DNA from: an uncultured Lachnospiraceae bacterium | GTDB lineage: Bacteria; Bacillota; Clostridia; Christensenellales; UBA1242 | Length of the DNA: 64,000 nt | Reading direction: 5' to 3' | NCBI GenBank assembly: GCA_964606505.1 | Contig: CAZSGM010000001.1 | Span: 113,588 to 177,587, forward strand | Shown: in pieces, positions 1-64,000 of the stretch | Layout: each line of letters begins with the position of its first letter | How positions within the stretch are numbered: position 1 is the stretch's first letter | Notes under the pieces: model-generated | Seen by the model: the letters and a program-made list of their open reading frames with translations, nothing else | The model's database searches: none | Told to the model about the DNA's origin: nothing | Program-made: the position numbers and the translations under genes

Positions 1-2
1 GG

Positions 3-1817
3 ACGGATTGGGTTCCAATTGCTACAAATTTGGATGGAACTACCGCAAAGTATTTTTCGGGCATTTTTGATGGTGCGAACCATACTATAAACATTAGCAA
101 TACAATTTCGGTTGTCGTATCGGGGAGTTCTGGGAATTATGGCTATTTGGGAAGTTTATTTGGGTATGTAGTAACGGGGGAAGTGAAAAATGTTACAATG
201 AATTTTTCACTTGGAGAAAATTCTTTGTTTAGTGCGCCAAGCAGTGGTTATGGATATTTCGGCGGAATAGTAGGGAGATGTCAGAATGCCAGCATAAGTA
301 ACTGTAATGTTGTTGGTAATTCAATTGTGGTAATACCCGAATCAACGAATTTTGTCTATAATTATTTTGGTGGAATATTAGGATGTGGTACTTCTACTAG
401 TACTAGTGGTACAAGCGCAAATACTATAGATAACTGCAGTTTAAGTGCAGATGTATCATTGACTAAATGCCTTGGTGCTGGGATAGTGTATGAATTAGTG
501 GGCAATGTTTCTAATTGTGTGGTAAGGTCTAATTTTATTGTTAATTCTTCTTCTTTCATCCTTCAGGAAGATTATGTTGGCGGGATTGCAGGAAGTGCAA
601 CACATGTTTCAAATTGTAAATTCTTAGGGGGAGGGTTTACAAACAAACGCAGGAATATAATCCGTTCGGGTATTATAGTAGGAGAAGCGACAACGGTTGA
701 AAATTGTGTGGTAGCAAGTGATGGAGATGACGATGCGAATTTTGATATAATTTGTGGGGATGGTGGCAATACAAAAGCCCCAAGATGCGGATTGATTGCA
801 GGTAAAGCAACAACAATCAGTAAATGCAGTGTCGAAGCCACTGGTGTGAAACTACAAGTGGGTGCTGATTATGGCGGGCTAGGGGGAATACTTGCAGGCG
901 AAGTGGGCACAATGAGTAATTGCGTTGCAAATGTGTCTGTTAGTACAATTAGTTTTGATGATGTTAGTGAGTTTGGTTTCATTGTGGGGGAGGCAACGGG
1001 AATTGTGAACAACTGCATTTCAATTGTGTATGCGACAACAGTTGCTGATGCGTGGCGAGAAGGAGCTTGGATTTATTCAATGGGGGCTAGGGGAACATTT
1101 TATAACTGCGTCGTAGTGGGCTGTACGAACTCGCTGACAAGTTCAAACGCGGGAACTGATAGTAACGGAACAGCAAACAGCGATGGCGATGAAGCATTTG
1201 CTAACACTACGGATAAAATGGTAATGGGAACAGGTGGGATTTATGCACTATCTTCCAATGTAACGGGGGCTAATACTAATTTGACTAAATTGAAAACTGC
1301 AACCACATATACGGACACTGCAGCGTACGGAAGCAGTGCAACAACTACTTTCAAATGGGATGCAACCAGCACATACAAGTGGGATTTTAAAAATACTTGG
1401 GCAATAAAAAGCACTATGAATGGTGGGTATCCGATTTTGCAGTTGGCTATAACATCCTACAACATCACGCTCAACGTAACCACCAACCTTAGCGGGTCTA
1501 CTTCGTCCTCGACCAGCGGTTCAACAAGCGGTTCATCCTCAACAACCGCCACGGCAAACCCTGCGCAGTTTATAATCTACCGCTTCGACGAGTCGGGTAA
1601 CGTCGTCAACCAGTTTGTGGTTCGCAACGGCAGCACGGTAACCTTTGAAGTTGACAAAAACAAAGCCTTTACCATAATGATAAACTATAAACTCTATATG
1701 GTAACAACAATTGACGCCGAGTCGACAAACAAGAAAACCTTTACTCCGACTGCCGACACAACAATCAATATATCCATAACCGCGCCTGCAGGTGTCAACA
1801 ACTGGATTGTCGTTTAA
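3..1817 (+). CDS. GLUG-repeat surface protein paralog; 5' end lies outside the window
   Basis: The frame is open from the window edge (codon phase starts at nt 3; track ORF 30-1817). Repeated xGGI[AV]G...SNC motifs are GLUG-like. The FSGIFDGxxHTI motif is shared with ORFs 16872, 29385 and 56942. The last ~125 codons are near-identical in DNA to 19051-19427. Confidence 0.85.
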   Translation, partial: TDWVPIATNLDGTTAKYFSGIFDGANHTINISNTISVVVSGSSGNYGYLGSLFGYVVTGEVKNVTMNFSLGENSLFSAPSSGYGYFGGIVGRCQNASISNCNVVGNSIVVIPESTNFVYNYFGGILGCGTSTSTSGTSANTIDNCSLSADVSLTKCLGAGIVYELVGNVSNCVVRSNFIVNSSSFILQEDYVGGIAGSATHVSNCKFLGGGFTNKRRNIIRSGIIVGEATTVENCVVASDGDDDANFDIICGDGGNTKAPRCGLIAGKATTISKCSVEATGVKLQVGADYGGLGGILAGEVGTMSNCVANVSVSTISFDDVSEFGFIVGEATGIVNNCISIVYATTVADAWREGAWIYSMGARGTFYNCVVVGCTNSLTSSNAGTDSNGTANSDGDEAFANTTDKMVMGTGGIYALSSNVTGANTNLTKLKTATTYTDTAAYGSSATTTFKWDATSTYKWDFKNTWAIKSTMNGGYPILQLAITSYNITLNVTTNLSGSTSSSTSGSTSGSSSTTATANPAQFIIYRFDESGNVVNQFVVRNGSTVTFEVDKNKAFTIMINYKLYMVTTIDAESTNKKTFTPTADTTINISITAPAGVNNWIVV

Positions 1818-2621
1818 TGCGGGATATGAAAATTAAATCATATTAAATAAATTTATTTGTTAGATAAAATAATTATAAATAAAATTAATATATTTTAATT
1901 ATAATTATAAATTTATTAATCATAAATAGGATTATATTAATTACAAATGGGGATATAATTATTAATTAATTATCAATAAAAATACATTAATTAATAATAA
2001 GCATATTCAATTGATAACAAGTATATTTAATTAATAATGAACGCAATTAATAAATATTATTAATAATTAATAGACATATTAAATAATAATTGAGTAATTT
2101 TACTTAATAAGTAATTATTATTTAATTAAAATAAGTAATTAAAACAATAAATTAATATTAATTAAATAATTAAAATATCAATAATAAATAAAATATTAAT
2201 AATAATTGTTTAGTAATTAAATTAATAAATAAAAACCTTATCAATTTAATCGGGGAATAAAAATTTATTTAATTAATTAATAATAATTTAATTAATTAAA
2301 TCAGTAAAATCAATAAAAAAAGTGCGAAAAATCTATATTTTTCACACTTTTTTTGTATTTATTTTTTACTAATATTTATATTTATTTCATAATTACTTAT
2401 TTATTATTAAACTATAATAATTCTTCTAATAATTAACTACATTATTTTTATAATTAATTATTATGTTTTTTCTAATAATTTATTTAATTTTGCATTTATT
2501 ATTTTTTAATTTAATAAACAAATTATAATTGTGGTTAATAAATACAATTAATTATTTTGTGTTTATTAATTAAATATTTTAATAATTATTTAATTGCTCA
2601 TTATCTGTATTTTTTATTCAG
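1818..2621. repeat. ~800-bp extremely AT-rich low-complexity spacer built from degenerate TTAATTAAT/AATAAT words
   Basis: By direct reading there is almost no G/C apart from one hairpin. It lies between convergent genes. Confidence 0.8.
2314..2355. terminator. Bidirectional intrinsic terminator
   Basis: Stem AGTGCGAAAAAT/ATTTTTCACACT (one mismatch) with loop CTAT, an A-run upstream and T6 downstream. Confidence 0.6.
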
Positions 2622-3101
2622 TTATTTGCGCGCATTAAAAATGCAGTTTTTTATTAATTGCAAGTTGGCGGGGGTGATGTGCTTTTTTTCGACGGGGAAT
2701 GCGGAGACTCTGTTAACAAAAAGGAAGAGGTAGTCGGAACTCTCCTTGACTTTTTCAATTTGCGAGTAAAGCACGCGAACGGCGCCAAGGTTTTCCGACT
2801 GCTTAAATGTTACGATTGTAATACCCGTTTCGTCGAACTGATAAATGTTGACGCTGTTTTCTTCCATTGGGCGTTTGTACATCTTGGTTAATGCGCTTAA
2901 GTATACGATTCCAAAACCAAGCGGGAGCGCAAACGCGAGCAGCCAAACCGTCCAGCCGGTTTCATTAAAAATGAAATCGCTAACTAGGTACGTAATCACG
3001 CCTGCCGTGCCAATAATGGTAGCCAGCCACGCGCCGATGTAGAGTTTTTTTGTCATTGACTTGTAAATGCCATTAGTTAAAACTGTTGTTGCTTCTATCA
3101 T
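2622..3101 (-). CDS. Small membrane protein, YcxB-like (two TM helices plus a C-terminal soluble domain)
   Basis: 159-aa ORF with two hydrophobic helices (WLATIIGTAGVITYLV, WTVWLLAFALPLGFGIVYL). The family assignment is from memory only. Confidence 0.55.
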   Translation of the reverse strand: MIEATTVLTNGIYKSMTKKLYIGAWLATIIGTAGVITYLVSDFIFNETGWTVWLLAFALPLGFGIVYLSALTKMYKRPMEENSVNIYQFDETGITIVTFKQSENLGAVRVLYSQIEKVKESSDYLFLFVNRVSAFPVEKKHITPANLQLIKNCIFNARK

Positions 3102-3116
3102 AATAAATTCCTTATT

Positions 3117-4379
3117 TTATTCATTGGTGGGTTTTGTTAGGTGTGTCAGTGAAATGAGAATACCGAGTTTGCCGTATTCGTAAGTCAGTCCGCCCTGCAT
3201 ATACGCGGTGTATGGTGGGCAGATGGGCCCGTCGCAGCTAAGTTCAATTGTTGAGCCTGAGATAAAACTCCCGCTCGCCATAATCTCCTCGTGTGGATAC
3301 CCCGGCATTGGGCTTGGCATAAGCGTTACAAAGTTTTCGAGTGCGACGCCCTTTTGTATCCCGCGGCAAAACTCAATCAGTTCCTCCGCTGAGTGTAGGC
3401 GGATTGTCTGCACAATGTCCGCTCTTTCGTCGTCGAAACGCGGGCTGACGTCGTAACCAAGTTTTTCGAGCAGGCGGCTCGCGAGCGCCATAGTTTTTAG
3501 GCTCGACATAACGACGTTAGGCGCGTGATAAACGCCCTTGAAAAACGACAGCGTTTGGTTGAGGTTCGCGCCGATGTCCTTGCCGACGCACGGCGCAGAA
3601 AAACGTTCCGCAACATCGTTGACGTATTCAGCCTTGCCGACAATGTAACCCCCTGTTTTGGCTTGCCCCGCGCCGAGGTTTTTCATTAGTGAGCCGACCA
3701 AAATGTCCGCGCCAACTTCGGTAGGTTCGCGTTTTTCAACAAAGTCTCCGTAGCAGTTGTCGACCATAATAATGACGTCCTTATCAACCTCGCGAATTGC
3801 GGCGCAGACGCGCTCAATTTTCTCAACGCTGAGGCTTAGGCGTGAACTATAACCGCGGGAGCGTTGGATTTCAACCATTCTGACGCGTTTTTTTTGCAGA
3901 CGCGCAATAATGGCAGGGATGTCGAAGTCGTCGTTTACAAGGTCGATTTGTTCAAAACTTATCCCGTGCGCCTTGAGTGAGTTGCGGCTGTCGCCCGTAA
4001 GCCCGATTATGCTCTTGAGCGAGTCGTAAGGTTCGCCCGTGATTGAAAGCAGTGTGTCCCCGTGTTTGAGCAGCCCGAAAAACGTGAGCGAAAGCGCGTG
4101 CGTGCCCGACATAATTTGCGGGCGGACGAGCGCATCCTCGGTGTGGAAAATCTGGCTGTAAACGCGTTCAAGTTTTTCGCGCCCAATGTCGTAGTAGCCG
4201 TAACCCGTGTTTTCGCAAAAGTCTGTGCAGGTAAGTTTTACGTCCCCAAACGCCTTTAAAACTTTCGCGCTATTAAATAAGCAAACCTCTTCAAACTTTT
4301 TGAATGTAGGTTGCAAGTCCTGCTCCGCCTGCGCGCAGAGCGTCAATAATTCTTCTGAAATATCTAATTCGTTGTACAT
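3117..4379 (-). CDS. ynbB: PLP-dependent methionine gamma-lyase-family protein (YnbB / 'aluminium resistance' family)
   Basis: 420 aa. The N-terminal GYGYYDIGREKLERVYSQIF...ALVRPQIMSGTHAL pattern and length are typical of this family. Confidence 0.8.
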   Translation of the reverse strand: MYNELDISEELLTLCAQAEQDLQPTFKKFEEVCLFNSAKVLKAFGDVKLTCTDFCENTGYGYYDIGREKLERVYSQIFHTEDALVRPQIMSGTHALSLTFFGLLKHGDTLLSITGEPYDSLKSIIGLTGDSRNSLKAHGISFEQIDLVNDDFDIPAIIARLQKKRVRMVEIQRSRGYSSRLSLSVEKIERVCAAIREVDKDVIIMVDNCYGDFVEKREPTEVGADILVGSLMKNLGAGQAKTGGYIVGKAEYVNDVAERFSAPCVGKDIGANLNQTLSFFKGVYHAPNVVMSSLKTMALASRLLEKLGYDVSPRFDDERADIVQTIRLHSAEELIEFCRGIQKGVALENFVTLMPSPMPGYPHEEIMASGSFISGSTIELSCDGPICPPYTAYMQGGLTYEYGKLGILISLTHLTKPTNE

Positions 4380-4708
4380 TTTTGTTCCTTTTTAGTGTTT
4401 TATTTTAATTTTGTAAATATGATAACATATTTTTAAAAATAAGTAAATGAATTGCACACAAATTAATTTTTTTGCGCGGCGGGTGTAACCTTTTGCTGTT
4501 GCGGGCGCGCGGTTGGTGTTTTAGGAACTACTTGAGTGGATGTTTTAGTTCGGTTGAGTTTTGTAGTTGAATGGGGTGTGGCGGCTCGGCGGCGGTTTCT
4601 TTGTTTGCGCGGCTGGTGTGGGAATTTGGACGCGAGTGCGGCGGCAACTTTGGGGAGTTTAAGTTTTGCTAGTAAATTTAATAGCCTAGCGTTTGCGTGG
4701 GCGCGGTG

Positions 4709-4737
4709 TTGACTTAATTTGGCGTAAGTGTTATAAT
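4709..4737 (+). promoter_or_regulatory. Sigma-A-type promoter of the pnuC-like gene
   Basis: TTGACT (4709-4714), 17-nt spacer ending in TGt, TATAAT (4732-4737). Confidence 0.6.
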
Positions 4738-4811
4738 ATGAGAACCTACCGCGACGCAATTGCAGCGGTATTTTAATATTATATATAATAAGGAATAAGA
4801 GGAGAAACAAA

Positions 4812-5882
4812 ATGGATACTAAAGAAAACAAAAACAAGGGGGCTGACCAAGTGTCAGAAACCAGCGAAATTACAAAAGCGGAGGGGAGAGCAGGCGCGAG
4901 CGAGGGGACGCAACAAGGGGCGCAGGCGCAAAGTGTTGTTGAGCCTTTAGACAATCGCGGGCAAGGTGCCGAGCAAAAAGTTTGCGAAGGTGCTGCGCAA
5001 GAGGACGAAACTCAATTAGGCGGCAGCGACGCAAAGGTTGCGGGCAAATTAGAGACGCAAAGCGGTTCTAAAAACGCGTGCAAGTGTTGTGCCTGCAACA
5101 AAAAAGAGAAAACTGCGGGTAAGGGCAACTGGCTCGTGAGGTTGTGGAAATATTATTCGCCGTACGAAAAAATATGGTTATTTTCAATTTGTTCGGTCGG
5201 GATACTGCTCGGGATTTTGTTTCCCGAGGACGCGGGGCAGCCAAACTGGTTGCGCGTGATTGAAATTCTTGTCATCGTCGGCGGTTGCTCGTGTGAGTTG
5301 TTGTTAAGTAAGCAATCACGCTGGGCGTTCATTGTTTCGTTCGTCTTGTACGACACGACGCAGACGATTGTGTATTTTGCAAACGGCTTGTACATAAGCG
5401 CGCTGTTTGAAATTATTTTCTGGATACCGATTTTGTTCGTTTCCTTTTACCAATGGACAAAACAGGCGGACGCGAAAAACGCCACGCTCACGGTTGTTAA
5501 AAACGTCAACTACGCGCGCGACCTTGCGATATTTGTTGGCGTGCTGATTGTTTCCGTCGTAACGGGGCTGCTGTTCACAACAATTGGCGCGCTTGCCGAG
5601 TCAATGCCTGACTGGTGGTACCTTGACGCGCTCGCTAACACGTTTAGCGTTTGCAACGGGCTGTTTTTGGTGTTTAGGTTTAAAGAGCAGTGGTTGCCGT
5701 GGATTGGCGTTGCACTCGTTGAGGCGGTTATGTGGATATTGAGCGGACAGTACATAATGCTCGTGCTTTCTGTCGGGTACTTGATGAACTCGCTGTACGG
5801 GTTGCTAAAATGGCAAAAGTACATAAAAACACACCCTGAAGAGCAGGCAAAACGCAAAACGGGGAAAGTCGAAGGTAAATAA
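4812..5882 (+). CDS. pnuC: PnuC-family nicotinamide riboside transporter with a ~115-aa low-complexity acidic/Gly/Gln-rich N-terminal extension
   Basis: GAGGAG RBS before ATG 4812. The C-terminal 240 aa are polytopic with the Trp-rich PnuC-like pattern (FWIPILFVSFYQW..., WLPWIGVALVEAVMWIL..., GLLKWQKY). Confidence 0.75.
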   Translation: MDTKENKNKGADQVSETSEITKAEGRAGASEGTQQGAQAQSVVEPLDNRGQGAEQKVCEGAAQEDETQLGGSDAKVAGKLETQSGSKNACKCCACNKKEKTAGKGNWLVRLWKYYSPYEKIWLFSICSVGILLGILFPEDAGQPNWLRVIEILVIVGGCSCELLLSKQSRWAFIVSFVLYDTTQTIVYFANGLYISALFEIIFWIPILFVSFYQWTKQADAKNATLTVVKNVNYARDLAIFVGVLIVSVVTGLLFTTIGALAESMPDWWYLDALANTFSVCNGLFLVFRFKEQWLPWIGVALVEAVMWILSGQYIMLVLSVGYLMNSLYGLLKWQKYIKTHPEEQAKRKTGKVEGK

Positions 5883-5928
5883 ATTTACAAAAAAATATAG
5901 CCGCGCCCGACTAATTTAGTGCAAACCC

Positions 5929-5958
5929 TTGACAAAAAGGGGCGCTTTCGGGTAAAAT
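5929..5958 (+). promoter_or_regulatory. Candidate promoter of efp
   Basis: TTGACA (5929-5934), 18-nt spacer, TAAAAT (5953-5958). Confidence 0.5.
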
Positions 5959-5988
5959 ATAATATAAATTTTAGGAGAATGATAACAT

Positions 5989-6543
5989 ATGGAAATATCA
6001 GAGGTAAAAAAAGGTATGCACGTCCTTATTGACGGCGAATTGTATCAAGTTATCGACTTTTTACACGTAAAACCTGGTAAGGGCGCGGCATTTATGAGCA
6101 CAAGAATTAAGAAAGTGCGCACTGGGGTTACTATTGACAGGAACTTCAACACAAACTACAAGATTGAGGAAGCGCACATTTCTAGACGCAACGCTCAATA
6201 TCTTTACAACGATGGCGACACTTATTACTTTATGGATAACGAGAGTTTTGAACAATCGGAAATCCCTGCTGATAAGGTTGCGGACAACAAAAACTTCTTG
6301 ATTGAAAACTCAAGTGTTGATATTGTAACTTTCAACAACGAGTTGCTTGGGATTATTATTCCAGAAAAGATTGAAATGACGGTTGTCAGCATTGACCCTG
6401 CGACGATTGCTTCTACGGCGACAAAGCCTACTGTTGAGGCAATCCTTGAGACAGGACACAAACTTAGAGTGCCTGAATTTATCAAAGAGGGCGAAAAAAT
6501 TATTGTTACAACTAGCGACGGAAAGTATTATTCACGCGCGTAG
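5989..6543 (+). CDS. efp: Elongation factor P
   Basis: 184 aa. VKPGKGAAF loop, typical EF-P length and domain order, AGGAG RBS. Confidence 0.95.
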   Translation: MEISEVKKGMHVLIDGELYQVIDFLHVKPGKGAAFMSTRIKKVRTGVTIDRNFNTNYKIEEAHISRRNAQYLYNDGDTYYFMDNESFEQSEIPADKVADNKNFLIENSSVDIVTFNNELLGIIIPEKIEMTVVSIDPATIASTATKPTVEAILETGHKLRVPEFIKEGEKIIVTTSDGKYYSRA

Positions 6544-6815
6544 GTGTTTGGGCGCTTTTGCTATATGCAAGGGCGCTTTTTGTTAAATGTGGGGCGCGGG
6601 GTATTTGCTAATTAATGGATTGATTAGCAAAAAAATATTGAATTAATAAATTAGTGAAAGCAATGAATTGCGAAAAGCAATTGATTGATTATTAATAAGG
6701 AAAACATTTTTAAAAGGTTGTTTAAGTAAGAAATTATTGCTTAAATAAACATAATGATTAAATTAAACAAAAACGTATTAGCGATTAAATCAATAAAAAC
6801 AATATAGGAGAGAGT

Positions 6816-7559
6816 ATGGCGAAAGTTGCGATGGTTACGGGGGCAAGCCGCGGGATTGGAAGAACGACGGCGCTGGAGTTTGCAAAGAATGGGTATGATG
6901 TTGTGGTTACTTACTTTGAAAACGCGGCGCTCATTGAGGGCGTGCGCGAGGAAGTTGAGAAACTGGGGCGCAGGTGCCTTGCGTTTCAGTGCGACATATC
7001 GGATGAGGAGCGCGTCAAGGAGATTGTTTACAAGGCGGTCAAGGAGTTCAAAAAAATTGACGTGCTCGTCAACAACGCGAGTATTGCAAACGACGCGCTG
7101 TTTGGGCAAAAAAGCGTTGAGGACTTTAGGCGTGTTTTGGACGTTAACTTGGTCGGGACGTTTATTGTCAGCAAAAACGTCGGGGAGTTTATGCTCGAAA
7201 ACAAAAGCGGGAAGATTATCAACATTGCGAGTACAAACGGGATAAATACTTATTACCCTATGTGCGTTGACTACGACGCGTCTAAGGCGGGCATAATTTC
7301 GTTGACGCACAATTTGGCTATGCAGTTTGCGCCCTACATAACAGTGAACGCCGTCGCCCCTGGGTTTATCGCGACGCAAAGCGAAATCAAGGATATGTGC
7401 GAGGAGTTTATCAAGTCGGAAGAGGGAAAAATCTTCTTAAAGCGCGCAGGAACAGAAGAGGACGTTGCAAACTTGGTTTTGTTCTTGGCGTCAAATAAGG
7501 CAAATTTTATCAACAATGAAGTTATCCGCATTGATGGCGGAATGTACGGCGCGTTCTAA
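6816..7559 (+). CDS. SDR-family oxidoreductase, FabG-like
   Basis: TGASRGIG cofactor motif, YDASKAG catalytic motif, NAVAPGFI; 247 aa. Confidence 0.85.
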   Translation: MAKVAMVTGASRGIGRTTALEFAKNGYDVVVTYFENAALIEGVREEVEKLGRRCLAFQCDISDEERVKEIVYKAVKEFKKIDVLVNNASIANDALFGQKSVEDFRRVLDVNLVGTFIVSKNVGEFMLENKSGKIINIASTNGINTYYPMCVDYDASKAGIISLTHNLAMQFAPYITVNAVAPGFIATQSEIKDMCEEFIKSEEGKIFLKRAGTEEDVANLVLFLASNKANFINNEVIRIDGGMYGAF

Positions 7560-7795
7560 CGCTTGCTCGGCGCAACCTCTATATGCGGTCGCGCTACAAC
7601 ACTCGCTTTGAGCAATCTCAGTTTGCGAATTGCTAAACATTTACACGTGGTGCAGGTAGCACAAAAGGGCGGAATTTAAACACTTGCACGCGGGTGCGCG
7701 TCTGCGCAGTTAGTAATGTAATTCATTTAAGTGTACGGCGCGCTAAAACACTTGCACGCGGGCGCAGGAGTTGTTTTTTTTTGAATATAAAATTA

Positions 7796-7838
7796 AGGTT
7801 ATCCACAATGGGTGCAATTTTGTGGATAACCCTTTTTT
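7796..7838 (+). terminator. Hairpin + T6 whose stem is a pair of inverted perfect DnaA boxes
   Basis: GGTTATCCACAA (7796-7807), 11-nt loop, TTGTGGATAACC (7819-7830), then CTTTTTTG. Confidence 0.6.
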
Positions 7839-7954
7839 GTATTTGTCGCGATTGTTTATGTGTAACCCACTTTGCTTTATTGTACGAGTTTGCGCTTTTA
7901 CATAATGAAAAATATTGGTGTTAAGCAACTTAAATATGCGCGGTGGCAAATATT

Positions 7955-7990
7955 CTAGGCAATTCAAGTATTTGAATTGCCTAGTTTTTT
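7955..7990 (+). terminator. Strong intrinsic terminator with no annotated gene immediately upstream
   Basis: CTAGGCAATTCAA / TTGAATTGCCTAG 13-bp stem, loop GTAT, T6. The stem word GCAATTCAA..TTGAATTGC recurs at ~54347-54370. Confidence 0.6.
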
Positions 7991-8040
7991 ATTATTCCTT
8001 TTGTTGGGGTGTCGTGCTTGGATTTGGTGCACTTGTCGGG

Positions 8041-8330
8041 TTTTGTCGCAAATTGTTGAATTTTGACACATTTTGCCAAATCTTGTCAAACTTTGTCAAA
8101 ATTTGGGAGAATATGTCAAAATTTGTAGAATAATGTCAGATTGTGTCAAAATTTGTAGAAATTTGTCGAAAATTTTTAAATTCTGTCGAAATTTAAAATA
8201 TTTTGTCGATTTATAAAATAAATTGTAGAATTATAAAATATTTTGTCGAAAATAATAACATTTTGTCAAAATTTGTCGAAAGATTAAATAATTTGTAGAA
8301 ACTTGTTGAAACGTGTCAAATTTGTCGAAA
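8041..8330. repeat. Array of ~20 TTGTC[AG]AA / TTGTAGAA words in a strict 10-bp register
   Basis: Read directly. The motif falls at the same offset in consecutive 10-nt blocks over ~290 bp. A 17-mer TGTCAAAATTTGTAGAA occurs twice. Confidence 0.8.
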
Positions 8331-8517
8331 AGCAAAAAATAGTAAAGCAGACGGCGCGCGAGAAGTGCTGGGTGTGCGGCGTGTTTAGATTGCAGTGGCA
8401 GACGGGAATTGCGGCGGGTGGGTTTTGATTGGTGCGGGTAAGGCAAACGGCATTGCGGCGAGTGCCACGATTGCAGAGGGGAAGTGCTTTGATTGGTGCG
8501 GGGGTTATTCAATTTGT

Positions 8518-8547
8518 TTGCAAAAAATGTGTCAATTGTGGTATACT
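8518..8547 (+). promoter_or_regulatory. Extended -10 promoter of the Big_2/MBG lipoprotein gene
   Basis: TTGCAA (8518-8523), 18-nt spacer ending in TGg, TATACT (8542-8547). Confidence 0.55.
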
Positions 8548-8575
8548 AAAACAAATGGGAGCGAGTGGGACACAA

Positions 8576-11500
8576 ATGAAGAATTTATTCAAATATTTTG
8601 GGGTTATGTTGGCGGTGATTGTTGCGTCGATTATGTTTGTTGGCTGCGACGAGGTTTCGCTGGAGGGCATAGAAATTGAGGGCTTGCCTAGCGAGGTTGT
8701 TTCGGTGGGCGAAACCTTTGAGTTGCAGGTAGTGTTCAATCCTGAGAACGCGACCGACAAGCGCGTGGAGTTTTGGACGCCGCAAAATGACCTCATCAGG
8801 CTCGAACAAGTAACTGAAACGCTAGTTTCCGTCGAAACAATCGGCGCGGGGCAAATAACGATTTTCGCGCGCGCCCTTGACGGGAACCTCGCCGCGTCCG
8901 TAACTTTCACAATTATCACAGGCTCGCTCAATCTAATGTTCGGGGAGGCAGTTAACGGCGTCATAACTCGCACCTACAACGCGCAGCCGCAGCAGGTTGA
9001 AATCGTCAACCCATTCGACGGCGTTATCTACACTTATATAAAAGAGGGCGAAACACAGGGCAGCACAACCGCCCCAACCGACGTTGGCAGGTACAAGGTT
9101 ACCGCGTCGGTCGATTCAACCAGTTACATCGGGCAGTGTGAGGCGACGCTCGTAGTTTTGCCGCAAACGCTCGAAGTCCGCGCGGACGGCAAAAGTAAGG
9201 TCTACGGCGCGAGCGACGTTGCGCTCACTAAGCGCATTAACGGGCAAATTTTTGACGAGGACGTCGTAATTGACGGCAGCCTCACTCGCGAAATCGGCGA
9301 GGACGCGGGCAACTACAAAATCGTGCAGTCGGAACCGTTTGCGGTCAGGGGCGAGCACGCCGGCAACTACATCGTTAAGTTTGTGGAAGGTAACTTCTTT
9401 ATCTCCAAAGCGCCCGTGCAGGTAAATGTTTATGTTCCCGCGATTTATTACGGGATGGCGCCTACATCTGTTCCGACCTACAGCGTTGAGGGGCTAAAGA
9501 ACGACGACACGGCGGACGAACTTGGGCTGAGTATTGCTTACCCTGATGAAATGAAAAACGCGGGAAGTTATGATTTGGTCATCAACTCAACCAACACCAA
9601 CTACGAGTGCAACTTCTCTACAACTAAGGCGTATGTCTACAAAGCACCAATAACGCTGACCGTTGCTGACGCCGAAAAGGTTTACAAGTTTGACGACCCA
9701 ACATTTAGTTATTCAATCTACAACTCCCGCAACGCGGCAGACACGACGAAATTGTTTTACGACGATACCCTCGATTTGAGTTTCTCAAGGCAAGAGGGCG
9801 AGGACGCGGGGAACTATAATGTAACACTTGTTTGCAACACCGAAAACAGTAACTACAGCCTCACTATTAGAAGCGGAAAACTCAAAATTAAAAAGCGCAA
9901 CATTTTTATAATGCCGCAAGACGCAACTAAGCGTTACGGGCAAGTCGACCCTGAATTTAAGTACGAATATATGCTCTACGAGGGTTATTACGAGCCTGTG
10001 GAGAATGAAGTAATCGTTGAACTATCAAGGGAAGAGGGTGAAGATGTTGGGGAATACCATATTGAGTCAGTCGCAAGTTACAGTGCTAACTATGTTGTTG
10101 ACACGTGGACGGCTACATTTACAATCACTAAGGCGATTGTTTCTATTAAGGTAGACGACGTTACAATCGCGTACAAGGACGCCGAGCCAAGTTACACGTA
10201 CACTGTCGACCCAGAAAAGGACGCTTTGCTTGCAGACAACAAGTTTGTGTTTGAGTTCACGCGCCCTGCAGGCGAGAACGTTGGGAATTACAGCGTTTCA
10301 ATCAATATAAAAACCGACGACAGTAACTACGAACTTTCGACCGAGTCGGGCACGTTGACGATTAGGGAGCGGTATCTATATTACGATATTGGCTCGCTCA
10401 CAATGGCGTATTATCAAAATTTTGACAGCTCAACAATTCGCGTGATTTTAGACACTGAAGTCAGCGACGCAAACATTGAAAACATAGTTGTAACTGAAAA
10501 TATTAATCTCGACATTCCGTGGAGAAACGACATTGGCGAGTATGAGATTACCGCAACTCTGAAAAATCCTGTTCCTAACTACAAGATTGAGTTTTCTAAA
10601 GGCTGCCTTTCGATAAGAACGGCATACGTCCGCATTTATGTTGAAGATTTTGAGGCTTATTTTGGGGACGATATTGATTTCGCTGAGCATTTAATATACG
10701 AAGATGATAGCGCAGTAATTTCGCTTGACAAAACCGCCGACTCAGTTGAGTTTGCTTGCTCATTGTACGACGCAAGTGGCGTGGTAGTGAGTGGATACCC
10801 AACTGTTTTGGGGACGTATACTGCTAGGTGTACGGCGACAACTCCTGAGGGAAAAAATAATTACAACATCACAATTGAGGACGGGCAATTTAACCTCAAG
10901 CAAGCAGAAATTACGTTGGAGTGCGACGACATTACCGTGGTTTACGGGCATCCGATAACTTGTTCGCCAAGAATAACGGACATAAAAGGGCAATTTTTGG
11001 GTAATCAACAACTTGGCAGAGCCATCACGGGCTCGGACGTCGGGGAGCAGACGCTGTATTTCGGGTTGATTGAAAACCTTTACAGCGAGAACTACAAACT
11101 CATTTATACGCCCGTAACTGTTACAATCACGCCTGCGCCTGTAGTTATTGATATTGCAGGAAAACAGTTTAAGTACGGGGACGAGAAAGCCTTTACCTAC
11201 ACGTTTGGCGAGGGTACGGACGAGGTGTTCTTGCAGGATATGCAGAACCTGTTGATTACGTTGAGCGGCGCGGGAACTAATGTCGGCACATACGATATTG
11301 ATTGCCTCTATCTTGAAGTTGGCGACAAACACAACTACGACGTAACCGTGAACGGCGCGCAATACACGATTGTTCCGCGCGAGTACAAAGTGAAAGTTAA
11401 CGACGCTACCAAAAAATACGGCGAGGCTGACCCAACATTTACCTTTGCGCTCACAGAGAGTAGCGACACGCTGCTTGAGGGCGACGTGCTTGAACTCACT

Positions 11501-11896
11501 TACAGTAGGCAGGACGGCGCAACCGTTGGCGTGTACGACATAACGGCGACGGCAGCTGACCTCGGGTCAAACTACGATATTTCTGTGCAAGGCGGGGTAT
11601 TGACAATTACAAAAAGAAGTGTTACAATAACAGCCAACGACCTCACGATAACGGAAGGGCAAACCCCAACATTTACCTACACGTTGAGCGGCGACGCGAT
11701 TTTAAATAATGACATTGAGTTTAGTCTCACGTCTGAGGGGACAACGGCGGGTACGTACGACATAACAATAAATATCACTAAAAACAACGCCAATTACGAC
11801 GTAACTTGCGTTGCGGGCGAACTTACTATTAACCAAAGTTCGACAGACGCTCCCGACGCCCCCGCGTTGCCCAACACGCCGAATGTGTCTGAGTGA
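8576..11896 (+). CDS. Surface lipoprotein: signal peptide with lipobox, one Big_2 domain, ~10 MBG (YGX-type) repeats
   Basis: The internal start MKNLFKYFGVMLAVIVASIMFVGC (lipobox FVGC) is preferred over the track start 8429. Big_2-like segment VGETFELQVVFNPENATDKRVEFW. Repeated K[VK]YGxxDPxF[TS]Y...SR[EQ]EGED[AV]GxYxI modules. Confidence 0.85.
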   Translation: MKNLFKYFGVMLAVIVASIMFVGCDEVSLEGIEIEGLPSEVVSVGETFELQVVFNPENATDKRVEFWTPQNDLIRLEQVTETLVSVETIGAGQITIFARALDGNLAASVTFTIITGSLNLMFGEAVNGVITRTYNAQPQQVEIVNPFDGVIYTYIKEGETQGSTTAPTDVGRYKVTASVDSTSYIGQCEATLVVLPQTLEVRADGKSKVYGASDVALTKRINGQIFDEDVVIDGSLTREIGEDAGNYKIVQSEPFAVRGEHAGNYIVKFVEGNFFISKAPVQVNVYVPAIYYGMAPTSVPTYSVEGLKNDDTADELGLSIAYPDEMKNAGSYDLVINSTNTNYECNFSTTKAYVYKAPITLTVADAEKVYKFDDPTFSYSIYNSRNAADTTKLFYDDTLDLSFSRQEGEDAGNYNVTLVCNTENSNYSLTIRSGKLKIKKRNIFIMPQDATKRYGQVDPEFKYEYMLYEGYYEPVENEVIVELSREEGEDVGEYHIESVASYSANYVVDTWTATFTITKAIVSIKVDDVTIAYKDAEPSYTYTVDPEKDALLADNKFVFEFTRPAGENVGNYSVSINIKTDDSNYELSTESGTLTIRERYLYYDIGSLTMAYYQNFDSSTIRVILDTEVSDANIENIVVTENINLDIPWRNDIGEYEITATLKNPVPNYKIEFSKGCLSIRTAYVRIYVEDFEAYFGDDIDFAEHLIYEDDSAVISLDKTADSVEFACSLYDASGVVVSGYPTVLGTYTARCTATTPEGKNNYNITIEDGQFNLKQAEITLECDDITVVYGHPITCSPRITDIKGQFLGNQQLGRAITGSDVGEQTLYFGLIENLYSENYKLIYTPVTVTITPAPVVIDIAGKQFKYGDEKAFTYTFGEGTDEVFLQDMQNLLITLSGAGTNVGTYDIDCLYLEVGDKHNYDVTVNGAQYTIVPREYKVKVNDATKKYGEADPTFTFALTESSDTLLEGDVLELTYSRQDGATVGVYDITATAADLGSNYDISVQGGVLTITKRSVTITANDLTITEGQTPTFTYTLSGDAILNNDIEFSLTSEGTTAGTYDITINITKNNANYDVTCVAGELTINQSSTDAPDAPALPNTPNVSE

Positions 11897-12250
11897 TTGC
11901 GTAACTGTTGATTATTAAAAAATACAATTAAATTAATAAAAACGCAATTAACGTTTGAATTGATTAAGAAATTCAATTGACGATTAAATCAATTATTCAA
12001 ATAAACGATTAAAATCATTAAAAGGATTAAATTAATTGTTAAAAAGTAAAATTAATTAAAAAAATACAATTAAAATCAAATATAATGTAAGTTGTGAAGT
12101 CTAATTTTTGCGCAGGCGGAGGGATGGTTGACGGCGATTAAAAGCCGACAGGTTAAGCGGCGATAATTTGGCAGATTAATATTTTAATCAAAAAATGAAC
12201 GATTAAATGCGAATTGTTGCATAATTAAAACAAAATACTAAGGAGAGAAG

Positions 12251-12952
12251 ATGTTTCCAATACGACAATCGTGGTTTGATTTGCTGAAGGGGGAGTTTAG
12301 CAAGGACTACTACAGGGATTTGACGAGGTTTTTGACCGACGAGTACAGCAGGCGCACAATTTATCCTAAGCCTGAGAATGTTTTTAACGCACTGAACTAT
12401 GTTCCGTACAGCGATGTTAAGGTGGTTATAATTGGGCAAGACCCCTACCACCAGCCAAATCAAGCGAACGGGCTTTGCTTTTCTGTGCAGCCCGAGGTTG
12501 ACATTCCGCGCAGTTTGCAAAATATCTACAAGGAGTTGCGCGACGACTGTGGGTGTTACATCCCCGACAACGGCGACCTAACTAAGTGGGCAAAGCAAGG
12601 AGTGCTGCTGCTCAACAGTGTGTTGACCGTCAGGCACGGGCAGGCAAACTCGCACAAAGGCAGGGGTTGGGAAAACATTGTTGCGAAAGTGCTGGAACTT
12701 CTTAACAACCGCGCCGCCCCCGTAATATTTTTGCTGTGGGGCAACAACGCCAAGGCACTCGCGAAAAACATCGACGCGACCAAACACTTTGTGCTCACGT
12801 CCGCCCACCCAAGCCCGCTCTCTGCGAGCAACGGCTTCTTCGGCTGCAAGCACTTCTCAAAAACAAACGAGATTTTAAAACAACTCGGCAAAACTCCAAT
12901 CGACTGGCAAATTGAAAATATAAGGAACGACAATGGAAAACAAACAATTTAG
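12251..12952 (+). CDS. ung: Uracil-DNA glycosylase
   Basis: GQDPYH and HPSPLSA motifs, 233 aa, AAGGAG RBS. Confidence 0.95.
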   Translation: MFPIRQSWFDLLKGEFSKDYYRDLTRFLTDEYSRRTIYPKPENVFNALNYVPYSDVKVVIIGQDPYHQPNQANGLCFSVQPEVDIPRSLQNIYKELRDDCGCYIPDNGDLTKWAKQGVLLLNSVLTVRHGQANSHKGRGWENIVAKVLELLNNRAAPVIFLLWGNNAKALAKNIDATKHFVLTSAHPSPLSASNGFFGCKHFSKTNEILKQLGKTPIDWQIENIRNDNGKQTI

Positions 12953-13541
12953 TCATTACTTTACAAACGACGACGCGACCCATAACGAGCACGTAATTTA
13001 CGCGCGCTTTAATGATAAGGAATTTAAGTTTTTGACGCAAGACGGCGTTTTCTCCAAAAGCAAGTTAGATGACGGAACACTATTTTTGCTAAAAACCGTC
13101 ATTGAAATGGAACACCCAAGCGGCGCGGGGTTAGACCTCGGTTGCGGTTACGGAACTATCAGCGTAATACTGCCAAACTTTTGCGACGTGCAAATGACGG
13201 CTTGCGACGTAAACGAGCGCGCCTGCGAACTTACAAAACATAATTTGCAAAGCAACAACGTAAGCGCGCAAGTGCTTGTTTCGGACGTGGCGCAAAATGT
13301 GGATAAGTCCGACTTTGATTTTGTTATAACCAACCCGCCAATTAGGGTTGGAAACGCGATTTTGTTCCGTTTTTTTGAGGAAAGTTATCAAAAATTGCGG
13401 GATAACGGTGCATTTTATGCAGTATTACGTAAAAAACAGGGCGCGGAAACGTATATGAAAAAAATTGCGAGCATTTACGGAAATTGCGAAGTTTTGGACA
13501 AACATAAGGGTTACGTGATTTGTAAAGCGGTAAAAAAATAA
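12933..13541 (+). CDS. Class I SAM-dependent methyltransferase, RsmC/MTS-domain-like
   Basis: LDLGCGYG SAM motif and VITNPPIRVG motif IV. Overlaps the ung stop by 20 nt. Confidence 0.8.
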   Translation: MENKQFSHYFTNDDATHNEHVIYARFNDKEFKFLTQDGVFSKSKLDDGTLFLLKTVIEMEHPSGAGLDLGCGYGTISVILPNFCDVQMTACDVNERACELTKHNLQSNNVSAQVLVSDVAQNVDKSDFDFVITNPPIRVGNAILFRFFEESYQKLRDNGAFYAVLRKKQGAETYMKKIASIYGNCEVLDKHKGYVICKAVKK

Positions 13542-13600
13542 TTTTTGCGTTAAAAAAATATTACAGTAAAAAAATAATTATTGCAGCTAAAAATTATTAT

Positions 13601-13865
13601 TGTGGTAACAAATGTTGTAGTAATAAATTTTGCAGTAAAAAATATTATAGTAACAATTATTGTGGATAAGTTCATAAAAGAAAAATTTAAAAAACAAAGA
13701 AAAAATTATATATAAAAAACAGTTAACAGAAATAAAAAAACAACAAACAAAAACAAAAAATGTGGACAATTAAAAATTGGTACAAAAAAAGTTGATAAGT
13801 AAAAATGTGGATAACTAAAAAAATCGACATTACAAAGAATGTGGAAAAGTAAAAAATGTGGATAA
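13601..13865 (+). promoter_or_regulatory. Co-oriented DnaA-box cluster in an AT-rich spacer upstream of rsmA
   Basis: Perfect TGTGGATAA at 13661, 13806 and 13857. One-mismatch boxes TGTGGACAA (13761) and TGTGGAAAA (13840). Preceded by ~14-bp degenerate TT[GA][CT]AGTAA repeats (13545-13660). Confidence 0.6.
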
Positions 13866-13940
13866 CGTCTTTGCGTTGTCGCCGTGCAAATATGGCGGTG
13901 GGAAACAGCGCGGAGAGTTGTAGAGCAAAGAAGAGGAATT

Positions 13941-14774
13941 ATGATTACAAATTTTGGATTTAAGAAAAAATACGGGCAAAACTTTATTAGCGATAAAAAT
14001 TTATTGAACGCGATTGTTGCCGACGCGGGCATTGACGAGCAAACTCAAGTTTTGGAAATTGGCGCGGGCGCGGGCACACTAACTGCGGCACTTGCCGAGA
14101 AAGCGGAAAAAGTTGTGTCGGTGGAGATTGATGAGGAGTTGAAGCCGTACCTTGAACTTGTAAAACTCTCGCACCCCAATGTTGAGTTTGTGTTCGACGA
14201 CTTTATGGAACTTCCGAGGTACACGCTCGAGGAGCACTTTACAAAACCATTCGCAGTTGTTGCGAACCTGCCGTACTACATAACGACGCCGATAATCTTT
14301 AGGTTTCTTGAAGAGGGGTTTAACGTAAGTTCGCTAACATTGATGGTACAAAAGGAAGTTGCGGAACGTTTTTGCGCGGCACCCGACAGCAAGCAGTACA
14401 GCGCGGTTAGCGTCGCTTTGCAGAGTATGGGCGACATAAAAACTACGCGCGTTGTCGACAGGACTATGTTTTTTCCGCAACCAAAAGTGGATAGCGCGGT
14501 CGTTAATTTTAAAATCGACCTCAACAAATTCGACATTCAAGACCGCAAATTGTTTGGGTCGCTTGTTAAGGTCGCGTTTGCGTGGCGCAGAAAAATGCTT
14601 GTTAACTGCCTGCAAATGGGGTTTGACTTGAAGCGCGACGAAGCGGCAACGGTTATTGAGCGCGCGGGCTTACCTAGCAATGTGCGCGGCGAAAGCCTTT
14701 CGGTTACCGACTTTATTTCGCTTGCAAACGTTATCGACGATTTTGCGCACGCTAGAATATATGTTAAAAATTAG
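13941..14774 (+). CDS. rsmA: 16S rRNA (adenine1518/1519-N6)-dimethyltransferase
   Basis: KKYGQNFISD, EIGAGAGTLT and ANLPYYITTPI motifs. The start was moved to ATG 13941 (MITNFGFKK), which has an upstream AGAGGA. Confidence 0.9.
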   Translation: MITNFGFKKKYGQNFISDKNLLNAIVADAGIDEQTQVLEIGAGAGTLTAALAEKAEKVVSVEIDEELKPYLELVKLSHPNVEFVFDDFMELPRYTLEEHFTKPFAVVANLPYYITTPIIFRFLEEGFNVSSLTLMVQKEVAERFCAAPDSKQYSAVSVALQSMGDIKTTRVVDRTMFFPQPKVDSAVVNFKIDLNKFDIQDRKLFGSLVKVAFAWRRKMLVNCLQMGFDLKRDEAATVIERAGLPSNVRGESLSVTDFISLANVIDDFAHARIYVKN

Positions 14775-14950
14775 TGTTTTTTAATGAAAAAAACAATGTT
14801 TTAAGCCAAAACTTGCAATAAGGGTTGGCTTTTTTATTTTTGTTTAGTTTTTTTTAAGTAGGGCGGGGGATGTGGAAATGTCGACAAAAGTTGTCAAATA
14901 ATAAAATAAGGCGTCATTTTTTTTGGCTAAGAAGTCGTTATAATGGGGGT

Positions 14951-16099
14951 ATGAAACAATTAAAGGAATATTTAATTAAAAACAACATTTATTTGACAAG
15001 CGACGTCGAGGGTGTGTTTGCCGAGATTTTTAAAAATTATCAGAGCCAAGAGGTTGCGATTGTGGGGATGAACCTTGCGGGCGAGTGTGAAAAATTGCGC
15101 AAACTGTACCGCCTGTCCTTTATCGAGACGCCGCCCGAACTTTGCTACAGCCTCGCGGGCGTCAACCTGTCGCGCATTCAAATCAAGGAAAACGTGCGCC
15201 TGCTTGTCGCGTACGGGGACGAGCACGCGCTCAACCTCACTAAGTTACTTGCAAATAAACTTGACGTGCCCTTTGTTTGTGTTACGCGCGGGTATGTGTC
15301 AGTTTACACGCAGTGCAAGTACGCGGTTATCGACGGCGCGCCTGTTTTTGTCAAGCCGCGTCTGCTCGCGACAATTGTTGACGAACGCGCGGAGTTTTGC
15401 ACGGCGAACGCGTTTTGTCAAACAATGTCGCACCTGTTTGGATGTTTCGAGAACTACCTTAATGAGAAGTTTTTTGAAACGCCGTCGACGCTCAACACGA
15501 AGATTGTTTTTGACACTTACTTTGAACTATTGAACACGAACGGGAAGTTTGAGGGCGAAAAAGACAGGCAATACCTCTTGAAACTCAACCTGTTGCTCGC
15601 CGTTCAGTATGGGTTGTTTAGCGGTAACCCCTTTTGCGATTCTTACTACCTTGCGCTTGAGTACCTGTCGCACAACGTGAGGCAGTTTGCCGATTTTGCA
15701 AAAATCAACTTTGTGTTTGCGCAAATGCTCGCGGTTTTGTACGAAATCTATTTCAAAAACGAGTTGCAGTCGCCCCTGTATGTCGTGCGCGACGACCTAG
15801 AAAAAAGTGTTACGCTCGGCAAGTACGCTCAAGCGCTCTCCAAAACGCCCGCGCAGAAAAACGCCAAACTCAACTACATATATAAGGTTTACACCGCGCT
15901 CCTGCAAAAAATGTCCGAGTCCTTTCAGCGACTCTATGATAAAACATCCTTTTACGCAAAAAACCTAATGCCCGACGCGGGGTTTGCGCTCTTTAGCAAA
16001 CTTAGTTGCGAAACACTGATTGAAACAATCAAAAACTGCTCGCTCTTCAACGCCAACACACTGCTCTATAAGTTTGGACTAACCGAGGTGCTGCCGTAA
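14951..16099 (+). CDS. Hypothetical protein (382 aa); weak resemblance to the Fe-ADH/dehydroquinate-synthase-like fold only
   Basis: Long ORF with coding-like composition. Start chosen at MKQLKEYL (ATG 14951). No confident motif. Confidence 0.6.
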   Translation: MKQLKEYLIKNNIYLTSDVEGVFAEIFKNYQSQEVAIVGMNLAGECEKLRKLYRLSFIETPPELCYSLAGVNLSRIQIKENVRLLVAYGDEHALNLTKLLANKLDVPFVCVTRGYVSVYTQCKYAVIDGAPVFVKPRLLATIVDERAEFCTANAFCQTMSHLFGCFENYLNEKFFETPSTLNTKIVFDTYFELLNTNGKFEGEKDRQYLLKLNLLLAVQYGLFSGNPFCDSYYLALEYLSHNVRQFADFAKINFVFAQMLAVLYEIYFKNELQSPLYVVRDDLEKSVTLGKYAQALSKTPAQKNAKLNYIYKVYTALLQKMSESFQRLYDKTSFYAKNLMPDAGFALFSKLSCETLIETIKNCSLFNANTLLYKFGLTEVLP

Positions 16100-16764
16100 C
16101 CTCGCAGCTTGCGCGGTTGAGGAGTAGCGGATTTTGGGAGAAAACAGACACGGCAGGCTTGAGACGTAGACGCGCCATTTTTAAGTGTAGCGTGCCGAGG
16201 TTGTTGCGCGCGCGTTGGTTAGTGCGCGGCATAATTTGCGCAAAGGGCAACTTAAAGATAATAAACGCGAGTGGGGGTGATAACGCACCGTTTGGGAAGG
16301 GACGCCGAGGTTGTTGTGCGTAAGTGGGTTTGTTGTTGTGTTTTGTTAGTGTTAGTGGTAAGTGCGGATGTGTTGCCTGTGGGTTGCAGCGTAAGGGAGT
16401 GATTGTGGAAAAAATAAAAAAGTTTACAAATGGGGTGTAAATAAGTTGAAAAATTTGTTTAAATTGTGTATAATTGCTTTGTAAAATAAAAATAAAAGTT
16501 TACCTTATTTTAGCAAATTTCGCGAGATTGGTTGCACATAATGCAATTATTGCTGTGCGTAAAAATTTTTAATGTGAAGTTTGTAATTGGTGTAAAATTG
16601 TTTTTTTGCGATAGTTGAAACTTAATTGTGAGTGAATATTTTTTGAGTGCGGGAAAACACGCAATAAGTAATTACATTAAAAAATGTAAAATAGAAAACG
16701 TAAACTTGCGCAAAACAATTGCAAAAATGCTAAAAATAAGGGATAAAAAGGAGCGGTTTTTATT

Positions 16765-19427
16765 ATGAATAAAAGCGAATTTGAAAATGTGAAAAAGTTG
16801 GGGGGGGGGGGTATTTAGTTGCTAAAAATAGCGGCTTAACCACTCGAAATGATGCGGACACCTGCAAAAATATGCAGGATAACCCCCATTTTTTGCAATA
16901 TTTGCAAAATTGTGAAAATGTGCAACATAATGGTAATTTCACAAAAAAAATCACTCAAAACAATGCAAAATTGCAATGCAAAAATTCATTTAAAAATAAT
17001 GACGAATTAAATTTAACAAATAATGATTTATCTATTAATTCGCACAATCAAAATAATCGCAAAAATAATAGTGTATCAAATGCGACTAGCAAGTGCGCAC
17101 AAAAAGATACATTAAAGAATATTGCGAGTGAAAATTTTACTCCTTTTAAAAATAGTTATAATAATGTAAGTTATAAAAATAATGCAACTCAAAATGCTAG
17201 TATGAGTTGCAAAAATAGTGTAAGTTGTAAACGCGATGTAAGTTGCCAAAGTAAGGCGGGTTACAAAAGCACAGCGTATTATGAAAACGGGATAAACAAC
17301 AAAATTTGCACGACAAAGTGTTCCGCTACGACAAAAATTTGTTTGTGGATTTTCTTGTTTGTTGCGTGCCTCGCGGTTACGATCGGGTTTGGCTACTTTT
17401 GCGGAAGCAACGGCAGCCTCAAGGTTGCACCTGAAATTGAAACCGCCTCAGCAGCAGGCGAAACTTGGAGCGGTAGCGGCACGCAAGCCGACCCGTACCA
17501 AATTTCAAATTATACCGACTTGCTCGCGCTTTCTACCGCTTGCAACACGCCAACAAGTGGAACAACTTACAATCACTATCAAAGTGTGTATTTTAAATTG
17601 ACAGCAGATATAACAATAGCAGCGGCGGACTTAAATAATACAACGACCTCCACAACTTGGACGCCAATCGCCTGCGATCCAACAGGGGTTAATTATGCTA
17701 ACTGCTATTTTTCGGGTATTTTTGACGGAGATGGGCACACTATAACTTACGCGGGGGATGTAACTGTAAATGTCGGCGTTTCTACTGCTTCAAGTCCAAA
17801 TTTATATTATGGCTTGCTATTTGGATATGTTTTGGGCGACGCTAGTGATACTGCTAGTGCGACGTATGGAATTGTTAAAAATACCAACATAACATTCGGA
17901 GCCGCTAGTAGTTCAGCCACCGCTTTTACTTTGAAACTTGTTGCGGTTAGTTCCAATAACTGCATTGGAACGTCTCAAGTTGGTGGACTTGTTGGCCGTT
18001 TAAGCAATGGCAAGGTTTCACAATGCAAATTTAATGGTAAGCCATTTAATTTTACAGTTGAATGTGATAGTATAAGTGGTTGGGATCGTGGTTTTGCAGG
18101 AATTGTCGGATATACGTCAAGTTCCAGAGTGGACAATTGCGAATTTAATACCGATTATTCATTTTCGGATTTGCCTACTGGGATTTTAGAGGGCGGTGCA
18201 GCCGTAGTTGGGTATGCACCTAATAGCACAATCATCGAAAAATGCAAGGTAAATGGGAATGTAACATTTTTAAAAGAGGCTTCGGGAACTAATCGCGCAG
18301 AACTTGGTGGAATATTGGGGAGTGGCTCAGCAAATGTGAGCAATTGTGGTTTTTATGGTAACTTTGTTTGCAAGTGGCGGTCGGGTTCAGGGACTAAAGC
18401 GGGTGCAATTGCTGGGGGTGCTACTAATATTGAAAATTGTGTTATAGAGGGGGAAGTAACTTTAGGGGAAAAAGGCGGGGCTGCATCCTGCTCGGGGATA
18501 ATAGTCGGTAGCGCTACAAGTGTTTCAAATTGCTATGCTAATGTGAGCAATTCATCACTTTGTATGACTGGCACGGATGGTGAGTTTGGGATAATCGCAG
18601 GTAGTGTAACGAATATGAGCAATTGCGCAATAAATGTGCAATTAATTGATTTAATAAGGGCGACTAGCCTAGTATCCTATGCTAGTGGCACAGTAAACAA
18701 TTGTATAGCAATTGTGGATGTTGGGTCATATAGCGGGACTCTATATCCATTTTCTAATGGGTTTTATAATTGTGTAATAATAGCATCAGGGACAAATGTT
18801 ACTGCAGCGTACCCAATTAAATCCAATACCACCAACACCTCAGATACGACTAACGGGCTTTATTCACTAACATCAACTGACGCAAACCTTAGCGAGTTGA
18901 AAAGTAAAACCACCTATACATCGGGGTCAACTCATTTCACTTGGAACACTGACGGCGATGTTGCGGGGAGCACAACAGGTGGGCACGCGTGGGATTTTGC
19001 AAACACTTGGATGATTAACAGCACTATGAATGATGGGTATCCAACGCTGCAAATGCTGATAACATCCTACAACATCACGCTCAACGTAACCACTAATCTT
19101 AGCGGCTCCACCTTGGGAACAACCACAGGCTCAAGCGGTTCATCCTCAGCAACCGCCACGGCAAACCCTGCCGACCAGTTCATAATTTACCGCCTTGACG
19201 AGTCTGGAAACCTCGTCAACCAGTTTGTCGTCCGAAACGGCAGCACGGTTACCTTTGAAGTCGACAAAAACAAATCCTTTACTATAATGATTAACTACAA
19301 ACTTTATATGGTAACAACAATCGGAACCGAGTCGACAAACAAGAAAACATACACTCCAACTGCCGACACGACAATCGACATCGACATAACCGCCCCTTCA
19401 GGCGTCAACAACTGGATTGTTATTTAA
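16765..19427 (+). CDS. GLUG-repeat surface protein paralog A, interrupted at the 5' poly-G tract (phase OFF as assembled)
   Basis: AAGGAG RBS, then ATG 16765. The leader MNKSEFENVKKLGGGG hits TAG after the 12-G tract. The main frame (track ORF 16872-19427) is open back into the tract and fuses if the tract is 13 or 10 G. Architecture: Asn-rich N-region, TM helix ICLWIFLFVACLAVTIGFGYF, GLUG repeats, conserved C-terminal domain. Confidence 0.8.
16800..16811 (+). repeat. Homopolymeric G12 tract (candidate slipped-strand phase-variation site)
   Basis: Counted directly: the final g of block 16791-16800 plus 11 g. Confidence 0.9.
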
Positions 19428-19475
19428 AAGGATATCTAAAAAAAACAATAATAAATGAATAACGCAAAAAAGGTT

Positions 19476-19506
19476 GAAGAAACGTGCATTTCTTCGCCCT
19501 TTTTTA
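19476..19506. terminator. Candidate terminator between convergent genes
   Basis: GAAGAAA / TTTCTTC stem, 6-nt loop, GCCC then T6. Confidence 0.45.
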
Positions 19507-19529
19507 TTTAATCGCGCGGGTCGCGTTGG

Positions 19530-20615
19530 TTAGTGCGCGGCGGCGGTTTCGGCTTTGAGCAGTTTTTTAAAGTACTCGTAATTGTGGCGTGCGTCCGACG
19601 AAGTTGGGTTCGCCTTGCAGGCTTTGAGCGCAAAGGTTTTGGCGGTCTTATTGTCGCCGAGGCGGTGGTAACAAATCGCGGAGTTATAATAAGGAATAAA
19701 GTCGTAGCACTCGGGCAGCACAAACGCGCCACTGTTAATGTTCGGCGGCTGTACGGCAAGTTTGAGCCAGTAAAGCGCCTCGCGGTAACGCCCCGCGTTT
19801 ATGAGATAGAGCGACAACTCACACAAAACCTCACTCCGCGGCGAGTCGTGCGCGAACGACAAGAACAGCGACTCAATCGCGTGCTCGGGCGCGTTCAGCT
19901 TGTAGTAACACTTGGCGCGGTTGAGGCACGCCTGTATGCGGTTTTCCACAAAACTCCCTCGCTGCAGCAAAAACTCGTCGTAGGCGGCGATTGCCTGCGC
20001 GAAAAGGTCGTTGTAGTAAAGTTCGTTTGCGTAGTAAAACTGCATACGCGGCGAAAACGGGGTGTTGGCGGCGCGCAGTTTTTCAAAAATACGCAAGTTG
20101 CGTCGCGGGTCGGAGGGTTTTATCTTGCGGTGTTCAATGACGATGTCGGTGTACTCAACCCTGCCGCTCGGGGTTATCGCCTCGTGAATGGGGTCGCTGA
20201 AGTGGTAGGCGGGGTCGTTTCGCACAAGCCGCTCGCGCATAAAGCAGAACGTAGGGCGGTTCCTGCCGTCGAACGCGGTCGCGTATTTCATAAAGTAGAC
20301 GTCTGCGGGGTTGTCGCGCCCCTTGATTTCGTTGATTTTTGCCGCGTTTTCGGGCGAAACATAGTCGTCCGCGTCCAGCCACATCATATAATCGTACCGC
20401 GCCTTTGAAAACGCATAGTTGCGCGCGCGTGAAAAGTCGTCGCACCACTCGAAATCGTAGGCCCTGCAGCCGTTGCGCTCCGCAATTGCCTTGGTTTTGT
20501 CTGCGCTCCCTGTGTCAACAACTATTATCTCGTCGGCAAACGCTTTTGCGCAGTGTAAAACCCTCTCAATAACCAATTCTTCGTCTCTCGCTATCAAACA
20601 AACACTTATTTTCAT
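19530..20615 (-). CDS. Family-2 glycosyltransferase with a C-terminal TPR region
   Basis: MKISVCLIARDEE...VVDTGSADKT and WLDADD motifs (GT2 DxD). The C-terminal half is TPR-like. The start was moved to ATG at 20615. Confidence 0.85.
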   Translation of the reverse strand: MKISVCLIARDEELVIERVLHCAKAFADEIIVVDTGSADKTKAIAERNGCRAYDFEWCDDFSRARNYAFSKARYDYMMWLDADDYVSPENAAKINEIKGRDNPADVYFMKYATAFDGRNRPTFCFMRERLVRNDPAYHFSDPIHEAITPSGRVEYTDIVIEHRKIKPSDPRRNLRIFEKLRAANTPFSPRMQFYYANELYYNDLFAQAIAAYDEFLLQRGSFVENRIQACLNRAKCYYKLNAPEHAIESLFLSFAHDSPRSEVLCELSLYLINAGRYREALYWLKLAVQPPNINSGAFVLPECYDFIPYYNSAICYHRLGDNKTAKTFALKACKANPTSSDARHNYEYFKKLLKAETAAAH

Positions 20616-20864
20616 AAAACTAATATATGCACCGTCCGCCCGCGTTGTACTAGGTTTTTGCGTGGATGTGTTGCGTTGAATTTTGCGCACGGTTGAATTT
20701 AGTCCGCCTGTCCGCCGTGTAGTGTGTTTGTCTGTTTATTCGGTTACTCGTCGCTTGCAGTTTTGGGAATGCTTCCTGTCTTGCAACTTGCTGTGCTGTC
20801 CGCGCCGCTACCTGTTTGGCTGTTCGTCCACCTGCCACGGCGTGTCAGGAGTGGGACACCATGG

Positions 20865-20895
20865 GGAGAAAATTCGGGAATTCCGAATTTTCTCC
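20865..20895. repeat. 13-bp perfect inverted repeat with a 5-nt centre, ~115 bp upstream of the recombinase gene
   Basis: GGAGAAAATTCGG GAATT CCGAATTTTCTCC. Confidence 0.7.
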
Positions 20896-21009
20896 TATAT
20901 TTAATTAGGAAGTTGAGTAGAAGTGGGGAATTTTGGGCGCATTTTTTTTAAGGTTGGGGGTTGATTGCGCGAGAAGTTTTTTGATAAAATACGGGAGGAG
21001 GTTATACAA

Positions 21010-21921
21010 ATGAAACTTAATGATTGGATAGAAATTTGGGCACAGACAAGTTTCGTCAACATCAAAGAAAGAAGCCATGACGTTTATAATTACTACCTCA
21101 CTTTTCACATCTTAGAGCGTCTTGGCAATTTGCAAGTCGAGGAAATTTCGCAGGAAACGCTGCAGAGTTATGTTTTGTCGCTTGCACTTGGAGACAAATG
21201 TTTTTCAAGCAACACTATCGCGGAGAGTTTTCGCGTGCTGAAGGCGTGCTTGCTCGATTATTATGAAAAATACGACATTAAGCCTGTGAAGTTCAAGGGT
21301 GTCAAAATTCCTACGACGGCGCGCCGCAAAATTAGGTGTTTTACCGAGGGCGAGCAGCGCAGGATTGAAAACCGCGTCAACCTTGTTCGCAACCCGAGCG
21401 AAATTGGCGTACTGGTCTCGCTTTACACAGGGTTGCGGCTGGGCGAAGTGCTAGCGCTGACGTGGAACGACGTCGACTTTAGCAAAAACCTAATCTACAT
21501 AGATAAGGCGCTATACTATAAAGGGAAACAGATTGTAATTTCGACGCCAAAAACGCCGTCGTCCATTCGCGTAATCCCGATACCGCAGTTTTTGCTGGTG
21601 TTGCTGCGCGAGAGGAAGAAACACGCGGTTGGCGAATACGTTGTTGCGGATGAGTTGGGGTTGCCGATTATACCGCGCACGTACCAGTACAGGTTTTACG
21701 CGCTGCTCAAGCGGGCGAAGGTCGAGAGACGGGGTTTTCACTCGCTGCGCCACACGTTTGCAACGCGCGCCCTTGAGTGTGGTATGGACGTTAAGTCGCT
21801 CGCCGACGTTTTGGGACACGCGAACCCTGTCGTAACACTCAAGCGTTACGCGCACTCAATGCTAGATTACAAAAAAACTATGATGAACAAAATCGGCAAA
21901 TTGTACTCGCGCGAGTATTAA
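21010..21921 (+). CDS. Tyrosine site-specific recombinase (phage integrase family)
   Basis: GLRLGEVLAL (Arg I), HSLRHTFAT (H-x-x-R), LGHANPVVTLKRYAHS (His/Tyr) and an N-terminal SAM-like domain. GGAGG RBS before ATG 21010. Confidence 0.9.
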   Translation: MKLNDWIEIWAQTSFVNIKERSHDVYNYYLTFHILERLGNLQVEEISQETLQSYVLSLALGDKCFSSNTIAESFRVLKACLLDYYEKYDIKPVKFKGVKIPTTARRKIRCFTEGEQRRIENRVNLVRNPSEIGVLVSLYTGLRLGEVLALTWNDVDFSKNLIYIDKALYYKGKQIVISTPKTPSSIRVIPIPQFLLVLLRERKKHAVGEYVVADELGLPIIPRTYQYRFYALLKRAKVERRGFHSLRHTFATRALECGMDVKSLADVLGHANPVVTLKRYAHSMLDYKKTMMNKIGKLYSREY

Positions 21922-22346
21922 CTTGGCAATTTGCAAACAATTAGCGTTTTATTGAAATAATCATTTCCAATTAAAACGCATTTTAACAAAACGAAAAACG
22001 CGTTGCTTGTACCTCCTTATGTTTTGGGGTAAGTAACGCGTTTTTTGTGTGTATTTGAGTAGGTTGCTCGAGTTATTGCATTGGGGAGTGGTTGAGTTGT
22101 TGGTTAATTTTGGCGGTTTCAATGGTGTTTGCTTTGCGCTTGTGAGTGTTTTGTGGGGCGTATAGGGACTTTGAAGATTATAAAAAATTGCAGGGGGCGG
22201 GGGGTGTTCGGGGTATTTATATTGCAGATGTTTTGCACGTGGTTGATTTGCTTGTATTTTTGCGCGTTTTACGGTTTGGTTTTAGGCTTATTTTGGGCGC
22301 ATTTTTGTTTAATTTTTGGGCAGGGGTAAGCCGATTGTAAGAAAAA

Positions 22347-22383
22347 AAATCTTTCGCTTATGTGTCCCATAAGCGAAAGATTT
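22347..22383. repeat. Left recombination-site candidate (IR-L): 16-bp-arm palindrome around the asymmetric core TGTCC
   Basis: AAATCTTTCGCTTATG TGTCC CATAAGCGAAAGATTT, preceded by A8. On the minus strand this reads as a hairpin followed by T8. Confidence 0.85.
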
Positions 22384-22391
22384 ACACCATT

Positions 22392-22420
22392 ATTGTAGCA
22401 AATTAGATAAAAAATATCAA
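22392..22420 (-). promoter_or_regulatory. Near-consensus sigma-A promoter inside the invertible cassette, currently pointing away from gene 22596
   Basis: Minus strand: TTGATA (22420-22415), 17-nt spacer ending in TGc, TACAAT (22397-22392). Confidence 0.6.
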
Positions 22421-22505
22421 ACATTTTGCCAAAATTATTGAAAAATCATTAAAAAATGGTCATTTTTTGCTATTTTTCTCCTCAAAAAATCGAATTTTGA
22501 AGAAT

Positions 22506-22536
22506 ATCTTTCGCTTATGGGACACATAAGCGAAAT
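22506..22536. repeat. Right recombination-site candidate (IR-R): same arms, core GGACA (reverse complement of the IR-L core)
   Basis: 22506-22535 is the exact reverse complement of 22352-22381 (30/30). Confidence 0.85.
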
Positions 22537-22595
22537 AAAATGCCCTGAAAACGCAGATAATAACTGACGGGGCACAAAATAAGGAGTTTTACGCT

Positions 22596-25349
22596 ATGGA
22601 AAAAAATAGGATAGGCAAAACCATACTACTGAATGTGGGGTTGGTTATTGCAGTGATTATGCTTGGGGTGGGCGCGTTTTTTGCGACACGGGCAGAAAGC
22701 GGCGAAGCGGGCGATTTTGTTTTGACGGGCGAAGGTGTTGGGGCAGGCGACTACGTAACTGCAGACGGGGCGCACAAAATAGGTGTTGCAACAGACGAGG
22801 GCGGGGGTACTACAATTGAATATTTCAACACTGCTGCGCCCGAGACGACGTACATGCTAACTGCTAGCACCACGACGTCGGCGGCAGGGGTTGAGACGAC
22901 AACCTTGACAGGAAAACTTGGCACGGACAATAAAAATGCAACGTTTGTTATGTTGAACGATAACGCCATACTTTGCGTTTCACATATTAAGTACGCAACG
23001 GCGAGCGGGAACGTTGTTTTGTGCAGGTACACGCCGTTTGTGAAAACATACACGCCGACAGCGGACGCAAACGGGGTAATTGAGGTTTGGCGCAATGACG
23101 CAAAAGTTAGCGCATTTGCAAACTTCCAAGCCGCGTTCAGCTTTGCGCAAAACAACGACACGATTAAACTAAAAAGCAACTTTTTGGCTTCTGAGGGCGC
23201 GGCGCTCGTTGGTAAAACTCTCACAATTGATGGCGGCAACTACCTGCTCGACAAGTCGCAGTGGGCGAACACGGTTTTTGCCGTTGCAGAGGACGCGCAA
23301 CTCACAATTAACAACCTAGACATAGACGGTGGGGCAACCAACTGGGCGGTCGACTTCGACGCTGTTACTTTTGAAGGCGCGACAATCCCGCTTGTAGCGG
23401 GTTCAGCGGATAATGACCCACAAACAAGTTATCCTGCCGTTACTTCAAAGGGCGAGTTGATTGCTAATAATTTAAACATTAGCAATATTTATTCGTCGAC
23501 AGCTGAGGGGATTGGGTTATTTGTGGCAAAAGGGAAAATAAACATTAGCAATAGCGCATTTTCACACTTAGCTTCAAGTATTGGGGGTGCTATGCGCATA
23601 GGGTGCGATATCATTGAGGAAAGTTTGGATAGTTACCCCGTAGAAAGCGTAGTTTTTAATAGTGTCGATTTTACTAATAATTATGCAGCGGCTTGGGGTG
23701 GTGGTGCAATTTATATCGGAAACATTGGCGAGGGGAGTTTTGAAGATTGCAACTTTGATACAAATGCGGCAAGTGGGTTAAATGGCGGCGGCGCAATTAG
23801 TATGTACACACCAGATTATGCTGCGTACAATTTGGGGCTAACTTATGGCAAAATAGATATAAACAATTCAATTTTTAATAATAATTGGGCAGGGCGCTGT
23901 GGCTTTGCAATTTATAACCGCGATGTAGAATTTACAATAACGAACACAAAGTTCACTGGGAATATCGGCGCATATCGTCCTGATGGGGCTGTCGCCACGT
24001 TTTTTTGTAGAGTAAATAGGTCAAACTATCGTTTCGCTGTGCAGATAATTAAGAATTGTGTATTTGAAAATAACCAAGGAGGTGTTGCCTGCATTGCAGA
24101 CAATGCGGGAGCTGCGGATATTAGAATTTCTGATACTCAATTTAAAAACAATGTGGGGAGTTCGAGCACATTGTTGTATACAGGTGTTGGGGAAATTGAT
24201 AACTGCACATTTGAAAATGAGCAAGTAACTGGAAGTGTAATAAGCGTGCCAATGTACAACGGAGATAGTCGTTATGAAAACGCAGGGCTGACGGGTCCAT
24301 CGCTAACAATCAAAGACACAACTTTCACAGGCACTCCTGACGGCGTTGATGATATTTCAATGAAAAAAGAAGAAGGAAGGGTCGATGTAGCCACAGAGCC
24401 CAAAATAATAATTGAGGGCGAAACAAAGGCAAACATTTCAATGGAGCACGGTGCAGAACTAGATGTTGACGGAATGCTAGATGGTAGTGTTACTTGCGCG
24501 GTGGACACCCCTAGCGATACTAATGTAACAGTTGGCACAAACGGCAGCATAACTGGCGGCGTTGTGCAGTACTATAACCTAACCATAACCTACCCTAACC
24601 CCGACAACGACACCGAAAGCCTAACTGAAACAATAACTATTGCGGGCGGCGCAACCAGTTCGCACGCGATTGAAATGTTGCTCGGCGTGAGCAAGGAAAA
24701 CCACACGCTCGCGCTTTACACAGATAGCGCGTGCACAATTGTGTGGGACTACAACTGCGACGGCGCGGAAACGCTGTACGGCAAATGGGAGTGGTCGGTT
24801 ACCATAAACTATTATGACCAAGGCGGGGTAAGGTTTACCGGAACGCACGGCGCGGCGTTTGCGCAACGACACATCAACGGAAGAAAAACAATTATAGACA
24901 CGCCAACAAAAGGCGGTTACATCTTTGATGGGTGGTACTTGGGCGACTCAACTTGCTCAGACGAAAGCAAAAGGGTTACTGAACTTAGCGCGGACGTGAA
25001 TTACGAAAGCATTTCGCTTTACGCTAAATGGCGAGTTTTTGAACAAACAATCACGCTTACGTGCCAAAATTTCACTACGCAACAGTTTATGGTGTACGTG
25101 TTTATTGGGGACGACCTTGTTATGCAAGTAAAGCCGACCGCAACAACAACCATCACGCTTAGCAGGCTAAAAAACTATGACAAAACGGTTCGCATTTGTT
25201 TTGTGTACGGTTACCACGGCAAAATTGAGTACACAAGTTTGACAGGCGCGAAAGCAAACGGGCGCAGCGTCAACGTTTCGCTTGTCGAAAATACGCAAAT
25301 CAATTACAAAATAACAACTCCAAACGTCAACGCAAGCATAATTGTTTAA
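22596..25349 (+). CDS. Large surface protein: N-terminal signal/anchor, PMP/pectin-lyase-like beta-helix repeats, Listeria-Bacteroides-type repeat, C-terminal domain related to the GLUG paralog tails
   Basis: AAGGAG RBS. GGAIY/GGGAIS-type repeats (NNYAAAWGGGAIYIGN, GLNGGGAISM). GGYIFDGWY motif. The C-terminus ...NVNASIIV aligns with the ...VNNWIV[VI] tails. Confidence 0.85.
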   Translation: MEKNRIGKTILLNVGLVIAVIMLGVGAFFATRAESGEAGDFVLTGEGVGAGDYVTADGAHKIGVATDEGGGTTIEYFNTAAPETTYMLTASTTTSAAGVETTTLTGKLGTDNKNATFVMLNDNAILCVSHIKYATASGNVVLCRYTPFVKTYTPTADANGVIEVWRNDAKVSAFANFQAAFSFAQNNDTIKLKSNFLASEGAALVGKTLTIDGGNYLLDKSQWANTVFAVAEDAQLTINNLDIDGGATNWAVDFDAVTFEGATIPLVAGSADNDPQTSYPAVTSKGELIANNLNISNIYSSTAEGIGLFVAKGKINISNSAFSHLASSIGGAMRIGCDIIEESLDSYPVESVVFNSVDFTNNYAAAWGGGAIYIGNIGEGSFEDCNFDTNAASGLNGGGAISMYTPDYAAYNLGLTYGKIDINNSIFNNNWAGRCGFAIYNRDVEFTITNTKFTGNIGAYRPDGAVATFFCRVNRSNYRFAVQIIKNCVFENNQGGVACIADNAGAADIRISDTQFKNNVGSSSTLLYTGVGEIDNCTFENEQVTGSVISVPMYNGDSRYENAGLTGPSLTIKDTTFTGTPDGVDDISMKKEEGRVDVATEPKIIIEGETKANISMEHGAELDVDGMLDGSVTCAVDTPSDTNVTVGTNGSITGGVVQYYNLTITYPNPDNDTESLTETITIAGGATSSHAIEMLLGVSKENHTLALYTDSACTIVWDYNCDGAETLYGKWEWSVTINYYDQGGVRFTGTHGAAFAQRHINGRKTIIDTPTKGGYIFDGWYLGDSTCSDESKRVTELSADVNYESISLYAKWRVFEQTITLTCQNFTTQQFMVYVFIGDDLVMQVKPTATTTITLSRLKNYDKTVRICFVYGYHGKIEYTSLTGAKANGRSVNVSLVENTQINYKITTPNVNASIIV

Positions 25350-25850
25350 GTTGATACTGTAAAACTACAAGTATAACCCCTTTGAGTTGGCATTTTATAA
25401 AATTAAATAGAATACAGAATTTTCATAAATTAAATTTAAGTAATCACTGTGTATGTGTTTAGCAAAACTATACGGATGTAAAAGCACTTAAAATTACCAA
25501 TAAAATATCTTTCTCCTTATAAATAAAGTTTTCTCCTTTGTATTAAAAATAAATGAAACCTTATTTAAAATGAAGTTTAAAAAAGCAAATGAAGTCTTAA
25601 TAAACCAAGTGAATTTTATTTAAAAATGGAATTCCAATAAAAATAAATGAAACATTATTAAAATAAATATAAATACATCATTCGCACAAATATTTCATTT
25701 GTACAAATACCCCAATAGTGCGCTTATTGGTATAAATACTTAATTATATATTAGTTCAAATATAAGTTATTTACACAAAAACGCGTCAACGTAAAGCCAA
25801 AATTTCCGCAAATGGGGCTATTCCTACTGAACAATTTTCCAAAAATCAAA

Positions 25851-25914
25851 AAATCTTTCAGTAGTACTGAATAATTTTCGCAAAAAAGTAAAATCTTTCA
25901 GTAGTACTGAATAA
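25851..25914. promoter_or_regulatory. Two 24-bp direct repeats, each containing the palindrome TTCAGTA-G-TACTGAA (operator-like), 40 bp apart
   Basis: AAATCTTTCAGTAGTACTGAATAA at 25851-25874 and 25891-25914. Extra half-sites at 25825-25831 and 25938-25944, the latter overlapping the -10. Confidence 0.6.
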
Positions 25915-25919
25915 AAATG

Positions 25920-25948
25920 TTGACAATCGCAAAATTTTTCAGTATAAT
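25920..25948 (+). promoter_or_regulatory. Consensus sigma-A promoter of the AAA-ATPase gene
   Basis: TTGACA (25920-25925), 17 nt, TATAAT (25943-25948). Confidence 0.75.
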
Positions 25949-25966
25949 ATCCCTGAGGTGAAGAAG

Positions 25967-27148
25967 ATGATACGAAGAGAGCACTACATTGAGCAGGTTC
26001 GCCCGTTTTACGATTCGGATTTAATTAAAATCATTACTGGAATTCGCAGGTCTGGCAAGTCGGTTATTATGGAACAAATAATGGACGAGATAAGGCAAAA
26101 GACGGACAACATTATTTATGTCAATTTTGAGGACAAAAAATCCTCGGCGAACATAACGAGCGCGGCTAAGTTGATTGCTTACGCAGAAAACAATAAAAAA
26201 GAGGGCAAGTGCTATGTGTTCTTTGATGAAATCCAGATGTTGTACGGGTGGGAGGAGGCGTGCACGTCTTTAAGGTTGTACGGCTACTCTGTGTTTATCA
26301 CGGGTTCGAACTCAAAACTGCTTTCGAGGGAGTTTGCGCGAGAACTTTCGGGTAGGTACGTTGCGTTTCGCGTGAGGCCGTTTATCTACAAGGAAATTGT
26401 TGAGTACTGCAAGGAGTTGGGGCGCGAGGCAAGTGTTTCAGACTATCTCGTGTGGGGCGGGTTCCCAAAACGTTTTGAGTTTGAGAGCCCCGAGGCGCAA
26501 TATAGGTACCTAAACGATTTGGATGATACGATTGTTATTAACGACCTTATTGCTCGTTACAAGATACGAAAGGAGAGTTTGTTTAAGAGTTTAGTAAACT
26601 ATGTTTTGCGTAGCAACGCGCGCATTTTCTCGGCAAACTCCATTCGCGACTACGTTAAGCAGGAGCACGAGGGTTGTTCGGTCAATACGATAATGAAATA
26701 TCTTTATTATCTGGAAGAAGCGTATATAATTGAGCCGGTTAAGCAGTATTCCACCAAAACAAAAAAAGAACTTTCGTATTATATAAAAATCTATAATGCG
26801 GACGTGTGCTTTAACTCTATCCGCTGTCCAAACAACCGCTTTGACCTCACGCACAACCTTGAAAATATTGTTTATAACGAACTTATTTATATGGGTTATG
26901 AAGTGTATGTTTACAATAATAACGGTAAGGAAATCGACTTTTTAGCGACCAAGGGGACAAAACAGTATTACGTGCAAGTTGCCTATAGCGTGGCAGAAGA
27001 AAAAGCGTATTTGCGCGAGTTTGGGGCGTTTAAAAATTTAGACAACCTTTCTCAAAAAATCATTATCACTAACGACGACATTGACTATTCAACAAGTCTT
27101 GTAAAGCACATAAAATTGAAAGACTTTTTGATGATGGAAAGTTTGTAA
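25967..27148 (+). CDS. AAA+ ATPase with a DUF4143-type C-terminal domain
   Basis: GIRRSGKS Walker A, VFFDEIQ Walker B-like. Start at ATG 25967 after GAGGTG (the track uses GTG 25958). Confidence 0.85.
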   Translation: MIRREHYIEQVRPFYDSDLIKIITGIRRSGKSVIMEQIMDEIRQKTDNIIYVNFEDKKSSANITSAAKLIAYAENNKKEGKCYVFFDEIQMLYGWEEACTSLRLYGYSVFITGSNSKLLSREFARELSGRYVAFRVRPFIYKEIVEYCKELGREASVSDYLVWGGFPKRFEFESPEAQYRYLNDLDDTIVINDLIARYKIRKESLFKSLVNYVLRSNARIFSANSIRDYVKQEHEGCSVNTIMKYLYYLEEAYIIEPVKQYSTKTKKELSYYIKIYNADVCFNSIRCPNNRFDLTHNLENIVYNELIYMGYEVYVYNNNGKEIDFLATKGTKQYYVQVAYSVAEEKAYLREFGAFKNLDNLSQKIIITNDDIDYSTSLVKHIKLKDFLMMESL

Positions 27149-27237
27149 TCAAATTAAAATGTGCAAAATCGCGTTAAAGTGCGTAAAAGGGGGTTAAAAC
27201 GCTTGCAAAGCGCGCGAAAATGTTGTAAATTTTACTT

Positions 27238-27681
27238 ATGAGAAAATTTGAGATTGTTAGCGGGTGCGCGGACGAGGTTAAGTTGCCAAATCGCGCAACA
27301 AAGAATTCGGCGGGTTATGATTTTTATTCGCCCGTGGACGTGGTTATTGAGCCGAGCGCGGCGAAGTTGATTTTTACCAACGTCAAGGCGTGTTTTGGCG
27401 CGGACGAGGTGCTGATTTTGTGTTGCACGAGCGGGATGGGCAAGCGCGGCGTTGTGCTCGCGAACGGTATCGGGGTTATTGACGCCGACTACTATAATAA
27501 TGAGAACAACGAGGGCAACATTGGCTTTATGCTCCGAAATCTAGGCGCGGAACCATATGTTGTTAAGCGCGGCGACAAAATCGGGCAAGGTATATTTACT
27601 AAATTTCTGAAAGTGGACGACGAAGAGGAAATAACAAGCGAGCGCGTCGGCGGGTTTGGCAGCACAGTGAAAAAAGGGTAA
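27238..27681 (+). CDS. dut: dUTP diphosphatase
   Basis: NSAGYDF, GVIDADY and RVGGFGST motifs; 147 aa. Confidence 0.9.
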   Translation: MRKFEIVSGCADEVKLPNRATKNSAGYDFYSPVDVVIEPSAAKLIFTNVKACFGADEVLILCCTSGMGKRGVVLANGIGVIDADYYNNENNEGNIGFMLRNLGAEPYVVKRGDKIGQGIFTKFLKVDDEEEITSERVGGFGSTVKKG

Positions 27682-27784
27682 TACCCTTTTTTTGTTTTTC
27701 GGACAAACAATTAAATCGGGAAACATAAACAATAAGTAAAATTTGTAATAGCAACATAATTTTCAGTTGATGTTACTGCAAAGT

Positions 27785-27824
27785 GCAGACAAATTCGATT
27801 GATTTGAATTTGTCTGCGCTTTTA
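27785..27824 (+). terminator. Intrinsic terminator after dut
   Basis: GCAGACAAATTC / GAATTTGTCTGC 12-bp stem, 9-nt loop, GCTTTTA. Confidence 0.65.
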
Positions 27825-27848
27825 ATGCAATGCTAAGCGGTCGGCGGG

Positions 27849-28067
27849 CTACTTTTGTTGGCTGTGGGGCATAAAGTCTTTGAGGGTGGACTTGACGTCG
27901 TCGAGGTGCTGGGCGTTGAGTTTTTTCTTTAGGTATAACTTTTTCTTTTTTAGTTCGAGGTAGTGGGAGAGTTGGGCTGCCGTCTTTTCCGTGTGTTCGT
28001 CAAGTATTTGTTTTTCGAGCGCGTTTAACTCCTCGTTTGTTTTGTCAATGTTTTCAATTTGTTTCAT
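27849..28067 (-). CDS. Small coiled-coil protein, DUF465/YdcH-like
   Basis: 72 aa with an LELKKKKLYLKKKL heptad-like segment. No clear RBS. Confidence 0.45.
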   Translation of the reverse strand: MKQIENIDKTNEELNALEKQILDEHTEKTAAQLSHYLELKKKKLYLKKKLNAQHLDDVKSTLKDFMPHSQQK

Positions 28068-28607
28068 AACTTTAGTATTTGCGGTTTTTCTTAAATTATC
28101 CTTGTTTTTTGTGGGGAAGAGGGTGGTTTTGTGAAAAGCTTAGTTGGAGCGTGTGGCAGTGGTGGCGCGCTATTTTTTTTGTAACGAGCGGATGTGTGAG
28201 GTAAAAGCGGGCGCGCGCGGCTGAGCGGAGTAATAGGAATAAAAAAATGAGTTTAAGGGCTAAGCGCCAGCGGTGCAAATGTAATTACTGGGTTGAGCGA
28301 AAAGTGCGCGAACTGGGTGTTTTGGGTGCGGAACCCTTGTAAAAGCGTTGCGGCAAGCGGCTTGGGTGTTGGAGCGAGTGCGCGTTGAATTTTAGTGTGG
28401 TGAGTAGAACCGTCGCGCGTGTAATGTGTGCGCGGTGGGGATGTTGGCGCTGCGTGTCAGAGTGCGAAGTTAAATGGCGTGGTGGCGCGCTTTTCGGGTT
28501 GAGTTGAGGGTAACCTGAAAATTGGTTGGGGCGGTGCATAAAATTTTGGGAAATGGAAATAATTGGATAAAGAAGCGGAAGTTAAAAACGGGAAAGGAGA
28601 GGGCGTT

Positions 28608-29093
28608 ATGGAGACGGGCATAAGAGGAAAGGTTTTTGTTGCGGCGGTGGCATTGGTGGTTAGTTTGATTGTTTTGATGCCTAATTACAACTGCACGTTT
28701 GTTTCGTATGTGCGCGCGGACAGCGATGTTTCATTTTATGTGTTGGGCGAGTGCGAGCGCGTACCGCGGTTTTGCACAAGTGTGGATGTTGGCAAGGGCG
28801 CGGTCGTTAAGTGTAAGGGCGCGGTGGCTGAGGATGTTAGCAAGTCGCTGGACGCCGTCGCGGGCGTGAGTTTTTGTTTTTCGGGCGGACAGGATGAGAT
28901 TAACGAGTTTTTGGAACGCGTGGACGCGGTGGTTTTGAAATGTGAAAATATCGCTGACATAACCTCTTATTTCGCGTACTCAAAAAAACTCAAGAACGGC
29001 ATTCGCGTGGACGGCGAACTCGTCAACTTGCAAATTGCTAAGTGTGGCAATACTATAACCATCGGCTCGCCAATTATCTTGGGCGAATATTAA
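28608..29093 (+). CDS. Membrane-anchored protein, possibly YwmB-like
   Basis: AAAGGAGAGGG RBS before ATG 28608, N-terminal TM, and a C-terminal ...NLQIAKCGNTITIGSPIILGEY resembling YwmB-family ends (from memory). Confidence 0.5.
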   Translation: METGIRGKVFVAAVALVVSLIVLMPNYNCTFVSYVRADSDVSFYVLGECERVPRFCTSVDVGKGAVVKCKGAVAEDVSKSLDAVAGVSFCFSGGQDEINEFLERVDAVVLKCENIADITSYFAYSKKLKNGIRVDGELVNLQIAKCGNTITIGSPIILGEY

Positions 29094-29271
29094 TAGAAGA
29101 GTCGGCAACTTAATGAACGGGGGAAAATTTTTTAATAAAAAACAACTTTTGTGTAAATAGACGGCGCAAAATAGTTGTTATTTTTTTTGAAATTGTGTAT
29201 AATAACATGAAATCTAATAAATGATTTTCTTTGTTTTTATGCGCTAAAACAAAGGAGAAAGGAAGGTTTTT

Positions 29272-31754
29272 ATGGTAAATAATGACGAAATGAAAAACGC
29301 GAAAAAACTGGGGGGGGGGGGGGGTATTTAGTTGCTAAAAATAGCAGCTATACTGCCCAAAATGATAAGGATACCTGCAAAAATATGCAGGATAACTCCC
29401 AATTTTTGCAACAATCGCAAAATTGCGAAAATGCGCAAAAAAATAATAATTTAGAAAAAATATCAATCCAAAACAATGAAAAACTGCATTGCAAAAAATT
29501 AATTATTAACACAGAAAGTAATGATGAATTTAATTTAATAAATAATGATTTATTAATTAATTCAAGCAAGCAAAATGATTGCGAAAAAAATATTAATGTA
29601 TCAAATATTTGTAGTAGTAAATGTGCGCAAAGTGATACATGTAAAAATAATACAAGAGAAAATTTTTCTGCTTTAAAAAATAGTTATAACAATGTGAGTC
29701 ATAAAAATAATATAAGTTACAAAAATAATATAAAGGCATATTCCGCTACGACAAAAGTTTGTTTGTGGCTTTTCTTGCTTGTAGCATGCCTCGCGGTTAC
29801 AATTGGTTTTGGTTGCGTTGGCGGAAGTAGTGGGAACGGCAGTTTAAAAGTTGCGCCCGAAATTGAGACTGCCACTGCGGCAGGTTCAAGTTGGAGCGGC
29901 AGCGGAACATCGGGTTCTCCCTATTTGATAAGCAACGAGGCGGAGTTGACCGCGCTGGCTACTGCGTGCAACTCAGGCACAGCGTATTCGGGAACATACT
30001 TTAAACTAACTCAAGATATTTCAATAACATCTACAAACTGGGCGCCAATCGGATTTGACGAAAGTTCGGCGGGTACGCCTACAAATGTTTTTTCGGGGAT
30101 TTTTGACGGCGCGGAACACACAATTACAATAAGCAACACTTTCAGTAAGGCTTTTGATTTGACGGTTGCGGGCGGCTATGCGTATTGTGGTGCAGTATTT
30201 GGATTTGTTCAAAATGGACGAGTGTTAAATCTTAATGTGAAGTTTAATCTTGGCGCAAATTCAATGTTTGATCATTCATCAGCAACAACAACTAAGATGT
30301 ATTATTATATGTATGGGGGGATTGTTGGGGGGTGCCAGTCAGCAGATAGTGAAAATCCCATTATTCAAAATTGTAGTGTTTTAAGTGAAAATAATTCCGA
30401 AATCAAAGTAAATTTTGGTTTTAACAGATACTGTTCTTTTGGTGGGATAGTAGGCAGAGTCATTGGGAATGGAATAATAGATAATTGCTCATTAAACGCT
30501 AGTTTATCTTCTATGGGACACTCTTTTAAGGAGGGGGGGATAGTTGCATACTCAGAAGGTAAGGTTACCAATTGCAGTGTCAATTCAGATATAATTTGTG
30601 GGGGAACCGTAACCTCAGGGGCTTATGTGACTGACCAAAAACGTGGGGGTATTGCAGGGGTGGCAGAAACAATCGAAAATTGCGCATTTAATGGTGGAAG
30701 TTTTACTTGTGATGCTGGAGAAATATATGGAGTTGGAGTTATAGCAGGTGAAGCGACTACTATTAAAAATTGCAAGGTTCTAAAGGGGGCGGATAGCACA
30801 AAGAAAATAAAGATTGAGACTGGGTCAGGGACAAAAAATGGTTTTCCTGCGGGAGTTATAGCGGGGGCTTGTAAATATATTGAGAATTGTTATACTAACG
30901 CAATTATTGATTACGTCAAAACGTGGGGAGATAGCCGCGCATATGCAGGAGTAATTGCAGGGCAAGCAACAACTGTGAAGAACTGCAAAGCTGACGTCTC
31001 TATAGGTAGTTATAGTTCTAATGACATTTGTTACTTTGGGCACATTGTGGGGGCTGTAACCACATCGACATTAAACGGTTCAACCGTAAATCCGAGTATA
31101 ACAAACTGCTTCATACAAGTATCTACAACGGCTAGTCAGCCGACAAATAACGCGCAGGTTTGCTCAAATGTGAGTAGTGGAACCCTCACTACCTACAACT
31201 GCGTATTTATAGGGGTTACGGGGCTAAAATTCACAAGCAGTATTGCGGCAACTGCGGGCGACAGTTACGGGTTATACGCCTCAAGTTCAGATGTTGCTGC
31301 GCTAAAGAAAACATCCACCTACGCGGGAGCGGGCGCAAATGGTTACACTTGGAACTCCGCCGCGCCGTGGGACTTCGAGAGTGCGTGGTGTATTGAAACT
31401 GAGAACGAAACCTATCCAACACTGCAATTTATGAGCGCGCCGTGCACAGTTACAATAAATGTTACAACAAGCGCGGGTGCGGGCGGTGTTGTCGGAACGG
31501 ATAAGTATATCCTCTACAAACTAAATAGCGCGGGCACGGTCGTCAACCAGTTTGTCGTTAGCCACAACAGCGTAGTAACCTTTTTGGCAAAACGCGGCGA
31601 GAAAATAACGCTGCTAACAACTTACAGGTCGTACCTTTATTGGACGGTAGACGGCACGCAGGTTGATAAGTACCAGTTCACGCCGTCAGGCGACACTACA
31701 ATCGCCATACACATAGCCGCGCCTGCCGTCATCAACAATTCAATCGTGATTTAG
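29272..31754 (+). CDS. GLUG-repeat surface protein paralog B, interrupted at the 5' poly-G tract (phase OFF as assembled)
   Basis: The ATG 29272 leader MVNNDEMKNAKKLGGGG hits TAG after the 15-G tract. The main frame (track ORF 29385-31754) fuses with 16 or 13 G. Same architecture as paralog A. Confidence 0.8.
29310..29324 (+). repeat. Homopolymeric G15 tract
   Basis: Counted directly (1+10+4). Confidence 0.9.
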
Positions 31755-31770
31755 GTTGGCGCACAAAATT

Positions 31771-31801
31771 AGGAAGAAAAACTGTTTTCTTCCTTTTTTT
31801 A
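31771..31801 (+). terminator. Intrinsic terminator after paralog B
   Basis: AGGAAGAAAA / TTTTCTTCCT stem, loop ACTG, T7. Confidence 0.7.
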
Positions 31802-32182
31802 TATATAATCCTTTTATTTGTATATGTTTTACATTATTATTGCGCAAATTGTAGACAAATTGCGTGTTTTGTGATACAATAACAAAATAGGGCAAAAATA
31901 GAAAAACAATATTTGTAGCGTTAGCAATTGTGTGGCTGCGTGCGGAGTGTTGAGCTTTAGGCGGCGTCGGCAACCACTACGGCAATAATCGTGGCGTCCG
32001 CAATCGCGGGAGCAGTAGCACGGCGAGGCGAAAATGCGTCGGCGAAAATGCGGCGACATTTGCAAGGTGGCGCAAAACTGATAGGGCGACAATTTAGAGG
32101 ATAGAGGAAAAGTTTATTAATAAGCACTAAGGAAATTGTTGGGGTCTAAATAATTTTATTAAGCACTAAACAATTCGATAAG

Positions 32183-32282
32183 CACAAAGAAAGTTGTTGC
32201 GGGCTAAGGAAATTGTTGGGGCTTGAGAAATTATTAGGGGTCAAAGAAGTTTGTTAGTGGCACAAAGGAAGGGAATGTTATG
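32183..32282 (+). repeat. Five tandem ~19-20-bp degenerate units (AAGGAAATTGTTGGGGC-like) running into the start codon of the mTERF-like gene
   Basis: Units start at ~32183, 32204, 32223, 32242 and 32262, with an extra copy at 32126. Each contains an SD-like AAGGAA/AAAGAA/GAGAAA word. Confidence 0.6.
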
Positions 32283-33569
32283 ACAATAGAAGAAATTTTA
32301 ATGAGCAGATATGGGTGGAAGCAAGAAGATATTGAGGCTAAGCGCGAGGTACTTGCGCACATTTCACATCTAACTGACGATGATAAAGTTTACGCAAAGG
32401 GGAATTTTTACGTAAAAACATTTTTTATGACTTATGCCGACCTTAGGAAGGTGATAAAGGCATTTCCGCAAATGCTGGGGCTGTCGGAAGATTATGTTAT
32501 TAACAAGATAGATTACTATGTATCTATGTTTGGGAACGCCGAAAGTGTTCGGAAAGCGTTTATTAAATTTCCGCAAATTTTAAGCATTTCAAACGAAACA
32601 ATTAACGCGAAAATAGAGAAATACAAGAAGAGATTGCACTGCGAAAGAGCGCACGTTGGGGCTATGTGGGCTGAGTATCCGTCAATTCTTCATTATTCAG
32701 ATAAATATATTGACGGAAAAATTGACTACTTAATAAAAACCTTTGAGGTCGAAGAGTACGAACTTGCTTGTATACTTAAACGTTCGCCACAGATTTTGGG
32801 GTTATCCAGCGAAACCATTACTGCAAAGCGCGACTTTTATTGCGATGAACTTGGGTTTAGCCGCAAAGCCGTCGTTAAGCTTGTTAGGGATTTTCCGACA
32901 ATTTTGGGGCTTTCCAACGAAACGGTTTTGTATAGGTTCAACTTTTTCAAGGCGCAGTATGGGTTGGACGATAAGCATGTCGCGAAGATGTTTACAATGA
33001 TACCGCAGATTGTTGCTCTGCCCGACGAAACCATAATGAACAAGCAACATTTGTTTAGCGATGTGCTCGGCGTAACTAAGGGGGAGTTTGCCTCAATTAT
33101 TAGCAGACACCCGCAGGCGCTCACAATATCGGCGACCGCGCTGAAGTACAAGGCGGACCAACTTGCTTCACTTGGTATTGCGCGAAAGGAACTGCTTAAT
33201 GACCCGATGATTTTGAGTTCGCCTGCCAATATGCTTAAAGTTAGGTACATTATTTTGAGGCAGGTTGCAACGCGCGAAGAGATTTTAAAGTCCAAGGGTT
33301 GGTATATGTTCAACCAAAGCAAGTTGTACTCTAGGTATGCGTATATAAAGGATGTATTAAAAAAAGAGCCTACCTTGTCTGACTTGTTGCGTAGCCAACA
33401 GCGCTTTGAAATGAAGTTTGGATGGATTGGGATTGATGATGACTGGACTGAACCTAAATTTACAATGGCAATAGTTGACGAATTGGCGCAAAAGGTGGCA
33501 AAAGAAGAAAAAATCGAACTTACGCGCAAAGACCGTGAGGTATTAGGCACTTGCATAGAGAAGGAGTAA
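32280..33569 (+). CDS. mTERF-repeat protein (helical ~32-aa repeats)
   Basis: At least eight repeats of the pattern FPQ[IM]L[GS]LSxExIxxKxxxxxxxxGxxxxxVxKxxxxxP (e.g. FPQMLGLSEDYV, FPQILSISNETI, SPQILGLSSETI, FPTILGLSNETV, IPQIVALPDETI, HPQALTISATAL). Confidence 0.75.
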   Translation: MTIEEILMSRYGWKQEDIEAKREVLAHISHLTDDDKVYAKGNFYVKTFFMTYADLRKVIKAFPQMLGLSEDYVINKIDYYVSMFGNAESVRKAFIKFPQILSISNETINAKIEKYKKRLHCERAHVGAMWAEYPSILHYSDKYIDGKIDYLIKTFEVEEYELACILKRSPQILGLSSETITAKRDFYCDELGFSRKAVVKLVRDFPTILGLSNETVLYRFNFFKAQYGLDDKHVAKMFTMIPQIVALPDETIMNKQHLFSDVLGVTKGEFASIISRHPQALTISATALKYKADQLASLGIARKELLNDPMILSSPANMLKVRYIILRQVATREEILKSKGWYMFNQSKLYSRYAYIKDVLKKEPTLSDLLRSQQRFEMKFGWIGIDDDWTEPKFTMAIVDELAQKVAKEEKIELTRKDREVLGTCIEKE

Positions 33570-33572
33570 TAT

Positions 33573-33872
33573 ATGAATTGTGAAGATTTTTTTAGTTCAA
33601 TCATATTCAGTGATGAAAGTATATCTAAAGAGGAACAAACATCGTATGAGTTCTTTCTAGATGGGAGCGTTGTAGATTGGGATGAAGTTTATGAAAATTT
33701 TTATACTCTTCAACGATGCGGAATTAAAAGCGACGAAATGCTTACCTTGTTTTGTGTAAACCCCAACCTCTTTTTTCTTGATAGATGGGTGTTAGATGAT
33801 AAAATTATAGAACTGACTAATTACGACTACGACCTTGAAGCGATGTTAAAAGCAAACCCCACAATTATTTAG
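33573..33872 (+). CDS. Small acidic protein with one or two mTERF-like half repeats
   Basis: Starts 4 nt after the upstream stop with a GGAG RBS. Contains NPNLFFL and ANPTII motifs. Confidence 0.55.
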   Translation: MNCEDFFSSIIFSDESISKEEQTSYEFFLDGSVVDWDEVYENFYTLQRCGIKSDEMLTLFCVNPNLFFLDRWVLDDKIIELTNYDYDLEAMLKANPTII

Positions 33873-33896
33873 TGGGGTTTGCTTTTTGTTTTTTTG
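33853..33896 (+). terminator. Intrinsic terminator overlapping the stop codon of 33573-33872
   Basis: GCAAACCCCAC / GTGGGGTTTGC 11-bp stem followed by a T-rich run. A G7 run follows at 33897-33903. Confidence 0.7.
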
Positions 33897-34130
33897 GGGG
33901 GGGCAAATTTGTGAGCGTGCGGATGTTGTGGCGAGGAAGGCAGGAAATTTTGGGGAAAGACTTGTAAATTTTGTCTTAGTGTGGTATAATTATTTTTAGA
34001 TACTTGCAAAATAATATATTATATAGGTTTTACAATGTGTGAAACTTTACAACAGATGGAGAGTGAGAGTTGTTATCATATAATGGTTAGGTTATTTCGC
34101 AAATTTTAACATAATGGGAATGATGAGGGA

Positions 34131-34712
34131 ATGGCTATGTTGAATGTCAACTTTGATAGTGATATTATCGTGAAAAATGTTAAGGAAACATCCCTTAAGT
34201 ACGAGGAATTTTTGAGTGCTTACACGCAGTATATTAAAGCGGTTGAGGCAGGGAAGGAACTTGACAAGCGCGAAAAAGATGAACTTTACAATGCGTCTCA
34301 ACGCGTGTACGAGATGAGCGATGACATGAACGAGGCGTTTAGGTTTTACAACCACAATTTGCGCACGTTTTCGGAAGATTATCTTGACGTAACATTGCCA
34401 AAGGTTACGGTTAAGGTTAATGAAAACCCTACAAGAAGCAGAATTGGCGAGCCTAGCAAGGAAGTCGACAATGACTCATTGATTGAACAGGCGAGAGAGA
34501 AAGCGGGCGAAAAACTTGATGATGTTCGTAGCCATTTAATCCAGATGGAAAACGAAGAGGTTTGGAACGACAAAATCGGCTACAAATTTTACGAGGGGGC
34601 AAGCGACGCGATTAGACGCAGCGCGGGTTACCTTGATAATGTAGACAACATTGTTGTAAGACACAAAGTTCGCGAAAACAGCGCAGACAAGGAAATTGCG
34701 CGCCGCGGATAG
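34131..34712 (+). CDS. Hypothetical soluble protein (193 aa)
   Basis: ORF with coding-like composition; no motif recognised. ATG 34137 is an alternative start. Confidence 0.6.
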   Translation: MAMLNVNFDSDIIVKNVKETSLKYEEFLSAYTQYIKAVEAGKELDKREKDELYNASQRVYEMSDDMNEAFRFYNHNLRTFSEDYLDVTLPKVTVKVNENPTRSRIGEPSKEVDNDSLIEQAREKAGEKLDDVRSHLIQMENEEVWNDKIGYKFYEGASDAIRRSAGYLDNVDNIVVRHKVRENSADKEIARRG

Positions 34713-35314
34713 TTAAATCTAAAGTTTCTATAACCATTATATCTAAAGTTTTTCTAACAAGAAAACCTTTTGACACTTCAGGCAGAGTTTTATCCGCTTG
34801 GGGTGTTTTTTGTGGTGGGGGCTTTGTTTAGTGGTGTTTTTTAAGGTTTCCTTTTTTTTGAGAACGCGGGCGAGCGGGAGCGTGCGAATGCGACGTTATT
34901 AATGCGTTGCCTTAGGTGCGCGCAATTTTGGGTGGTATTGCGTCGTTTTTTGCGCGCGGGTGCAGCGGCGTTTTGTAGAGGTGGAGCGCGCTTTGTAGTG
35001 TAGTTAATGAGGTATGTGTGGTGCGGGCTGTAGGTGCAGTTTGCGGGGAATAGAGCGGCGCGTTATGTTTGGGCGGCGCGGAGTAGGTGTTTTAGGGCAA
35101 AAAATGAGAGAGAACGCGGGCGGGATGTGCAAAAGTTTTTTTTTAAGCGGGCACGAGTATTTGCGCAACACTTGACAAAAATATCAAAATAAAGTACAAT
35201 AGCAGTAACGGAGTTGTTGCGATGTTTAAAGGTGGATGTTTATTTAAAATTATTACGTCGGTGGCGTTTATCGGGCTTTTGGTTTTCCTGATTGTCAAGT
35301 ATTGGTGATAGGTG

Positions 35315-36145
35315 ATGAAAGGCAAATTTTTGACGTGCGCGGGCTCACTGGTGCTGCTGGTTATTGTGCTGGTTGCAGGTGGGATTGCGGGGTTTAAGTT
35401 GCTGCAGGGCGAGTTTCAGCGCTCAGTTTTGGAAGAAATGGGGTTTGCGTCGCAGGAAGAGTACGACGCGTTTACGGCAAAACTCAATGAGCCGTACGAC
35501 GAGACGGTTTTTTACCAAAACACCTATACCGATGCGGACAAGGTGGCGGTTAGGGAGAGTTTGCGCGGGAGCGTTGTGTTTGCGGACGGGGAGCAACTGT
35601 TTTTGAGCAGCGGCGACTTCAACCTTGCCGCGCTGGAGAAGGAGAACAACGCGAGTCTCACCGGGGCGGTTGCGTTCACTTTTGGCGAGTATAGCTGTTT
35701 TTCGCAACTGCTGCTTTCGTCCATTTACAACTACGACACCGAAAGCAACGCGCAACTCAAGGACATTCAGATTTTGTCGTTTGTCGTGAATGCGGACGAG
35801 ACGCATACGCTTGTTATGAAACTTGCGACCGACACAATGAAAGCGTCCATGAAAACATACGGCGAGGGGTTGCCCGACAAACTTTACCTGACGTTCAACT
35901 ACAGTTTGGTTGTAAACGCGGGGGAGTTTGAGGCGGTCAACGTCGCTATGAGGGTTAACGCGCTCGACGACGCAACAAATGAGAAGTGCAACAGTTTTTT
36001 GAACAATGTTTTTGGCGTGAGGAGTTTCGCGAAAACCTTTGCGAACGTGTTTGTTGACCTGACGAATACGTTTGATTTAACTATCAGCGCAAGCACGACC
36101 TTTGCGGTAGGCGGGGTTACGAAAGCACCTAAGTTGGAAGCGTAA
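35315..36145 (+). CDS. Hypothetical N-terminally membrane-anchored protein
   Basis: MKGKFLTCAGSLVLLVIVLVAGGIAGF signal-anchor; no motif recognised. Confidence 0.65.
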   Translation: MKGKFLTCAGSLVLLVIVLVAGGIAGFKLLQGEFQRSVLEEMGFASQEEYDAFTAKLNEPYDETVFYQNTYTDADKVAVRESLRGSVVFADGEQLFLSSGDFNLAALEKENNASLTGAVAFTFGEYSCFSQLLLSSIYNYDTESNAQLKDIQILSFVVNADETHTLVMKLATDTMKASMKTYGEGLPDKLYLTFNYSLVVNAGEFEAVNVAMRVNALDDATNEKCNSFLNNVFGVRSFAKTFANVFVDLTNTFDLTISASTTFAVGGVTKAPKLEA

Positions 36146-36221
36146 AAAGAAATTAAGGCAAAAATGAGGAATAGCCAAAACAACGGAAACGGAATGGGGG
36201 TTGCCCGCACGAAAGGAGAGG

Positions 36222-36980
36222 ATGATGAAACTTAGTTATAGAGAAGAAATGTTGACATACTACGACGAAGACTATGATGAAGATACTGGGGGCAGTACAT
36301 CTGACTTTGGGCAGGAAGTTGCAGATGGGGCAAGTAGTGCTGCGTCAAGTGTGGGGAATGCCTTAAAAAATCACGCTGCAGGAAGCGGAAAGGCTGAGGC
36401 TGAAAAAAGTAAAAATAGCGATAAGAAGGGAGATAAAGCCAAAGCAGGTGGCGCCGATAAAAAGGGCGCGGCAGGCAAAGATGACAAGAATGGCAAAAAT
36501 AACGCTGCTGCGGCTGGGAAACTTGGTAAGGGCAAAGGCGCAAACGCAAAAAATGAAGTTCAAAAGAGTAAAAACGCTGCTAAAGGTGGAAAAGGTAAAG
36601 TTGGAGCTGCTGCAGGTGGAAAGGCAGGGGCGGCTTCTGCTGCGGGCAAATTGGGAAGTGGCGCAAAGGGCGCAGATGGTAAGGACGTTGACCAAGGCGG
36701 CAAGTACGATATAAAAAAGGCATACCTTAACAAGTTCAAGTTTAAGTTGCAAAAGAACTCGGAAGAGGAAGCAAAGGCGGAGGCAGAGGCAAACCGTTGC
36801 GACCCGTGCAATGAACTAAAGGCGGGTAACGGGCTTGACTTTGGTTGTCTCGACTGGGGCAAGTGCGCGTTCGCGAAGCCGTGTTGTAAAAAGGCACCGT
36901 ATCCGTGCGGGTGTTTTGCGTATATGTGTTTCGGCATAACCTTTGTGGGTGGGCTGATTAGTTCAATGTTCCTATTTTAA
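36222..36980 (+). CDS. Lys/Gly/Ala-rich low-complexity protein with a Cys-rich, tail-anchored C-terminus
   Basis: AAAGGAGAGG RBS. ~150 aa of KGA-rich sequence, then CDPCNELK...CLDWGKCAFAKPCCKKAPYPCGCFAYMCFGITFVGGLISSMFLF. Confidence 0.6.
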   Translation: MMKLSYREEMLTYYDEDYDEDTGGSTSDFGQEVADGASSAASSVGNALKNHAAGSGKAEAEKSKNSDKKGDKAKAGGADKKGAAGKDDKNGKNNAAAAGKLGKGKGANAKNEVQKSKNAAKGGKGKVGAAAGGKAGAASAAGKLGSGAKGADGKDVDQGGKYDIKKAYLNKFKFKLQKNSEEEAKAEAEANRCDPCNELKAGNGLDFGCLDWGKCAFAKPCCKKAPYPCGCFAYMCFGITFVGGLISSMFLF

Positions 36981-37281
36981 AATGTAATTTTAAATTATTC
37001 ATTCCTATGATTATGCTATGAAAAAGGGGAAAATATATACAATATAAAAACTGAAGATTATTTATTTTTGTTGTTCTAGTGAGGATGGGGCAATTTAATT
37101 AGACTATAACGACTCCGCTACATTTAATGATCCCAAAGTAAAATTTTGATATTTTAATGTAAAGTTATCGTTTCCTTTAAAATAAGAGTAGTTAAACATT
37201 TGAAAATAGGTTAAAAATAATTGACTTATTTAGCTATAAAAGGGTATAATAATAAAAATCGAAAAGTTGGAGGCTAGTCAA

Positions 37282-38396
37282 ATGAAAAAGAGAACAAATG
37301 TTCTAATATCGGGGGGGGGGGGGGCTCAGAAGTTGACCAAAATGACAGCGATTTAAAGCCCCAAAAAACTTGTGAAAAAGCAACTTTATTGAGTGCGCGC
37401 CAGCAACAAAATAATAGCGCATCATCTCAAAATGATTTAGGTACAAAAAGCCAAAATGTCAATAATGATTATCCGCAAAGTGGATTGAGTGAAAAACAAT
37501 GCTTGAATGGAAATGCCACTAGCAATGCATACAAACTTGATAATCCAAATTTTGGCAACAATATAAAACGAAGAAATAAAAAGAATTTAATAGCAATACT
37601 AATTTGTTTTGTATTGCTTTTGTCATTTACATTTGGGGTGTGTTGCACTGCAAGTTTGTTGCATGACTCAAAAACTGCAACAGGAACAATCGAGTTTGAG
37701 TTTGAGGAGTTGGGACCAATGGTTAGGTTTTCTTCTTCGCAAGCCTTTTCTCTTTCCACTAATAACAATGCAAAGAATTGGGACGGAACACTTTCATATT
37801 CCGCAAATAGAACTGCATTCACAGAGTGGGACGGCACGACTACTTTGAATGCCGGCAAGAACGGGAGTAAATACTACTTATATTTGGCTGGTGAAAATAA
37901 CACATACCTTTCAGGGACGAGCCAGGGTTCGACTTCTAATAATTGTGGTTGGAAATTGACTGGGAATGCAAACATTTCGTGTTCGGGGAATATTGAAAGC
38001 CTACTTGATTACCCCACAGTTGCTGATGGGGAGCATCCAATGATGGCAAAATTTTGTTATCAGTATTTATTTTATAATTGTAGTAAATTGGTGAGCGCAC
38101 CAACATTGCCCGCAACAACATTGACAGGTGGTTGCTATTTTTATATGTTCAATGGCTGCACTTCGTTAAGGGTAATCAACAGTGAAGCTAAAAGTGGTCT
38201 AAGTGGATATGAAACGGTATATTTGGATATGAGCAAATGTACAGAGGTATCGGGGAGTTGTAATAATATGTTCGCAATACAGCGAATGCTAGTCAATCTG
38301 GATTTAAAGCCACGCCAGAAAGTACTACAATTTACTACATACATAGTAGTAACAGCATTGTGCCAGCAACAAGTAGTTCTTGACGAAGATAAATAA
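37282..38396 (+). CDS. Membrane-anchored LRR-like (BspA-type) surface protein, interrupted at the 5' poly-G tract (phase OFF as assembled)
   Basis: GGAGG RBS, then ATG 37282. The leader MKKRTNVLISGGGG stops at TAA 37354 with 14 G. The main frame (track ORF 37389, TTG) is open back into the tract and fuses with 15 or 12 G. There is no in-frame ATG before the TM helix. Contains the CYQYLFYNCSKLVSAPTLPATTLTGGCYFYMFNGCTSL repeat pattern. The 3' end is uncertain. Confidence 0.7.
37311..37324 (+). repeat. Homopolymeric G14 tract
   Basis: Counted directly (10+4). Confidence 0.9.
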
Positions 38397-38409
38397 GGTA
38401 GACCTTTTA

Positions 38410-38458
38410 ATATATAATAACTAACAAATATATAATAACTGATTAATATATAATAACT
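38410..38458. repeat. Three 18-bp-spaced copies of ATATATAATAACT
   Basis: Copies at 38410, 38428 and 38446. Confidence 0.8.
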
Positions 38459-38477
38459 GACTGGGCGCGTGGAATTC

Positions 38478-38660
38478 AGTGCGTGAACTTGGCAAATTTG
38501 GCGAGCCGACGCGCTACATTCAGTAGATAAGTGTATGCAGGGTATTAGGTAGGTGCGCCAAATTCAATAGGTGGATGTATGAAATTTGACAAGTAGATGT
38601 ACAAATTTTGCTAAGTGGACGTGCAAATTTGATTGAGTGGGGTGGGTAAACAAATTGTGG
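38478..38660. repeat. Iteron-like array: 5-7 degenerate 22-bp units (AGTGGATGTRCAAATTTGAYA-like) in an exact 22-bp register
   Basis: Units start at 38548, 38570, 38592, 38614 and 38636, with weaker copies at ~38480 and 38521. Confidence 0.6.
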
Positions 38661-38684
38661 GGTGAAAGCGGGGGTGGCTTATGT

Positions 38685-39365
38685 TTAGCGGGCGGGGATT
38701 GTTGCGAGCACGGCGGACGTGATGCAGAGGCAGATTTTCTTTTGGTAATCGTGGGATAAAAGCAGATGTTCTTCGTCGGGGTTAGAGAGAAAACCGCACT
38801 CGACTAAGATTGAGGGTTTATCGACACACTTGAGCATAAACAGGTCGCCTGCTTGTGCTTCGCTTCGCGCGTAGGGGAGTTGTTTCTTGAAAACGGCTTG
38901 CAGTGTTTCGGCGAGTGCTTTGCCTGTGCCTTTTTCGTCGTCGTAAAACACTTGCGCGCCGTGCGAGGAACTTGCGGCGTACTTGTTCATATGTATGCTG
39001 ATGACCGCGTCGGGGGCGGCGTCAACAATGATTTGCCTGCGCCGTTGCATATCTTCGCGCTTGAAACCGTTTTTGTACTCGCTGTACAGCCCGCCTTTGT
39101 CCGAGCGCGTCATAACGACGGTTATTCCGTAATCCTCCATAACGCTCTTGAGCATAACGCAGTACTCAAGGTTGAGGTCGCTTTCAATTGTTCCGCTCGC
39201 GCCAACCGCCCCGACGTCAATCCCGCCGTGCCCCGCGTCCAAAACTACGGTTATCGCGCCAATCGGAACGGCGCTAGACGCTGCGACCTTCACGCCAAGA
39301 AAGGGAACTCCCAAGGCAAAAAACACCACCGCAACAACACTTGCAAACAACACAAACTTTTTCAT
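38685..39365 (-). CDS. N-acetylmuramoyl-L-alanine amidase (Amidase_3, CwlD-like)
   Basis: Signal peptide, LDAGHGGIDVGA, ISIHMN and ILVECGFLSNPDEE motifs. Confidence 0.9.
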   Translation of the reverse strand: MKKFVLFASVVAVVFFALGVPFLGVKVAASSAVPIGAITVVLDAGHGGIDVGAVGASGTIESDLNLEYCVMLKSVMEDYGITVVMTRSDKGGLYSEYKNGFKREDMQRRRQIIVDAAPDAVISIHMNKYAASSSHGAQVFYDDEKGTGKALAETLQAVFKKQLPYARSEAQAGDLFMLKCVDKPSILVECGFLSNPDEEHLLLSHDYQKKICLCITSAVLATIPAR

Positions 39366-39885
39366 CCCTCTCCCTCAAAACTCAACTTTCATATTATCCC
39401 CATTAATGCCGCCGCACGCTTGCGCTCGTGCCGCGCTCGTGCCGCGCTTGTTCTCGCGCTCGTGCCTGCACCCGCAACACTGTCATACGCTCGCGCCTGC
39501 GCCTATTAAAATCACTGTGCCCGCCGTGTGCGTGTCTCTATCAAAACCGCCACAGCCCGTTTTGCAACCGCGCGCATAAAACTCATTAAACCTGTGTGTG
39601 CACATCGCCGCAAGTTTGCTTGTTGCGACTTTTGCGCGCCTAAGTGCCACGTCTGCAACGCGCACGTTCGCGTGCATTTGATAAAAACGCCCGTCCGCTA
39701 ACCGCCCTAAATTGCGCCAATTGCCGCGAGTTGATTTATTGCGAGCTCTAAATGTCTGCCACGCGGCAACAAAAAAAGACAAACAACTACAATTTATTAT
39801 ATTTGAGTTGACTGCCCAATATGAAAGATTTAGTTAGAAAAAATGTTTGACTAAATTTGAGAATTTGGTTAAGTACTTAACTAAA
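39221..39885. repeat. Direct repeat DR1, left copy (665 bp): amidase codons 1-48 plus 520 bp upstream
   Basis: Collinear with 43138-43802 at a constant offset of 3917. Six substitutions, all within the first ~135 bp; the rest is identical. It ends 4 bp after the perfect 14-bp palindrome GTTAAGTACTTAAC (39868-39881). Confidence 0.9.
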
Positions 39886-40134
39886 TATAAAAGTATAAAA
39901 TCTCCTAACAAAATAATTGCTGAAGGTTTAATTCCCCAAAAAACAAAGTTTATTTGCCACCAAATATTGAAATTATTTTTAACTTTTAAGATTAATATAA
40001 AGAAATTTTAAAAAACTTTGCAAATAATGATACATAAGTATTGACTTTTAAAAATTACATGTTAAAATGTAAGAAAAAGGATTGAAAAGAATTTTATCTC
40101 TTTCAGTCTTTTTACATTTAGGTGGAGGTGAAAT

Positions 40135-40554
40135 ATGGAAAAATTGAGAAAAGAAATCCTAGAAAACAATAGTAAAGTTGCGCTTGAAATAAAAAGAATA
40201 AATGACGAAATATTGCAAATCCCAAATTATTTAACAGAAGAAGAAAAAGAGACATATGGGGAAATAATAAAAGATTTAAAAGAGAGCATTAAATACAGAT
40301 TATCTCGCAGTGATGTTGAACTAATTTGGCAATATTGTCAATTGAAAATTATGCGAGATAGGGCATGGAGAGAATATAATAAAAATCCAGATAGATATAT
40401 GCGAATTGTGACTGGAATTTGTAGTGACGGGAAAACTCCCAAAGTTATAGTTAAAGAAAATGAACATTACAAAACTTTGATAGATTGCAATAAACAATTA
40501 GAGAAAGTATTAAAAGATTTAAGATTGACTCCAGAGATGAGAAGGGGGAAATAA
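40135..40554 (+). CDS. Phage terminase small subunit, P27-family-like
   Basis: 139 aa. The pattern IPNYLTEEEKETY...DVELIWQYCQ...LRLTPEMRRG matches the P27 TerS layout (from memory). GGAGG RBS. Confidence 0.6.
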   Translation: MEKLRKEILENNSKVALEIKRINDEILQIPNYLTEEEKETYGEIIKDLKESIKYRLSRSDVELIWQYCQLKIMRDRAWREYNKNPDRYMRIVTGICSDGKTPKVIVKENEHYKTLIDCNKQLEKVLKDLRLTPEMRRGK

Positions 40555-40614
40555 TAAAGTCAACGGCTTTTGGTAAATAAAAGGTTATGTTATAATAAAA
40601 ATGGAGGTGTTTAT

Positions 40615-41004
40615 ATGTTTACAGGTTATTTTGGGAAAGTTAAAAGTTATCCCCAAGATAAGGGCTATAGATTTGTGTCTATTGCTAGATTTAATAAGTT
40701 TTGGAATGGAGACGAATATAAAAGGCTTGCTCCACCTGCTGAAATTATTAAAATTGAAGACGAGGAACTTTATACGGATTTATATTATGAAAAAGTTTTA
40801 AATAAACTCAGCCCACAAAAAGTGTATGATGAATTAGGAGATAATGCAGTACTTCTTTGTTATGAAAGATGGTCAGACATAAAAGAAGAGAAAACTTTTT
40901 GTCATAGACGAATTGTTGCAAAATGGTTGGAAGATAATTTAGGAATAAAGGTAGAAGAATTAGAAAATGAGAACAAAAACGATAATGAACAATTGCATTT
41001 TTGA
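40615..41004 (+). CDS. DUF488-like protein
   Basis: 130 aa with an LLCYERW....FCHRRIVAKWL motif typical of DUF488. GGAGG RBS before ATG 40615. Confidence 0.55.
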   Translation: MFTGYFGKVKSYPQDKGYRFVSIARFNKFWNGDEYKRLAPPAEIIKIEDEELYTDLYYEKVLNKLSPQKVYDELGDNAVLLCYERWSDIKEEKTFCHRRIVAKWLEDNLGIKVEELENENKNDNEQLHF

Positions 41005-42181
41005 TGTTGTAAAAACCAATGATTTTGAAAAAGTTTTTGTTTACGCATCAGAAAAATTAGAATTAGAAAAATTAATATATAAATTTACATCGTCCCCGAT
41101 TATTGGTGGCGATGTTGATTTTTGTAATGTTTTGTTTGGGAAATATTTTAGCGATAATAATGATTTAGAATTAGGTAAAGAAATTTATGATGATTTTAAA
41201 TTGGATTCAAATTACATTTTAAGTAACGTTCAAAAACTTGCCTTGTCAATACTATATAAATCATACAGACCACAGCACATAACTGAGCATAATAAAAGAC
41301 TCTTCAAGAATGTGATTAAAAATAAAGACAAACTAATTGACTCAATTTCCAAACAAATAAGTGAAATATCATTACATTTACAAGCCTTTAGAGAATGCAG
41401 CATAGAGGAATTTATAAAAGATATTTCTTATAAGGATTTGCTAGTTATTGATAATCGTAGACTTAATTTTATTGATGATAAATTAATTCGGCAATTGCTT
41501 GATTTTAATATTAAATTTGTCATTTTATCTAAAAAAGATTTATTAACCATAAAACATAATCAAATTTTAAAATCACAAAACTTAAATGCTTACTCCAATA
41601 TTAAAATAAAACCAAAGATAATATCATGTAAGACAAAGACTAATATAGTCCAAAAATTATTTAGTACTATTGAAGATGAAAATATTAAAGATGTAGAAAT
41701 CAAGCAATTAACGTTGGTACAATTTAATGCGTTACGACAAAAATACATGAGTAAACAAATTCATTTTTGGGGAACTCCAAAAATTTGTTGCGGTTTATTT
41801 ACTGACAATAAATTATTTGGAGCTTTTGGATTAACAAATGACTATAGGAATTCACCGCCTAGTGAAATTGAACAACCATGCGTATATTTATTGTCGGATT
41901 TTGTGACGAATTCGAAGATAAGAAAATTGAGCCGATTAGTATTATATTGTTTATTAAGCAAAGAAGTGAAATTATTAGCAGAACGATTATTAAATAAGGA
42001 AATAAAATCAATTTATACTAATGTGTTTACGAAAAATATGTCTTCTATCAAATACAGAGGATTGTTTACATTACAAAGCAGAAATCAAAGGCAAGACGGA
42101 AGTTATAATTTAACATACTTTTCGACAATGGGGGAATGGGATTTAAAGGAGGGATTTGAATTGTGGAAACAGAGATTATAA
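40967..42181 (+). CDS. Hypothetical protein (404 aa), unknown function
   Basis: Long ORF in an AT-rich context. Overlaps neighbours on both sides, suggesting an operon. No motif recognised. Confidence 0.55.
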   Translation: MRTKTIMNNCIFDVVKTNDFEKVFVYASEKLELEKLIYKFTSSPIIGGDVDFCNVLFGKYFSDNNDLELGKEIYDDFKLDSNYILSNVQKLALSILYKSYRPQHITEHNKRLFKNVIKNKDKLIDSISKQISEISLHLQAFRECSIEEFIKDISYKDLLVIDNRRLNFIDDKLIRQLLDFNIKFVILSKKDLLTIKHNQILKSQNLNAYSNIKIKPKIISCKTKTNIVQKLFSTIEDENIKDVEIKQLTLVQFNALRQKYMSKQIHFWGTPKICCGLFTDNKLFGAFGLTNDYRNSPPSEIEQPCVYLLSDFVTNSKIRKLSRLVLYCLLSKEVKLLAERLLNKEIKSIYTNVFTKNMSSIKYRGLFTLQSRNQRQDGSYNLTYFSTMGEWDLKEGFELWKQRL

Positions 42182-43029
42182 AAATAAACCCACGAGATAT
42201 TAAATTATTAAAAGTAAATGCCAGATATATGAAACCTGAAGAATACGAAAAACTTGTTTCAAATATTAAAAAAGATGGACAACTAACATCTGTTCCATTT
42301 TGTTTTTATAATGAAAATCACGAAATTGAGGTTTTGTCTGGTAATCATAGGGTTATGGCATCTATCGATGCCGGACTTAATGAAATTGAAGTTATGCTAT
42401 GCAAGGACAAGTTATCAAAAGAACAAGCATTGGCTATTCAATTAAGTCATAATTCTATTTCTGGTCAAGATGATGAAGAATTGTTAAGAAGATTATACGG
42501 AGAATTAGAAAGTTTAGAATATAAGGAATATTCGGGTTTAACAGATGAATTCATCAATTATTGTAAAGAGATTGAAAAAGATTTTAAAGTACCAACTTTA
42601 TCATATCAAGCACTAAATTTATTATTTCTTCCCGAAGAAATTGAAGAGATAAAACAAGTTCTTGAAAGCATACCCTATTTATTAAGCTCTAACCACATCT
42701 TGTCAAACAAGAAGGATTATGACAACTATTTAGAATCCACAACGACAATATCAAAGTGTTTAAATATTAAAAATCCATCAACAACTTTTCTTGCCATGAT
42801 TAGATTAGCAAAAGAAAATATAGACAAATTGAAAGAACTTGCACTTAACAATGAAGATATTGATTATATTCCACTTTCCATAATTCTAGGACGAAGCGAT
42901 ATAAACAAAGATGATGCGATGATTATTGATAAAGCCTTAAACAAACTGATAAGCAAAGGTGAGATTAAAAAAAATAATAAGGAGAAGGGTTTGGCAATAT
43001 TGGCTAATTTATATCTGGAACATAAATAA
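42163..43029 (+). CDS. ParB N-terminal (ParB/sulfiredoxin nuclease-like) domain protein
   Basis: INPRDIKLLKVNARYM...VLSGNHRVMASIDAG pattern. GTG start after GGAGGG. Confidence 0.7.
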   Translation: METEIIKINPRDIKLLKVNARYMKPEEYEKLVSNIKKDGQLTSVPFCFYNENHEIEVLSGNHRVMASIDAGLNEIEVMLCKDKLSKEQALAIQLSHNSISGQDDEELLRRLYGELESLEYKEYSGLTDEFINYCKEIEKDFKVPTLSYQALNLLFLPEEIEEIKQVLESIPYLLSSNHILSNKKDYDNYLESTTTISKCLNIKNPSTTFLAMIRLAKENIDKLKELALNNEDIDYIPLSIILGRSDINKDDAMIIDKALNKLISKGEIKKNNKEKGLAILANLYLEHK

Positions 43030-43058
43030 GTATTCTATTTTATTGTGAACACACAAAA

Positions 43059-43097
43059 GCCATATATCCGATTTTGAGATATATGGCAATTTTTTTT
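43059..43097 (+). terminator. Intrinsic terminator at the right end of the cassette
   Basis: GCCATATATC / GATATATGGC stem, 9-nt loop, AA then T8. Confidence 0.7.
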
Positions 43098-43137
43098 GAA
43101 AAAATTAAAATAATTGACAGTCTTTACTTGGCATCGC

Positions 43138-43282
43138 TCCCGCCGTGCCCCGCGTCCAAAACTACGGTTATCGCGCCAATCGGAACGCCGCTAGACGCTG
43201 CGACCTTCACGCCTAGAAGGGGAACTCCCAAAGCAAAAAACGCCACCGCAACAACACTTGCAAACAATACAAACTTTTTCAT
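43138..43282 (-). pseudogene. Orphan 5' fragment (48 codons) of a second amidase allele
   Basis: Minus-strand translation is MKKFVLFASVVAVAFFALGVPLLGVKVAASSGVPIGAITVVLDAGHGG, then it diverges. It differs from the intact gene by 3 nonsynonymous and 3 synonymous changes. Confidence 0.8.
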
Positions 43283-43802
43283 CCCTCTCCCTCAAAACTC
43301 AACTTTCATATTATCCCCATTAATGCCGCCGCACGCTTGCGCTCGTGCCGCGCTCGTGCCGCGCTTGTTCTCGCGCTCGTGCCTGCACCCGCAACACTGT
43401 CATACGCTCGCGCCTGCGCCTATTAAAATCACTGTGCCCGCCGTGTGCGTGTCTCTATCAAAACCGCCACAGCCCGTTTTGCAACCGCGCGCATAAAACT
43501 CATTAAACCTGTGTGTGCACATCGCCGCAAGTTTGCTTGTTGCGACTTTTGCGCGCCTAAGTGCCACGTCTGCAACGCGCACGTTCGCGTGCATTTGATA
43601 AAAACGCCCGTCCGCTAACCGCCCTAAATTGCGCCAATTGCCGCGAGTTGATTTATTGCGAGCTCTAAATGTCTGCCACGCGGCAACAAAAAAAGACAAA
43701 CAACTACAATTTATTATATTTGAGTTGACTGCCCAATATGAAAGATTTAGTTAGAAAAAATGTTTGACTAAATTTGAGAATTTGGTTAAGTACTTAACTA
43801 AA
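43138..43802. repeat. Direct repeat DR1, right copy (665 bp)
   Basis: See the left copy. Confidence 0.9.
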
Positions 43803-43854
43803 ATTGTTGGTATATATGCACAAATAATTGCGCAAAAAAGGTCGAAAACGCGAG

Positions 43855-43914
43855 TTATCCACAAAGTTATCCACATTTTCGCAAAAACTGTGGATAACTT
43901 CCCACTTTTCCACA
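43855..43914. promoter_or_regulatory. Tight DnaA-box cluster
   Basis: Perfect TTATCCACA at 43855 and 43867, perfect TGTGGATAA at 43889, and TTTTCCACA at 43906. Confidence 0.6.
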
Positions 43915-43937
43915 CTATTTTCAAACCTGCTCAAAAT

Positions 43938-44061
43938 GTAGAAAGGGAGTTTCGGGGGGTGATGCAAATAAAAAAAATCTAAGTAATTTACAATCGAACT
44001 ATTTAGATACTAAAAACAAACTAATTTCAAGTGAAATGTTTTTTTGCTAGGCACAAAACTT
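43938..44061. repeat. Direct repeat DR2, copy a (~124 bp)
   Basis: Matches 45974-46096 with a handful of substitutions/indels. Contains a G6 run and the hairpin ATCTAAGTA-14 nt-TA[TC]TTAGAT. Confidence 0.85.
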
Positions 44062-44321
44062 CGCGCGCCAACCGCTCGAAACGTAAAATTATCGCCAACT
44101 GGCAATTGTTTGGAACGCAAAATATCACTAATTGCGAATTGTGTCCGCAGCAAAATGTTGCTGGCGGCGTACCGTGCGCGATGTAATAGACTGACCGCTT
44201 CAAACCCTTCCGCGTTGCGCAGAAATCCATCATTTGACCCTGCAACCTCACGCTTTCGACTTGTACACGACCTTAAAAACGCAAACAACTTGTAGTTTTT
44301 GTTTGCGTTTTTTAAATTGAG

Positions 44322-45540
44322 CTAAATATACCAAACTGGAACAATCAAAGTATCCTTATTAAGGGCTGTTAATGTTTCTTTCATACAAATGATTGCGCCG
44401 TGCCCGACCTCAACTTGCGCGTTTTTTAGAATGTCGAAGTTTTTAACCATAGCAGTATTTGGGTTGGACGTTTTTTTGATTTCAATTGGTTGTAAAACAT
44501 TGTTTGATTCAAGTATAATATCAATTTCGCGTTGTAGTTTATCTCGGTAGTAATACATAAATGGTTCTTTGCCTGTATTTAGATACGACTTGCGAATTTC
44601 AGCGACGATATAGTTTTCAAGTAGCGCGCCGTTTATAGAGCCGTTTTGCAAAATTTCCGCGCTTGAATATCTTGTTAAATAGCAAACCAGCCCTGTATCA
44701 AAAAAGTAGAGTTTGGGAGTTTTAACAACCTTCTTTAAAATATTATTGGAATATGGGTGTAAATAAAAAATAATTTCTGATTTTTCAAGCATTCCCAACC
44801 ATCTTTTGACCGTGTCATCGCTGACTTCAATATCTACAGCGATTGAATGGACATTTAACTCCTGTCCAACCCTGCACGCCACAGCTCGAATAAAGTCAAT
44901 AAATTTTGTGTCGTCTTTAACTGCTATCTCATCTTTAACATCTCGCGACAAATATGTTTGCAGGTAACTAGAGTAATAAATATCTCTGTTTGTGTATTTT
45001 CCACTTGAAAGTGCGGGCAATCCACCGTTCCAAATTCGCGCAAAAATCTCGTCAACTCCCGCGGGTGTGTTGTGTTCTGAACGCAACTGCAGGGTTTCTA
45101 AGCAAACCTCAAATGGCTGCAAGTCGTTTTTTGCAAACAACTCGTGTTGCGACAGTGAAGTCAAATTCAAGATTGCAATGCGTCCTGCCAAACTCTCTTG
45201 CGCAAGCGTCATTAACTTGTAACTTTGCGACCCAGTCAGCCAGTAACTTCCCGCGTCCGCGCCGTTGTCTATCGCAATTTTTATACGAAAACAATTCGGG
45301 CGCATACTGAACCTCGTCAATCAAAACTGGTGGCTTGTGTAACTGCAGGAACATCTCGGGGTCGCTTCTTGCGAGGTTTCGCTCTTGCAAATCGTCAAGC
45401 GTAACCCGTTTTCGTTCTCCGTCGATATGCTCAAGCATTGTACTTTTCCCAACTTGCTTTGGTCCCGTAATCAAAATGCACGCGTACTCTTTTGTTAGGT
45501 TCTTAATGACGTCCTCCATATCTCTTTTGATGTAATCCAT
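44322..45540 (-). pseudogene. AAA+ ATPase (DUF4143 family) split by a frameshift
   Basis: Two overlapping minus-strand ORFs (45109-45540 with the GPKQVGKST Walker A; 44322-45320 with the rest). Reading ...LIDEVQYAPELFSY then KIAIDNGADAGSYWLTGSQ is restored by removing one T from the T5 run at 45278-45282. A TTGACA-17-TAAAAT promoter lies on the minus strand at 45722-45694. Confidence 0.8.
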
Positions 45541-45973
45541 AACTTTTTCTCCTTTTAATTTTTATGTTAATTCATCCAATTAAGTTTTTTTCTTATTTTT
45601 ATATGGTTCATTCACTTTTTGTTTTTTGCCTATTTTCTCCCGAAAACTAGGTTTTTACTGCATTATTTTTGGACGAAAATGCGATACAATCTTATTTTAG
45701 TCCATTTTTAACAAAATGTCAACCTATTTTTGCAATGTTTTTTAGTTGACAATAGGGGAATGGGGCAAAATCGCGTTGGGCGTAATAATGCTAGGTGCAA
45801 CTAGGTTAGTTGCATTGCGGCGAGCGCAGTGGTGTTGAGTTTGATTAGGTTAGACGCATTGCGGCGAGAATAATTAAGTTGGATATAGTTAAATTGAGAA
45901 AATGTCGCAAAAGATTATATGTTAAAGTATAAGCGGCAATTAAGTATAGGGCGTTGGGTGGGCGCGAAAAAAC

Positions 45974-46096
45974 GTAGAAAGGGAGTTTCGGGGGGTGTTG
46001 CAAATAAAAAAAATCTAAGTAATTTACAATCGAACTACTTAGATACTAAAAACAACTAATTTCAAGTGGAATGTTTTGTTGCTAGGCACAAAACTT
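45974..46096. repeat. Direct repeat DR2, copy b
   Basis: See copy a. Confidence 0.85.
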
Positions 46097-46179
46097 GCCG
46101 CATAGTCGTTTTGTCGGCGCAAACATTGTTTTATTGCGTCGTATTCGATTTGCTAAACTACTTAGATATTAAAATATGT

Positions 46180-46743
46180 TTATTTAATGCACATAGGAAC
46201 AATTATTCCGACGACAATTATCAGCATAATCATCACGTACAAAACTTTCCAAACCATTTGCTTAGGGCGGACATACTTCCAGCCGAGCACGCCAACAACG
46301 CAAATCATCATTGCGGTCGCCAGCGCTTGCAAAATTGTAACGGCGGTCGCAAGTTTTGTAGCGTCGATTGCCGCCAAAACTAGCCCGATGAGGTACAAAA
46401 TTGCAACGGCACCCAAAAGGTAAAATGAAATTTTATTCAAACCCCACATAACCCTTTTTCTTGGGGAACTCTTTTTTGCACTTGACTTACTTTGCGTGCT
46501 AGTTTTAGCGGGTGCGCTAGGTGCGCTTGACTTAGCCGGTGCCGAACTGCTTGCTGTGCTTGTTTTTGTAGCAGGCTTTGCAGTTGTTTTAGCAGCGCTT
46601 GATTTAGCGGCAGCAGGCGCGGTTGACTTGGTTGCGCTCGCCGTCTTTTTAGGGGCTGCGCTCGCCGAAGTTTTGCTCTTAGCAGCAGTTGACTTAGTCG
46701 TAGTTGCCTTTGCGCTAGATGTTGTTTTCTTTGTTTCAGCCAT
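46180..46743 (-). CDS. Membrane protein with a ~100-aa Ala/Lys/Ser/Thr-rich N-terminal tail and three C-terminal TM helices
   Basis: GGAG RBS before ATG at 46743 (MAETKKTTSSAKATTTK...). The track start 46812 is less likely. Confidence 0.65.
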   Translation of the reverse strand: MAETKKTTSSAKATTTKSTAAKSKTSASAAPKKTASATKSTAPAAAKSSAAKTTAKPATKTSTASSSAPAKSSAPSAPAKTSTQSKSSAKKSSPRKRVMWGLNKISFYLLGAVAILYLIGLVLAAIDATKLATAVTILQALATAMMICVVGVLGWKYVRPKQMVWKVLYVMIMLIIVVGIIVPMCIK

Positions 46744-46934
46744 AATTAACTCCTTTATAAATTTCGCTAATATTATACTATTTTCGCAAAAAAATGTAAA
46801 GAGTTTTTGCAAAAAAACATTCTCGTCGGCGTATTTTGTAAAGTTTTACGCTGATGTCGAATGGGAAAACAATGTTTTTTGTTTTTAGTTATTTTGCTTT
46901 CGTTAGTTTGTTAGTTCGTTAATTACTTAATTAC

Positions 46935-47797
46935 TTAATTATTTTCGTCGTTTTCGTTGTTGGTGGTTAATGGGGTGGATGTTTTGGTGTTCAGTAGTTG
47001 CGGGTTGTTGGCGTTTATTGGCGTAACGACCGAATGCCCGAGTTTGTTTTCAATGCCCGTTCTTGCGTTTTTCGCGATTTGTCCGCCATCCCTTGCAACT
47101 TTTTTGTTTTCGTCGAGCGACTGTGGCTGCAGTTGTTTACTAATGGCGGTCGTTGAAACCTCTGCAGCATATTGAGAACCAATTCAATGTCGGTCATATT
47201 GTCGCGCAGGTTTTCCTTTTTGAGCCCTTTGAGTTGTTTGTATTCTTGAACGGACAGCCCCGACCACGCCCTCGTCATCTCGTTTGTTAGGATTGCGTAA
47301 TCCTTTTCTTGCGTTATGCCTCGATCTTGCCATTCTGCCGTGAGTTCTTTGCGTGTCTTGATTGTCATCATCCTTTGCGTAATCCAATCCTCAGGATAAC
47401 CCTTTGCGCGGTAGGTGGCAATTGCCCTGTCTATCACTTTTTGCGGGTCAGCAATTTCGTCTAGGCGCTCGCTCCCGACTTGCGCAAGCCAAACTTTAAA
47501 CGGTTCTGCTTTTGGGGAAGGGATAGATTGAATGAGGCGCAACAACCATTTCGTATTTAACAAATCGGTTTTATATAATTTACCATCTGGAGAAGGTAAT
47601 TTCAGTTGCACGAGATTTTCGTGCAACTCACTTCCTTCTTGTTTTAGTTTTCTTTTTAAGTCGCTCCAATAGTTGCGAGGTGTCTTGCTGTCGCTAAAAA
47701 CAGCGCAAACGTCAACGACGGAAAAATACCAATCTTCCTCTTGCGCGTTCCACTCTGTTCGAATTTTCTTGTCTTCAAAAATTTTGATGTTTGGCAT
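46935..47797 (-). pseudogene. BRO-N domain (DinD-like/antirepressor-like) gene with a 1-nt frameshift near 47165
   Basis: The N-terminal 210 aa are intact (KIRTEWNAQEEDWYFSVVDV..., SPKAEPFKVWLAQVG, KGLKKENLRDNMT). After ...LVLNML the family-typical continuation AEVSTTAISKQLQPQSLDENKKVARDGGQIAKNARTGIENKLGHSVVTPINANN... is found in the adjacent frame, running to a stop at 46935-46937. Confidence 0.75.
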
Positions 47798-47979
47798 ACT
47801 TTTCTCCTGTGCTATTATTATAACATAACTTAGGTAGTTTTGTATTGAATTTGTTTTGATTTTAAATAAAAATTTGTTATACTTTTATTAAGTTTATCGT
47901 TGCATTGTTTGCGTCCAAAGTTTTGGCTAAAAATAATAATTTTTTGCTCGACGCAAATAATAGTTGCAAAGGAGTAAGT

Positions 47980-50900
47980 ATGCTTAGTCTTGAAACACAG
48001 AAGAAAAGTACGGCTGTCGCAAAAGTCCTAATCGCGCTTGCGGTTGTGATGTTCTCGTTTTTCGCGTTTTGTGCGTGCGGCGAGGGCGACGGAAAAACGA
48101 TTGATAAAATCGTTATAACGCAGTCCAAAATACAACTTGTTGTTGGCACGTCAGAGCAGTTGACGCTCACGTTAACGCCGTCTAATGCGACCGACGTCAG
48201 CCTCGCGTTTGTTAGCGCGGATACGAGCGTTGCGACAGTTAGCCGCGAGGGTATCGTCCAAGCAATCGGCGTTGGTTCAACCACTGTTTCGGTAACGGCA
48301 ACCAAGGGCGGCGCGAGTGCGGTCGTTCCTGTCGTCGTAACCAACACGCCTGTTGAACTTAGCAAGGTCAGCGGCGTGCAGTTCGACGGCGAAAAGGTTG
48401 TCTGGGACAGGGTCGACAACAACTACGGCTACGAGGTTACGCTCAACGACACAGTCTACGACAAAACGCTAGTAACCGAGTACTTTACCGACTTTGAAGT
48501 GGGCGTTGAAAACAAAATCAGCGTCCGCGCGCTCGGCAACTCAAAGGCTTACCTTGATTCAGAGCCATCCGACGATTTTGTGTTCACGCAACTATCTACG
48601 CCAACAATCTCAATCGAACAGGGCGAAATTGTTATCGTGCCAAACTCGGACGCGACTATTTTTGAGATACTGATGAATGGGCAGACGCACAAAAACAGGT
48701 TTACCTCGCAAAGGTATATCATTGAGAGCGACCTTGAGGCGGGTTTCTACGCCTTTAAAGTGCGCTCGCTCGGCAACACCAGCCAAAACACCTACAACTC
48801 AAGTTTTTCTAACACGATAACAGTTACAAAACTCTCCGCGCCAACAAGCGCACAGGTCGAGGACAGGGTTCTAACCTTTGAAAGCGTCGTCGGCGCACAG
48901 AGTTACGACATAAAGATAGTTAATAACGAAAACAATGAAACATCACTGCAGTCCATTCCTGCCGCCTCGTCATTTGTTGAGTACAACCTCGGCGAGGGGT
49001 ATCAGGCGGGGGCATACGACATTTTCATTATGGCAAAGGGCGACAAGCACACAACGCTTGACTCGGCGTTCTCTACACAGTTTGCCGTCGACAAACTTTC
49101 GAAGCCTGCAAACTTTAAGATTACCAACGGGCTTCTTACGTGGGACACGGTCGACAATGCGACGGGTTACGCGCTAAGTGTCGAGCACAACGGCGAAGTT
49201 GTTTTGGAGGAAGAAATTGTTGACCCACAGTTTGAGTTTGCTAAGAAATATATCGACGCGGGCAAGTACAAACTGACCGTTACCGCAACGGGCGGCAACG
49301 TGGGCGACGTCAATAGGTTCGTGAACTCGGACGCGTCGGACGAACTCGAGGTTACAAAACTCCCAATGCCGGAAAGTTTTGCCATTAGGGGCGACGACAT
49401 TGTTTGGGGTACGGTTGAGCAAAGCACGGGTTACTCGATTTTGCTTGACGACAGCCTCCCACTTCCAGTGCAAGCGCACAATTATATCGACCTATTTGAT
49501 ACCGCGACCCAAACTTTTGTTGCGAAAAAATACTCAATTCGCACAAAAGCGATGGGAAACAATAAGGAAATCATTGATTCAGAATACAGCCAAACATTTG
49601 AGTGCAAGAAAATCGGCACAGTCGACCCCGACCAAACAATGCTTAGCGGCGGCGTGGTTACGTGGCAAGGGCTTGCAGATGTGCTCATCTACGACGTGTT
49701 TATCAATGGCGCAGAAACGCCTCTTCGCGTGAGCGGAAACTCAATTGATTTCTCAAATTCGATTTACGCTTCAGGAAACTACAGTATTAAAGTTCAAGCA
49801 ATCAGTTCAGATAACCTCTCCGTTAGCGGCGAGCAATCTAGTGCAATAACATTTACAAAGCTACCTAGTCCAAGCGGCTTTAAAGTGGATGGCGGCGTGC
49901 TTTATTACGAAATGCCTAGCGGCGCAAGTTACAGTGGCTACAACTTACTCGTGGGCAGAACCGAGTACGCGGCAATTTCTGACGAGTACCTTGATTTTGA
50001 TAAGTACTTAAGCGACGACGAGCAGCAAAATGTTTGCCTGCAAGCAATCGGCGACGGGCAAACGACGATTACATCCAACTATAGCGACCCTATCTCGCTT
50101 CACAAGGTTTCTAGCGACATCGGGCTTAAAGTTGAAAACGGGATTTTGAGCTGGAACGCGCAAACGGGCGCGACAGGCTACGAAATCGAAATTGCCTACA
50201 CAGTGGGCGAACTCACGACTGTTCAAACCAAGGCAATAGACGGTGCGAACGCAACAATGCTCAACCTGCAAAGCGACTCAATGTTTGAGAGTGCGGGCGA
50301 CTACAGCGTCAGCATTAAGGCTATGGGGGTTACGAGTCTTGTTTCGGGTTCAACAACCTACACTTACGACATAACGAGTCGCAGTTCGGCGGCAGTGTCT
50401 GTGAAGAAGTTGGCGGCGATTACCGAGTTGAAGGTTGTCGGCGGGCAAATCACGTGGGAAGCGGTAGACGGCGTTACTTACTATGAAGTGGTTGTCGACG
50501 GCGTTTCGCGCGGGAGTGAGTGCGGGGCGGCAAACTTCTACTTCATCGCGGGCAGCGCGGGCGCGCACACGGTCTGCGTATATGCGCGCGGCGACCAAGC
50601 GAATGTTTTGGATGCAAAGATTGTCGATAACACAATCTCCGTTACAAAACTTTCCAACGTGTTTAATATGAGCATAGTTGGCGCCGCCGTAAGGTGGAGT
50701 TCAATTGTCGGCGCAAACACGTACGATGTCGAGGTGCGCAACGAACAAAACGAAGTTGTTAAGAGTGCGCAATCCATCGCAGCAACAACATATACATTCT
50801 ACGGCCTAGAGGGTGGCAAGTCCTATTACGTGCGCTTAAGAGCAAACGGTAACAACACAAACATCGTCAGCGGCGACTTTGGCGCGCAGGCAGGGACTCA

Positions 50901-53900
50901 AACTTACCAAGTAAAAATCCTCGAAGAGCCTCGCAATATTAGAATTGAAGACAATATTCTTTATTTTGGCTACGTTGAAAACGCGGTCAAGTACCAAGTA
51001 GTTTTCTCAACGCCTAGAAGTCAAGACACAATAGACGTTGCGCCACTAGAAGGGCAAACGCAAGGTACGTTTGACGTCAGCGAATACCTAAGCGGCAAAA
51101 GCGCAGGCAGTTACTCAATCTTTATGCGCTCAATCGACGACTCGACATCGCAGGCGTTTGTAAACAGTTCCTACACTTCGTCAACAAGTATCGAAAAATT
51201 GGGCGTTCCTGTGTTCTCAGTCGTTAACGGCGTGCTCACTTACACGCAAATTTATTCGGCAGTTGAATACGAACTCGGCATTAAGAGCGCGAGCGCGGCG
51301 ACGCCTACAATGTTCACAAACGATAAGGACGAAACAACTTTCTTACTTGACAACCGTTTCACAGCGGGCGAATACACGGCGATAATTACCGCAAAGGGTA
51401 ACGGTTCCTCAACTTTCTCAAGCGAAACAAGTACAGAGTTTACGCTCGAAAAACTGAGAACACCTGTTGCGTCAACATCCACAACGCCTGACCTCGAGGT
51501 CAAAAACGGGCAACTCGTCTGGAACGCGGTCGACAACGCTTCACTATACGTGATTTCCGTCTACAAGTACGACCCGCTAGACGACGAGTATAAACTATCT
51601 TACGATATGCAGCTGCAACCTAAGGAGCAGAACACCTACCTGCCTTCCGGCGACCTTGGCTACTATAAGATTGAAATTAGCGTCAAAGGCGACGACACAA
51701 AATATGTCGACTCGGACATCTATAAATACGACAAACGGCTCAGCAAGTTGAACGCGCCAAGCGGGCTTAACGTCAAAAACGGCGCCCTCGCGTGGACGAG
51801 TAACGCAACCGCGCTGCAGGGTTACGAACTTATTATCAATGGCGCGTATGTGTCAGTTGGAAGCGTCAACGCCTATGCACTCGCAGAGGGTTATAGCGCG
51901 ATAACTTACACGGTTATGATTAGAAGCGTCGGCGACAACACCGACACGCTGACGAGCGACTCGTCTGACCCGATTTCCGCAAAGAAACTCGAGAAGATTG
52001 CGTTGCAGACGAAAAACGGAATACTGACGTGGACGGACACGGGCGCGCGCGGTTACAACATTATTGTCAAGAACAGCGAGGACGTGGCGGTTCAAAACTT
52101 TGAGACGCAGGAAACATCGTACTCACTTGCAGGCATTGACGAGGGCTGCTACTATGTTTCAATTACGCAACTTGGCACATTAGTTGGCGACGAAACGGCT
52201 TATTACCTTAACTCGGACACATCGGACGAGTTTAGCGCGTATAAGTTGAGTAAGCCAAACAACTTGCACATCAACTCCGACTTCACGACTACCGACGCGG
52301 CACAGCTCGCGCGAAGTGGTTACCTTGAGTGGGAAGCGGTGGAAAACACTACATCGTATTACGTAAACTATGCGTACCAAACGATGTTGGGCGAAGCGGT
52401 TGCGGTCGACAAAACTTACTACAAGTTTGACGACGACACGCTTTGGGTCGGCGAGTATCAGTTGTCGGTTTACGCAGGCGGCGATAATGTTATTGTTGGA
52501 ACGAGCGAGTTTAAGTGTATTAACTCGGACGCAGCGGTTATTGACGCCGCAAAACTCGCCGCGCCACAGGGACTGAGTGTTTCAAACGGCGTGTTCCGTT
52601 GGGACGACATCGAAACGAGCGCTGACCTCGACGTCAACTATATGTTCTGTTACTATTACGCAGAGGACGGGCAGGAGTTTGATATGTCGCAAATTAACAT
52701 TGAGTTTGCAGGCGACATCAACTTCCACACGCTGAACAAACTCGGCAAGTACAAACTGCTTGTGTATGCCGTTGGTGCGAACTGTATCCAAAGCGATAGG
52801 TCGGAACTTGATGGTGAGTACCTGTTCAACCTGTTTAGCGCAGGCAGTGGTTCACGTAGCGACCCATATATAATTAAGACATTCACTGTTGACGAGGGTT
52901 CGCTTACGGCAAAAACTTACACAGCTTACGAGCAACTTAAATATATTAACTACCTTTACGACAAGCACTTTAAACTTGAGGAGAGCATAACCATCGACTC
53001 GACATACAAGCCGCTCGGCACTTACGACGAGTTGAGTTTCGCAAACCTTGGCGACGGCTTCAAGTTTGAGGGGACAATCGACGGGGGCAACAACACAATC
53101 TACTTTGATAACGCAGGCGGCACGGCAGCGTTCGGTAACGTCGGCAACTTCGGGCTGGTTTCCGCGATTAGTGAAAAAGGTATCGTTAGAAACCTTACGC
53201 TTAGCAACTTCATCGTCAGCGGTTCGTACAACAAAATCGGTATTGTAACTGCGACAAACTACGGCACGATTAGAAACGTTAAAGTCTCCAACACGTCGGG
53301 CGGTATAACCTCGAACTTCACGGGAAGAAACGAGGAAACGTACGTCGGCGGGATTGCGGGCGAAAACTACGGCACGATTAACGGTTGTGCTTCACAGATT
53401 TTAATAAACGCAACAAACAATGAAACGTACGTGTATGCGGGCGGAATTGTGGGTTACAATATGGGTATTGTAATCGACAGCCAAACGCTTGCGATGTACG
53501 ACGGGGTTAAACCGCTTGATAAGCAAATCCGCGGCGCGTATGTCGGCGGGATTGCGGGTTATAACTCGGGTAACACCGCCAAGATTGACGGTTGTAAGAA
53601 TGCGGCGTCATTGTACGCGACGACAAACCGCGGGCAGTACGGGCAGGCAGTTGCGCGCGCGGGCGGTATTGTTGGCGTGCAGAAGTTTGAGGAAGTGTCC
53701 GATACGGGCGTCGTTATGCCGATTGTGAGCAATTGTTACAACGTCGGGCTGGTTAACGCGCTGGCAAGTGGTTCCGACTCGGGCGAGGACGGCTCCAAGG
53801 CGGGCGGTATCCTCGGGCTGATTTCGGGCGGAACGGTTCATAGTTGTTACAACGCCGGCAGCGTTTACACAACCAACGATAGGGGCGAAAACTTTGATAC

Positions 53901-54159
53901 CACTATCGGTGCGATTGTCGGCTGGAACAACAACAGTGAGCAATCGTATGTGTACAACTGCTACTATGTCGACTATCAAGGCATACCTGTCAATTGTACG
54001 CAAAGTATGAAAGCAAGCGAGATGACTAAGGTTTCCGAAGCGCAGTTAAAAGCGGACGGAACTCAAGCAGACGACATTATCAACAAACTTAACGAAGAAT
54101 ACGCAAAGTTTGAATACCGCGAGGGTGGCTATCCAAAACTCGACTGGGAAACCGCCTAA
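47980..54159 (+). CDS. Giant surface lipoprotein (2060 aa): lipobox, Big_2 domain, ~17 FN3-like ~90-aa modules, C-terminal GLUG-repeat domain
   Basis: AAAGGAG RBS before ATG 47980. Signal LIALAVVMFSFFAFCAC. Modules begin with KL[SP]xP and contain [LV]xWxxVxxAxxYxV. The last ~430 aa have SDPYIIKTF, FEGTIDGGNNTI, YVGGIAGEN and AGGIVGYN motifs like the paralogs. Confidence 0.9.
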   Translation: MLSLETQKKSTAVAKVLIALAVVMFSFFAFCACGEGDGKTIDKIVITQSKIQLVVGTSEQLTLTLTPSNATDVSLAFVSADTSVATVSREGIVQAIGVGSTTVSVTATKGGASAVVPVVVTNTPVELSKVSGVQFDGEKVVWDRVDNNYGYEVTLNDTVYDKTLVTEYFTDFEVGVENKISVRALGNSKAYLDSEPSDDFVFTQLSTPTISIEQGEIVIVPNSDATIFEILMNGQTHKNRFTSQRYIIESDLEAGFYAFKVRSLGNTSQNTYNSSFSNTITVTKLSAPTSAQVEDRVLTFESVVGAQSYDIKIVNNENNETSLQSIPAASSFVEYNLGEGYQAGAYDIFIMAKGDKHTTLDSAFSTQFAVDKLSKPANFKITNGLLTWDTVDNATGYALSVEHNGEVVLEEEIVDPQFEFAKKYIDAGKYKLTVTATGGNVGDVNRFVNSDASDELEVTKLPMPESFAIRGDDIVWGTVEQSTGYSILLDDSLPLPVQAHNYIDLFDTATQTFVAKKYSIRTKAMGNNKEIIDSEYSQTFECKKIGTVDPDQTMLSGGVVTWQGLADVLIYDVFINGAETPLRVSGNSIDFSNSIYASGNYSIKVQAISSDNLSVSGEQSSAITFTKLPSPSGFKVDGGVLYYEMPSGASYSGYNLLVGRTEYAAISDEYLDFDKYLSDDEQQNVCLQAIGDGQTTITSNYSDPISLHKVSSDIGLKVENGILSWNAQTGATGYEIEIAYTVGELTTVQTKAIDGANATMLNLQSDSMFESAGDYSVSIKAMGVTSLVSGSTTYTYDITSRSSAAVSVKKLAAITELKVVGGQITWEAVDGVTYYEVVVDGVSRGSECGAANFYFIAGSAGAHTVCVYARGDQANVLDAKIVDNTISVTKLSNVFNMSIVGAAVRWSSIVGANTYDVEVRNEQNEVVKSAQSIAATTYTFYGLEGGKSYYVRLRANGNNTNIVSGDFGAQAGTQTYQVKILEEPRNIRIEDNILYFGYVENAVKYQVVFSTPRSQDTIDVAPLEGQTQGTFDVSEYLSGKSAGSYSIFMRSIDDSTSQAFVNSSYTSSTSIEKLGVPVFSVVNGVLTYTQIYSAVEYELGIKSASAATPTMFTNDKDETTFLLDNRFTAGEYTAIITAKGNGSSTFSSETSTEFTLEKLRTPVASTSTTPDLEVKNGQLVWNAVDNASLYVISVYKYDPLDDEYKLSYDMQLQPKEQNTYLPSGDLGYYKIEISVKGDDTKYVDSDIYKYDKRLSKLNAPSGLNVKNGALAWTSNATALQGYELIINGAYVSVGSVNAYALAEGYSAITYTVMIRSVGDNTDTLTSDSSDPISAKKLEKIALQTKNGILTWTDTGARGYNIIVKNSEDVAVQNFETQETSYSLAGIDEGCYYVSITQLGTLVGDETAYYLNSDTSDEFSAYKLSKPNNLHINSDFTTTDAAQLARSGYLEWEAVENTTSYYVNYAYQTMLGEAVAVDKTYYKFDDDTLWVGEYQLSVYAGGDNVIVGTSEFKCINSDAAVIDAAKLAAPQGLSVSNGVFRWDDIETSADLDVNYMFCYYYAEDGQEFDMSQINIEFAGDINFHTLNKLGKYKLLVYAVGANCIQSDRSELDGEYLFNLFSAGSGSRSDPYIIKTFTVDEGSLTAKTYTAYEQLKYINYLYDKHFKLEESITIDSTYKPLGTYDELSFANLGDGFKFEGTIDGGNNTIYFDNAGGTAAFGNVGNFGLVSAISEKGIVRNLTLSNFIVSGSYNKIGIVTATNYGTIRNVKVSNTSGGITSNFTGRNEETYVGGIAGENYGTINGCASQILINATNNETYVYAGGIVGYNMGIVIDSQTLAMYDGVKPLDKQIRGAYVGGIAGYNSGNTAKIDGCKNAASLYATTNRGQYGQAVARAGGIVGVQKFEEVSDTGVVMPIVSNCYNVGLVNALASGSDSGEDGSKAGGILGLISGGTVHSCYNAGSVYTTNDRGENFDTTIGAIVGWNNNSEQSYVYNCYYVDYQGIPVNCTQSMKASEMTKVSEAQLKADGTQADDIINKLNEEYAKFEYREGGYPKLDWETA

Positions 54160-54250
54160 CGCACAATGTGTTGCACGCATACAAGTGTCAAAACAACGGA
54201 TTGCATATACAATTGTTGGCACACGTACAAGTGTTAGTATACAATAACGA

Positions 54251-54285
54251 AAAAGCCACTAGCAAAATTGCTAGCGGCTTTTTTG
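54251..54285 (+). terminator. Intrinsic terminator after the giant gene
   Basis: GCCACTAGCA / TGCTAGCGGC stem (one mismatch), loop AAAT, T6. Confidence 0.7.
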
Positions 54286-54568
54286 TTGCTCAATAAATGT
54301 TGCTCAATAAATGTTGGGGAATGGGGAGAGGGGGTAAAAAAAATAAGCAATTCAAGTGGTTGAATTGCTTAGATAAAAAGGTCAAGGTTGAGGTTAAGGT
54401 TGGAATTAGGTTTGGGGTGGGGTTTAATTTAAGAAATGGGCATTAGATAGAAAAATGTGTTTAGTATGCAAAATACATTTAAGTGGTAAATATATTAAGC
54501 AGTTAAAATATATTAAGCAGTTAAAATGTTTTTAGTTGTTAAATGGGGTTTGGAAGATAGAAAACAGT

Positions 54569-56134
54569 TTAACTTTGTTTAGGGTTTGCGGCTTGCAGGC
54601 GTTCCGCCTCAATTCGGGCTATGCGCGCCTTGGTTTTCTCAATTTTCTTGTTTCCGTGCAGGACGTCGTAAGCCATAACTCCCAAGCCTTGGATTAGGTA
54701 CATATAGTACTGGAACACGCGGTAAATCAGCATTGCCCAGACGACTGTACCCGCGCTCAGGTCGAAGTAATAGAACATTGTAACGTATGTAATCTCCGCA
54801 ACACCTGCCGCCCCTGGCCAAGGTATGTACGAGAGCACTGACTCAATCAGCACGCACCAAATGAATACCGCCGCGTATGTGTCCCAGTCGAGTTGTCCGC
54901 CGTTGAACATACAAACGACGCACGCGGGGATTAGGAAGCGTAGGCACGTAACCAAGAACGTTGACAGCAACATCTCAAGCATTACGAAAATGTTTGACAT
55001 AAAGTAGCGGAAGGTCTTTTGATATTCATTAACGAACCGCATAACTTTCCTAAACAGTGCCGTGTAGTTTTTGACGATGTGCATTTTGTGCAGCAGTTTA
55101 AGACCCCAAATTGTGAGCGTTGGCGCAATTTTCTTACTGAACGACAGGAAGAAAATGAACACCATAATCGCTGTATTGAGTATAACCCCGATTACCGCCG
55201 CAGTGTAAACCGTTGGGTCAAGCCCGCCCGCGATTTTCTTGCTGAAAATTAGCACGCTCACGGAAACGAGGGCAGTTACAAGCTGGTTAAAAATGTAAAG
55301 CGCAAACGGAACGGACGACGCCGTGCTGCCCTTAATTCCGCGCTTGGTCATATAATAAATTTGGAACGGTTGCCCGCCTGTCGAAAGTGGGGTAATGCTG
55401 TCGTAATAACGCCCCGTCGCCATAACTTTGTAACTCAAAAACGGTCGCGAAATTTTTGTCGAGCGGAAAATCAATGCCCAGTACCTAAAGGAATCGGCTG
55501 CCATTAACAGCGCAAACGCCGCGATTGCGCCCAGCAAATACCAAAAGTTTGCAACCGCGAACATATCGCCGATTGACGCCATACTGTCGTCTGATAGGCT
55601 TTGCGTAATTATGATAATCGCGATAATTGCGAGGTTCAAAATGAGGAAGCACGCGCTCATAATCTTTGTTTTCTTGTGCTTGCGTTTCTTCGTCGACTCC
55701 TCCGCCTCAACAAGCGCCTCTTTCGCAAACTCCTCGGTCTGCGCCAGTTCCTCAGAAGTTTGGTAGGACGTCAACATCTCGTCCGAAATCTGTGTTGTTT
55801 TACTGTAGAAAATGTGAACGCAACCCGCGCGCTTAACCTTAAGTTTTTCCTTTAAAAGCGGGTGTTGTGGTTTCGCTTTAATTTTAGGGGTGGTTTCGGC
55901 AGGCTCTGCGTGAGCGGCTTGCGTTGCAGACTCTTGCGCGGTTTCAACTTGTACATTTTGTGGTTGCGCGGCGGCTGTTTGGGAGCCTTCCTCTTGTGGC
56001 TCGGAACCCGTCGCTTGCGCAGTTTGCGTTTGAACCTCAGCGGCTTGCGCTTGTTCCGCTAAACCTTGCGTTTCCTGAACTTGCTCTTGCGGCGTCAAAA
56101 CCTTTTCTTCGCTTTTTTCCTCTATTTTTGACAT
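54569..56134 (-). CDS. Flippase-like (LPG-synthase-TM/UPF0104) membrane protein with a ~170-aa Gln/Glu/Ala/Thr-rich N-terminal tail
   Basis: GRYYDSITPLSTGGQPFQIYYM motif, ~8 TM helices. Confidence 0.85.
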   Translation of the reverse strand: MSKIEEKSEEKVLTPQEQVQETQGLAEQAQAAEVQTQTAQATGSEPQEEGSQTAAAQPQNVQVETAQESATQAAHAEPAETTPKIKAKPQHPLLKEKLKVKRAGCVHIFYSKTTQISDEMLTSYQTSEELAQTEEFAKEALVEAEESTKKRKHKKTKIMSACFLILNLAIIAIIIITQSLSDDSMASIGDMFAVANFWYLLGAIAAFALLMAADSFRYWALIFRSTKISRPFLSYKVMATGRYYDSITPLSTGGQPFQIYYMTKRGIKGSTASSVPFALYIFNQLVTALVSVSVLIFSKKIAGGLDPTVYTAAVIGVILNTAIMVFIFFLSFSKKIAPTLTIWGLKLLHKMHIVKNYTALFRKVMRFVNEYQKTFRYFMSNIFVMLEMLLSTFLVTCLRFLIPACVVCMFNGGQLDWDTYAAVFIWCVLIESVLSYIPWPGAAGVAEITYVTMFYYFDLSAGTVVWAMLIYRVFQYYMYLIQGLGVMAYDVLHGNKKIEKTKARIARIEAERLQAANPKQS

Positions 56135-56941
56135 TGTACCTATCGACCTTTTTGTTTTAGTAGTATAATAGCAAATAAAACTTTTTTTGTCAACACAATT
56201 TTAGTTTAGTTGCGAACTTTCGCTAAATAACTCGCTTTTTCGCCGCGAAATGCGTTGTTTTTCGGAAAACTTTGGCATTGAGCGGGGGAACGCTCGGGGC
56301 TTGTGAAAGGAATGCGGGCGAAAATTAGCAATTGACAGCGCGTGTTAATTGGTGGGTGGTTTATATAAAAACCGACTGCGACTCGGGGCAACAACGGGGA
56401 AAGTAAAAGTTAACTCAAAAAAATGAGCGGATAACTTAAAAAGAATAAAGAATACCTAATAAAAATGAAAACAATAAAGTAATATATTAAAATAAGGCAA
56501 ACAATAAAATAATGCCTTAAAATAAAGCAAGACCCATAAAAAAAGTAATACCTTAATATAAAATAAATAAATACATTAATAACAAATACACATTTCAAAA
56601 AGAAAGGAAAGCGGTTACTTCTTGTTTGCTTATCTTTATGCAAGTATTTATTTGAATAATTAAAACATTTAAAATGTCGCAAATGTGTTTGGATTGGTAC
56701 AAAAAATAAAAAAAGAAAAGCAAAGTAAAAGTTCGCTTGATAATCTGTGAAAAACCGCAGAATATGGCAATATATTAAAAAATAAAAAAGTAAAAATCCG
56801 TAGGACGTTGCAAAAATATTAGAAGGATATAAAATTATTTTAAAGGGGGTTAAAATGTTTGATATTTTTTTGCGGGTGTGATATACTAAAAAATGATAAA
56901 AATGCAATTTTTTAAAGAAATTTGTTAAGGAGTTTTTTATT

Positions 56942-59419
56942 ATGATTAAAAGCGAATTAGAAAACGTGAAAAAAGTGGGGGGGGGGGGTATAACTGCTAA
57001 AAACAGCAGTATACCCGCAAAAAATAGCAGTTATCCTGCAGATTTTGACAAAAACTGCAAAAATTCACAATATTTAGATAATACGAAAGAAAAAATAAAA
57101 AATGCACATATTACCTATAATGAATGTACTACAAAAACCATGTGTGCAGAAAAGGTGGGTAATATTATGTCAATTGAAAATAAAAATAAATATAAAACTA
57201 AAAATGGAAATAATAAAGTAAGCGTTCCTCAAGTATCCCATAATGAAAGCGCGATAAACTGCGCGTGTGTTACGAGTGTGGGTTGCGAACAAAATCACGG
57301 CGAGAAAAAAGTTTCAAAACACGTATGCGATAATTGTGAAGAGTTTTGGCGTAGGAATTGCGAAGCGGGTTGCGCGAACGCTATTAAGCCGAATGATACT
57401 AAGTTTAATAGGGATGAACGGGCGGAAGCAAAAGTTCGAAACGCGTTCACGGCGAAACTTTGCTTGTGCCTTTTTGCAATCGTTGCGTGCGTTGCGTGTG
57501 CGCTTGGGTTTTGCTTTGCGAGTTTGAGTGAGAGTTCCGAGTCAAATGTTATTAGCGCAGCGGCAGCATTTGGCGGTGGGACGGGGACTGAGGCTGACCC
57601 GTACTTGATAAGTTCGTTTGCAAATTTGAAGTCGCTGGCAACTAGCTGCAACGGCAACACGACTTATGTGGACAATTATTTTAAACTTACCGCCGATATA
57701 ACAATTAGTGGAACTGACTTAAGCAGTTGGACTCCAATTGGTTGTGATACAACAGGCAACAATACGGATAACCGCTACTTTTCAGGTATCTTTGACGGCG
57801 ATGACCACACAATCACTTATCAGGGCGCTGTAAATAGAAGCATAGGGGGCAAAACTATATATTGGGGGCTGCTGTTTGGGTATGTAAAGGGCAATGCTAC
57901 AAGCACAGTGGCAGCAACCAACGGCATTGTAAAAAATATAAATATTGTGCTTGTTGGTAATGAAACAACTACCCCCGATGAATTTCAGATGACGTTTACT
58001 GGTGGGGCCCTGCTTATTGGGGGGATTGTGGGTCGTTCCAATGCGGGGGTAGTGGATAACTGCAATCTCTCAGGCAGCGCAATGTCAGTTACATTTTCTT
58101 CTGGTAATGATAACTACGTTGGCGGCATTGTTGCTTCCGCTTCATACGTTAACAGCTGTAAATTTTATGCGGATTTCAAAGCGGAAGGTGGTGTATATTG
58201 TTGTGGCGCAATATGCGGAAATGCCTCTACTTACATGTCGACAATTCAGAATTGTGAAGTTATTAGTAAGGTAAACATATCAAAAACAGATAGCGGGTCT
58301 GATTGCTTGGGTATAGGAGTAATTGGGGGATTCGTGGAAGAAGATATCTTAAATTGTTATGTTAAAATAAAGGAAAATTCCTCAATAAGTGCTACTGGAT
58401 TTAATTATGCGAGATGTGGATTGATTGCGGGGCTGGCGAGTAAAAAAATCGACAACTGTTATGTTGAGGCTGATATGGCGTCATTTGTAATTGTTGCTGA
58501 TGACACGTATGCTGGGCTACTTTGCGGGGCTAATGGCGCAGCAAAGGTGTCAAATTGTCTTGTCAATGCAACAATTGACACGGCGTCAGTAGGGAACGGC
58601 TTTTATTTTATTGCCAACCACGGAACGACAAATAACTGTGTAATTATTGCAGATATTGGAACATTAACAGCGTCAAGTGGACCATATCTCCTTGCTCCCT
58701 CATACGCAACCGCCTACAATTGCGTAGTAATTACAAAAGTTGGGGGCGTCGGCACAACTTATCAAATTTCAAGTTCAAACGCAGGCACGACAGCAGACGG
58801 GATGATTTACGACGCAACTAACGGGCTCTACTCCGTGGCTTGGAACAGCAACAGCGTCCTTGTAAACGAACTCAAGCAAACGAGCACCTACACGAGCGGA
58901 ACAGCCAACTTTGCGTGGAACACCGCGGGCGGAACGACAGGCGGAACGGCTTGGAGTTTCGCACCTACCTATGGAAGTGAAACGGGGGTATGGTTCATCG
59001 CAGGTCAAGAAAACGACGGCTTCCCGTTACTAAAACAATTTTACGTGCCGTCGATAATCAGCGTAACAATTAACGTTACAACCAACCTAGGCGGCTCAAC
59101 CACGGGTAGCGGCACAACGGGTTCAATGGGCTCGGCGAGCGCGGGCGGAACCGCGGGCGCAGTCAACAAATTCATTCTCTACAAACTAGACGGACTAGGA
59201 AACGTCGTCAACCAGTACGTTGTCGAGAGTGGCAGCACCATACAATTTGAAAGCACAGCCTGCGACGCCTTTACAATAATGATAAACTACAAACTTTATA
59301 TGGTAACGACAATCGACGGCGAAAATGCCCTGCAAAAAACATTTACTCCGTCCGAAAATAAAACAATTAACATATCCATAACCGCTCCCGCAAACGTCAA
59401 CAATTGGATTGTTATTTAA
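56942..59419 (+). CDS. GLUG-repeat surface protein paralog C, in frame through its poly-G tract (phase ON as assembled)
   Basis: AAGGAG RBS. The single 825-aa ORF MIKSELENVKKVGGGGITAKNSS... has the same architecture (Asn/Lys/Cys-rich N-region, TM, GLUG repeats, C-terminal domain ending NNWIVI). Confidence 0.9.
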   Translation: MIKSELENVKKVGGGGITAKNSSIPAKNSSYPADFDKNCKNSQYLDNTKEKIKNAHITYNECTTKTMCAEKVGNIMSIENKNKYKTKNGNNKVSVPQVSHNESAINCACVTSVGCEQNHGEKKVSKHVCDNCEEFWRRNCEAGCANAIKPNDTKFNRDERAEAKVRNAFTAKLCLCLFAIVACVACALGFCFASLSESSESNVISAAAAFGGGTGTEADPYLISSFANLKSLATSCNGNTTYVDNYFKLTADITISGTDLSSWTPIGCDTTGNNTDNRYFSGIFDGDDHTITYQGAVNRSIGGKTIYWGLLFGYVKGNATSTVAATNGIVKNINIVLVGNETTTPDEFQMTFTGGALLIGGIVGRSNAGVVDNCNLSGSAMSVTFSSGNDNYVGGIVASASYVNSCKFYADFKAEGGVYCCGAICGNASTYMSTIQNCEVISKVNISKTDSGSDCLGIGVIGGFVEEDILNCYVKIKENSSISATGFNYARCGLIAGLASKKIDNCYVEADMASFVIVADDTYAGLLCGANGAAKVSNCLVNATIDTASVGNGFYFIANHGTTNNCVIIADIGTLTASSGPYLLAPSYATAYNCVVITKVGGVGTTYQISSSNAGTTADGMIYDATNGLYSVAWNSNSVLVNELKQTSTYTSGTANFAWNTAGGTTGGTAWSFAPTYGSETGVWFIAGQENDGFPLLKQFYVPSIISVTINVTTNLGGSTTGSGTTGSMGSASAGGTAGAVNKFILYKLDGLGNVVNQYVVESGSTIQFESTACDAFTIMINYKLYMVTTIDGENALQKTFTPSENKTINISITAPANVNNWIVI
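56977..56988 (+). repeat. Homopolymeric G12 tract
   Basis: Counted directly (4+8). Confidence 0.9.
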
Positions 59420-59451
59420 GTTGCAAAATATAAATAAAAACACACTACAAA

Positions 59452-59481
59452 AAGAGGAGAAAATGTTTTCTTCTCTTTTTA
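59452..59481 (+). terminator. Intrinsic terminator after paralog C
   Basis: AGAGGAGAAAA / TTTTCTTCTCT stem (one G-U pair) then T5. Confidence 0.6.
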
Positions 59482-59857
59482 AAATTTATTTAGTCGCGCT
59501 TGTGAAGGGTGCTTGCACGCCGCGCTTGCGCGAAAATGTTTGCACGCGGGGATTGTGCAGACAGGCGCGCGTTTGCGGCGAATACTCGGGGATTGTGTTT
59601 GTTGGAGCGCGCAAATAATTTTTGTTGTCGCTGCCGCTTTTTGCAGGTCGAAGGGGGTGCGGGGCAATGCGTACGAAAGGGCGTCAGGCGTATAAAAAGG
59701 GCGGAAATGCAAAGAATAATTAATAAAGTGGATTTTATGGCGCTTTGTACTTGTATTTTTTCTAAAAGTATGGTAAACTCTACTTTAGTACAGTTTAGTG
59801 GTGGTTTTTGCTATCTATTGCTGTTAGGGGCGATTTGACGGCTAAATGGGGGATTTT

Positions 59858-59932
59858 GCGGGATAACTTTGTTTTTTACGCAGGATAACCGCAGTTTTCT
59901 GCGGGATAACTGACAATTTTTGCAAATTTGCC
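59858..59932 (+). repeat. Three GC[GA]GGATAAC words plus a CAATTTTTGCAA tail, homologous to the 5' coding region of paralogs A and B
   Basis: GCGGGATAAC (59858), GCAGGATAAC (59880) and GCGGGATAACTGACAATTTTTGCAAATTTGCC (59901). Compare GCAGGATAACCCCCATTTTTTGCAATATTTGC at 16874 and GCAGGATAACTCCCAATTTTTGCAA at 29387. Confidence 0.5.
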
Positions 59933-60372
59933 AACAAATACGCGGTTGAATGAGTAGCTTTGTGGCTGCGTGCCCCAATCGTGCCTACTCAAACTTTGCG
60001 CCAGTGTACATAATTATTGTGTGCGTTTGCGCGTGCCTGTGCGAATACGGACTGAGTAACGGAGAGGCAGTTTTGCGGTTATGCGCGAATGCGTGGCGGT
60101 TGCAAAACTCTAACTTCTGCGCGTCCGTGCGAATGCGGTTACATAATTACATTACGGCGTCCACACGCGAATTGTGCCTGCGCCCGTGCGCGTAACGCGT
60201 AATTTAAACACGTACGTGCCTACGCGAAAGTTGCGCCTCCACATGGGGTGCGAATTGTGCGGGAGAACGCGTTAAGTTGTGATTGCAATTTTACAGTTTA
60301 TTGTTCAACTTTGTGCAGCGCGTGAAAAGCGGCTGCTAAAAATAAAAAACTAAAGAAAAATGAAGGTTAAGG

Positions 60373-62397
60373 ATGATTTATAACATTTTTATTGTGGCAT
60401 TTGTAGTGCTTGCCGCGATTATACCGCTTGTTATTTACAAAAACAAGATTGGCGAAGATAGGTTTAGATTAATACTGAAGATTTTGACAGTGGCGCTGTT
60501 CTGCCTTGCGATTTTGAGGCAATACCTTAACGACAGTTTTATTTGGGTCATTAACGGCGGTACGTATGATATGATGTACTTTGAGACGACGGACGTATTC
60601 CAGTCGCTGCTTAGGTGGGGGATGTTGTTTGCGTTTGTTGTGTATCCGTGCAGTGCGTTTTTCAAAACAAAGACGCTTAAAAACTTCGCGATGTACTTCT
60701 GTTTTCCCGTGGCGCTTATAAGCCTGTGTTGTTACGACACGTTCTTGGAGTACTTTACAACGCCGTCTGGGCGCGCGATTATGACGGGCGACGTGTTTAG
60801 GCACATTGAGTTTTCGCTTGAGTTAATCTTGTTGTTGCTCGTGCCGCTGATTATGCGTTTCTGCCTCGGCGAAAAGTTTGACGTGAAAAACAAAACTGAG
60901 TGGATTAACTTCTTCGTGTTGCTCCCGCTTGGGCTGCTGGTAACCGTTCCTGTTGTGCTTCCGCAGTCGCTGTTCGGGTTCACGGATATGTTTATGCTTC
61001 CGCTTTCAATGCAAAACTTCTTGTGGATTGCGGTAATTTTCGGGCTGCTCATCGGGATATACTTTGGGTTCCGCTTCAAAGACCGCGAAACGCGCGTAAT
61101 GATATGTACGTTCTTGGCGCTGTTTTTGTTCCTGCACTACAACTCGATTTACCTGATGGACTTCAAGATGAGTAGGTTGCCGTTCCAGTTGTGTAACCTC
61201 GGCTCGTACCTCGTGCTGATAGCGTTGCTTATCAAAAAGCAGAGTTTCTTTAACTTCGTGCTCGTGGCAAACGTCGCGGGGGCGATGATAGCGTTCTGCG
61301 TGCCGGACATCTCGGAGGGGATGTTGTCGTTCTGGAACATCCACTTCTACATTGAGCACACGTGGGTGTTTGTCGTGCCGCTGCTTATGGTTGCGCTGCG
61401 CGTTATGGAAAGGCCAAAGATGAACGCAATCAAGCACTTCTTCATTGGTTTCAGTATATACTTTGCGTTCTGCGTTGTCGCGGGCATAATCGCAAACTGT
61501 TTCCTTTACATCCCTTACCATCCATTCTACAATAAAGTTAACTACTTCTACATATTCGACACGACCGTGTTGAGTGCGCTGCCAGTGTTGAGTTTCACGA
61601 TGAAATGGGCAGTTACAATTAACGGCTACACATTCTATCCAATCTATATGGCAGTTATCTACGTGCTGTATTCAATATATTGTTTGGCGTTCTTCTTCAT
61701 TTTTAGGCAACTGTGCAAGATGGGCGACGACCACTTCAAAGCGCGTCAAATCCGTATCGACCTGTATAACAAACGCGGCCGCTACCAAAATAGACGCATA
61801 CCTAAAAAGGAGTACGACCCAGAAACGCCTACTCCAAAACTTTCTCTCCCGCTCGGGAACACCCCCGCGCTCGCCGCGGCTGCCGTAGCAGGGGAACTCG
61901 CGCCGTCTCTAATTGATACCAAAACACTTGAGCGCTCGCAAGCGGTTGTTGACGCCGCGCAATTTTCGGTACAAAACCCACAAAGCGAGCCACGCGCAAA
62001 ACCCTATCACCGCGCGGACGGGCTCGCACCACAAAATGATGAGGCGCAAACCGCGGCAGCCACCGAAACGGTAGCCGCGCAAACCGCCGCGCCGCTTGAT
62101 ACGGACAAAGGGCAGAAACCTGTAGATAAATCTCCAAAATCTACAACATCCAAATCTTCTGCCCAAACCGCTGCAATCCCTGAGCAGCAACCTAAGCAAG
62201 CGGCGTGTCTCGGGCAAGAGCCCCAGTCTGAACAGCCTCCCCTGACTGAGCAGACTGCGGAAACAGAACAAGCGCAACTTAAACAAGTTGCGCAGCCTGA
62301 GAAAACAAAGTCGTCTGCAAAAACTAAGCGGAATTCCTCCGTTAAAAGAAAAGCAGGCGCAAATAAAAAAAGTGCAAAAAACACATCAAAAAAATGA
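60373..62397 (+). CDS. Polytopic membrane protein (possibly YwaF/TMEM164-like) with a ~200-aa Pro/Gln/Ala/Lys-rich C-terminal tail
   Basis: At least 10 hydrophobic helices and an RLPFQLCNLGSY motif. The family call is from memory and is weak. Confidence 0.7.
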   Translation: MIYNIFIVAFVVLAAIIPLVIYKNKIGEDRFRLILKILTVALFCLAILRQYLNDSFIWVINGGTYDMMYFETTDVFQSLLRWGMLFAFVVYPCSAFFKTKTLKNFAMYFCFPVALISLCCYDTFLEYFTTPSGRAIMTGDVFRHIEFSLELILLLLVPLIMRFCLGEKFDVKNKTEWINFFVLLPLGLLVTVPVVLPQSLFGFTDMFMLPLSMQNFLWIAVIFGLLIGIYFGFRFKDRETRVMICTFLALFLFLHYNSIYLMDFKMSRLPFQLCNLGSYLVLIALLIKKQSFFNFVLVANVAGAMIAFCVPDISEGMLSFWNIHFYIEHTWVFVVPLLMVALRVMERPKMNAIKHFFIGFSIYFAFCVVAGIIANCFLYIPYHPFYNKVNYFYIFDTTVLSALPVLSFTMKWAVTINGYTFYPIYMAVIYVLYSIYCLAFFFIFRQLCKMGDDHFKARQIRIDLYNKRGRYQNRRIPKKEYDPETPTPKLSLPLGNTPALAAAAVAGELAPSLIDTKTLERSQAVVDAAQFSVQNPQSEPRAKPYHRADGLAPQNDEAQTAAATETVAAQTAAPLDTDKGQKPVDKSPKSTTSKSSAQTAAIPEQQPKQAACLGQEPQSEQPPLTEQTAETEQAQLKQVAQPEKTKSSAKTKRNSSVKRKAGANKKSAKNTSKK

Positions 62398-62816
62398 AAA
62401 AATTTAACCCAACCCAAATGAAATTAGTTGAAAAGATTATCCCCAATAATCTTAAAAAGGGTAAACTTTGTAATTCTAATAAAAGACCCTAAAAACAAAA
62501 TTATCTCCAAAATCTAAAACCCTATAAAAAGCCCAAAAAAAATTTAAAATGAATACCCTAAAATAATTAAAGCCCAAAAACTTAAAACCCCCAAACCCTA
62601 AATCTAAAATGATTAAATTACCCAACCCAAATGAAATTAGTTGAAAAAAATAAGCCCAAAAAATAAAAAACAAAAATAAAAACCCCAAAATGAAAAAAGA
62701 CCCTAAAACTTAAAAAAACAAAAAGACCCAAAGACCCCAAAATTAAAAGGAACTCCCTCAAAAGTGAGGGCGAACAACACAAAGCGAGAAAACTTGAATA
62801 AACAAGAGGAAGAACT
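62398..62816. repeat. A/C-rich, G/T-poor low-complexity spacer with CCCAAAA/CCCTAAA words and a 28-bp direct repeat
   Basis: ACCCAACCCAAATGAAATTAGTTGAAAA occurs at ~62405 and ~62620. Strong strand asymmetry by direct reading. Confidence 0.7.
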
Positions 62817-63533
62817 ATGTTAAAAATAACGAATTTATCTAAAAGATACGGCAAGAGCACGGTTAAGTCGGTTGACGGTATGTCGCTGGAACTTAGGGAA
62901 GGCGAAGTTTTTGGCTTTCTTGGACCCAACGGCGCGGGCAAGAGCACGACGATAAAGTGTATTGTTGGCATATTGCCGTTTGAAGAGGGCGAAATAAGTG
63001 TTTGCGGCGTAGACTTACTCAAAGACCCGCTCAAAGCCAAGCAAAACATCGGCTACGTTCCTGATAACCACGCCGTTTTTGAGAGGCTTACGGGGCGCGA
63101 GTACGTTAACCACATCGCGAACTTATACAACGTTCCTGTCGACCAAATGGAGAAAATCAGCAGCCATTACGTGAAAATGTTTAAACTTGAGCACGCGTTT
63201 GATAACCCCATCAAAAGCTACTCGCACGGTATGAAACAAAAGATTTCCGTAATTGCGGCGCTTGTTCACAACCCAAAACTTTGGATACTTGACGAGCCGC
63301 TAACAGGGCTTGACCCGCAGAGCGCGTACCAACTTAAGACCGCAATGCGCAAACACGCCGATGCGGGAAACACGGTGTTCTTTAGTTCGCACATTCTCGA
63401 CGTTGTCGAAAACCTTTGCGACCGTGTCTGCATTATAAAGAAGGGAAAACTGCAAACAATCCTCGACATTCACGAATTGAAAGCAAACAATCAGTCGCTT
63501 GAAAAAATGTTTATGGAAATAATAGGAGAATAA
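62817..63533 (+). CDS. ABC transporter ATP-binding protein
   Basis: GPNGAGKST Walker A, YSHGMKQK signature, LWILDEP Walker B. Confidence 0.9.
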   Translation: MLKITNLSKRYGKSTVKSVDGMSLELREGEVFGFLGPNGAGKSTTIKCIVGILPFEEGEISVCGVDLLKDPLKAKQNIGYVPDNHAVFERLTGREYVNHIANLYNVPVDQMEKISSHYVKMFKLEHAFDNPIKSYSHGMKQKISVIAALVHNPKLWILDEPLTGLDPQSAYQLKTAMRKHADAGNTVFFSSHILDVVENLCDRVCIIKKGKLQTILDIHELKANNQSLEKMFMEIIGE

Positions 63534-63534
63534 A

Positions 63535-64000
63535 GTGGAAAAATCGCAAATTTCAAAGTTATTTAAGCTGCAGTTAGATAACAAGTACACGCTTTTTAAG
63601 CAAAAAGACTGGAAATCTGCGCTAAAGCAAGTGGGCAAGTACGCGGTACTTGTTGCGCTCATAACGCTCGCGCTGTATCTAATCTTGAACAAAATTGTTT
63701 TCTTACTTGCAATAAACATTAACGCGCAACTGATTGCCGTCGTGATATTGTTTACACAAGCAGTTACCTTTTTCTTCGCGCTGGGGAACATAATTCGGAC
63801 GATGTATCTGTCAAAAGATAACGAGCTGCTTATGGTTCTGCCAGTTACGTTTAACCAGCTGTTTATTTCAAAGACAATCCTTTTGTATGTATCAGAACTT
63901 ATTTTCTCGATTAAGTTCGTGCTGCCCGTGTTTTTGACGCTCGGCATATTGGGCGGACTGCCAGTATTGTATTTTGCAATGATTGTGCTAGTCATCCCGA
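63535..64000 (+). CDS. Putative ABC-exporter permease; 3' end lies outside the window (absent from the ORF track)
   Basis: GGAG RBS, then GTG 63535 two nt after the ATPase stop. The frame is open to the window end, translating VEKSQISKLFKLQLDNKYTLFKQKDWKSALKQVGKYAVLVALITLALYLILNKIVFLLAI... with several TM helices. Confidence 0.7.
   Translation, partial: MEKSQISKLFKLQLDNKYTLFKQKDWKSALKQVGKYAVLVALITLALYLILNKIVFLLAININAQLIAVVILFTQAVTFFFALGNIIRTMYLSKDNELLMVLPVTFNQLFISKTILLYVSELIFSIKFVLPVFLTLGILGGLPVLYFAMIVLVIP

Follow-up and report, generated by a model that had tools for sequence, protein, structure and literature searches.

A candidate poly-G contingency locus in front of a BspA-type LRR surface gene of an uncultured bacterium, with alternative ectodomains between strains

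Introduction

A run of exactly 14 guanines ten codons into a short leader reading frame separates a strong promoter and ribosome-binding site from the long frame of a gene for a predicted surface protein with BspA-type LRRs, and changes in the length of this run decide whether the two frames are joined. We read this arrangement as a simple-sequence contingency locus, in which slipped-strand mispairing in the G tract would toggle a type II anchored surface protein that is at present OFF, and give this reading a probability of roughly 0.65. The gene lies in a 64-kb stretch of DNA from an uncultured bacterium (the whole stretch analysed, here called the window), and the same genome has at least 14 poly-G-gated surface genes, the LRR gene among them and most of the others for GLUG-motif proteins. 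Poly-G contingency loci are, to our knowledge, rarely documented in uncultured, non-pathogenic bacteria, and the phasomes that they form are hardly described for uncultured, probably monoderm ones. What goes beyond the routine is both the large poly-G "phasome" in such an organism and a fixed switch-and-anchor segment that is followed by alternative ectodomains in different strains. We discuss below the anatomy of the switch, its variation among related assemblies, the protein and its exchangeable ectodomain, the relation to the GLUG paralogs, and the alternatives that have to be weighed.

Anatomy of the switch

The leader is preceded by a sigma-70-type promoter (TTGACT, an 18-nt spacer and TATAAT; 37221..37250, + strand, as are all features of the gene given below), which matches 11 of 12 consensus positions, lies 32 nt 5′ of the leader ATG, and is conserved in four of the related assemblies described below (L003, L005, L006 and L008). 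A GGAGG Shine-Dalgarno sequence (37269..37273) stands 8 nt ahead of the ATG at 37282, from which the leader, in its present OFF state, runs as MKKRTNVLISGGGGAQKLTKMTAI to a TAA (37282..37356). The leader peptide is MKKRTNVLISGGGG, with MKKRTNVLIS leading into the tract; the slippage-prone tract itself, G14 at 37311..37324, begins within codon 10, and past it the leader frame reads GGGGAQKLTKMTAI and ends at TAA 37354-37356 with a product of 24 aa. The long main frame, from 37326 (SEVDQNDSDLKPQK... / SEVDQNDSDLKPQKTCEK...), is open for 356 codons up to the stop at 38394-38396. The coordinates given by an earlier sequence-only reading of the same DNA prove correct throughout; that reading had also named G15 and G12 as the lengths at which the main frame fuses to the leader; frame checking bears this out and adds G9, and fusion occurs at these lengths only (+1 G or -2 G from G14). 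The predicted products are 24 aa for G14, 20 aa for G13, and a protein of about 370 aa for G15 or G12.

Contingency loci are recognised, in part, by a homopolymer of about 8 nt or longer inside the 5′ coding part of a gene and by a change in its length that toggles between full-length and truncated product; the first is present here as G14, and the second follows from the frame analysis. Three other explanations of the tract can be set aside: a regulatory role as promoter spacer, since the tract is 3′ of the ATG; an alternative genetic code, since the stop in the OFF frame is TAA and long open reading frames are normal in table 11; and a poly-G read artefact of two-colour chemistry, since unique sequence flanks the tract on both sides in several assemblies.

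Tract length among related assemblies

Relatives of the locus were recovered by exact-protein look-ups and compared at the level of assembly consensus. Relative to the window (NCBI contig of 321 kb, G14), the tract is again G14 in L005 (SRR14160765), which is 100% identical over 5,437 bp; G13 in L002/L003 (SRR22923250), where 7,250 bp depart from the window by the missing G alone; G11 in L006 (ENA ERZ27271042) and in L008 (SRR17244099), both of which carry a different allele with a DUF6273 ectodomain; and G7 in L001/L004 (SRR27361839), a strain about 98% identical. A control tract, an intergenic G8 at 33896-33903, is invariant in L003 and L005. The tract had been called a contingency tract from a single sequence, and its variation in length between conserved flanks among close relatives, a further mark of such loci, upholds that call: a hypermutable tract would be expected to show just such polymorphism.

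None of the lengths found at the LRR locus in this small sample of assemblies is an ON length (G14, G13, G11 and G7 are all OFF), and under random phase the chance that four of four distinct lengths would be OFF is about 0.2, which is not significant. From G14, G13 or G11 an ON length would be reached in one or two slippage steps. Differences of a single G between consensus assemblies, such as that between G13 and G14, may partly reflect stutter in sequencing or PCR.

Among database proteins none begins with the leader, and the 90% clusters hold only TTG-start calls, gene callers having annotated the LRR gene from two of its internal TTG codons (303, 331 and 335 aa). Such arbitrary starts make switches of this kind invisible in protein databases. 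Relatives of the LRR protein or of the neighbouring mTERF protein were likewise not found in GTDB representative contigs, so the species or the locus is absent from those representatives, and the leader DNA and the N-terminal module gave no match to JGI metagenome contigs.

The encoded protein

Behind the tract the main frame encodes a predicted disordered cytoplasmic region of 86 aa, rich in N, S, Q and K and ending in the basic cluster NIKRRNKK (37326..37583), a single hydrophobic signal-anchor helix (NLIAILICFVLLLSFTFGVCCTASLL; 37584..37661), a short extracellular linker, HDSKTATGTI (37662..37691), and an ectodomain of about 235 residues (37692..38396). The basic residues N-terminal of the helix make an N-in, C-out orientation likely by the positive-inside rule, and a type II topology is the likely one for this protein. 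An AF2 model of P0001, a 91%-identical ortholog, agrees with this division: residues 1-58 have pLDDT < 50, residues 59-89 form a long helix, and residues 110-260 have pLDDT > 90. The transmembrane segment diverges by 17.6% between the window and the G7 strain, against 1.8% across the whole contig.

The ectodomain consists of a conserved beta-rich N-terminal domain, two BspA-type LRR units (38049-38090 and 38127-38168, from alignment to the repeat consensus) and a frameshifted C-terminal tail. It had been described as LRR-like, rightly so by homology: 448 homologs were found, with E down to 1e-86, and most carry PF13306 (BspA-type LRR, LRR_5). The family consensus comprises the beta-rich domain (YLTFSS...NWDGTLEYS...GNIENLLDY), 6-10 units of the form LPATTLxxxCYxxMFxGCTSL, against two in the LRR gene, and an end of the form ...TGGTFTGTPxINTTYY..N.VV; homology to PF13306 carriers, together with this repeat unit, places the protein in the BspA type. 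Taken alone, the protein stays below every Pfam threshold: neither the window protein nor P0001 has a Pfam family at E <= 0.1, the PF13306 gathering score is not reached, and NCBIfam yields only a sub-threshold PARCEL-repeat match. A Foldseek search of the P0001 ectodomain model, which holds only two repeats, against the PDB gave no match with E < 0.098.

Relatives of the ectodomain are frequent among phage contigs, with 64 IMG/VR loci that encode the family, and a phage tail tip domain is present in one homolog. In 366 kb of viral loci with ectodomain homologs, G or C runs of at least 10 are absent, which marks the tract as a feature of this host's surface genes and not of the domain family.

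Ectodomain replacement between strains

The promoter, ribosome-binding site, leader, tract, cytoplasmic tail, transmembrane helix and linker of the two G11 assemblies match the window at 97% identity as far as 37690. Downstream they encode an unrelated ectodomain of 290 residues with a DUF6273 match, and the post-tract frame of this allele is open for about 420 codons, although the allele is OFF. Homology between the window and L006 is lost at 37690, directly after the post-transmembrane linker, and returns at 38692, at the end of a convergent amidase gene, so that the linker end forms the 5′ breakpoint of a strain-specific cassette. The 3′ part of that cassette, delimited by comparison with the DUF6273 strain, extends over 38397..38692 and contains tandem repeats of 18 nt (x3) and 22 nt (x2.6).

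The modularity of the LRR locus is real on this comparison, with one 5′ module joined to two unrelated ectodomains, LRR and DUF6273, in different strains. Neither inverted repeats nor a second, silent version of the cassette were found in the window, and the exchange is documented as a replacement between strains only and not as intragenomic shuffling.

Poly-G tracts and GLUG paralogs in the window

Four G runs of 12 or more occur in the 64-kb window, where about 0.002 (0.0016) would be expected at this composition and the expectation for G>=14 is 9e-5; C runs of 8 or more are absent from it. All four tracts (G12-G15) occur in genes for surface proteins, on the coding strand and 10-12 codons past an ATG, and a chance origin is excluded. 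Three are OFF and one is ON. Apart from the LRR gene, they belong to three GLUG paralogs, all on the + strand: T1 (gene 16765-19427, leader ATG 16765), with G12 at 16800..16811, OFF and predicted to be ON at G13 or G10; T2 (gene 29272-31754, leader ATG 29272), with G15 at 29310..29324, OFF and predicted to be ON at G16 or G13; and T4 (56942-59419, ATG 56942), with G12 at 56977..56988, ON, whose 825-aa product is identical to P0121. Exact-protein look-ups for T1, T2, T4 and P0121 returned no record.

The same NCBI assembly holds at least 13 GLUG paralogs (in the range P0121-P0135), several of them annotated from a leader ending ..KK[LV]GGGG (ON) and others called from a downstream Met only (OFF). 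Two, P0123 and P0126, begin MLWKKTNWKTRKKWGGGG, the usual leader in the +1 frame from another ATG; with an alternative ATG that reads through the tract, two of every three tract lengths may be productive there. Short-read contigs stop at the GLUG tracts or are chimeric across them, and at the T4 locus they end there or join another paralog.

The sequence-only reading had proposed that the LRR gene and the GLUG genes share the same switch on different ectodomains, as a portable N-terminal switch and anchor module. The order of parts is indeed the same, with a short leader, poly-G at about codons 11-17, a low-complexity, N/Q/S/K-rich cytoplasmic tail, one transmembrane helix and an ectodomain, and with G on the coding strand in both. 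The idea of a shared module fails at the level of sequence, since the leader, tail, transmembrane segment and upstream DNA of the LRR gene have no detectable homology to those of the GLUG paralogs, and the ectodomain is unrelated as well. Whereas the GLUG N-termini match one another with BLASTP E values of 1e-13 to 3e-72, the N-terminal 130 residues of the LRR protein match them with E >= 0.19 at best, and DNA comparison finds no second copy of the gene's 5′ DNA within the window; the likeness is one of analogous layout and not of a mobile shared sequence. With the N-terminal module as query, a word-index protein homology search gave no match, probably a limit of the word index, and HMMER, run exhaustively over 1.84 billion representatives, recovered the module from two proteins only, both from the LRR locus. 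The two kinds of N-terminus are analogous in architecture and not homologous, and what survives of portability is the LRR locus itself, where LRR and DUF6273 ectodomains follow one 5′ segment in different strains.

The neighbours in the window include genes for Amidase_3, MprF-like, MBG, Listeria-Bacteroides repeat, SbsC_C and mTERF proteins, and from Amidase_3, MprF-like, MBG and similar genes the host is probably monoderm and Bacillota-like. Rfam and tRNA scans of the window were empty.

Proposed mechanism

In the mechanism that we favour, the strong promoter and ribosome-binding site would drive translation from the ATG at 37282 into the poly-G tract ten codons on, and slipped-strand mispairing at replication would alter the number of Gs, presumably in a reversible manner. 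At G15, G12 or G9, which are multiples of three, the ribosome would enter the 356-codon frame (ON), and at other lengths, G14 included, it would stop after a peptide of 24 residues (OFF). Translation in the ON state would yield a type II protein with about 100 disordered, N/Q/S/K-rich cytoplasmic residues, a signal-anchor helix and a small ectodomain made of the beta-rich domain and the two BspA-type LRRs, which would be exposed at the cell surface and might serve as adhesin or antigen. The promoter, leader, tract, tail and transmembrane helix would form a fixed expression-and-anchor slot, behind which recombination has exchanged the ectodomain between strains, as with DUF6273.

A broader version of this idea is offered tentatively, as speculation that may well prove wrong: the 5′ segment could be a stochastically switched "display slot" into which recombination after the transmembrane helix loads unrelated ectodomains, some of them from a family common on phage contigs (BspA-type LRR, DUF6273), and it could belong to a poly-G phasome that spans the genome of an uncultured, probably monoderm host and counts more than 15 surface genes.

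Lesions, leakiness and alternative readings

Each LRR lineage carries a lesion. A 1-nt deletion at 38274..38276 (GCAAATACA > GCAATACA) replaces the family-conserved C-terminus (...TTIYYIHSSNSIVPATSSS) by 43 unrelated residues in the window, L003 and L005. The G7 strain, L004, is free of this deletion and keeps ...TTIYYIHSSNSIVPATSSS, and its damage lies at the 5′ end: a -10 box changed to TATAAC (37250 T>C), a leader frameshift (A5>A4) that reaches a TAA, a TCG->TTG change, and a tract reduced to G7. Between the two LRR alleles dN/dS is about 0.6-0.7, from few substitutions, which points to weak constraint. These lesions keep alive an alternative that we nevertheless think unlikely, namely that the gene is a decaying relic, a formerly phase-variable surface gene that has become a permanently OFF pseudogene and whose tract drifts without a selective role. 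It would account for the OFF state of every assembly, for the C-terminal frameshift of the window strain relative to the family consensus, for the collapse of the 5′ end in L004, for the dN/dS, and for the reduction to two LRR units where homologs have 6-10. It accords poorly, on the other hand, with the three of four alleles that keep promoter, ribosome-binding site, leader and a long tract (G11-G14), with the long downstream frames free of stop codons in both ectodomain versions, and with a recently exchanged, intact DUF6273 ectodomain behind the same module. Long homopolymers are, moreover, expected to contract where their mutability is not selected, and the one allele to have contracted, to G7, is also the one whose promoter and leader are lost.

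How tightly the tract controls expression is a separate matter. The sequence-only reading had stated that no in-frame ATG occurs between tract and transmembrane helix, which is correct, the first Met codon being that at 37719, 3′ of the helix, and had concluded that expression depends strictly on tract length. The frame logic of that conclusion holds; "strictly" goes too far, given three in-frame TTG codons between tract and helix (37389, 37485 and 37503) and the lack of an ON allele among the assemblies. Whatever the tract length, RNA-polymerase slippage, ribosomal frameshifting or TTG starts might then yield some full-length or N-terminally shortened protein, a graded form of expression that we consider improbable. 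Two of the TTGs were indeed chosen as starts by gene callers, yet a convincing Shine-Dalgarno sequence was found upstream of none of the three. Slippage during transcription of long homopolymers is an established phenomenon for A/T runs, whereas that on G runs is less well documented. As for frame, the alternative ATGs of P0123 and P0126 suggest that more than one length can be productive at a GLUG tract, but a check of open reading frames found no alternative-frame start that reads into the G14 of the LRR gene.

It is very improbable that the locus is an assembly or sequencing artefact, with a miscounted homopolymer in place of a stable, in-frame tract, for although homopolymers of 11-14 nt are error-prone on all platforms and the GLUG contigs break or become chimeric at their tracts, the NCBI-derived window and an independent Logan assembly agree on G14 and match at 100% identity across 5.4 kb, the differences of the G11 and G7 alleles are much larger than stutter, the second frameshift (38275) is reproduced in three assemblies, four tracts occupy the same position in their genes, and a long G run is present whatever its exact count.

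Comparison with known systems

Contingency genes with poly-G tracts are textbook biology in Campylobacter jejuni, Helicobacter and Neisseria, and in the pilC gene of N. gonorrhoeae the G tract lies in the region that codes for the signal peptide. General background on such loci is available elsewhere (PMC2823697; PMC5320596; PMC5084427). The LRR locus shares with these systems a G homopolymer, about 8-15 nt long, near the 5′ end of the coding sequence of a surface-protein gene, and an ON/OFF control of translation by +/-1 slippage, here a predicted one; this genome, like theirs, has many such genes, ON and OFF mixed. It differs in its host, which is uncultured, rarely sampled and equipped with monoderm-type genes, unlike the proteobacterial and campylobacterial pathogens, and in the position of the tract, which in the LRR gene comes before a long cytoplasmic tail with its signal-anchor and not before a cleaved signal peptide. 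A full-text literature search found no paper that combines GLUG with poly-G phase variation.

A closer relative in terms of protein family is Candidatus Mycoplasma girerdii, whose BspA-like LRR surface proteins are phase-varied by simple sequence repeats (PMC5476646). Both systems pair BspA-type LRR proteins with a frameshift switch that depends on repeat length, and in the mycoplasma, where metagenomic data revealed the switching, OFF is often the majority state and ON variants form a minority (PMC5476646). The mycoplasma repeats are dinucleotides (e.g. CA), in a family of at least 28 copies (PMC5476646), whereas this genome uses a G homopolymer and has a single LRR gene with two units, its large switched family being GLUG and not LRR.

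For the exchange of ectodomains the nearest parallel is provided by the Ureaplasma MBA/UU172 chimeras, mollicute antigens whose N-terminal anchor is conserved and whose C-terminal parts can be exchanged (PMC3047005). Like the LRR locus, they join a conserved 5′ expression-and-anchor region to alternative, unrelated exposed domains; they do so by intragenomic site-specific inversion between cassettes, in contrast to the replacement between strains documented here. Set beside these systems, the LRR locus is most likely a locus of known kind, a slipped-strand contingency locus, with an ectodomain swap as its twist, in which retention of the switch and anchor while the exposed domain is replaced would provide two layers of surface variation, a fast one of ON/OFF switching and a slower one of domain exchange.

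The LRR gene in databases and at its C-terminus

Database proteins of the LRR surface-protein gene (P0158, P0001 and P0159, with products of 335, 331 and 303 aa) are annotated from arbitrary internal TTG codons, at window positions 37389 and 37485, so that the leader and the poly-G switch go unseen in protein databases. At the other end of the gene, one nucleotide is missing from a short run of A (38274-38276), which puts the last 43 residues of the protein out of frame relative to both the family consensus and the ~98% identical strain L004; this deletion is real, being reproduced in three assemblies.

Strain-variable segments in and around the LRR gene

Between the window and strain L004, divergence reaches 17.6% in the segment encoding the TM helix and linker (37584-37691), as against 1.8% for the whole contig, a disparity in sequence that suggests a distinct recombination patch within the 5′ module. 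Directly past the stop of the LRR gene lie two tandem arrays, one of three copies of an 18-nt unit, TTAATATATAATAACTGA (38407-38460), and the other of 2.6 copies of a 22-nt unit (38574-38630); both are part of the strain-specific LRR cassette and are missing from the strain with the DUF6273-ectodomain allele. The product of the gene upstream (36201-36980) is a low-complexity protein rich in Lys, Ala and Gly, with a hydrophobic, Cys-rich C-terminus and a central part that varies in length by strain (251 aa for the protein in the window versus 345 aa in L006, a strain with the DUF6273-ectodomain allele), with no homology between the two across window positions 36282-36633.

Further downstream is a low-GC (26-29%) insertion of ~3.9 kb (39885-43800), within which a phage DAM-like/GNAT-like gene (40967-42181) is adjoined by small genes. 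The direct repeats of ~0.66 kb on both sides of it (39221-39520 and 43138-43437) are a duplicated amidase 5′ end, and strain L006 lacks the insertion and has only one repeat copy. Direct repeats of ~140 nt, 89-97% identical (43933-44066 and 45969-46101), lie on either side of a minus-strand AAA_14/DUF4143 ATPase gene (44322-45320).

GLUG paralogs and the mTERF gene

Two GLUG paralog proteins encoded in the same genome, outside the window, P0123 and P0126, share the N-terminus MLWKKTNWKTRKKWGGGG. This N-terminus is what the leader typical of the GLUG genes gives when translated in the +1 frame, with an alternative ATG as start, and some GLUG paralogs may thus yield full-length protein from two of three tract lengths. 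At the GLUG paralog locus at window ~56940-57030, short-read contigs (L009-L012) stop exactly at, or within, the poly-G tract, and one of them, L009, runs on into another GLUG paralog; tract lengths of this family are therefore unreadable from such short-read assemblies.

Flanked on each side by a poly-G-switched gene is one for a 429-aa protein (32280-33569) with a strong match to mTERF (PF02536, E = 3e-45), a family known chiefly as eukaryotic and organellar.

Follow-up and report, generated by a model that had tools for sequence, protein, structure and literature searches.

Perfect DnaA boxes are concentrated in three intergenic clusters

Our aim was to understand why a stretch of DNA with no dnaA or dnaN gene in view should carry several tight groups of perfect DnaA boxes. 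The window (the entire stretch analysed, 64,000 nucleotides or 64 kb) comes from an uncultured Christensenellales-like Clostridium; in a scan with one genome per species, the closest match to its RsmA protein is 66% identical and lies among uncultured Clostridia/Christensenellales MAGs. This result and the family scans point away from a Bacillus-like host, which rsmA had at first suggested. According to family scans, the genes on the left are pnuC-like, efp, SDR/FabG-like, a gene for a 1155-aa MBG-domain protein, ung, an RsmC-like methyltransferase gene and rsmA, and to the right of rsmA follow many large unassigned proteins, a tyrosine recombinase, dut, a CwlD-like Amidase_3 and a patch of phage-type genes. 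Rfam and tRNA scans of the window returned no family and no tRNA.

A both-strand search of the 64-kb window located nine perfect boxes (TTATCCACA/TGTGGATAA), at 7799 (+), 7821 (−), 13298 (−), 13661 (−), 13806 (−), 13857 (−), 43855 (+), 43867 (+), and 43889 (−). An earlier note on this DNA had reported at least eight, with about 0.5 expected; the ninth, at 13298, lies within a methyltransferase gene. In 100 dinucleotide-preserving shuffles, the mean is 0.43 perfect boxes and the maximum four, so that none of the 100 reaches nine. Eight of the nine fall into three intergenic clusters (A, B, and C), and the remaining window is at background level, with one perfect box per ∼63 kb outside the clusters. 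One-mismatch boxes are found at 43906 (+, TTTTCCACA), 13761 (−, TGTGGACAA), and 13840 (−, TGTGGAAAA). The 11-mer AGTTATCCACA recurs in clusters A, B, and C. GTCGAAA words were considered as a co-motif of the boxes and rejected, as they show no specific association.

We scored clusters by counting 2 for each perfect and 1 for each one-mismatch box within 300 bp. Clusters A, B, and C score 4, 8, and 7, respectively, and all three are intergenic, and thus correspond to what defines a DnaA-box cluster (DBC), an intergenic group of boxes outside oriC. For comparison, 80 rsmA loci of related Clostridia (1.28 Mb) contain 26 perfect boxes, and only two of the 80 score as clusters, the oriC of a Blautia (L068) and an orthologue of cluster A (L001). 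Three clusters per 64 kb is therefore far above the norm for related Clostridia. The dispersed boxes of the window amount to 29 (28 with one mismatch and 1 perfect), compared with 24 boxes with up to one mismatch per 64 kb in the 1.28 Mb of related Clostridia, and those shown among the 60 most frequent 9-mers of the window are all A/T-rich or homopolymer words. The enrichment is local and not a genome-wide word bias, an explanation that the earlier note had left standing: the rest of the window and the related Clostridia are both at background density.

The box outside the clusters and the gene that contains it are as follows.

Positions 13298–13306, minus strand: single perfect box within the gene for the RsmC-like methyltransferase (12933–13541)

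This box is present in the relative L092 and has no counterpart at the homologous place in L001; it is compatible with chance.

Cluster A is an inverted box pair in a terminator-like hairpin

Cluster A follows the SDR/FabG-like gene.

Positions 6816–7559, plus strand: SDR/FabG-like gene (NCBIfam 3-oxoacyl-ACP reductase-type matches), with the cluster A hairpin downstream
Positions 7797–7839, plus strand: cluster A, TTATCCACA (7799–7807), 13 nt, TGTGGATAA (7821–7829), forming a 12-bp stem followed by a T-run

An inverted pair forming the stem of a terminator-like hairpin had been proposed here, and 7797–7831 indeed folds at −20.7 kcal/mol (z = −4.9), with the T-run behind it. We compared the locus with relatives collected via their methyltransferase homologues, L092 (97% identical), L090 (81%), and L087 (79%), to which L001 was added. 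Three of the four distinct cluster A hairpins fold at −19.4 to −24.7 kcal/mol (z from −4.9 to −9.1), and the hairpin of L092 is weaker (−14.2 kcal/mol, z = −1.8). A TTTT following the stem is invariant across the five-locus alignment (window, L092, L090, L087, and L001), and cluster A thus has the sequence of a putative intrinsic terminator. In L087, L001, and L090, the hairpin separates convergent genes and is preceded by an A-run and followed by a T-run, which is the layout of a bidirectional terminator. In the window, the convergent gene beyond the hairpin has been replaced by a repeat array and the hairpin is retained.

The inverted pair is found after the orthologous SDR gene in all four relatives, and the SDR proteins of L087 and L090 share 79–81% sequence identity with that of the window. 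The invariant columns of the five-way alignment are GTTATCCACA, TGTGGATAAC, the short upstream A-run, and the T-run, and loops and flanks are unalignable. If a stem were maintained for pairing only, compensatory changes should have accumulated over a divergence of this size, yet 10 + 10 stem positions are identical next to a randomized loop. The invariant stem equals the universal DnaA consensus.

A metagenome scan with the pattern AGTTATCCACA-N12–14-TGTGGATAACT has at least 120 matches, 80 of which we examined. A third box is located inside the gap in 58 of these 80 loci, as in dense origin-type packing, and 29 of the 80 are beside dnaA, with others beside trmE, gidB, dnaN, or gyrA. The inverted pair as such is thus not distinctive, being mostly part of dense origin-type clusters among the loci examined. 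Of the 51 loci without dnaA, 12 have the pair between convergent genes. Pairs that have no box in the gap and would also serve as a terminator are seen in several taxa.

Cluster B is a variable tandem array upstream of rsmA

Cluster B is located in a spacer between the methyltransferase gene and rsmA.

Positions 13941–14774, plus strand: rsmA (ksgA), TIGR00755 at 244 bits, 277 aa as called in public contigs
Positions 13542–13940, plus strand: AT-rich spacer of 400 bp and 25.6% GC, from the methyltransferase gene to the rsmA ATG at 13941, carrying cluster B (13661–13865)
Positions 13553–13661, plus strand: 15-nt repeat, ∼7 copies of TTRYRGTAA type (Tandem Repeats Finder), ending beside the perfect box at 13661–13669
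Positions 13670–13760, plus strand: A-rich stretch between the two arrays, 14% GC and 70% A
Positions 13755–13866, minus strand: cluster B array, 6.9 head-to-tail copies of the 16–17-nt unit AAAAAATGTGGATAACT (Tandem Repeats Finder)
Positions 13761 (1 mismatch), 13791 (2 mismatches), 13806 (perfect), 13840 (1 mismatch), and 13857 (perfect), minus strand: boxes of the cluster B array

The three perfect and two one-mismatch boxes previously noted upstream of rsmA are at the positions claimed, and all boxes of cluster B are co-oriented. We rejected the TTRYRGTAA 15-nt repeats as degenerate DnaA boxes, as they have 3–4 mismatches and the whole block is missing from L092. Tandem Repeats Finder reports many AT-rich tandem repeats in this genome. 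The spacer differs strongly among the relatives.

L087 and L001: no spacer, methyltransferase gene and rsmA overlap, no boxes
L090: 160 bp, no boxes
L092: 264 bp, 2 perfect and 3 one-mismatch boxes
Window: 400 bp, 3 perfect, 2 one-mismatch, and 1 two-mismatch boxes

Between the arrays of the window and of L092, which are 97%-identical strains, exactly one 17-nt box unit differs, and the set of perfect boxes differs as well. Cluster B is missing from genomes whose flanking proteins are 79–81% identical. By these alignments, cluster B is young, slippage-prone, and species-specific, and its spacer arose between genes that used to overlap. The array may be evolving into a DnaA sink or a regulator of rsmA, or equally be a minisatellite that has amplified one box. 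The relatives offer a graded natural series of site birth, leading from no spacer to a box-free AT-rich spacer, a five-box array, and a six-box array.

Cluster C is an ancestral module upstream of an amidase gene

Cluster C consists of a tandem double box, an inverted box, and flanking imperfect boxes.

Positions 43855–43875, plus strand: tandem double box, TTATCCACA-aag-TTATCCACA, with a 3-bp gap
Positions 43889–43897, minus strand: inverted box, 13 nt from the tandem pair
Positions 43906–43914, plus strand: fourth box, TTTTCCACA with 1 mismatch, whose counterpart in L087 and L095 is TGTGGGTAA
Positions 43814–43822, plus strand: degenerate fifth box, ATATGCACA, homologous to TGTGCATAA at L087 18818
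Module in the window (reverse strand): TGTGGAAAA-8-TTATCCACA-13-TGTGGATAA-3-TGTGGATAA
Module in L087 and L095: TGTGGGTAA-10-TTATCCACA-13-TGTGGATAA-3-TGTGCATAA

The three perfect boxes (43855+, 43867+, and 43889−) and the one-mismatch box (43906+) between 43855 and 43914 agree with the earlier count. Box order, orientation, and the 13-bp and 3-bp gaps are common to the window, L087, and L095, upstream of an orthologous amidase gene in each case (73% and 70% identical to that of the window in L087 and L095, respectively), and one more degenerate box follows the module in all three. A more distant amidase orthologue (L097, 60% identical) has different neighbours and no boxes.

In the window, the region between the module and the amidase gene has been rearranged.

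Positions 38685–39365, minus strand: CwlD-like Amidase_3 gene (TIGR02883, E = 7e-52, under the cutoff of the family), ancestrally adjacent to cluster C
Positions 39221–39885: direct repeat copy 1, 665 bp, comprising the amidase 5′ end and upstream region, with a promoter-like site at 39825–39796 (−)
Positions 39886–43137, plus strand: insert of 3252 bp and 27.5% GC, with small terminase, phage GNAT-like, and ParB-like genes
Positions 43138–43802: direct repeat copy 2, with promoter-like TTCATA-18-TATAAT at 43742–43713 (−) and a 52-aa amidase stub

The two 665-bp copies differ by 6 mismatches, all of them within 39271–39351 in the 5′ coding part of the amidase gene. The promoter-like site (10 of 12 matches) points toward the amidase, and cluster C is located ∼110–170 bp upstream of its −35 element in the window copy, the boxes starting 53 bp past repeat copy 2. 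The homology to L087 does not stop at the repeat boundary but extends into the promoter region, and this, together with the orthologous modules in L087 and L095, identifies the module as ancestral chromosomal DNA and not part of the insert. The cluster had been described as lying immediately to the right of the DR1 insertion site: the adjacency is correct, but a link to mobile DNA is not, as the cluster predates the insertion.

The duplication and the insert place 3.9 kb between cluster C and the intact amidase gene. The perfect boxes have been retained despite this uncoupling, which fits a purely local promoter role awkwardly. Pairwise alignment reveals that the whole ∼135-bp segment of cluster C is conserved, boxes included, and selection on the boxes is therefore less clear at C than at A. 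In a distant metagenomic locus (L133), a symmetric 2+2 module abuts the putative promoter of an Amidase_3 gene whose product shares 39% identity with that of the window. This single case hints at a link of DnaA with this amidase that may recur; with the exception of L133, the flanking-gene families of the inverted-pair loci revealed no general amidase link.

The clusters probably represent DnaA-binding sites outside the origin

We consider it probable that the three clusters are extra-origin DnaA-binding sites of the same kind as the DBCs of Bacillus subtilis. DnaA would bind clusters A, B, and C cooperatively, and the clusters could jointly buffer free DnaA by serving as a sink. At the local level, cluster C may modulate the amidase promoter, cluster B could modulate read-through or initiation into rsmA, and cluster A could modulate termination or act as a roadblock. 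The earlier note had listed titrating clusters and DnaA-regulated promoters among its explanations. This option stands as far as sequence goes: clusters A and C are orthologous in relatives with their boxes kept, and cluster C combines a position upstream of the amidase promoter-like site with a perfect 3-bp double box. Replication-initiation control is poorly known in non-Bacillus Firmicutes and unknown in uncultured gut Clostridia, for which the window provides three concrete candidate DnaA sites for binding, titration, and nucleotide-exchange tests, two of them (A and C) conserved in relatives. For the box-pair terminator, one may ask whether there is a coupling between transcription termination and occupancy by DnaA.

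It is unlikely that the boxes are incidental, with cluster A and the core of C being terminator or palindromic hairpins, cluster B a slippage minisatellite, and none of them having a DnaA function. Such a reading can point to the terminator fold of A, with a T-run in all five loci (weaker in L092), to the gain or loss of units in B next to an unrelated 15-nt repeat array, and to the many AT-rich tandem repeats in this genome. However, the A stem has no compensatory changes, its 10 + 10 identical positions being equal to the DnaA consensus, and the same 11-mer is present in all three clusters. Cluster C lacks a T-run and has a tandem pair that is not palindromic, and the chance expectation for the 9-mer is only 0.43 per window.

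We also weighed a more specific function for cluster C. The E. coli loci DARS1 and DARS2 are DnaA-reactivating sequences, where head-to-head DnaA protomers on inverted boxes release ADP and regenerate ATP-DnaA. The DARS cores of E. coli MG1655 read TTATCCACT-5-TGTGGATAA-3-TGTGTATTA and TTATTCACC-5-TGTGGATAG-3-TGTGAAGAA, and the reverse strand of the window reads TTATCCACA-13-TGTGGATAA-3-TGTGGATAA, with identical order and orientation, an arrangement shared by L087 and L095. Boxes I and II of DARS face each other head-to-head, 5 bp apart, and box III stands in tandem to II (PMC6868365). Cluster C resembles this in having box I inverted relative to II and III and in the 3-bp tandem spacing, but its I–II gap of 13 bp, common to the window, L087, and L095, contrasts with the 5 bp of DARS and places the boxes in a different rotational phase. 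To our knowledge, gamma-proteobacteria are the only group from which DARS have been described, there in connection with Hda/RIDA, and we know of none from Firmicutes. No Hda homologue is known in B. subtilis (PMC3245932), and the host of the window is a Firmicute. Promoters and origins, too, commonly have three or four boxes that differ in orientation, and 58 of the 80 inverted-pair matches are dense multi-box clusters. We regard it as improbable that cluster C, perhaps together with the inverted pair in cluster A, is a DARS-type sequence. That the box-13 bp-inverted box-3 bp-tandem box module is the Firmicute counterpart of DARS, recycling ADP-DnaA to ATP-DnaA via head-to-head dimers, seems unlikely to us; the inverted pair that stands alone in the terminator behind the SDR gene may be an element related to the DARS-like module. 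If true, this would be the first DARS outside the gamma-proteobacteria, in a lineage without the Hda/RIDA system that DARS is thought to balance.

No cluster is likely to be a replication origin

Proximity to an origin, or a relic of one, had also been suggested for this region; the most plausible site for an origin or its relic would be cluster B. Firmicutes usually have oriC beside dnaA/dnaN. Cluster B resembles an origin in its co-oriented boxes, five with up to one mismatch and one with two, beside a 90-bp stretch of 14% GC, and rsmA is located within a few kb of oriC and dnaA in some Clostridia (L068 and L105). Upstream of 13661, a box with NAN trios behind it can be made out, as expected by chance in such AT-rich sequence; the published search rule for DnaA-trios (PMC8287927) is easily satisfied by chance in sequence as AT-rich as cluster B.

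The remaining evidence is against an origin. The earlier statement that no dnaA/dnaN is in view is borne out by family scans of the 40 main ORFs of the 64-kb window, which returned no DnaA or DnaN match, and a parS search of the window as a proxy for origin proximity gave only one chance-level match with 3 mismatches. Both flanks of A and of B have positive GC skew, and both flanks of C a skew of about zero; the sign does not switch at any of the clusters, and the cumulative curve climbs steadily between 1 and 42 kb, with no minimum in the window. The position of cluster B is not conserved in L087, L001, and L090; with its spacer absent from L087 and L001 and box-free in L090, the cluster is new rather than a relic. 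An AT-rich unwinding region is missing from clusters A and C. A genuine clostridial oriC, that of L068 (Blautia), has two clusters with scores of 16 and 7, which flank dnaA, itself followed by dnaN and recF (tblastn). By the skew, the origin lies outside the window, and it is very unlikely that any of the three clusters is a replication origin or the relic of one.

That the adjacent phage-like or plasmid-like island replicates from cluster C is hardly credible, for although the cluster is located 53 bp from the end of the repeat flanking the phage-like insert, with ParB-like, Bro-N, and AAA_14/DUF4143 genes nearby, its module precedes the orthologous amidase in L087 and L095, which both lack the insert, L087 homology across the repeat boundary marks it as ancestral chromosomal DNA, and no replication initiator gene is adjacent.

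Comparison with known DnaA-binding loci

Several known systems share features with the probable DnaA-binding sites described here. The E. coli datA locus is a non-origin site with several high-affinity boxes, which lowers the initiation potential by IHF-dependent ATP hydrolysis on DnaA. The clusters would resemble datA as non-origin loci with several boxes of predicted high affinity. The double DnaA box, two boxes in tandem 2–3 bp apart, is the best predictor of DnaA binding in E. coli, where only 32 perfect boxes are found in the whole genome (PMC11317965). The two perfect boxes at 43855–43875 with their 3-bp gap correspond to such a double box, and L087 and L095 have kept the spacing; the double box has been defined for E. 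coli DnaA only, and in cluster C the pair is part of a larger module that includes an inverted box.

Outside oriC, B. subtilis has six DBCs, which are intergenic, some of which regulate neighbouring genes, and which jointly restrain initiation (PMC3245932). In many Firmicutes, clusters of this type are found upstream of different genes in different species, usually near oriC (PMC3245932). The clusters in the window share with the B. subtilis DBCs that they are intergenic, combine consensus and near-consensus boxes away from dnaA, and are located next to different genes in each lineage, that some overlap the promoters of neighbouring genes, and that several are close together on the chromosome. 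They are smaller, with 2 to 6 boxes each, and differ in that one of them doubles as the stem of a putative terminator and another is a tandem array that evolves rapidly. The B. subtilis DBCs are the best fit among the known systems, and the sequence-conserved box-pair terminator and the DARS-like topology would be mildly unusual traits among them. Even if the clusters are only ordinary DBCs, they would extend a phenomenon known from Bacillus to another order.

The amidase locus

39221-43802, a 665-bp direct repeat with an insert of 3252 bp (27.5% GC) between its copies
39366-39790, a GC-rich untranslated block of ~420 nt between the amidase ATG and its promoter-like site
7560-7780, 8330-8500 and 44040-44290, GCGC-rich non-coding blocks resembling 39366-39790

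The two copies of the 665-bp repeat differ by six mismatches, every one of which maps to the 5' coding part of the CwlD-like amidase, and the insert contains small-terminase, phage-GNAT-like and ParB-like genes. Judged from its sequence, the arrangement resembles what is left when a ~3.9-kb circle integrates by a single crossover. The repeat is a break point of public short-read assemblies. The untranslated block holds four copies of GCGCTCGTGCC, whereas the corresponding amidase leader in L087 and L095, two loci of related uncultured Clostridia, is a short AT-rich stretch of well under 100 nt.

DnaA-box modules at other metagenome loci

L133 4459-4518, symmetric module TTATCCACG-3-TTATCCACA-14-TGTGGATAA-3-TGTGGAAAA on a distant metagenome contig

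Between the end of the L133 module and a TATAAT there are 25 bp, and the module sits ~50 bp away from where an Amidase_3 gene begins; the product of this gene is 39% identical to the window amidase. A similar three-box module, with the gap ATATCCACATCAT or close variants, is common to nine human-gut metagenome loci (L110, L112, L114, L116, L120, L131, L154, L156 and L180) and is surrounded by a divergent gene pair in seven of them. Among the scan matches listed, the flanking proteins include at least eight response-regulator and at least six AraC-type hits, which most likely come from these nine loci. By its sequence, the three-box module may represent a promoter that is regulated by DnaA and conserved within another lineage of gut bacteria.

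Repeats, paralogues and a probable pseudogene

1818-2620, intergenic 800-bp stretch of 7-14% GC, packed with AATTAATAA-type tandem repeats
8040-8330, tandem array of ~25-30 copies of the 10-nt unit TTTGTCRAAA in a regular 10-bp period
30-1817 and 16872-19427, two members of a family of ~850-aa paralogues
44322-45540 (-), AAA_14/DUF4143 ATPase gene, split by a frameshift
47015-47797, Bro-N anti-repressor-like gene adjoining the ATPase gene

The 1818-2620 stretch contains no perfect DnaA box and only a single one-mismatch box, at 2530. In the TTTGTCRAAA array, a promoter scan returned 17 promoter-like matches compared with 3 expected. The array lies upstream of the gene for a 1155-aa MBG-domain protein; its site is occupied by a convergent 691-701-aa gene in three related loci (L087, L001 and L090). 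The ~850-aa paralogues share 33-43% pairwise identity, and the window's own 321-kb contig carries at least five copies of the family. The AAA_14/DUF4143 gene is probably a pseudogene, because the frameshift divides it into two overlapping ORFs. The gene for a 2084-aa Big_2 protein is also located beside it.

Linkage of rsmA to the origin

In one Blautia genome (L068), oriC, dnaA, dnaN and recF are found just 6-7 kb upstream of rsmA (L068 2424-4419), and in L105, an AT-rich metagenome contig, dnaA immediately adjoins rsmA (L105 332-2223). Absent from the window's clade, rsmA-origin linkage thus exists in some Clostridia.

Follow-up and report, generated by a model that had tools for sequence, protein, structure and literature searches.

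Phase variation is a well-known on/off mechanism of bacteria. Where simple-sequence repeats are responsible, it has been documented mainly in a few host-adapted pathogens, and the switches known from gut commensals are mostly invertible promoters, together with the G tract of a Bifidobacterium pilus. Phase-variable paralog families with repeats in the leader are represented by the opa genes of Neisseria (CTCTT repeats) and the variable lipoproteins of Mycoplasma. In Campylobacter jejuni NCTC11168, G/C tracts at least 7 long occur at 29 loci (PMC4965091, PMC6321876). In Bifidobacterium breve UCC2003 a G-tract slippage switch is found in sortase-dependent pilus genes, the switching of which was proven by maximum-depth sequencing, whereas for the locus considered here the argument is drawn from the comparison of assemblies (PMC9187656).

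The genes that we describe lie in the window, that is the whole 64-kb stretch of DNA that was analysed. They resemble the polyG/polyC loci of C. jejuni in having an in-frame G homopolymer, in which plus or minus one unit would switch translation, and in the presence of many loci per genome, with surface structures affected. The host, by contrast, is a Gram-positive-type Clostridia commensal and not a proteobacterial pathogen, the tracts are of 12-15 G as against mostly 8-11, they always lie about 12 codons past the start within a promoter-leader cassette of a paralog family, and the targets are large, predicted membrane-anchored beta-helix proteins instead of glycan-modifying enzymes. As in B. 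breve UCC2003, the organism is a gut commensal in which the length of an intragenic G tract would decide on a surface adhesive structure, and related strains have equivalent tracts; the phylum and the proteins are nevertheless others (Actinomycetota and pilins in B. breve), and two loci there compare with at least eight paralogs here. With opa and the Mycoplasma lipoproteins the family shares a multigene organisation, with a switch module conserved at the 5' end and variation in the exposed region, as well as signs of inter-paralog recombination, and independent switching would likewise lead to combinatorial surface variation. Unlike those systems, the repeat is a mononucleotide G run that encodes Gly4-5 in a predicted cytoplasmic N-terminal tail and not in a signal peptide, the predicted protein fold is a GLUG beta-helix, and the host lineage differs.

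Frame logic of gene C

The features of gene C are the following.

56859 to 56887, + strand: promoter-like site (TTGATA, 17 nt, TG-extended TATACT; 10 of 12 matches, TG ahead of the -10), of putative function
56927 to 56932, + strand: Shine-Dalgarno AAGGAG, 9 nt ahead of the ATG, read directly
56942 to 56976, + strand: leader up to the tract, MIKSELENVKKV, from sequence and translation
56977 to 56988, + strand: poly-G tract G12, in frame (ON), encoding Gly4
56942 to 59419, + strand: gene C, 825 aa (translation, Pfam scan, AlphaFold model, fold match)
59449 to 59480, + strand: terminator-like hairpin 3' of the gene, a weak candidate (14-pair stem, T run not clean)

The G12 tract begins 12 codons past the ATG at 56942, its first G being the last G of a GTG codon. 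An earlier note, made from the sequence, had described this tract as in frame, and translation of 56942-59419 (MIKSELENVKKVGGGGITAKNSS...) bears this out, with 825 codons to the first stop; when the tract was resized in silico, the full-length product was obtained only at G12 and also at G9 and G15. The sequence after the tract is TATAACTGCT at C as against TATTTAGTTGCT at paralogs A and B and, as the same note had stated, can be read directly to be 2 nt shorter at C. Owing to this difference, a G12 tract puts C in the ON state but A in the OFF state, an explanation already given in the note and on which translation and in-silico resizing agree. The promoter element is also present 5' of the homologs L002, L003 and L004, and the leader is conserved in paralog A and in the same three.

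Three further tracts in the window

Poly-G tracts are found at three other genes of the window.

16765 to 19427, + strand: paralog A, leader ATG 16765, G12 tract 16800-16811, OFF
29272 to 31754, + strand: paralog B, leader ATG 29272, G15 tract 29310-29324, OFF
37282 to 38396, + strand: locus D, not of the A/B/C family, ATG 37282, G14 tract 37311-37324, OFF

GGAG sites equivalent to the Shine-Dalgarno of C lie ahead of the leader ATG at each of A, B and D, and all four tracts (G12, G15, G14 and G12, beyond the length of about 7-8 from which a G/C homopolymer is regarded as hypermutable) are on the coding strand, 10-13 codons past a Shine-Dalgarno-preceded start. In this assembly one more G would turn ON each of A, B and D: in-silico resizing gives 887 aa for A at G13 and 886 aa at G10, 827 aa for B at G16 and 826 aa at G13, and 371 aa for D at G15 and 370 aa at G12. 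At every locus a single length class modulo 3 yields the full ORF (825, 887, 827 or 371 aa), all other lengths leading to a stop 2-10 codons past the tract, so that by the placement of the tract a change in unit number would alter expression. The OFF copies contain no other stop or frameshift across 370-890 codons, and the stretch from the tract to the first internal Met is open and conserved at the protein level in OFF alleles (YLVAKNS...CKN). Frame analysis confirms the count of one ON and three OFF within the window. The idea that the four tracts form one paralog set did not stand: locus D has another leader, MKKRTNVLISGGGGG, and another ectodomain, and PF13306, the BspA-type LRR family, is present in the majority of its homologs (E 1e-50 to 1e-86). 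The D protein itself had no Pfam match at E <= 0.01 and is a probable leucine-rich-repeat protein as judged by its homologs.

This four-tract pattern is not due to chance. The window contains 21 G9 matches, all on the + strand and all inside the four tracts, as against 0.19 expected from shuffles; elsewhere in the 64 kb G runs reach G8 at most, as in the intergenic run at 33896-33903, and all C runs are shorter than 6. The remaining Gly runs of the window ORFs use mixed codons, GGG accounting for only 28% of Gly codons. We set aside a G-quadruplex role, as only runs of at least 15 would fold alone and the frame logic covers all four loci. Mollicute code 4, raised by the AT-rich leaders, was rejected in view of the 42.7% GC of the window, of ORFs up to 2084 codons under table 11 and of Clostridia-type homologs. 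A probable invertible promoter was also observed in the window, at about 22350-22535, with 22395-22492 as the segment that would invert.

Predicted protein products

For A, B and C we predict single-pass membrane proteins of N-in topology, the ectodomain of which is a GLUG-type beta-helix, and the product of gene C is predicted to act at the cell surface. In C, a predicted disordered N-terminal tail (residues 1 to ~165) precedes a TM helix at ~165-187 that, with basic residues ahead of it, is a predicted signal-anchor; the AlphaFold model then gives, with high confidence, a GLUG-type beta-helix ectodomain at ~210-660, and a C-terminal beta-sandwich at ~740-825. Glug (PF07581) passes the gathering score in C (23.5 bits, cut-off 20.5), stays under this cut-off in A (17.7 bits) and had no match in B in the Pfam scan; neither the NCBIfam scan nor a sequence search of PDB chains returned a match. 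The best structural match of the C model, 3n6z (E 2.4e-05, TM 0.58 on target), supports the GLUG assignment for the family.

The GLUG beta-helix is shared with this 3n6z, a 'putative IgA1 protease' of Bacteroides ovatus, and 6xjb, the N-terminal domain of the Streptococcus pneumoniae IgA1 protease, is also listed among the structural matches of C. An IgA1 protease or M26 zinc metalloprotease was considered and rejected, as the GLUG beta-helix alone is common to both: the Pfam and NCBIfam scans brought up neither a Peptidase_M26 domain nor any other peptidase family, and the translation of gene C shows no HExxH. Besides this lack of a detected peptidase domain, the family differs from GLUG IgA1 proteases by its predicted N-terminal signal-anchor after a disordered tail of ~165 aa and by a family-specific C-terminal beta-sandwich. 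The role of the proteins may be adhesion, or evasion of host or phage.

Tract lengths in other samples

Contigs of other samples allow the same loci to be compared. At locus C the window has G12 and Logan contig L006 has G11 (OFF), the two being 99.9% identical over 6.1 kb with the sole indel inside the tract; the post-tract sequence of L006 deviates slightly (CATAAC..., three mismatches), because of which the end of this contig may be a chimera with another paralog. At locus B, G15 in the window compares with G13 (ON) in Logan contig L009. At locus D, G14 compares with G7 in the ortholog on contig L010 (98.2% identical), the leader of which has lost one A and retains only G7, a situation that in that strain looks more like decay than switching. 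The repeat number thus varies between samples at the same locus for C, B and D, on contigs 98-99.9% identical. Homologs in the ENA assembly ERZ27271042 have G13, G14 and G13, all OFF, with promoter and leader as in the window, and 9 of the 11 tracts read at the DNA level are out of frame, where all such lengths and ON/OFF states are the assembly consensus of homopolymers and a single call could be off by one because every sequencing chemistry is prone to error on homopolymers of 12-15 G. The reading as contingency loci, put forward in the earlier note, is backed by these differences in tract length, seen locus by locus in contigs of the same species from other samples.

Logan contigs often stop at or near the tracts. 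As a sign of within-sample heterogeneity these breaks are not decisive, because the sequence that paralogs have in common around the tract is longer than 31 nt and the resulting 31-mer repeats fit equally well; contig L011, which lies upstream of A, breaks off 13 nt short of the leader ATG and yields no tract. Among the GTDB species-representative genomes, a family profile search found no relatives and a degenerate DNA pattern (tract plus post-tract sequence) had no match, and the source species seems to be absent from this collection. The same pattern had one match in JGI metagenomes, L001, an unrelated G-rich sequence that we regard as a chance match.

Proposed slipped-strand phase variation and its alternatives

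We consider slipped-strand phase variation of surface-protein genes to be, with good confidence, the best explanation. The G12 tract would be the switch element of a translational simple-sequence-repeat contingency locus, in which each paralog is headed by a conserved cassette of promoter, Shine-Dalgarno, 12-codon leader and poly-G. Slipped-strand mispairing during replication would gain or lose G's; one length class out of three would put the long ORF in frame with the leader ATG (ON) and the two remaining classes would end in a peptide of 16-24 aa (OFF). The bacterium, an uncultured Christensenellales-like member of the Clostridia, would expose the GLUG-type beta-helix of the family members on its surface, the unrelated, putative LRR surface protein of locus D having its own poly-G at the same position, and independent switching of paralogs with divergent central ectodomains would produce varied combinations of surface proteins in a clonal population. 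Replication slippage would act at a high rate, the tract changes would be reversible and OFF alleles would make no protein.

Homopolymer sequencing or assembly error, with real tracts of artefactual length and copies that could all be in frame and stable, is improbable. All platforms miscall long G runs and short-read contigs break at or beside the tracts; against this, ON as well as OFF lengths, flanked on either side by clean and unique sequence, occur in three independent kinds of assembly (the NCBI MAG, MEGAHIT k141 contigs and Logan contigs), and the differences, up to 2 nt at B and 7 nt at D, are larger than typical consensus error. A stable Gly4-5 would moreover need no pure GGG, as the other Gly runs of the window illustrate, and the proportion of out-of-frame tracts read at the DNA level is hard to blame on error alone.

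Stuttering of RNA polymerase or ribosomal frameshifting on GGG-GGG, by which every allele would give some full-length protein and tract length would tune expression, appears somewhat less probable still. Homopolymers of 9 or more are slippage sites of bacterial RNA polymerases, each OFF allele is one nucleotide off ON and the out-of-frame stops are close behind the tract. The DNA tract length itself, however, differs between samples, which suffices for a switch at the genetic level; transcriptional slippage has been documented mostly at A/T runs, and neither a stimulatory structure nor a conserved slippery heptamer context was seen. The view that A, B and D represent pseudogenes in decay, from a redundant family in which only C is functional, the tracts being non-adaptive mutational hot spots, would fit the frameshifts at three of the four loci and the second lesion with short tract of the L010 ortholog, and is most improbable given genes that one G restores over their otherwise intact length, a promoter, Shine-Dalgarno and leader conserved across paralogs and strains, a segment after the tract that stays open and protein-conserved in OFF alleles, and a B copy that is ON in another strain.

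Family size and phase states

At least eight family members appear to belong to a 321,128-bp contig taken as the source contig. According to called protein N-termini, from which the phase state of the other paralogs on this contig was deduced, at least two further members there appear to be in frame, P0002 (leader ...KKDELENTKKVGGGGITAKNS) and P0015 (MLMKNMKKLGGGGYLVAKNSS). The proposal that C is the sole ON member consequently holds inside the window and does not extend to the family, P0002 and P0015 being apparently in frame. In the protein database about one third of the family is called with the leader in frame (P0001, P0002, P0009, P0011 and P0015) and most other members start downstream of the tract, a mix as expected for randomly phased switches. 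Between paralogs, divergence is greatest in the central ectodomain (about 12-54% identity), with conserved ends; P0001 and P0002 show 100% identity over their last ~210 residues, a pattern suggestive of gene conversion.

Significance

Literature searches on poly-G tracts and on phase variation, for Clostridia and Christensenellales as well as for GLUG proteins, and on the run accessions showed no prior description; the mechanism is known, and the lineage and protein family would be new for poly-G phase variation as far as these searches show. Tentatively, and with a little less than even confidence, we also consider a large combinatorial surface-variation system, in which at least eight beta-helix paralogs would stand behind portable promoter-leader-polyG cassettes, with gene conversion between paralogs, and in which unrelated surface genes would independently have acquired a poly-G (locus D) or an invertible promoter (22.3-22.5 kb). 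If true, an anaerobic commensal Clostridia lineage would have surface variation, antigenic or adhesive, comparable in scale to that of Neisseria or Mycoplasma.

There are practical consequences, as gene callers truncate or mis-start such genes and assemblers break contigs there, and with metagenomic reads the tracts would serve as ready markers of population bottlenecks within hosts. A poly-G 'phasome' of many genes in an uncultured Clostridia lineage would carry the mechanism into a major and poorly studied part of the gut microbiota, and would mark the members of the GLUG beta-helix family as surface proteins that are probably exposed to host, phage or immune system.

Putative switch region of gene C and distribution of poly-G tracts

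Gene C (protein P0001) and its paralogs A and B encode predicted surface proteins of the GLUG type and carry a poly-G tract after the leader, as does a fourth locus, D. The features concerned are the following, in window coordinates.

56859-56887, + strand: promoter-like site of gene C (TTGATA, 17 nt, TG-TATACT), upstream of the leader
56927-56932, + strand: Shine-Dalgarno site AAGGAG of gene C, upstream of the ATG
56942, + strand: start codon ATG of gene C, read from the sequence
56977-56988, + strand: poly-G tract of gene C, exactly G12, read from the sequence
16800-16811, + strand: tract of locus A, G12, from the sequence
29310-29324, + strand: tract of locus B, G15, from the sequence
37311-37324, + strand: tract of locus D, G14, from the sequence

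The leader of gene C is MIKSELENVKKV; the first G of the tract completes a GTG codon, is followed by GGG GGG GGG GG, and the open frame runs on as ITAKNSS... to a stop at 59419, 825 codons in total, so that the region 56942-57000 reads as the earlier note had described it. The post-tract sequence is TATAACTGCT at C versus TATTTAGTTGCT at A and B, a difference of 2 nt. The tract lies 10-13 codons from the ATG at all four loci, and each ATG has a GGAG-type ribosome-binding site.

Matches to G9 number 21 in the window versus 0.19 in shuffled sequence; the longest G run beyond the four tracts is G8, and the window holds no run of at least six C. The use of GGG in the tracts is non-random; GGG makes up 28% of the Gly codons of the window overall, and Gly3 runs outside the tracts use mixed codons in every case (12,481 codons examined).

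Reading frame as a function of tract length

We rebuilt each locus in silico with the tract changed by -2 to +2 G and re-read the ORF. Within this range, full length is obtained for C at G12 alone, for A at G13 or G10 (887/886 aa), for B at G16 or G13 (827/826 aa) and for D at G15 or G12 (371/370 aa), and every remaining length at any locus leads to a stop 2-10 codons past the tract; one length class in three is thus ON, that is, joins the leader ATG in frame to the long ORF. G12 is accordingly ON at C and OFF at A, as had been proposed from the 2-nt difference. In the assembly consensus the window contains one ON locus (C) and three OFF loci (A, B and D), the OFF alleles being intact apart from the tract, a single defect in ORFs of 370-890 codons. 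Re-initiation in the OFF state of A and B seems unlikely because their internal Met (MQDN...) has no ribosome-binding site.

The view of C as the one ON member therefore stands within the window, and beyond it probably fails: the canonical leader is in frame in 5 of the 16 called family proteins (P0001, P0002, P0009, P0011 and P0015), of which P0002 and P0015 are attributed, as is P0001, to a contig of 321,128 bp, and if this is the source contig, as we assume, the genome has ON members besides C. Eight of the 16 begin downstream of the tract at an internal Met, GTG or TTG, as would be expected of a gene caller faced with out-of-frame copies, and a proportion of about one third ON would fit randomly phased three-state switches. 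P0003 and P0006, from one other genome (NCBI contig of 23,713 bp), have the N-terminus MLWKKTNWKTRKKWGGGG, which is the canonical leader when translation starts at an overlapping ATG farther upstream and in a different frame; judging from these N-termini, that strain might make full-length protein from two of the three tract classes.

Tract length in other assemblies

Tract variation was assessed by proxy, through comparison with other assemblies, which are consensus sequences. Three family members of assembly ERZ27271042 (ENA; MEGAHIT contigs) share promoter, Shine-Dalgarno site and leader with the window family: L002 and L004 carry G13 in a C-type context and are OFF (L002 would be ON at G12 or G15), and L003 carries G14 in an A-type context and is OFF (ON at G13). 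At the sequence level, the promoter-leader-tract cassette is conserved across paralogs and strains.

Exact look-up of the window proteins adjoining the tracts led to Logan contigs of five sequencing runs, with 97.9-100% identity to the window. Locus C in L006 (SRR14160765) has G11 and is OFF, the two sequences being 99.9% identical over 6.1 kb with the C tract as the sole indel of the entire alignment. Locus B in L009 (SRR22923250) has G13, in frame and ON, compared with the OFF G15 of the window. Locus D in L010 (SRR27361839; 98.2% identical; 3902-3940 corresponding to window 37282-37330) has G7 and an A-run in the leader that is one A shorter (ATGAAAAG versus ATGAAAAAG), from which an early stop results; this copy may be locked off or decaying. 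Tract length thus differs in these within-species comparisons at all three comparable loci (B, C and D), with nearly identical flanks, and one locus, B, appears both OFF and ON. At locus C, the L008 contig ends within the tract, at 11 G, and the L005 contig just before it; such ends are neutral evidence because the paralogs have more than 31 nt in common there.

The most likely explanation is slipped-strand mispairing at a homopolymer inside the reading frame, which would switch translation ON and OFF: replication slippage at the tract would change the number of G, and with it the frame. Slippage during transcription or on the ribosome could superimpose some leaky expression on such a DNA switch. 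Homopolymer error could put individual length calls off by one base, but it leaves unexplained the differences of 2 and 7 nt, the clean flanks on which three assembly types agree and the pure-GGG coding of the tracts. Pseudogenisation of the OFF copies, to which the possibly decaying L010 copy of D might correspond, is contradicted by the lone defect of the OFF ORFs and by the ON state of B in L009. We infer slipped-strand switching itself from the comparison of assemblies; its rate, its reversibility, the lack of product from OFF alleles and its biological role are likewise inferred.

Proteins encoded by loci A, B, C and D

The window is bacterial chromosome (42.7% GC); its housekeeping-type PF06838 enzyme (3117-4379) has named relatives 67-71% identical in 'Christensenellales bacterium', 'Candidatus Caccovivens' and 'Clostridiales bacterium' MAGs, and 99% matches also in other metagenomes. 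These matches place the host among uncultured Clostridia of a Christensenellales-like kind. Just 15 proteins of a 5.8-billion-protein collection match C at E < 1e-45; the next matches, with E around 1e-25, are generic proteins with a GLUG motif.

According to the family alignment and an AlphaFold model (mean pLDDT 66), C comprises a disordered, low-complexity, N/K/S/C-rich segment (residues 1 to about 165; pLDDT < 35), a single TM helix (165-187), a confident beta-helix (about 210-660; pLDDT around 90), a Gly/Ser/Thr linker and a conserved beta-sandwich (about 740-825). Its N-terminus is predicted to be inside and its C-terminus outside, because basic residues precede the helix and acidic ones follow it. 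The GLUG motif exceeds the threshold in the Pfam scan. By structure, C is closest to 3n6z, a GLUG domain of Bacteroides ovatus annotated 'putative IgA1 protease'; right-handed beta-helices of a generic kind rank next (lyases, tailspikes, the adhesin PfbA and the pneumococcal IgA1 protease 6xjb). No peptidase domain was found.

Paralogs diverge most in the central beta-helix (12-54% identity to C), and the TM region and C-terminus are conserved. P0001 (56942-59419) and P0002, encoded outside the window, are 100% identical over their last ~210 residues versus merely 44-54% in their centres, a mosaic which suggests that paralogs have recently undergone gene conversion, or else that the assembly has collapsed there. 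The organisation of the family recalls Neisseria opa or Mycoplasma variable surface proteins. The C-terminus of an unrelated 917-aa surface protein (25200-25349), ...NYKITTPNVNASIIV, resembles that of the family (59270-59419), ...ITAPANVNNWIVI, and hints at a beta-sandwich or sorting module common to surface proteins of the host.

A, B and C are members of one small family, to which D, counted as a fourth member in the earlier note, does not belong: it is not their paralog, its leader MKKRTNVLISGGGGG is unrelated to theirs, and its homologs are BspA-type leucine-rich-repeat proteins with PF13306. Its layout nevertheless matches theirs (N-terminal tail, TM helix, ectodomain).

Other features of the window

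An imperfect 43-nt inverted repeat (arms 22352-22394 and 22493-22535, 86% complementary; element 22347-22537) surrounds a 98-nt segment. On its minus strand this segment has a promoter-like sequence, TTGATA-17-TG-TACAAT, which faces a hairpin terminator and points away from the gene of the 917-aa surface protein (22596-25349); immediately upstream is a gene for a tyrosine recombinase (20965-21921). The stretch 22352-22535 is probably an invertible promoter, here turned to OFF, which would give the window a phase switch of a second kind. Each arm also holds a 13-16-bp palindrome, and the element could instead be a simple hairpin or REP-like.

The L009 contig, otherwise collinear with the window, lacks the AAA_14/DUF4143 ATPase gene (25958-27148; compared over window 25918-27164), an indel of ~1.25 kb just upstream of locus B. 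The G8 run (33896-33903) is intergenic, outside any leader, and directly follows a terminator-like hairpin downstream of an mTERF-domain gene (32280-33569), whose 429-aa product has three strong matches to PF02536 (E 2.9e-45). This annotation is unusual for a bacterium, since mTERF proteins are known mainly from mitochondria and plastids.

Relation to known contingency loci

In its mode of action the system is comparable to contingency loci of the polyG/polyC type in Campylobacter jejuni (PMC4965091, PMC6321876) and to the switch by which a G tract controls pili in Bifidobacterium breve, a gut commensal (PMC9187656). Our literature search turned up no description of SSR switches for Christensenellales or for GLUG proteins, and a recent review of phase variation treats the Clostridia solely for the invertible elements of Clostridioides difficile (PMC11868660). 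As far as sequence can tell, the loci display all the defining features of an SSR contingency locus, and the contingency-gene interpretation of the earlier note was largely right. The poly-G system is real and biologically sensible, and its mechanism is in itself unsurprising. Since the unrelated locus D also has a poly-G tract, this genome habitually places poly-G behind the start codon, beyond inheritance within one gene family. The role proposed for the switching is that the cell would vary its display of adhesin-like or antigenic beta-helices towards host immunity, phages or binding partners.
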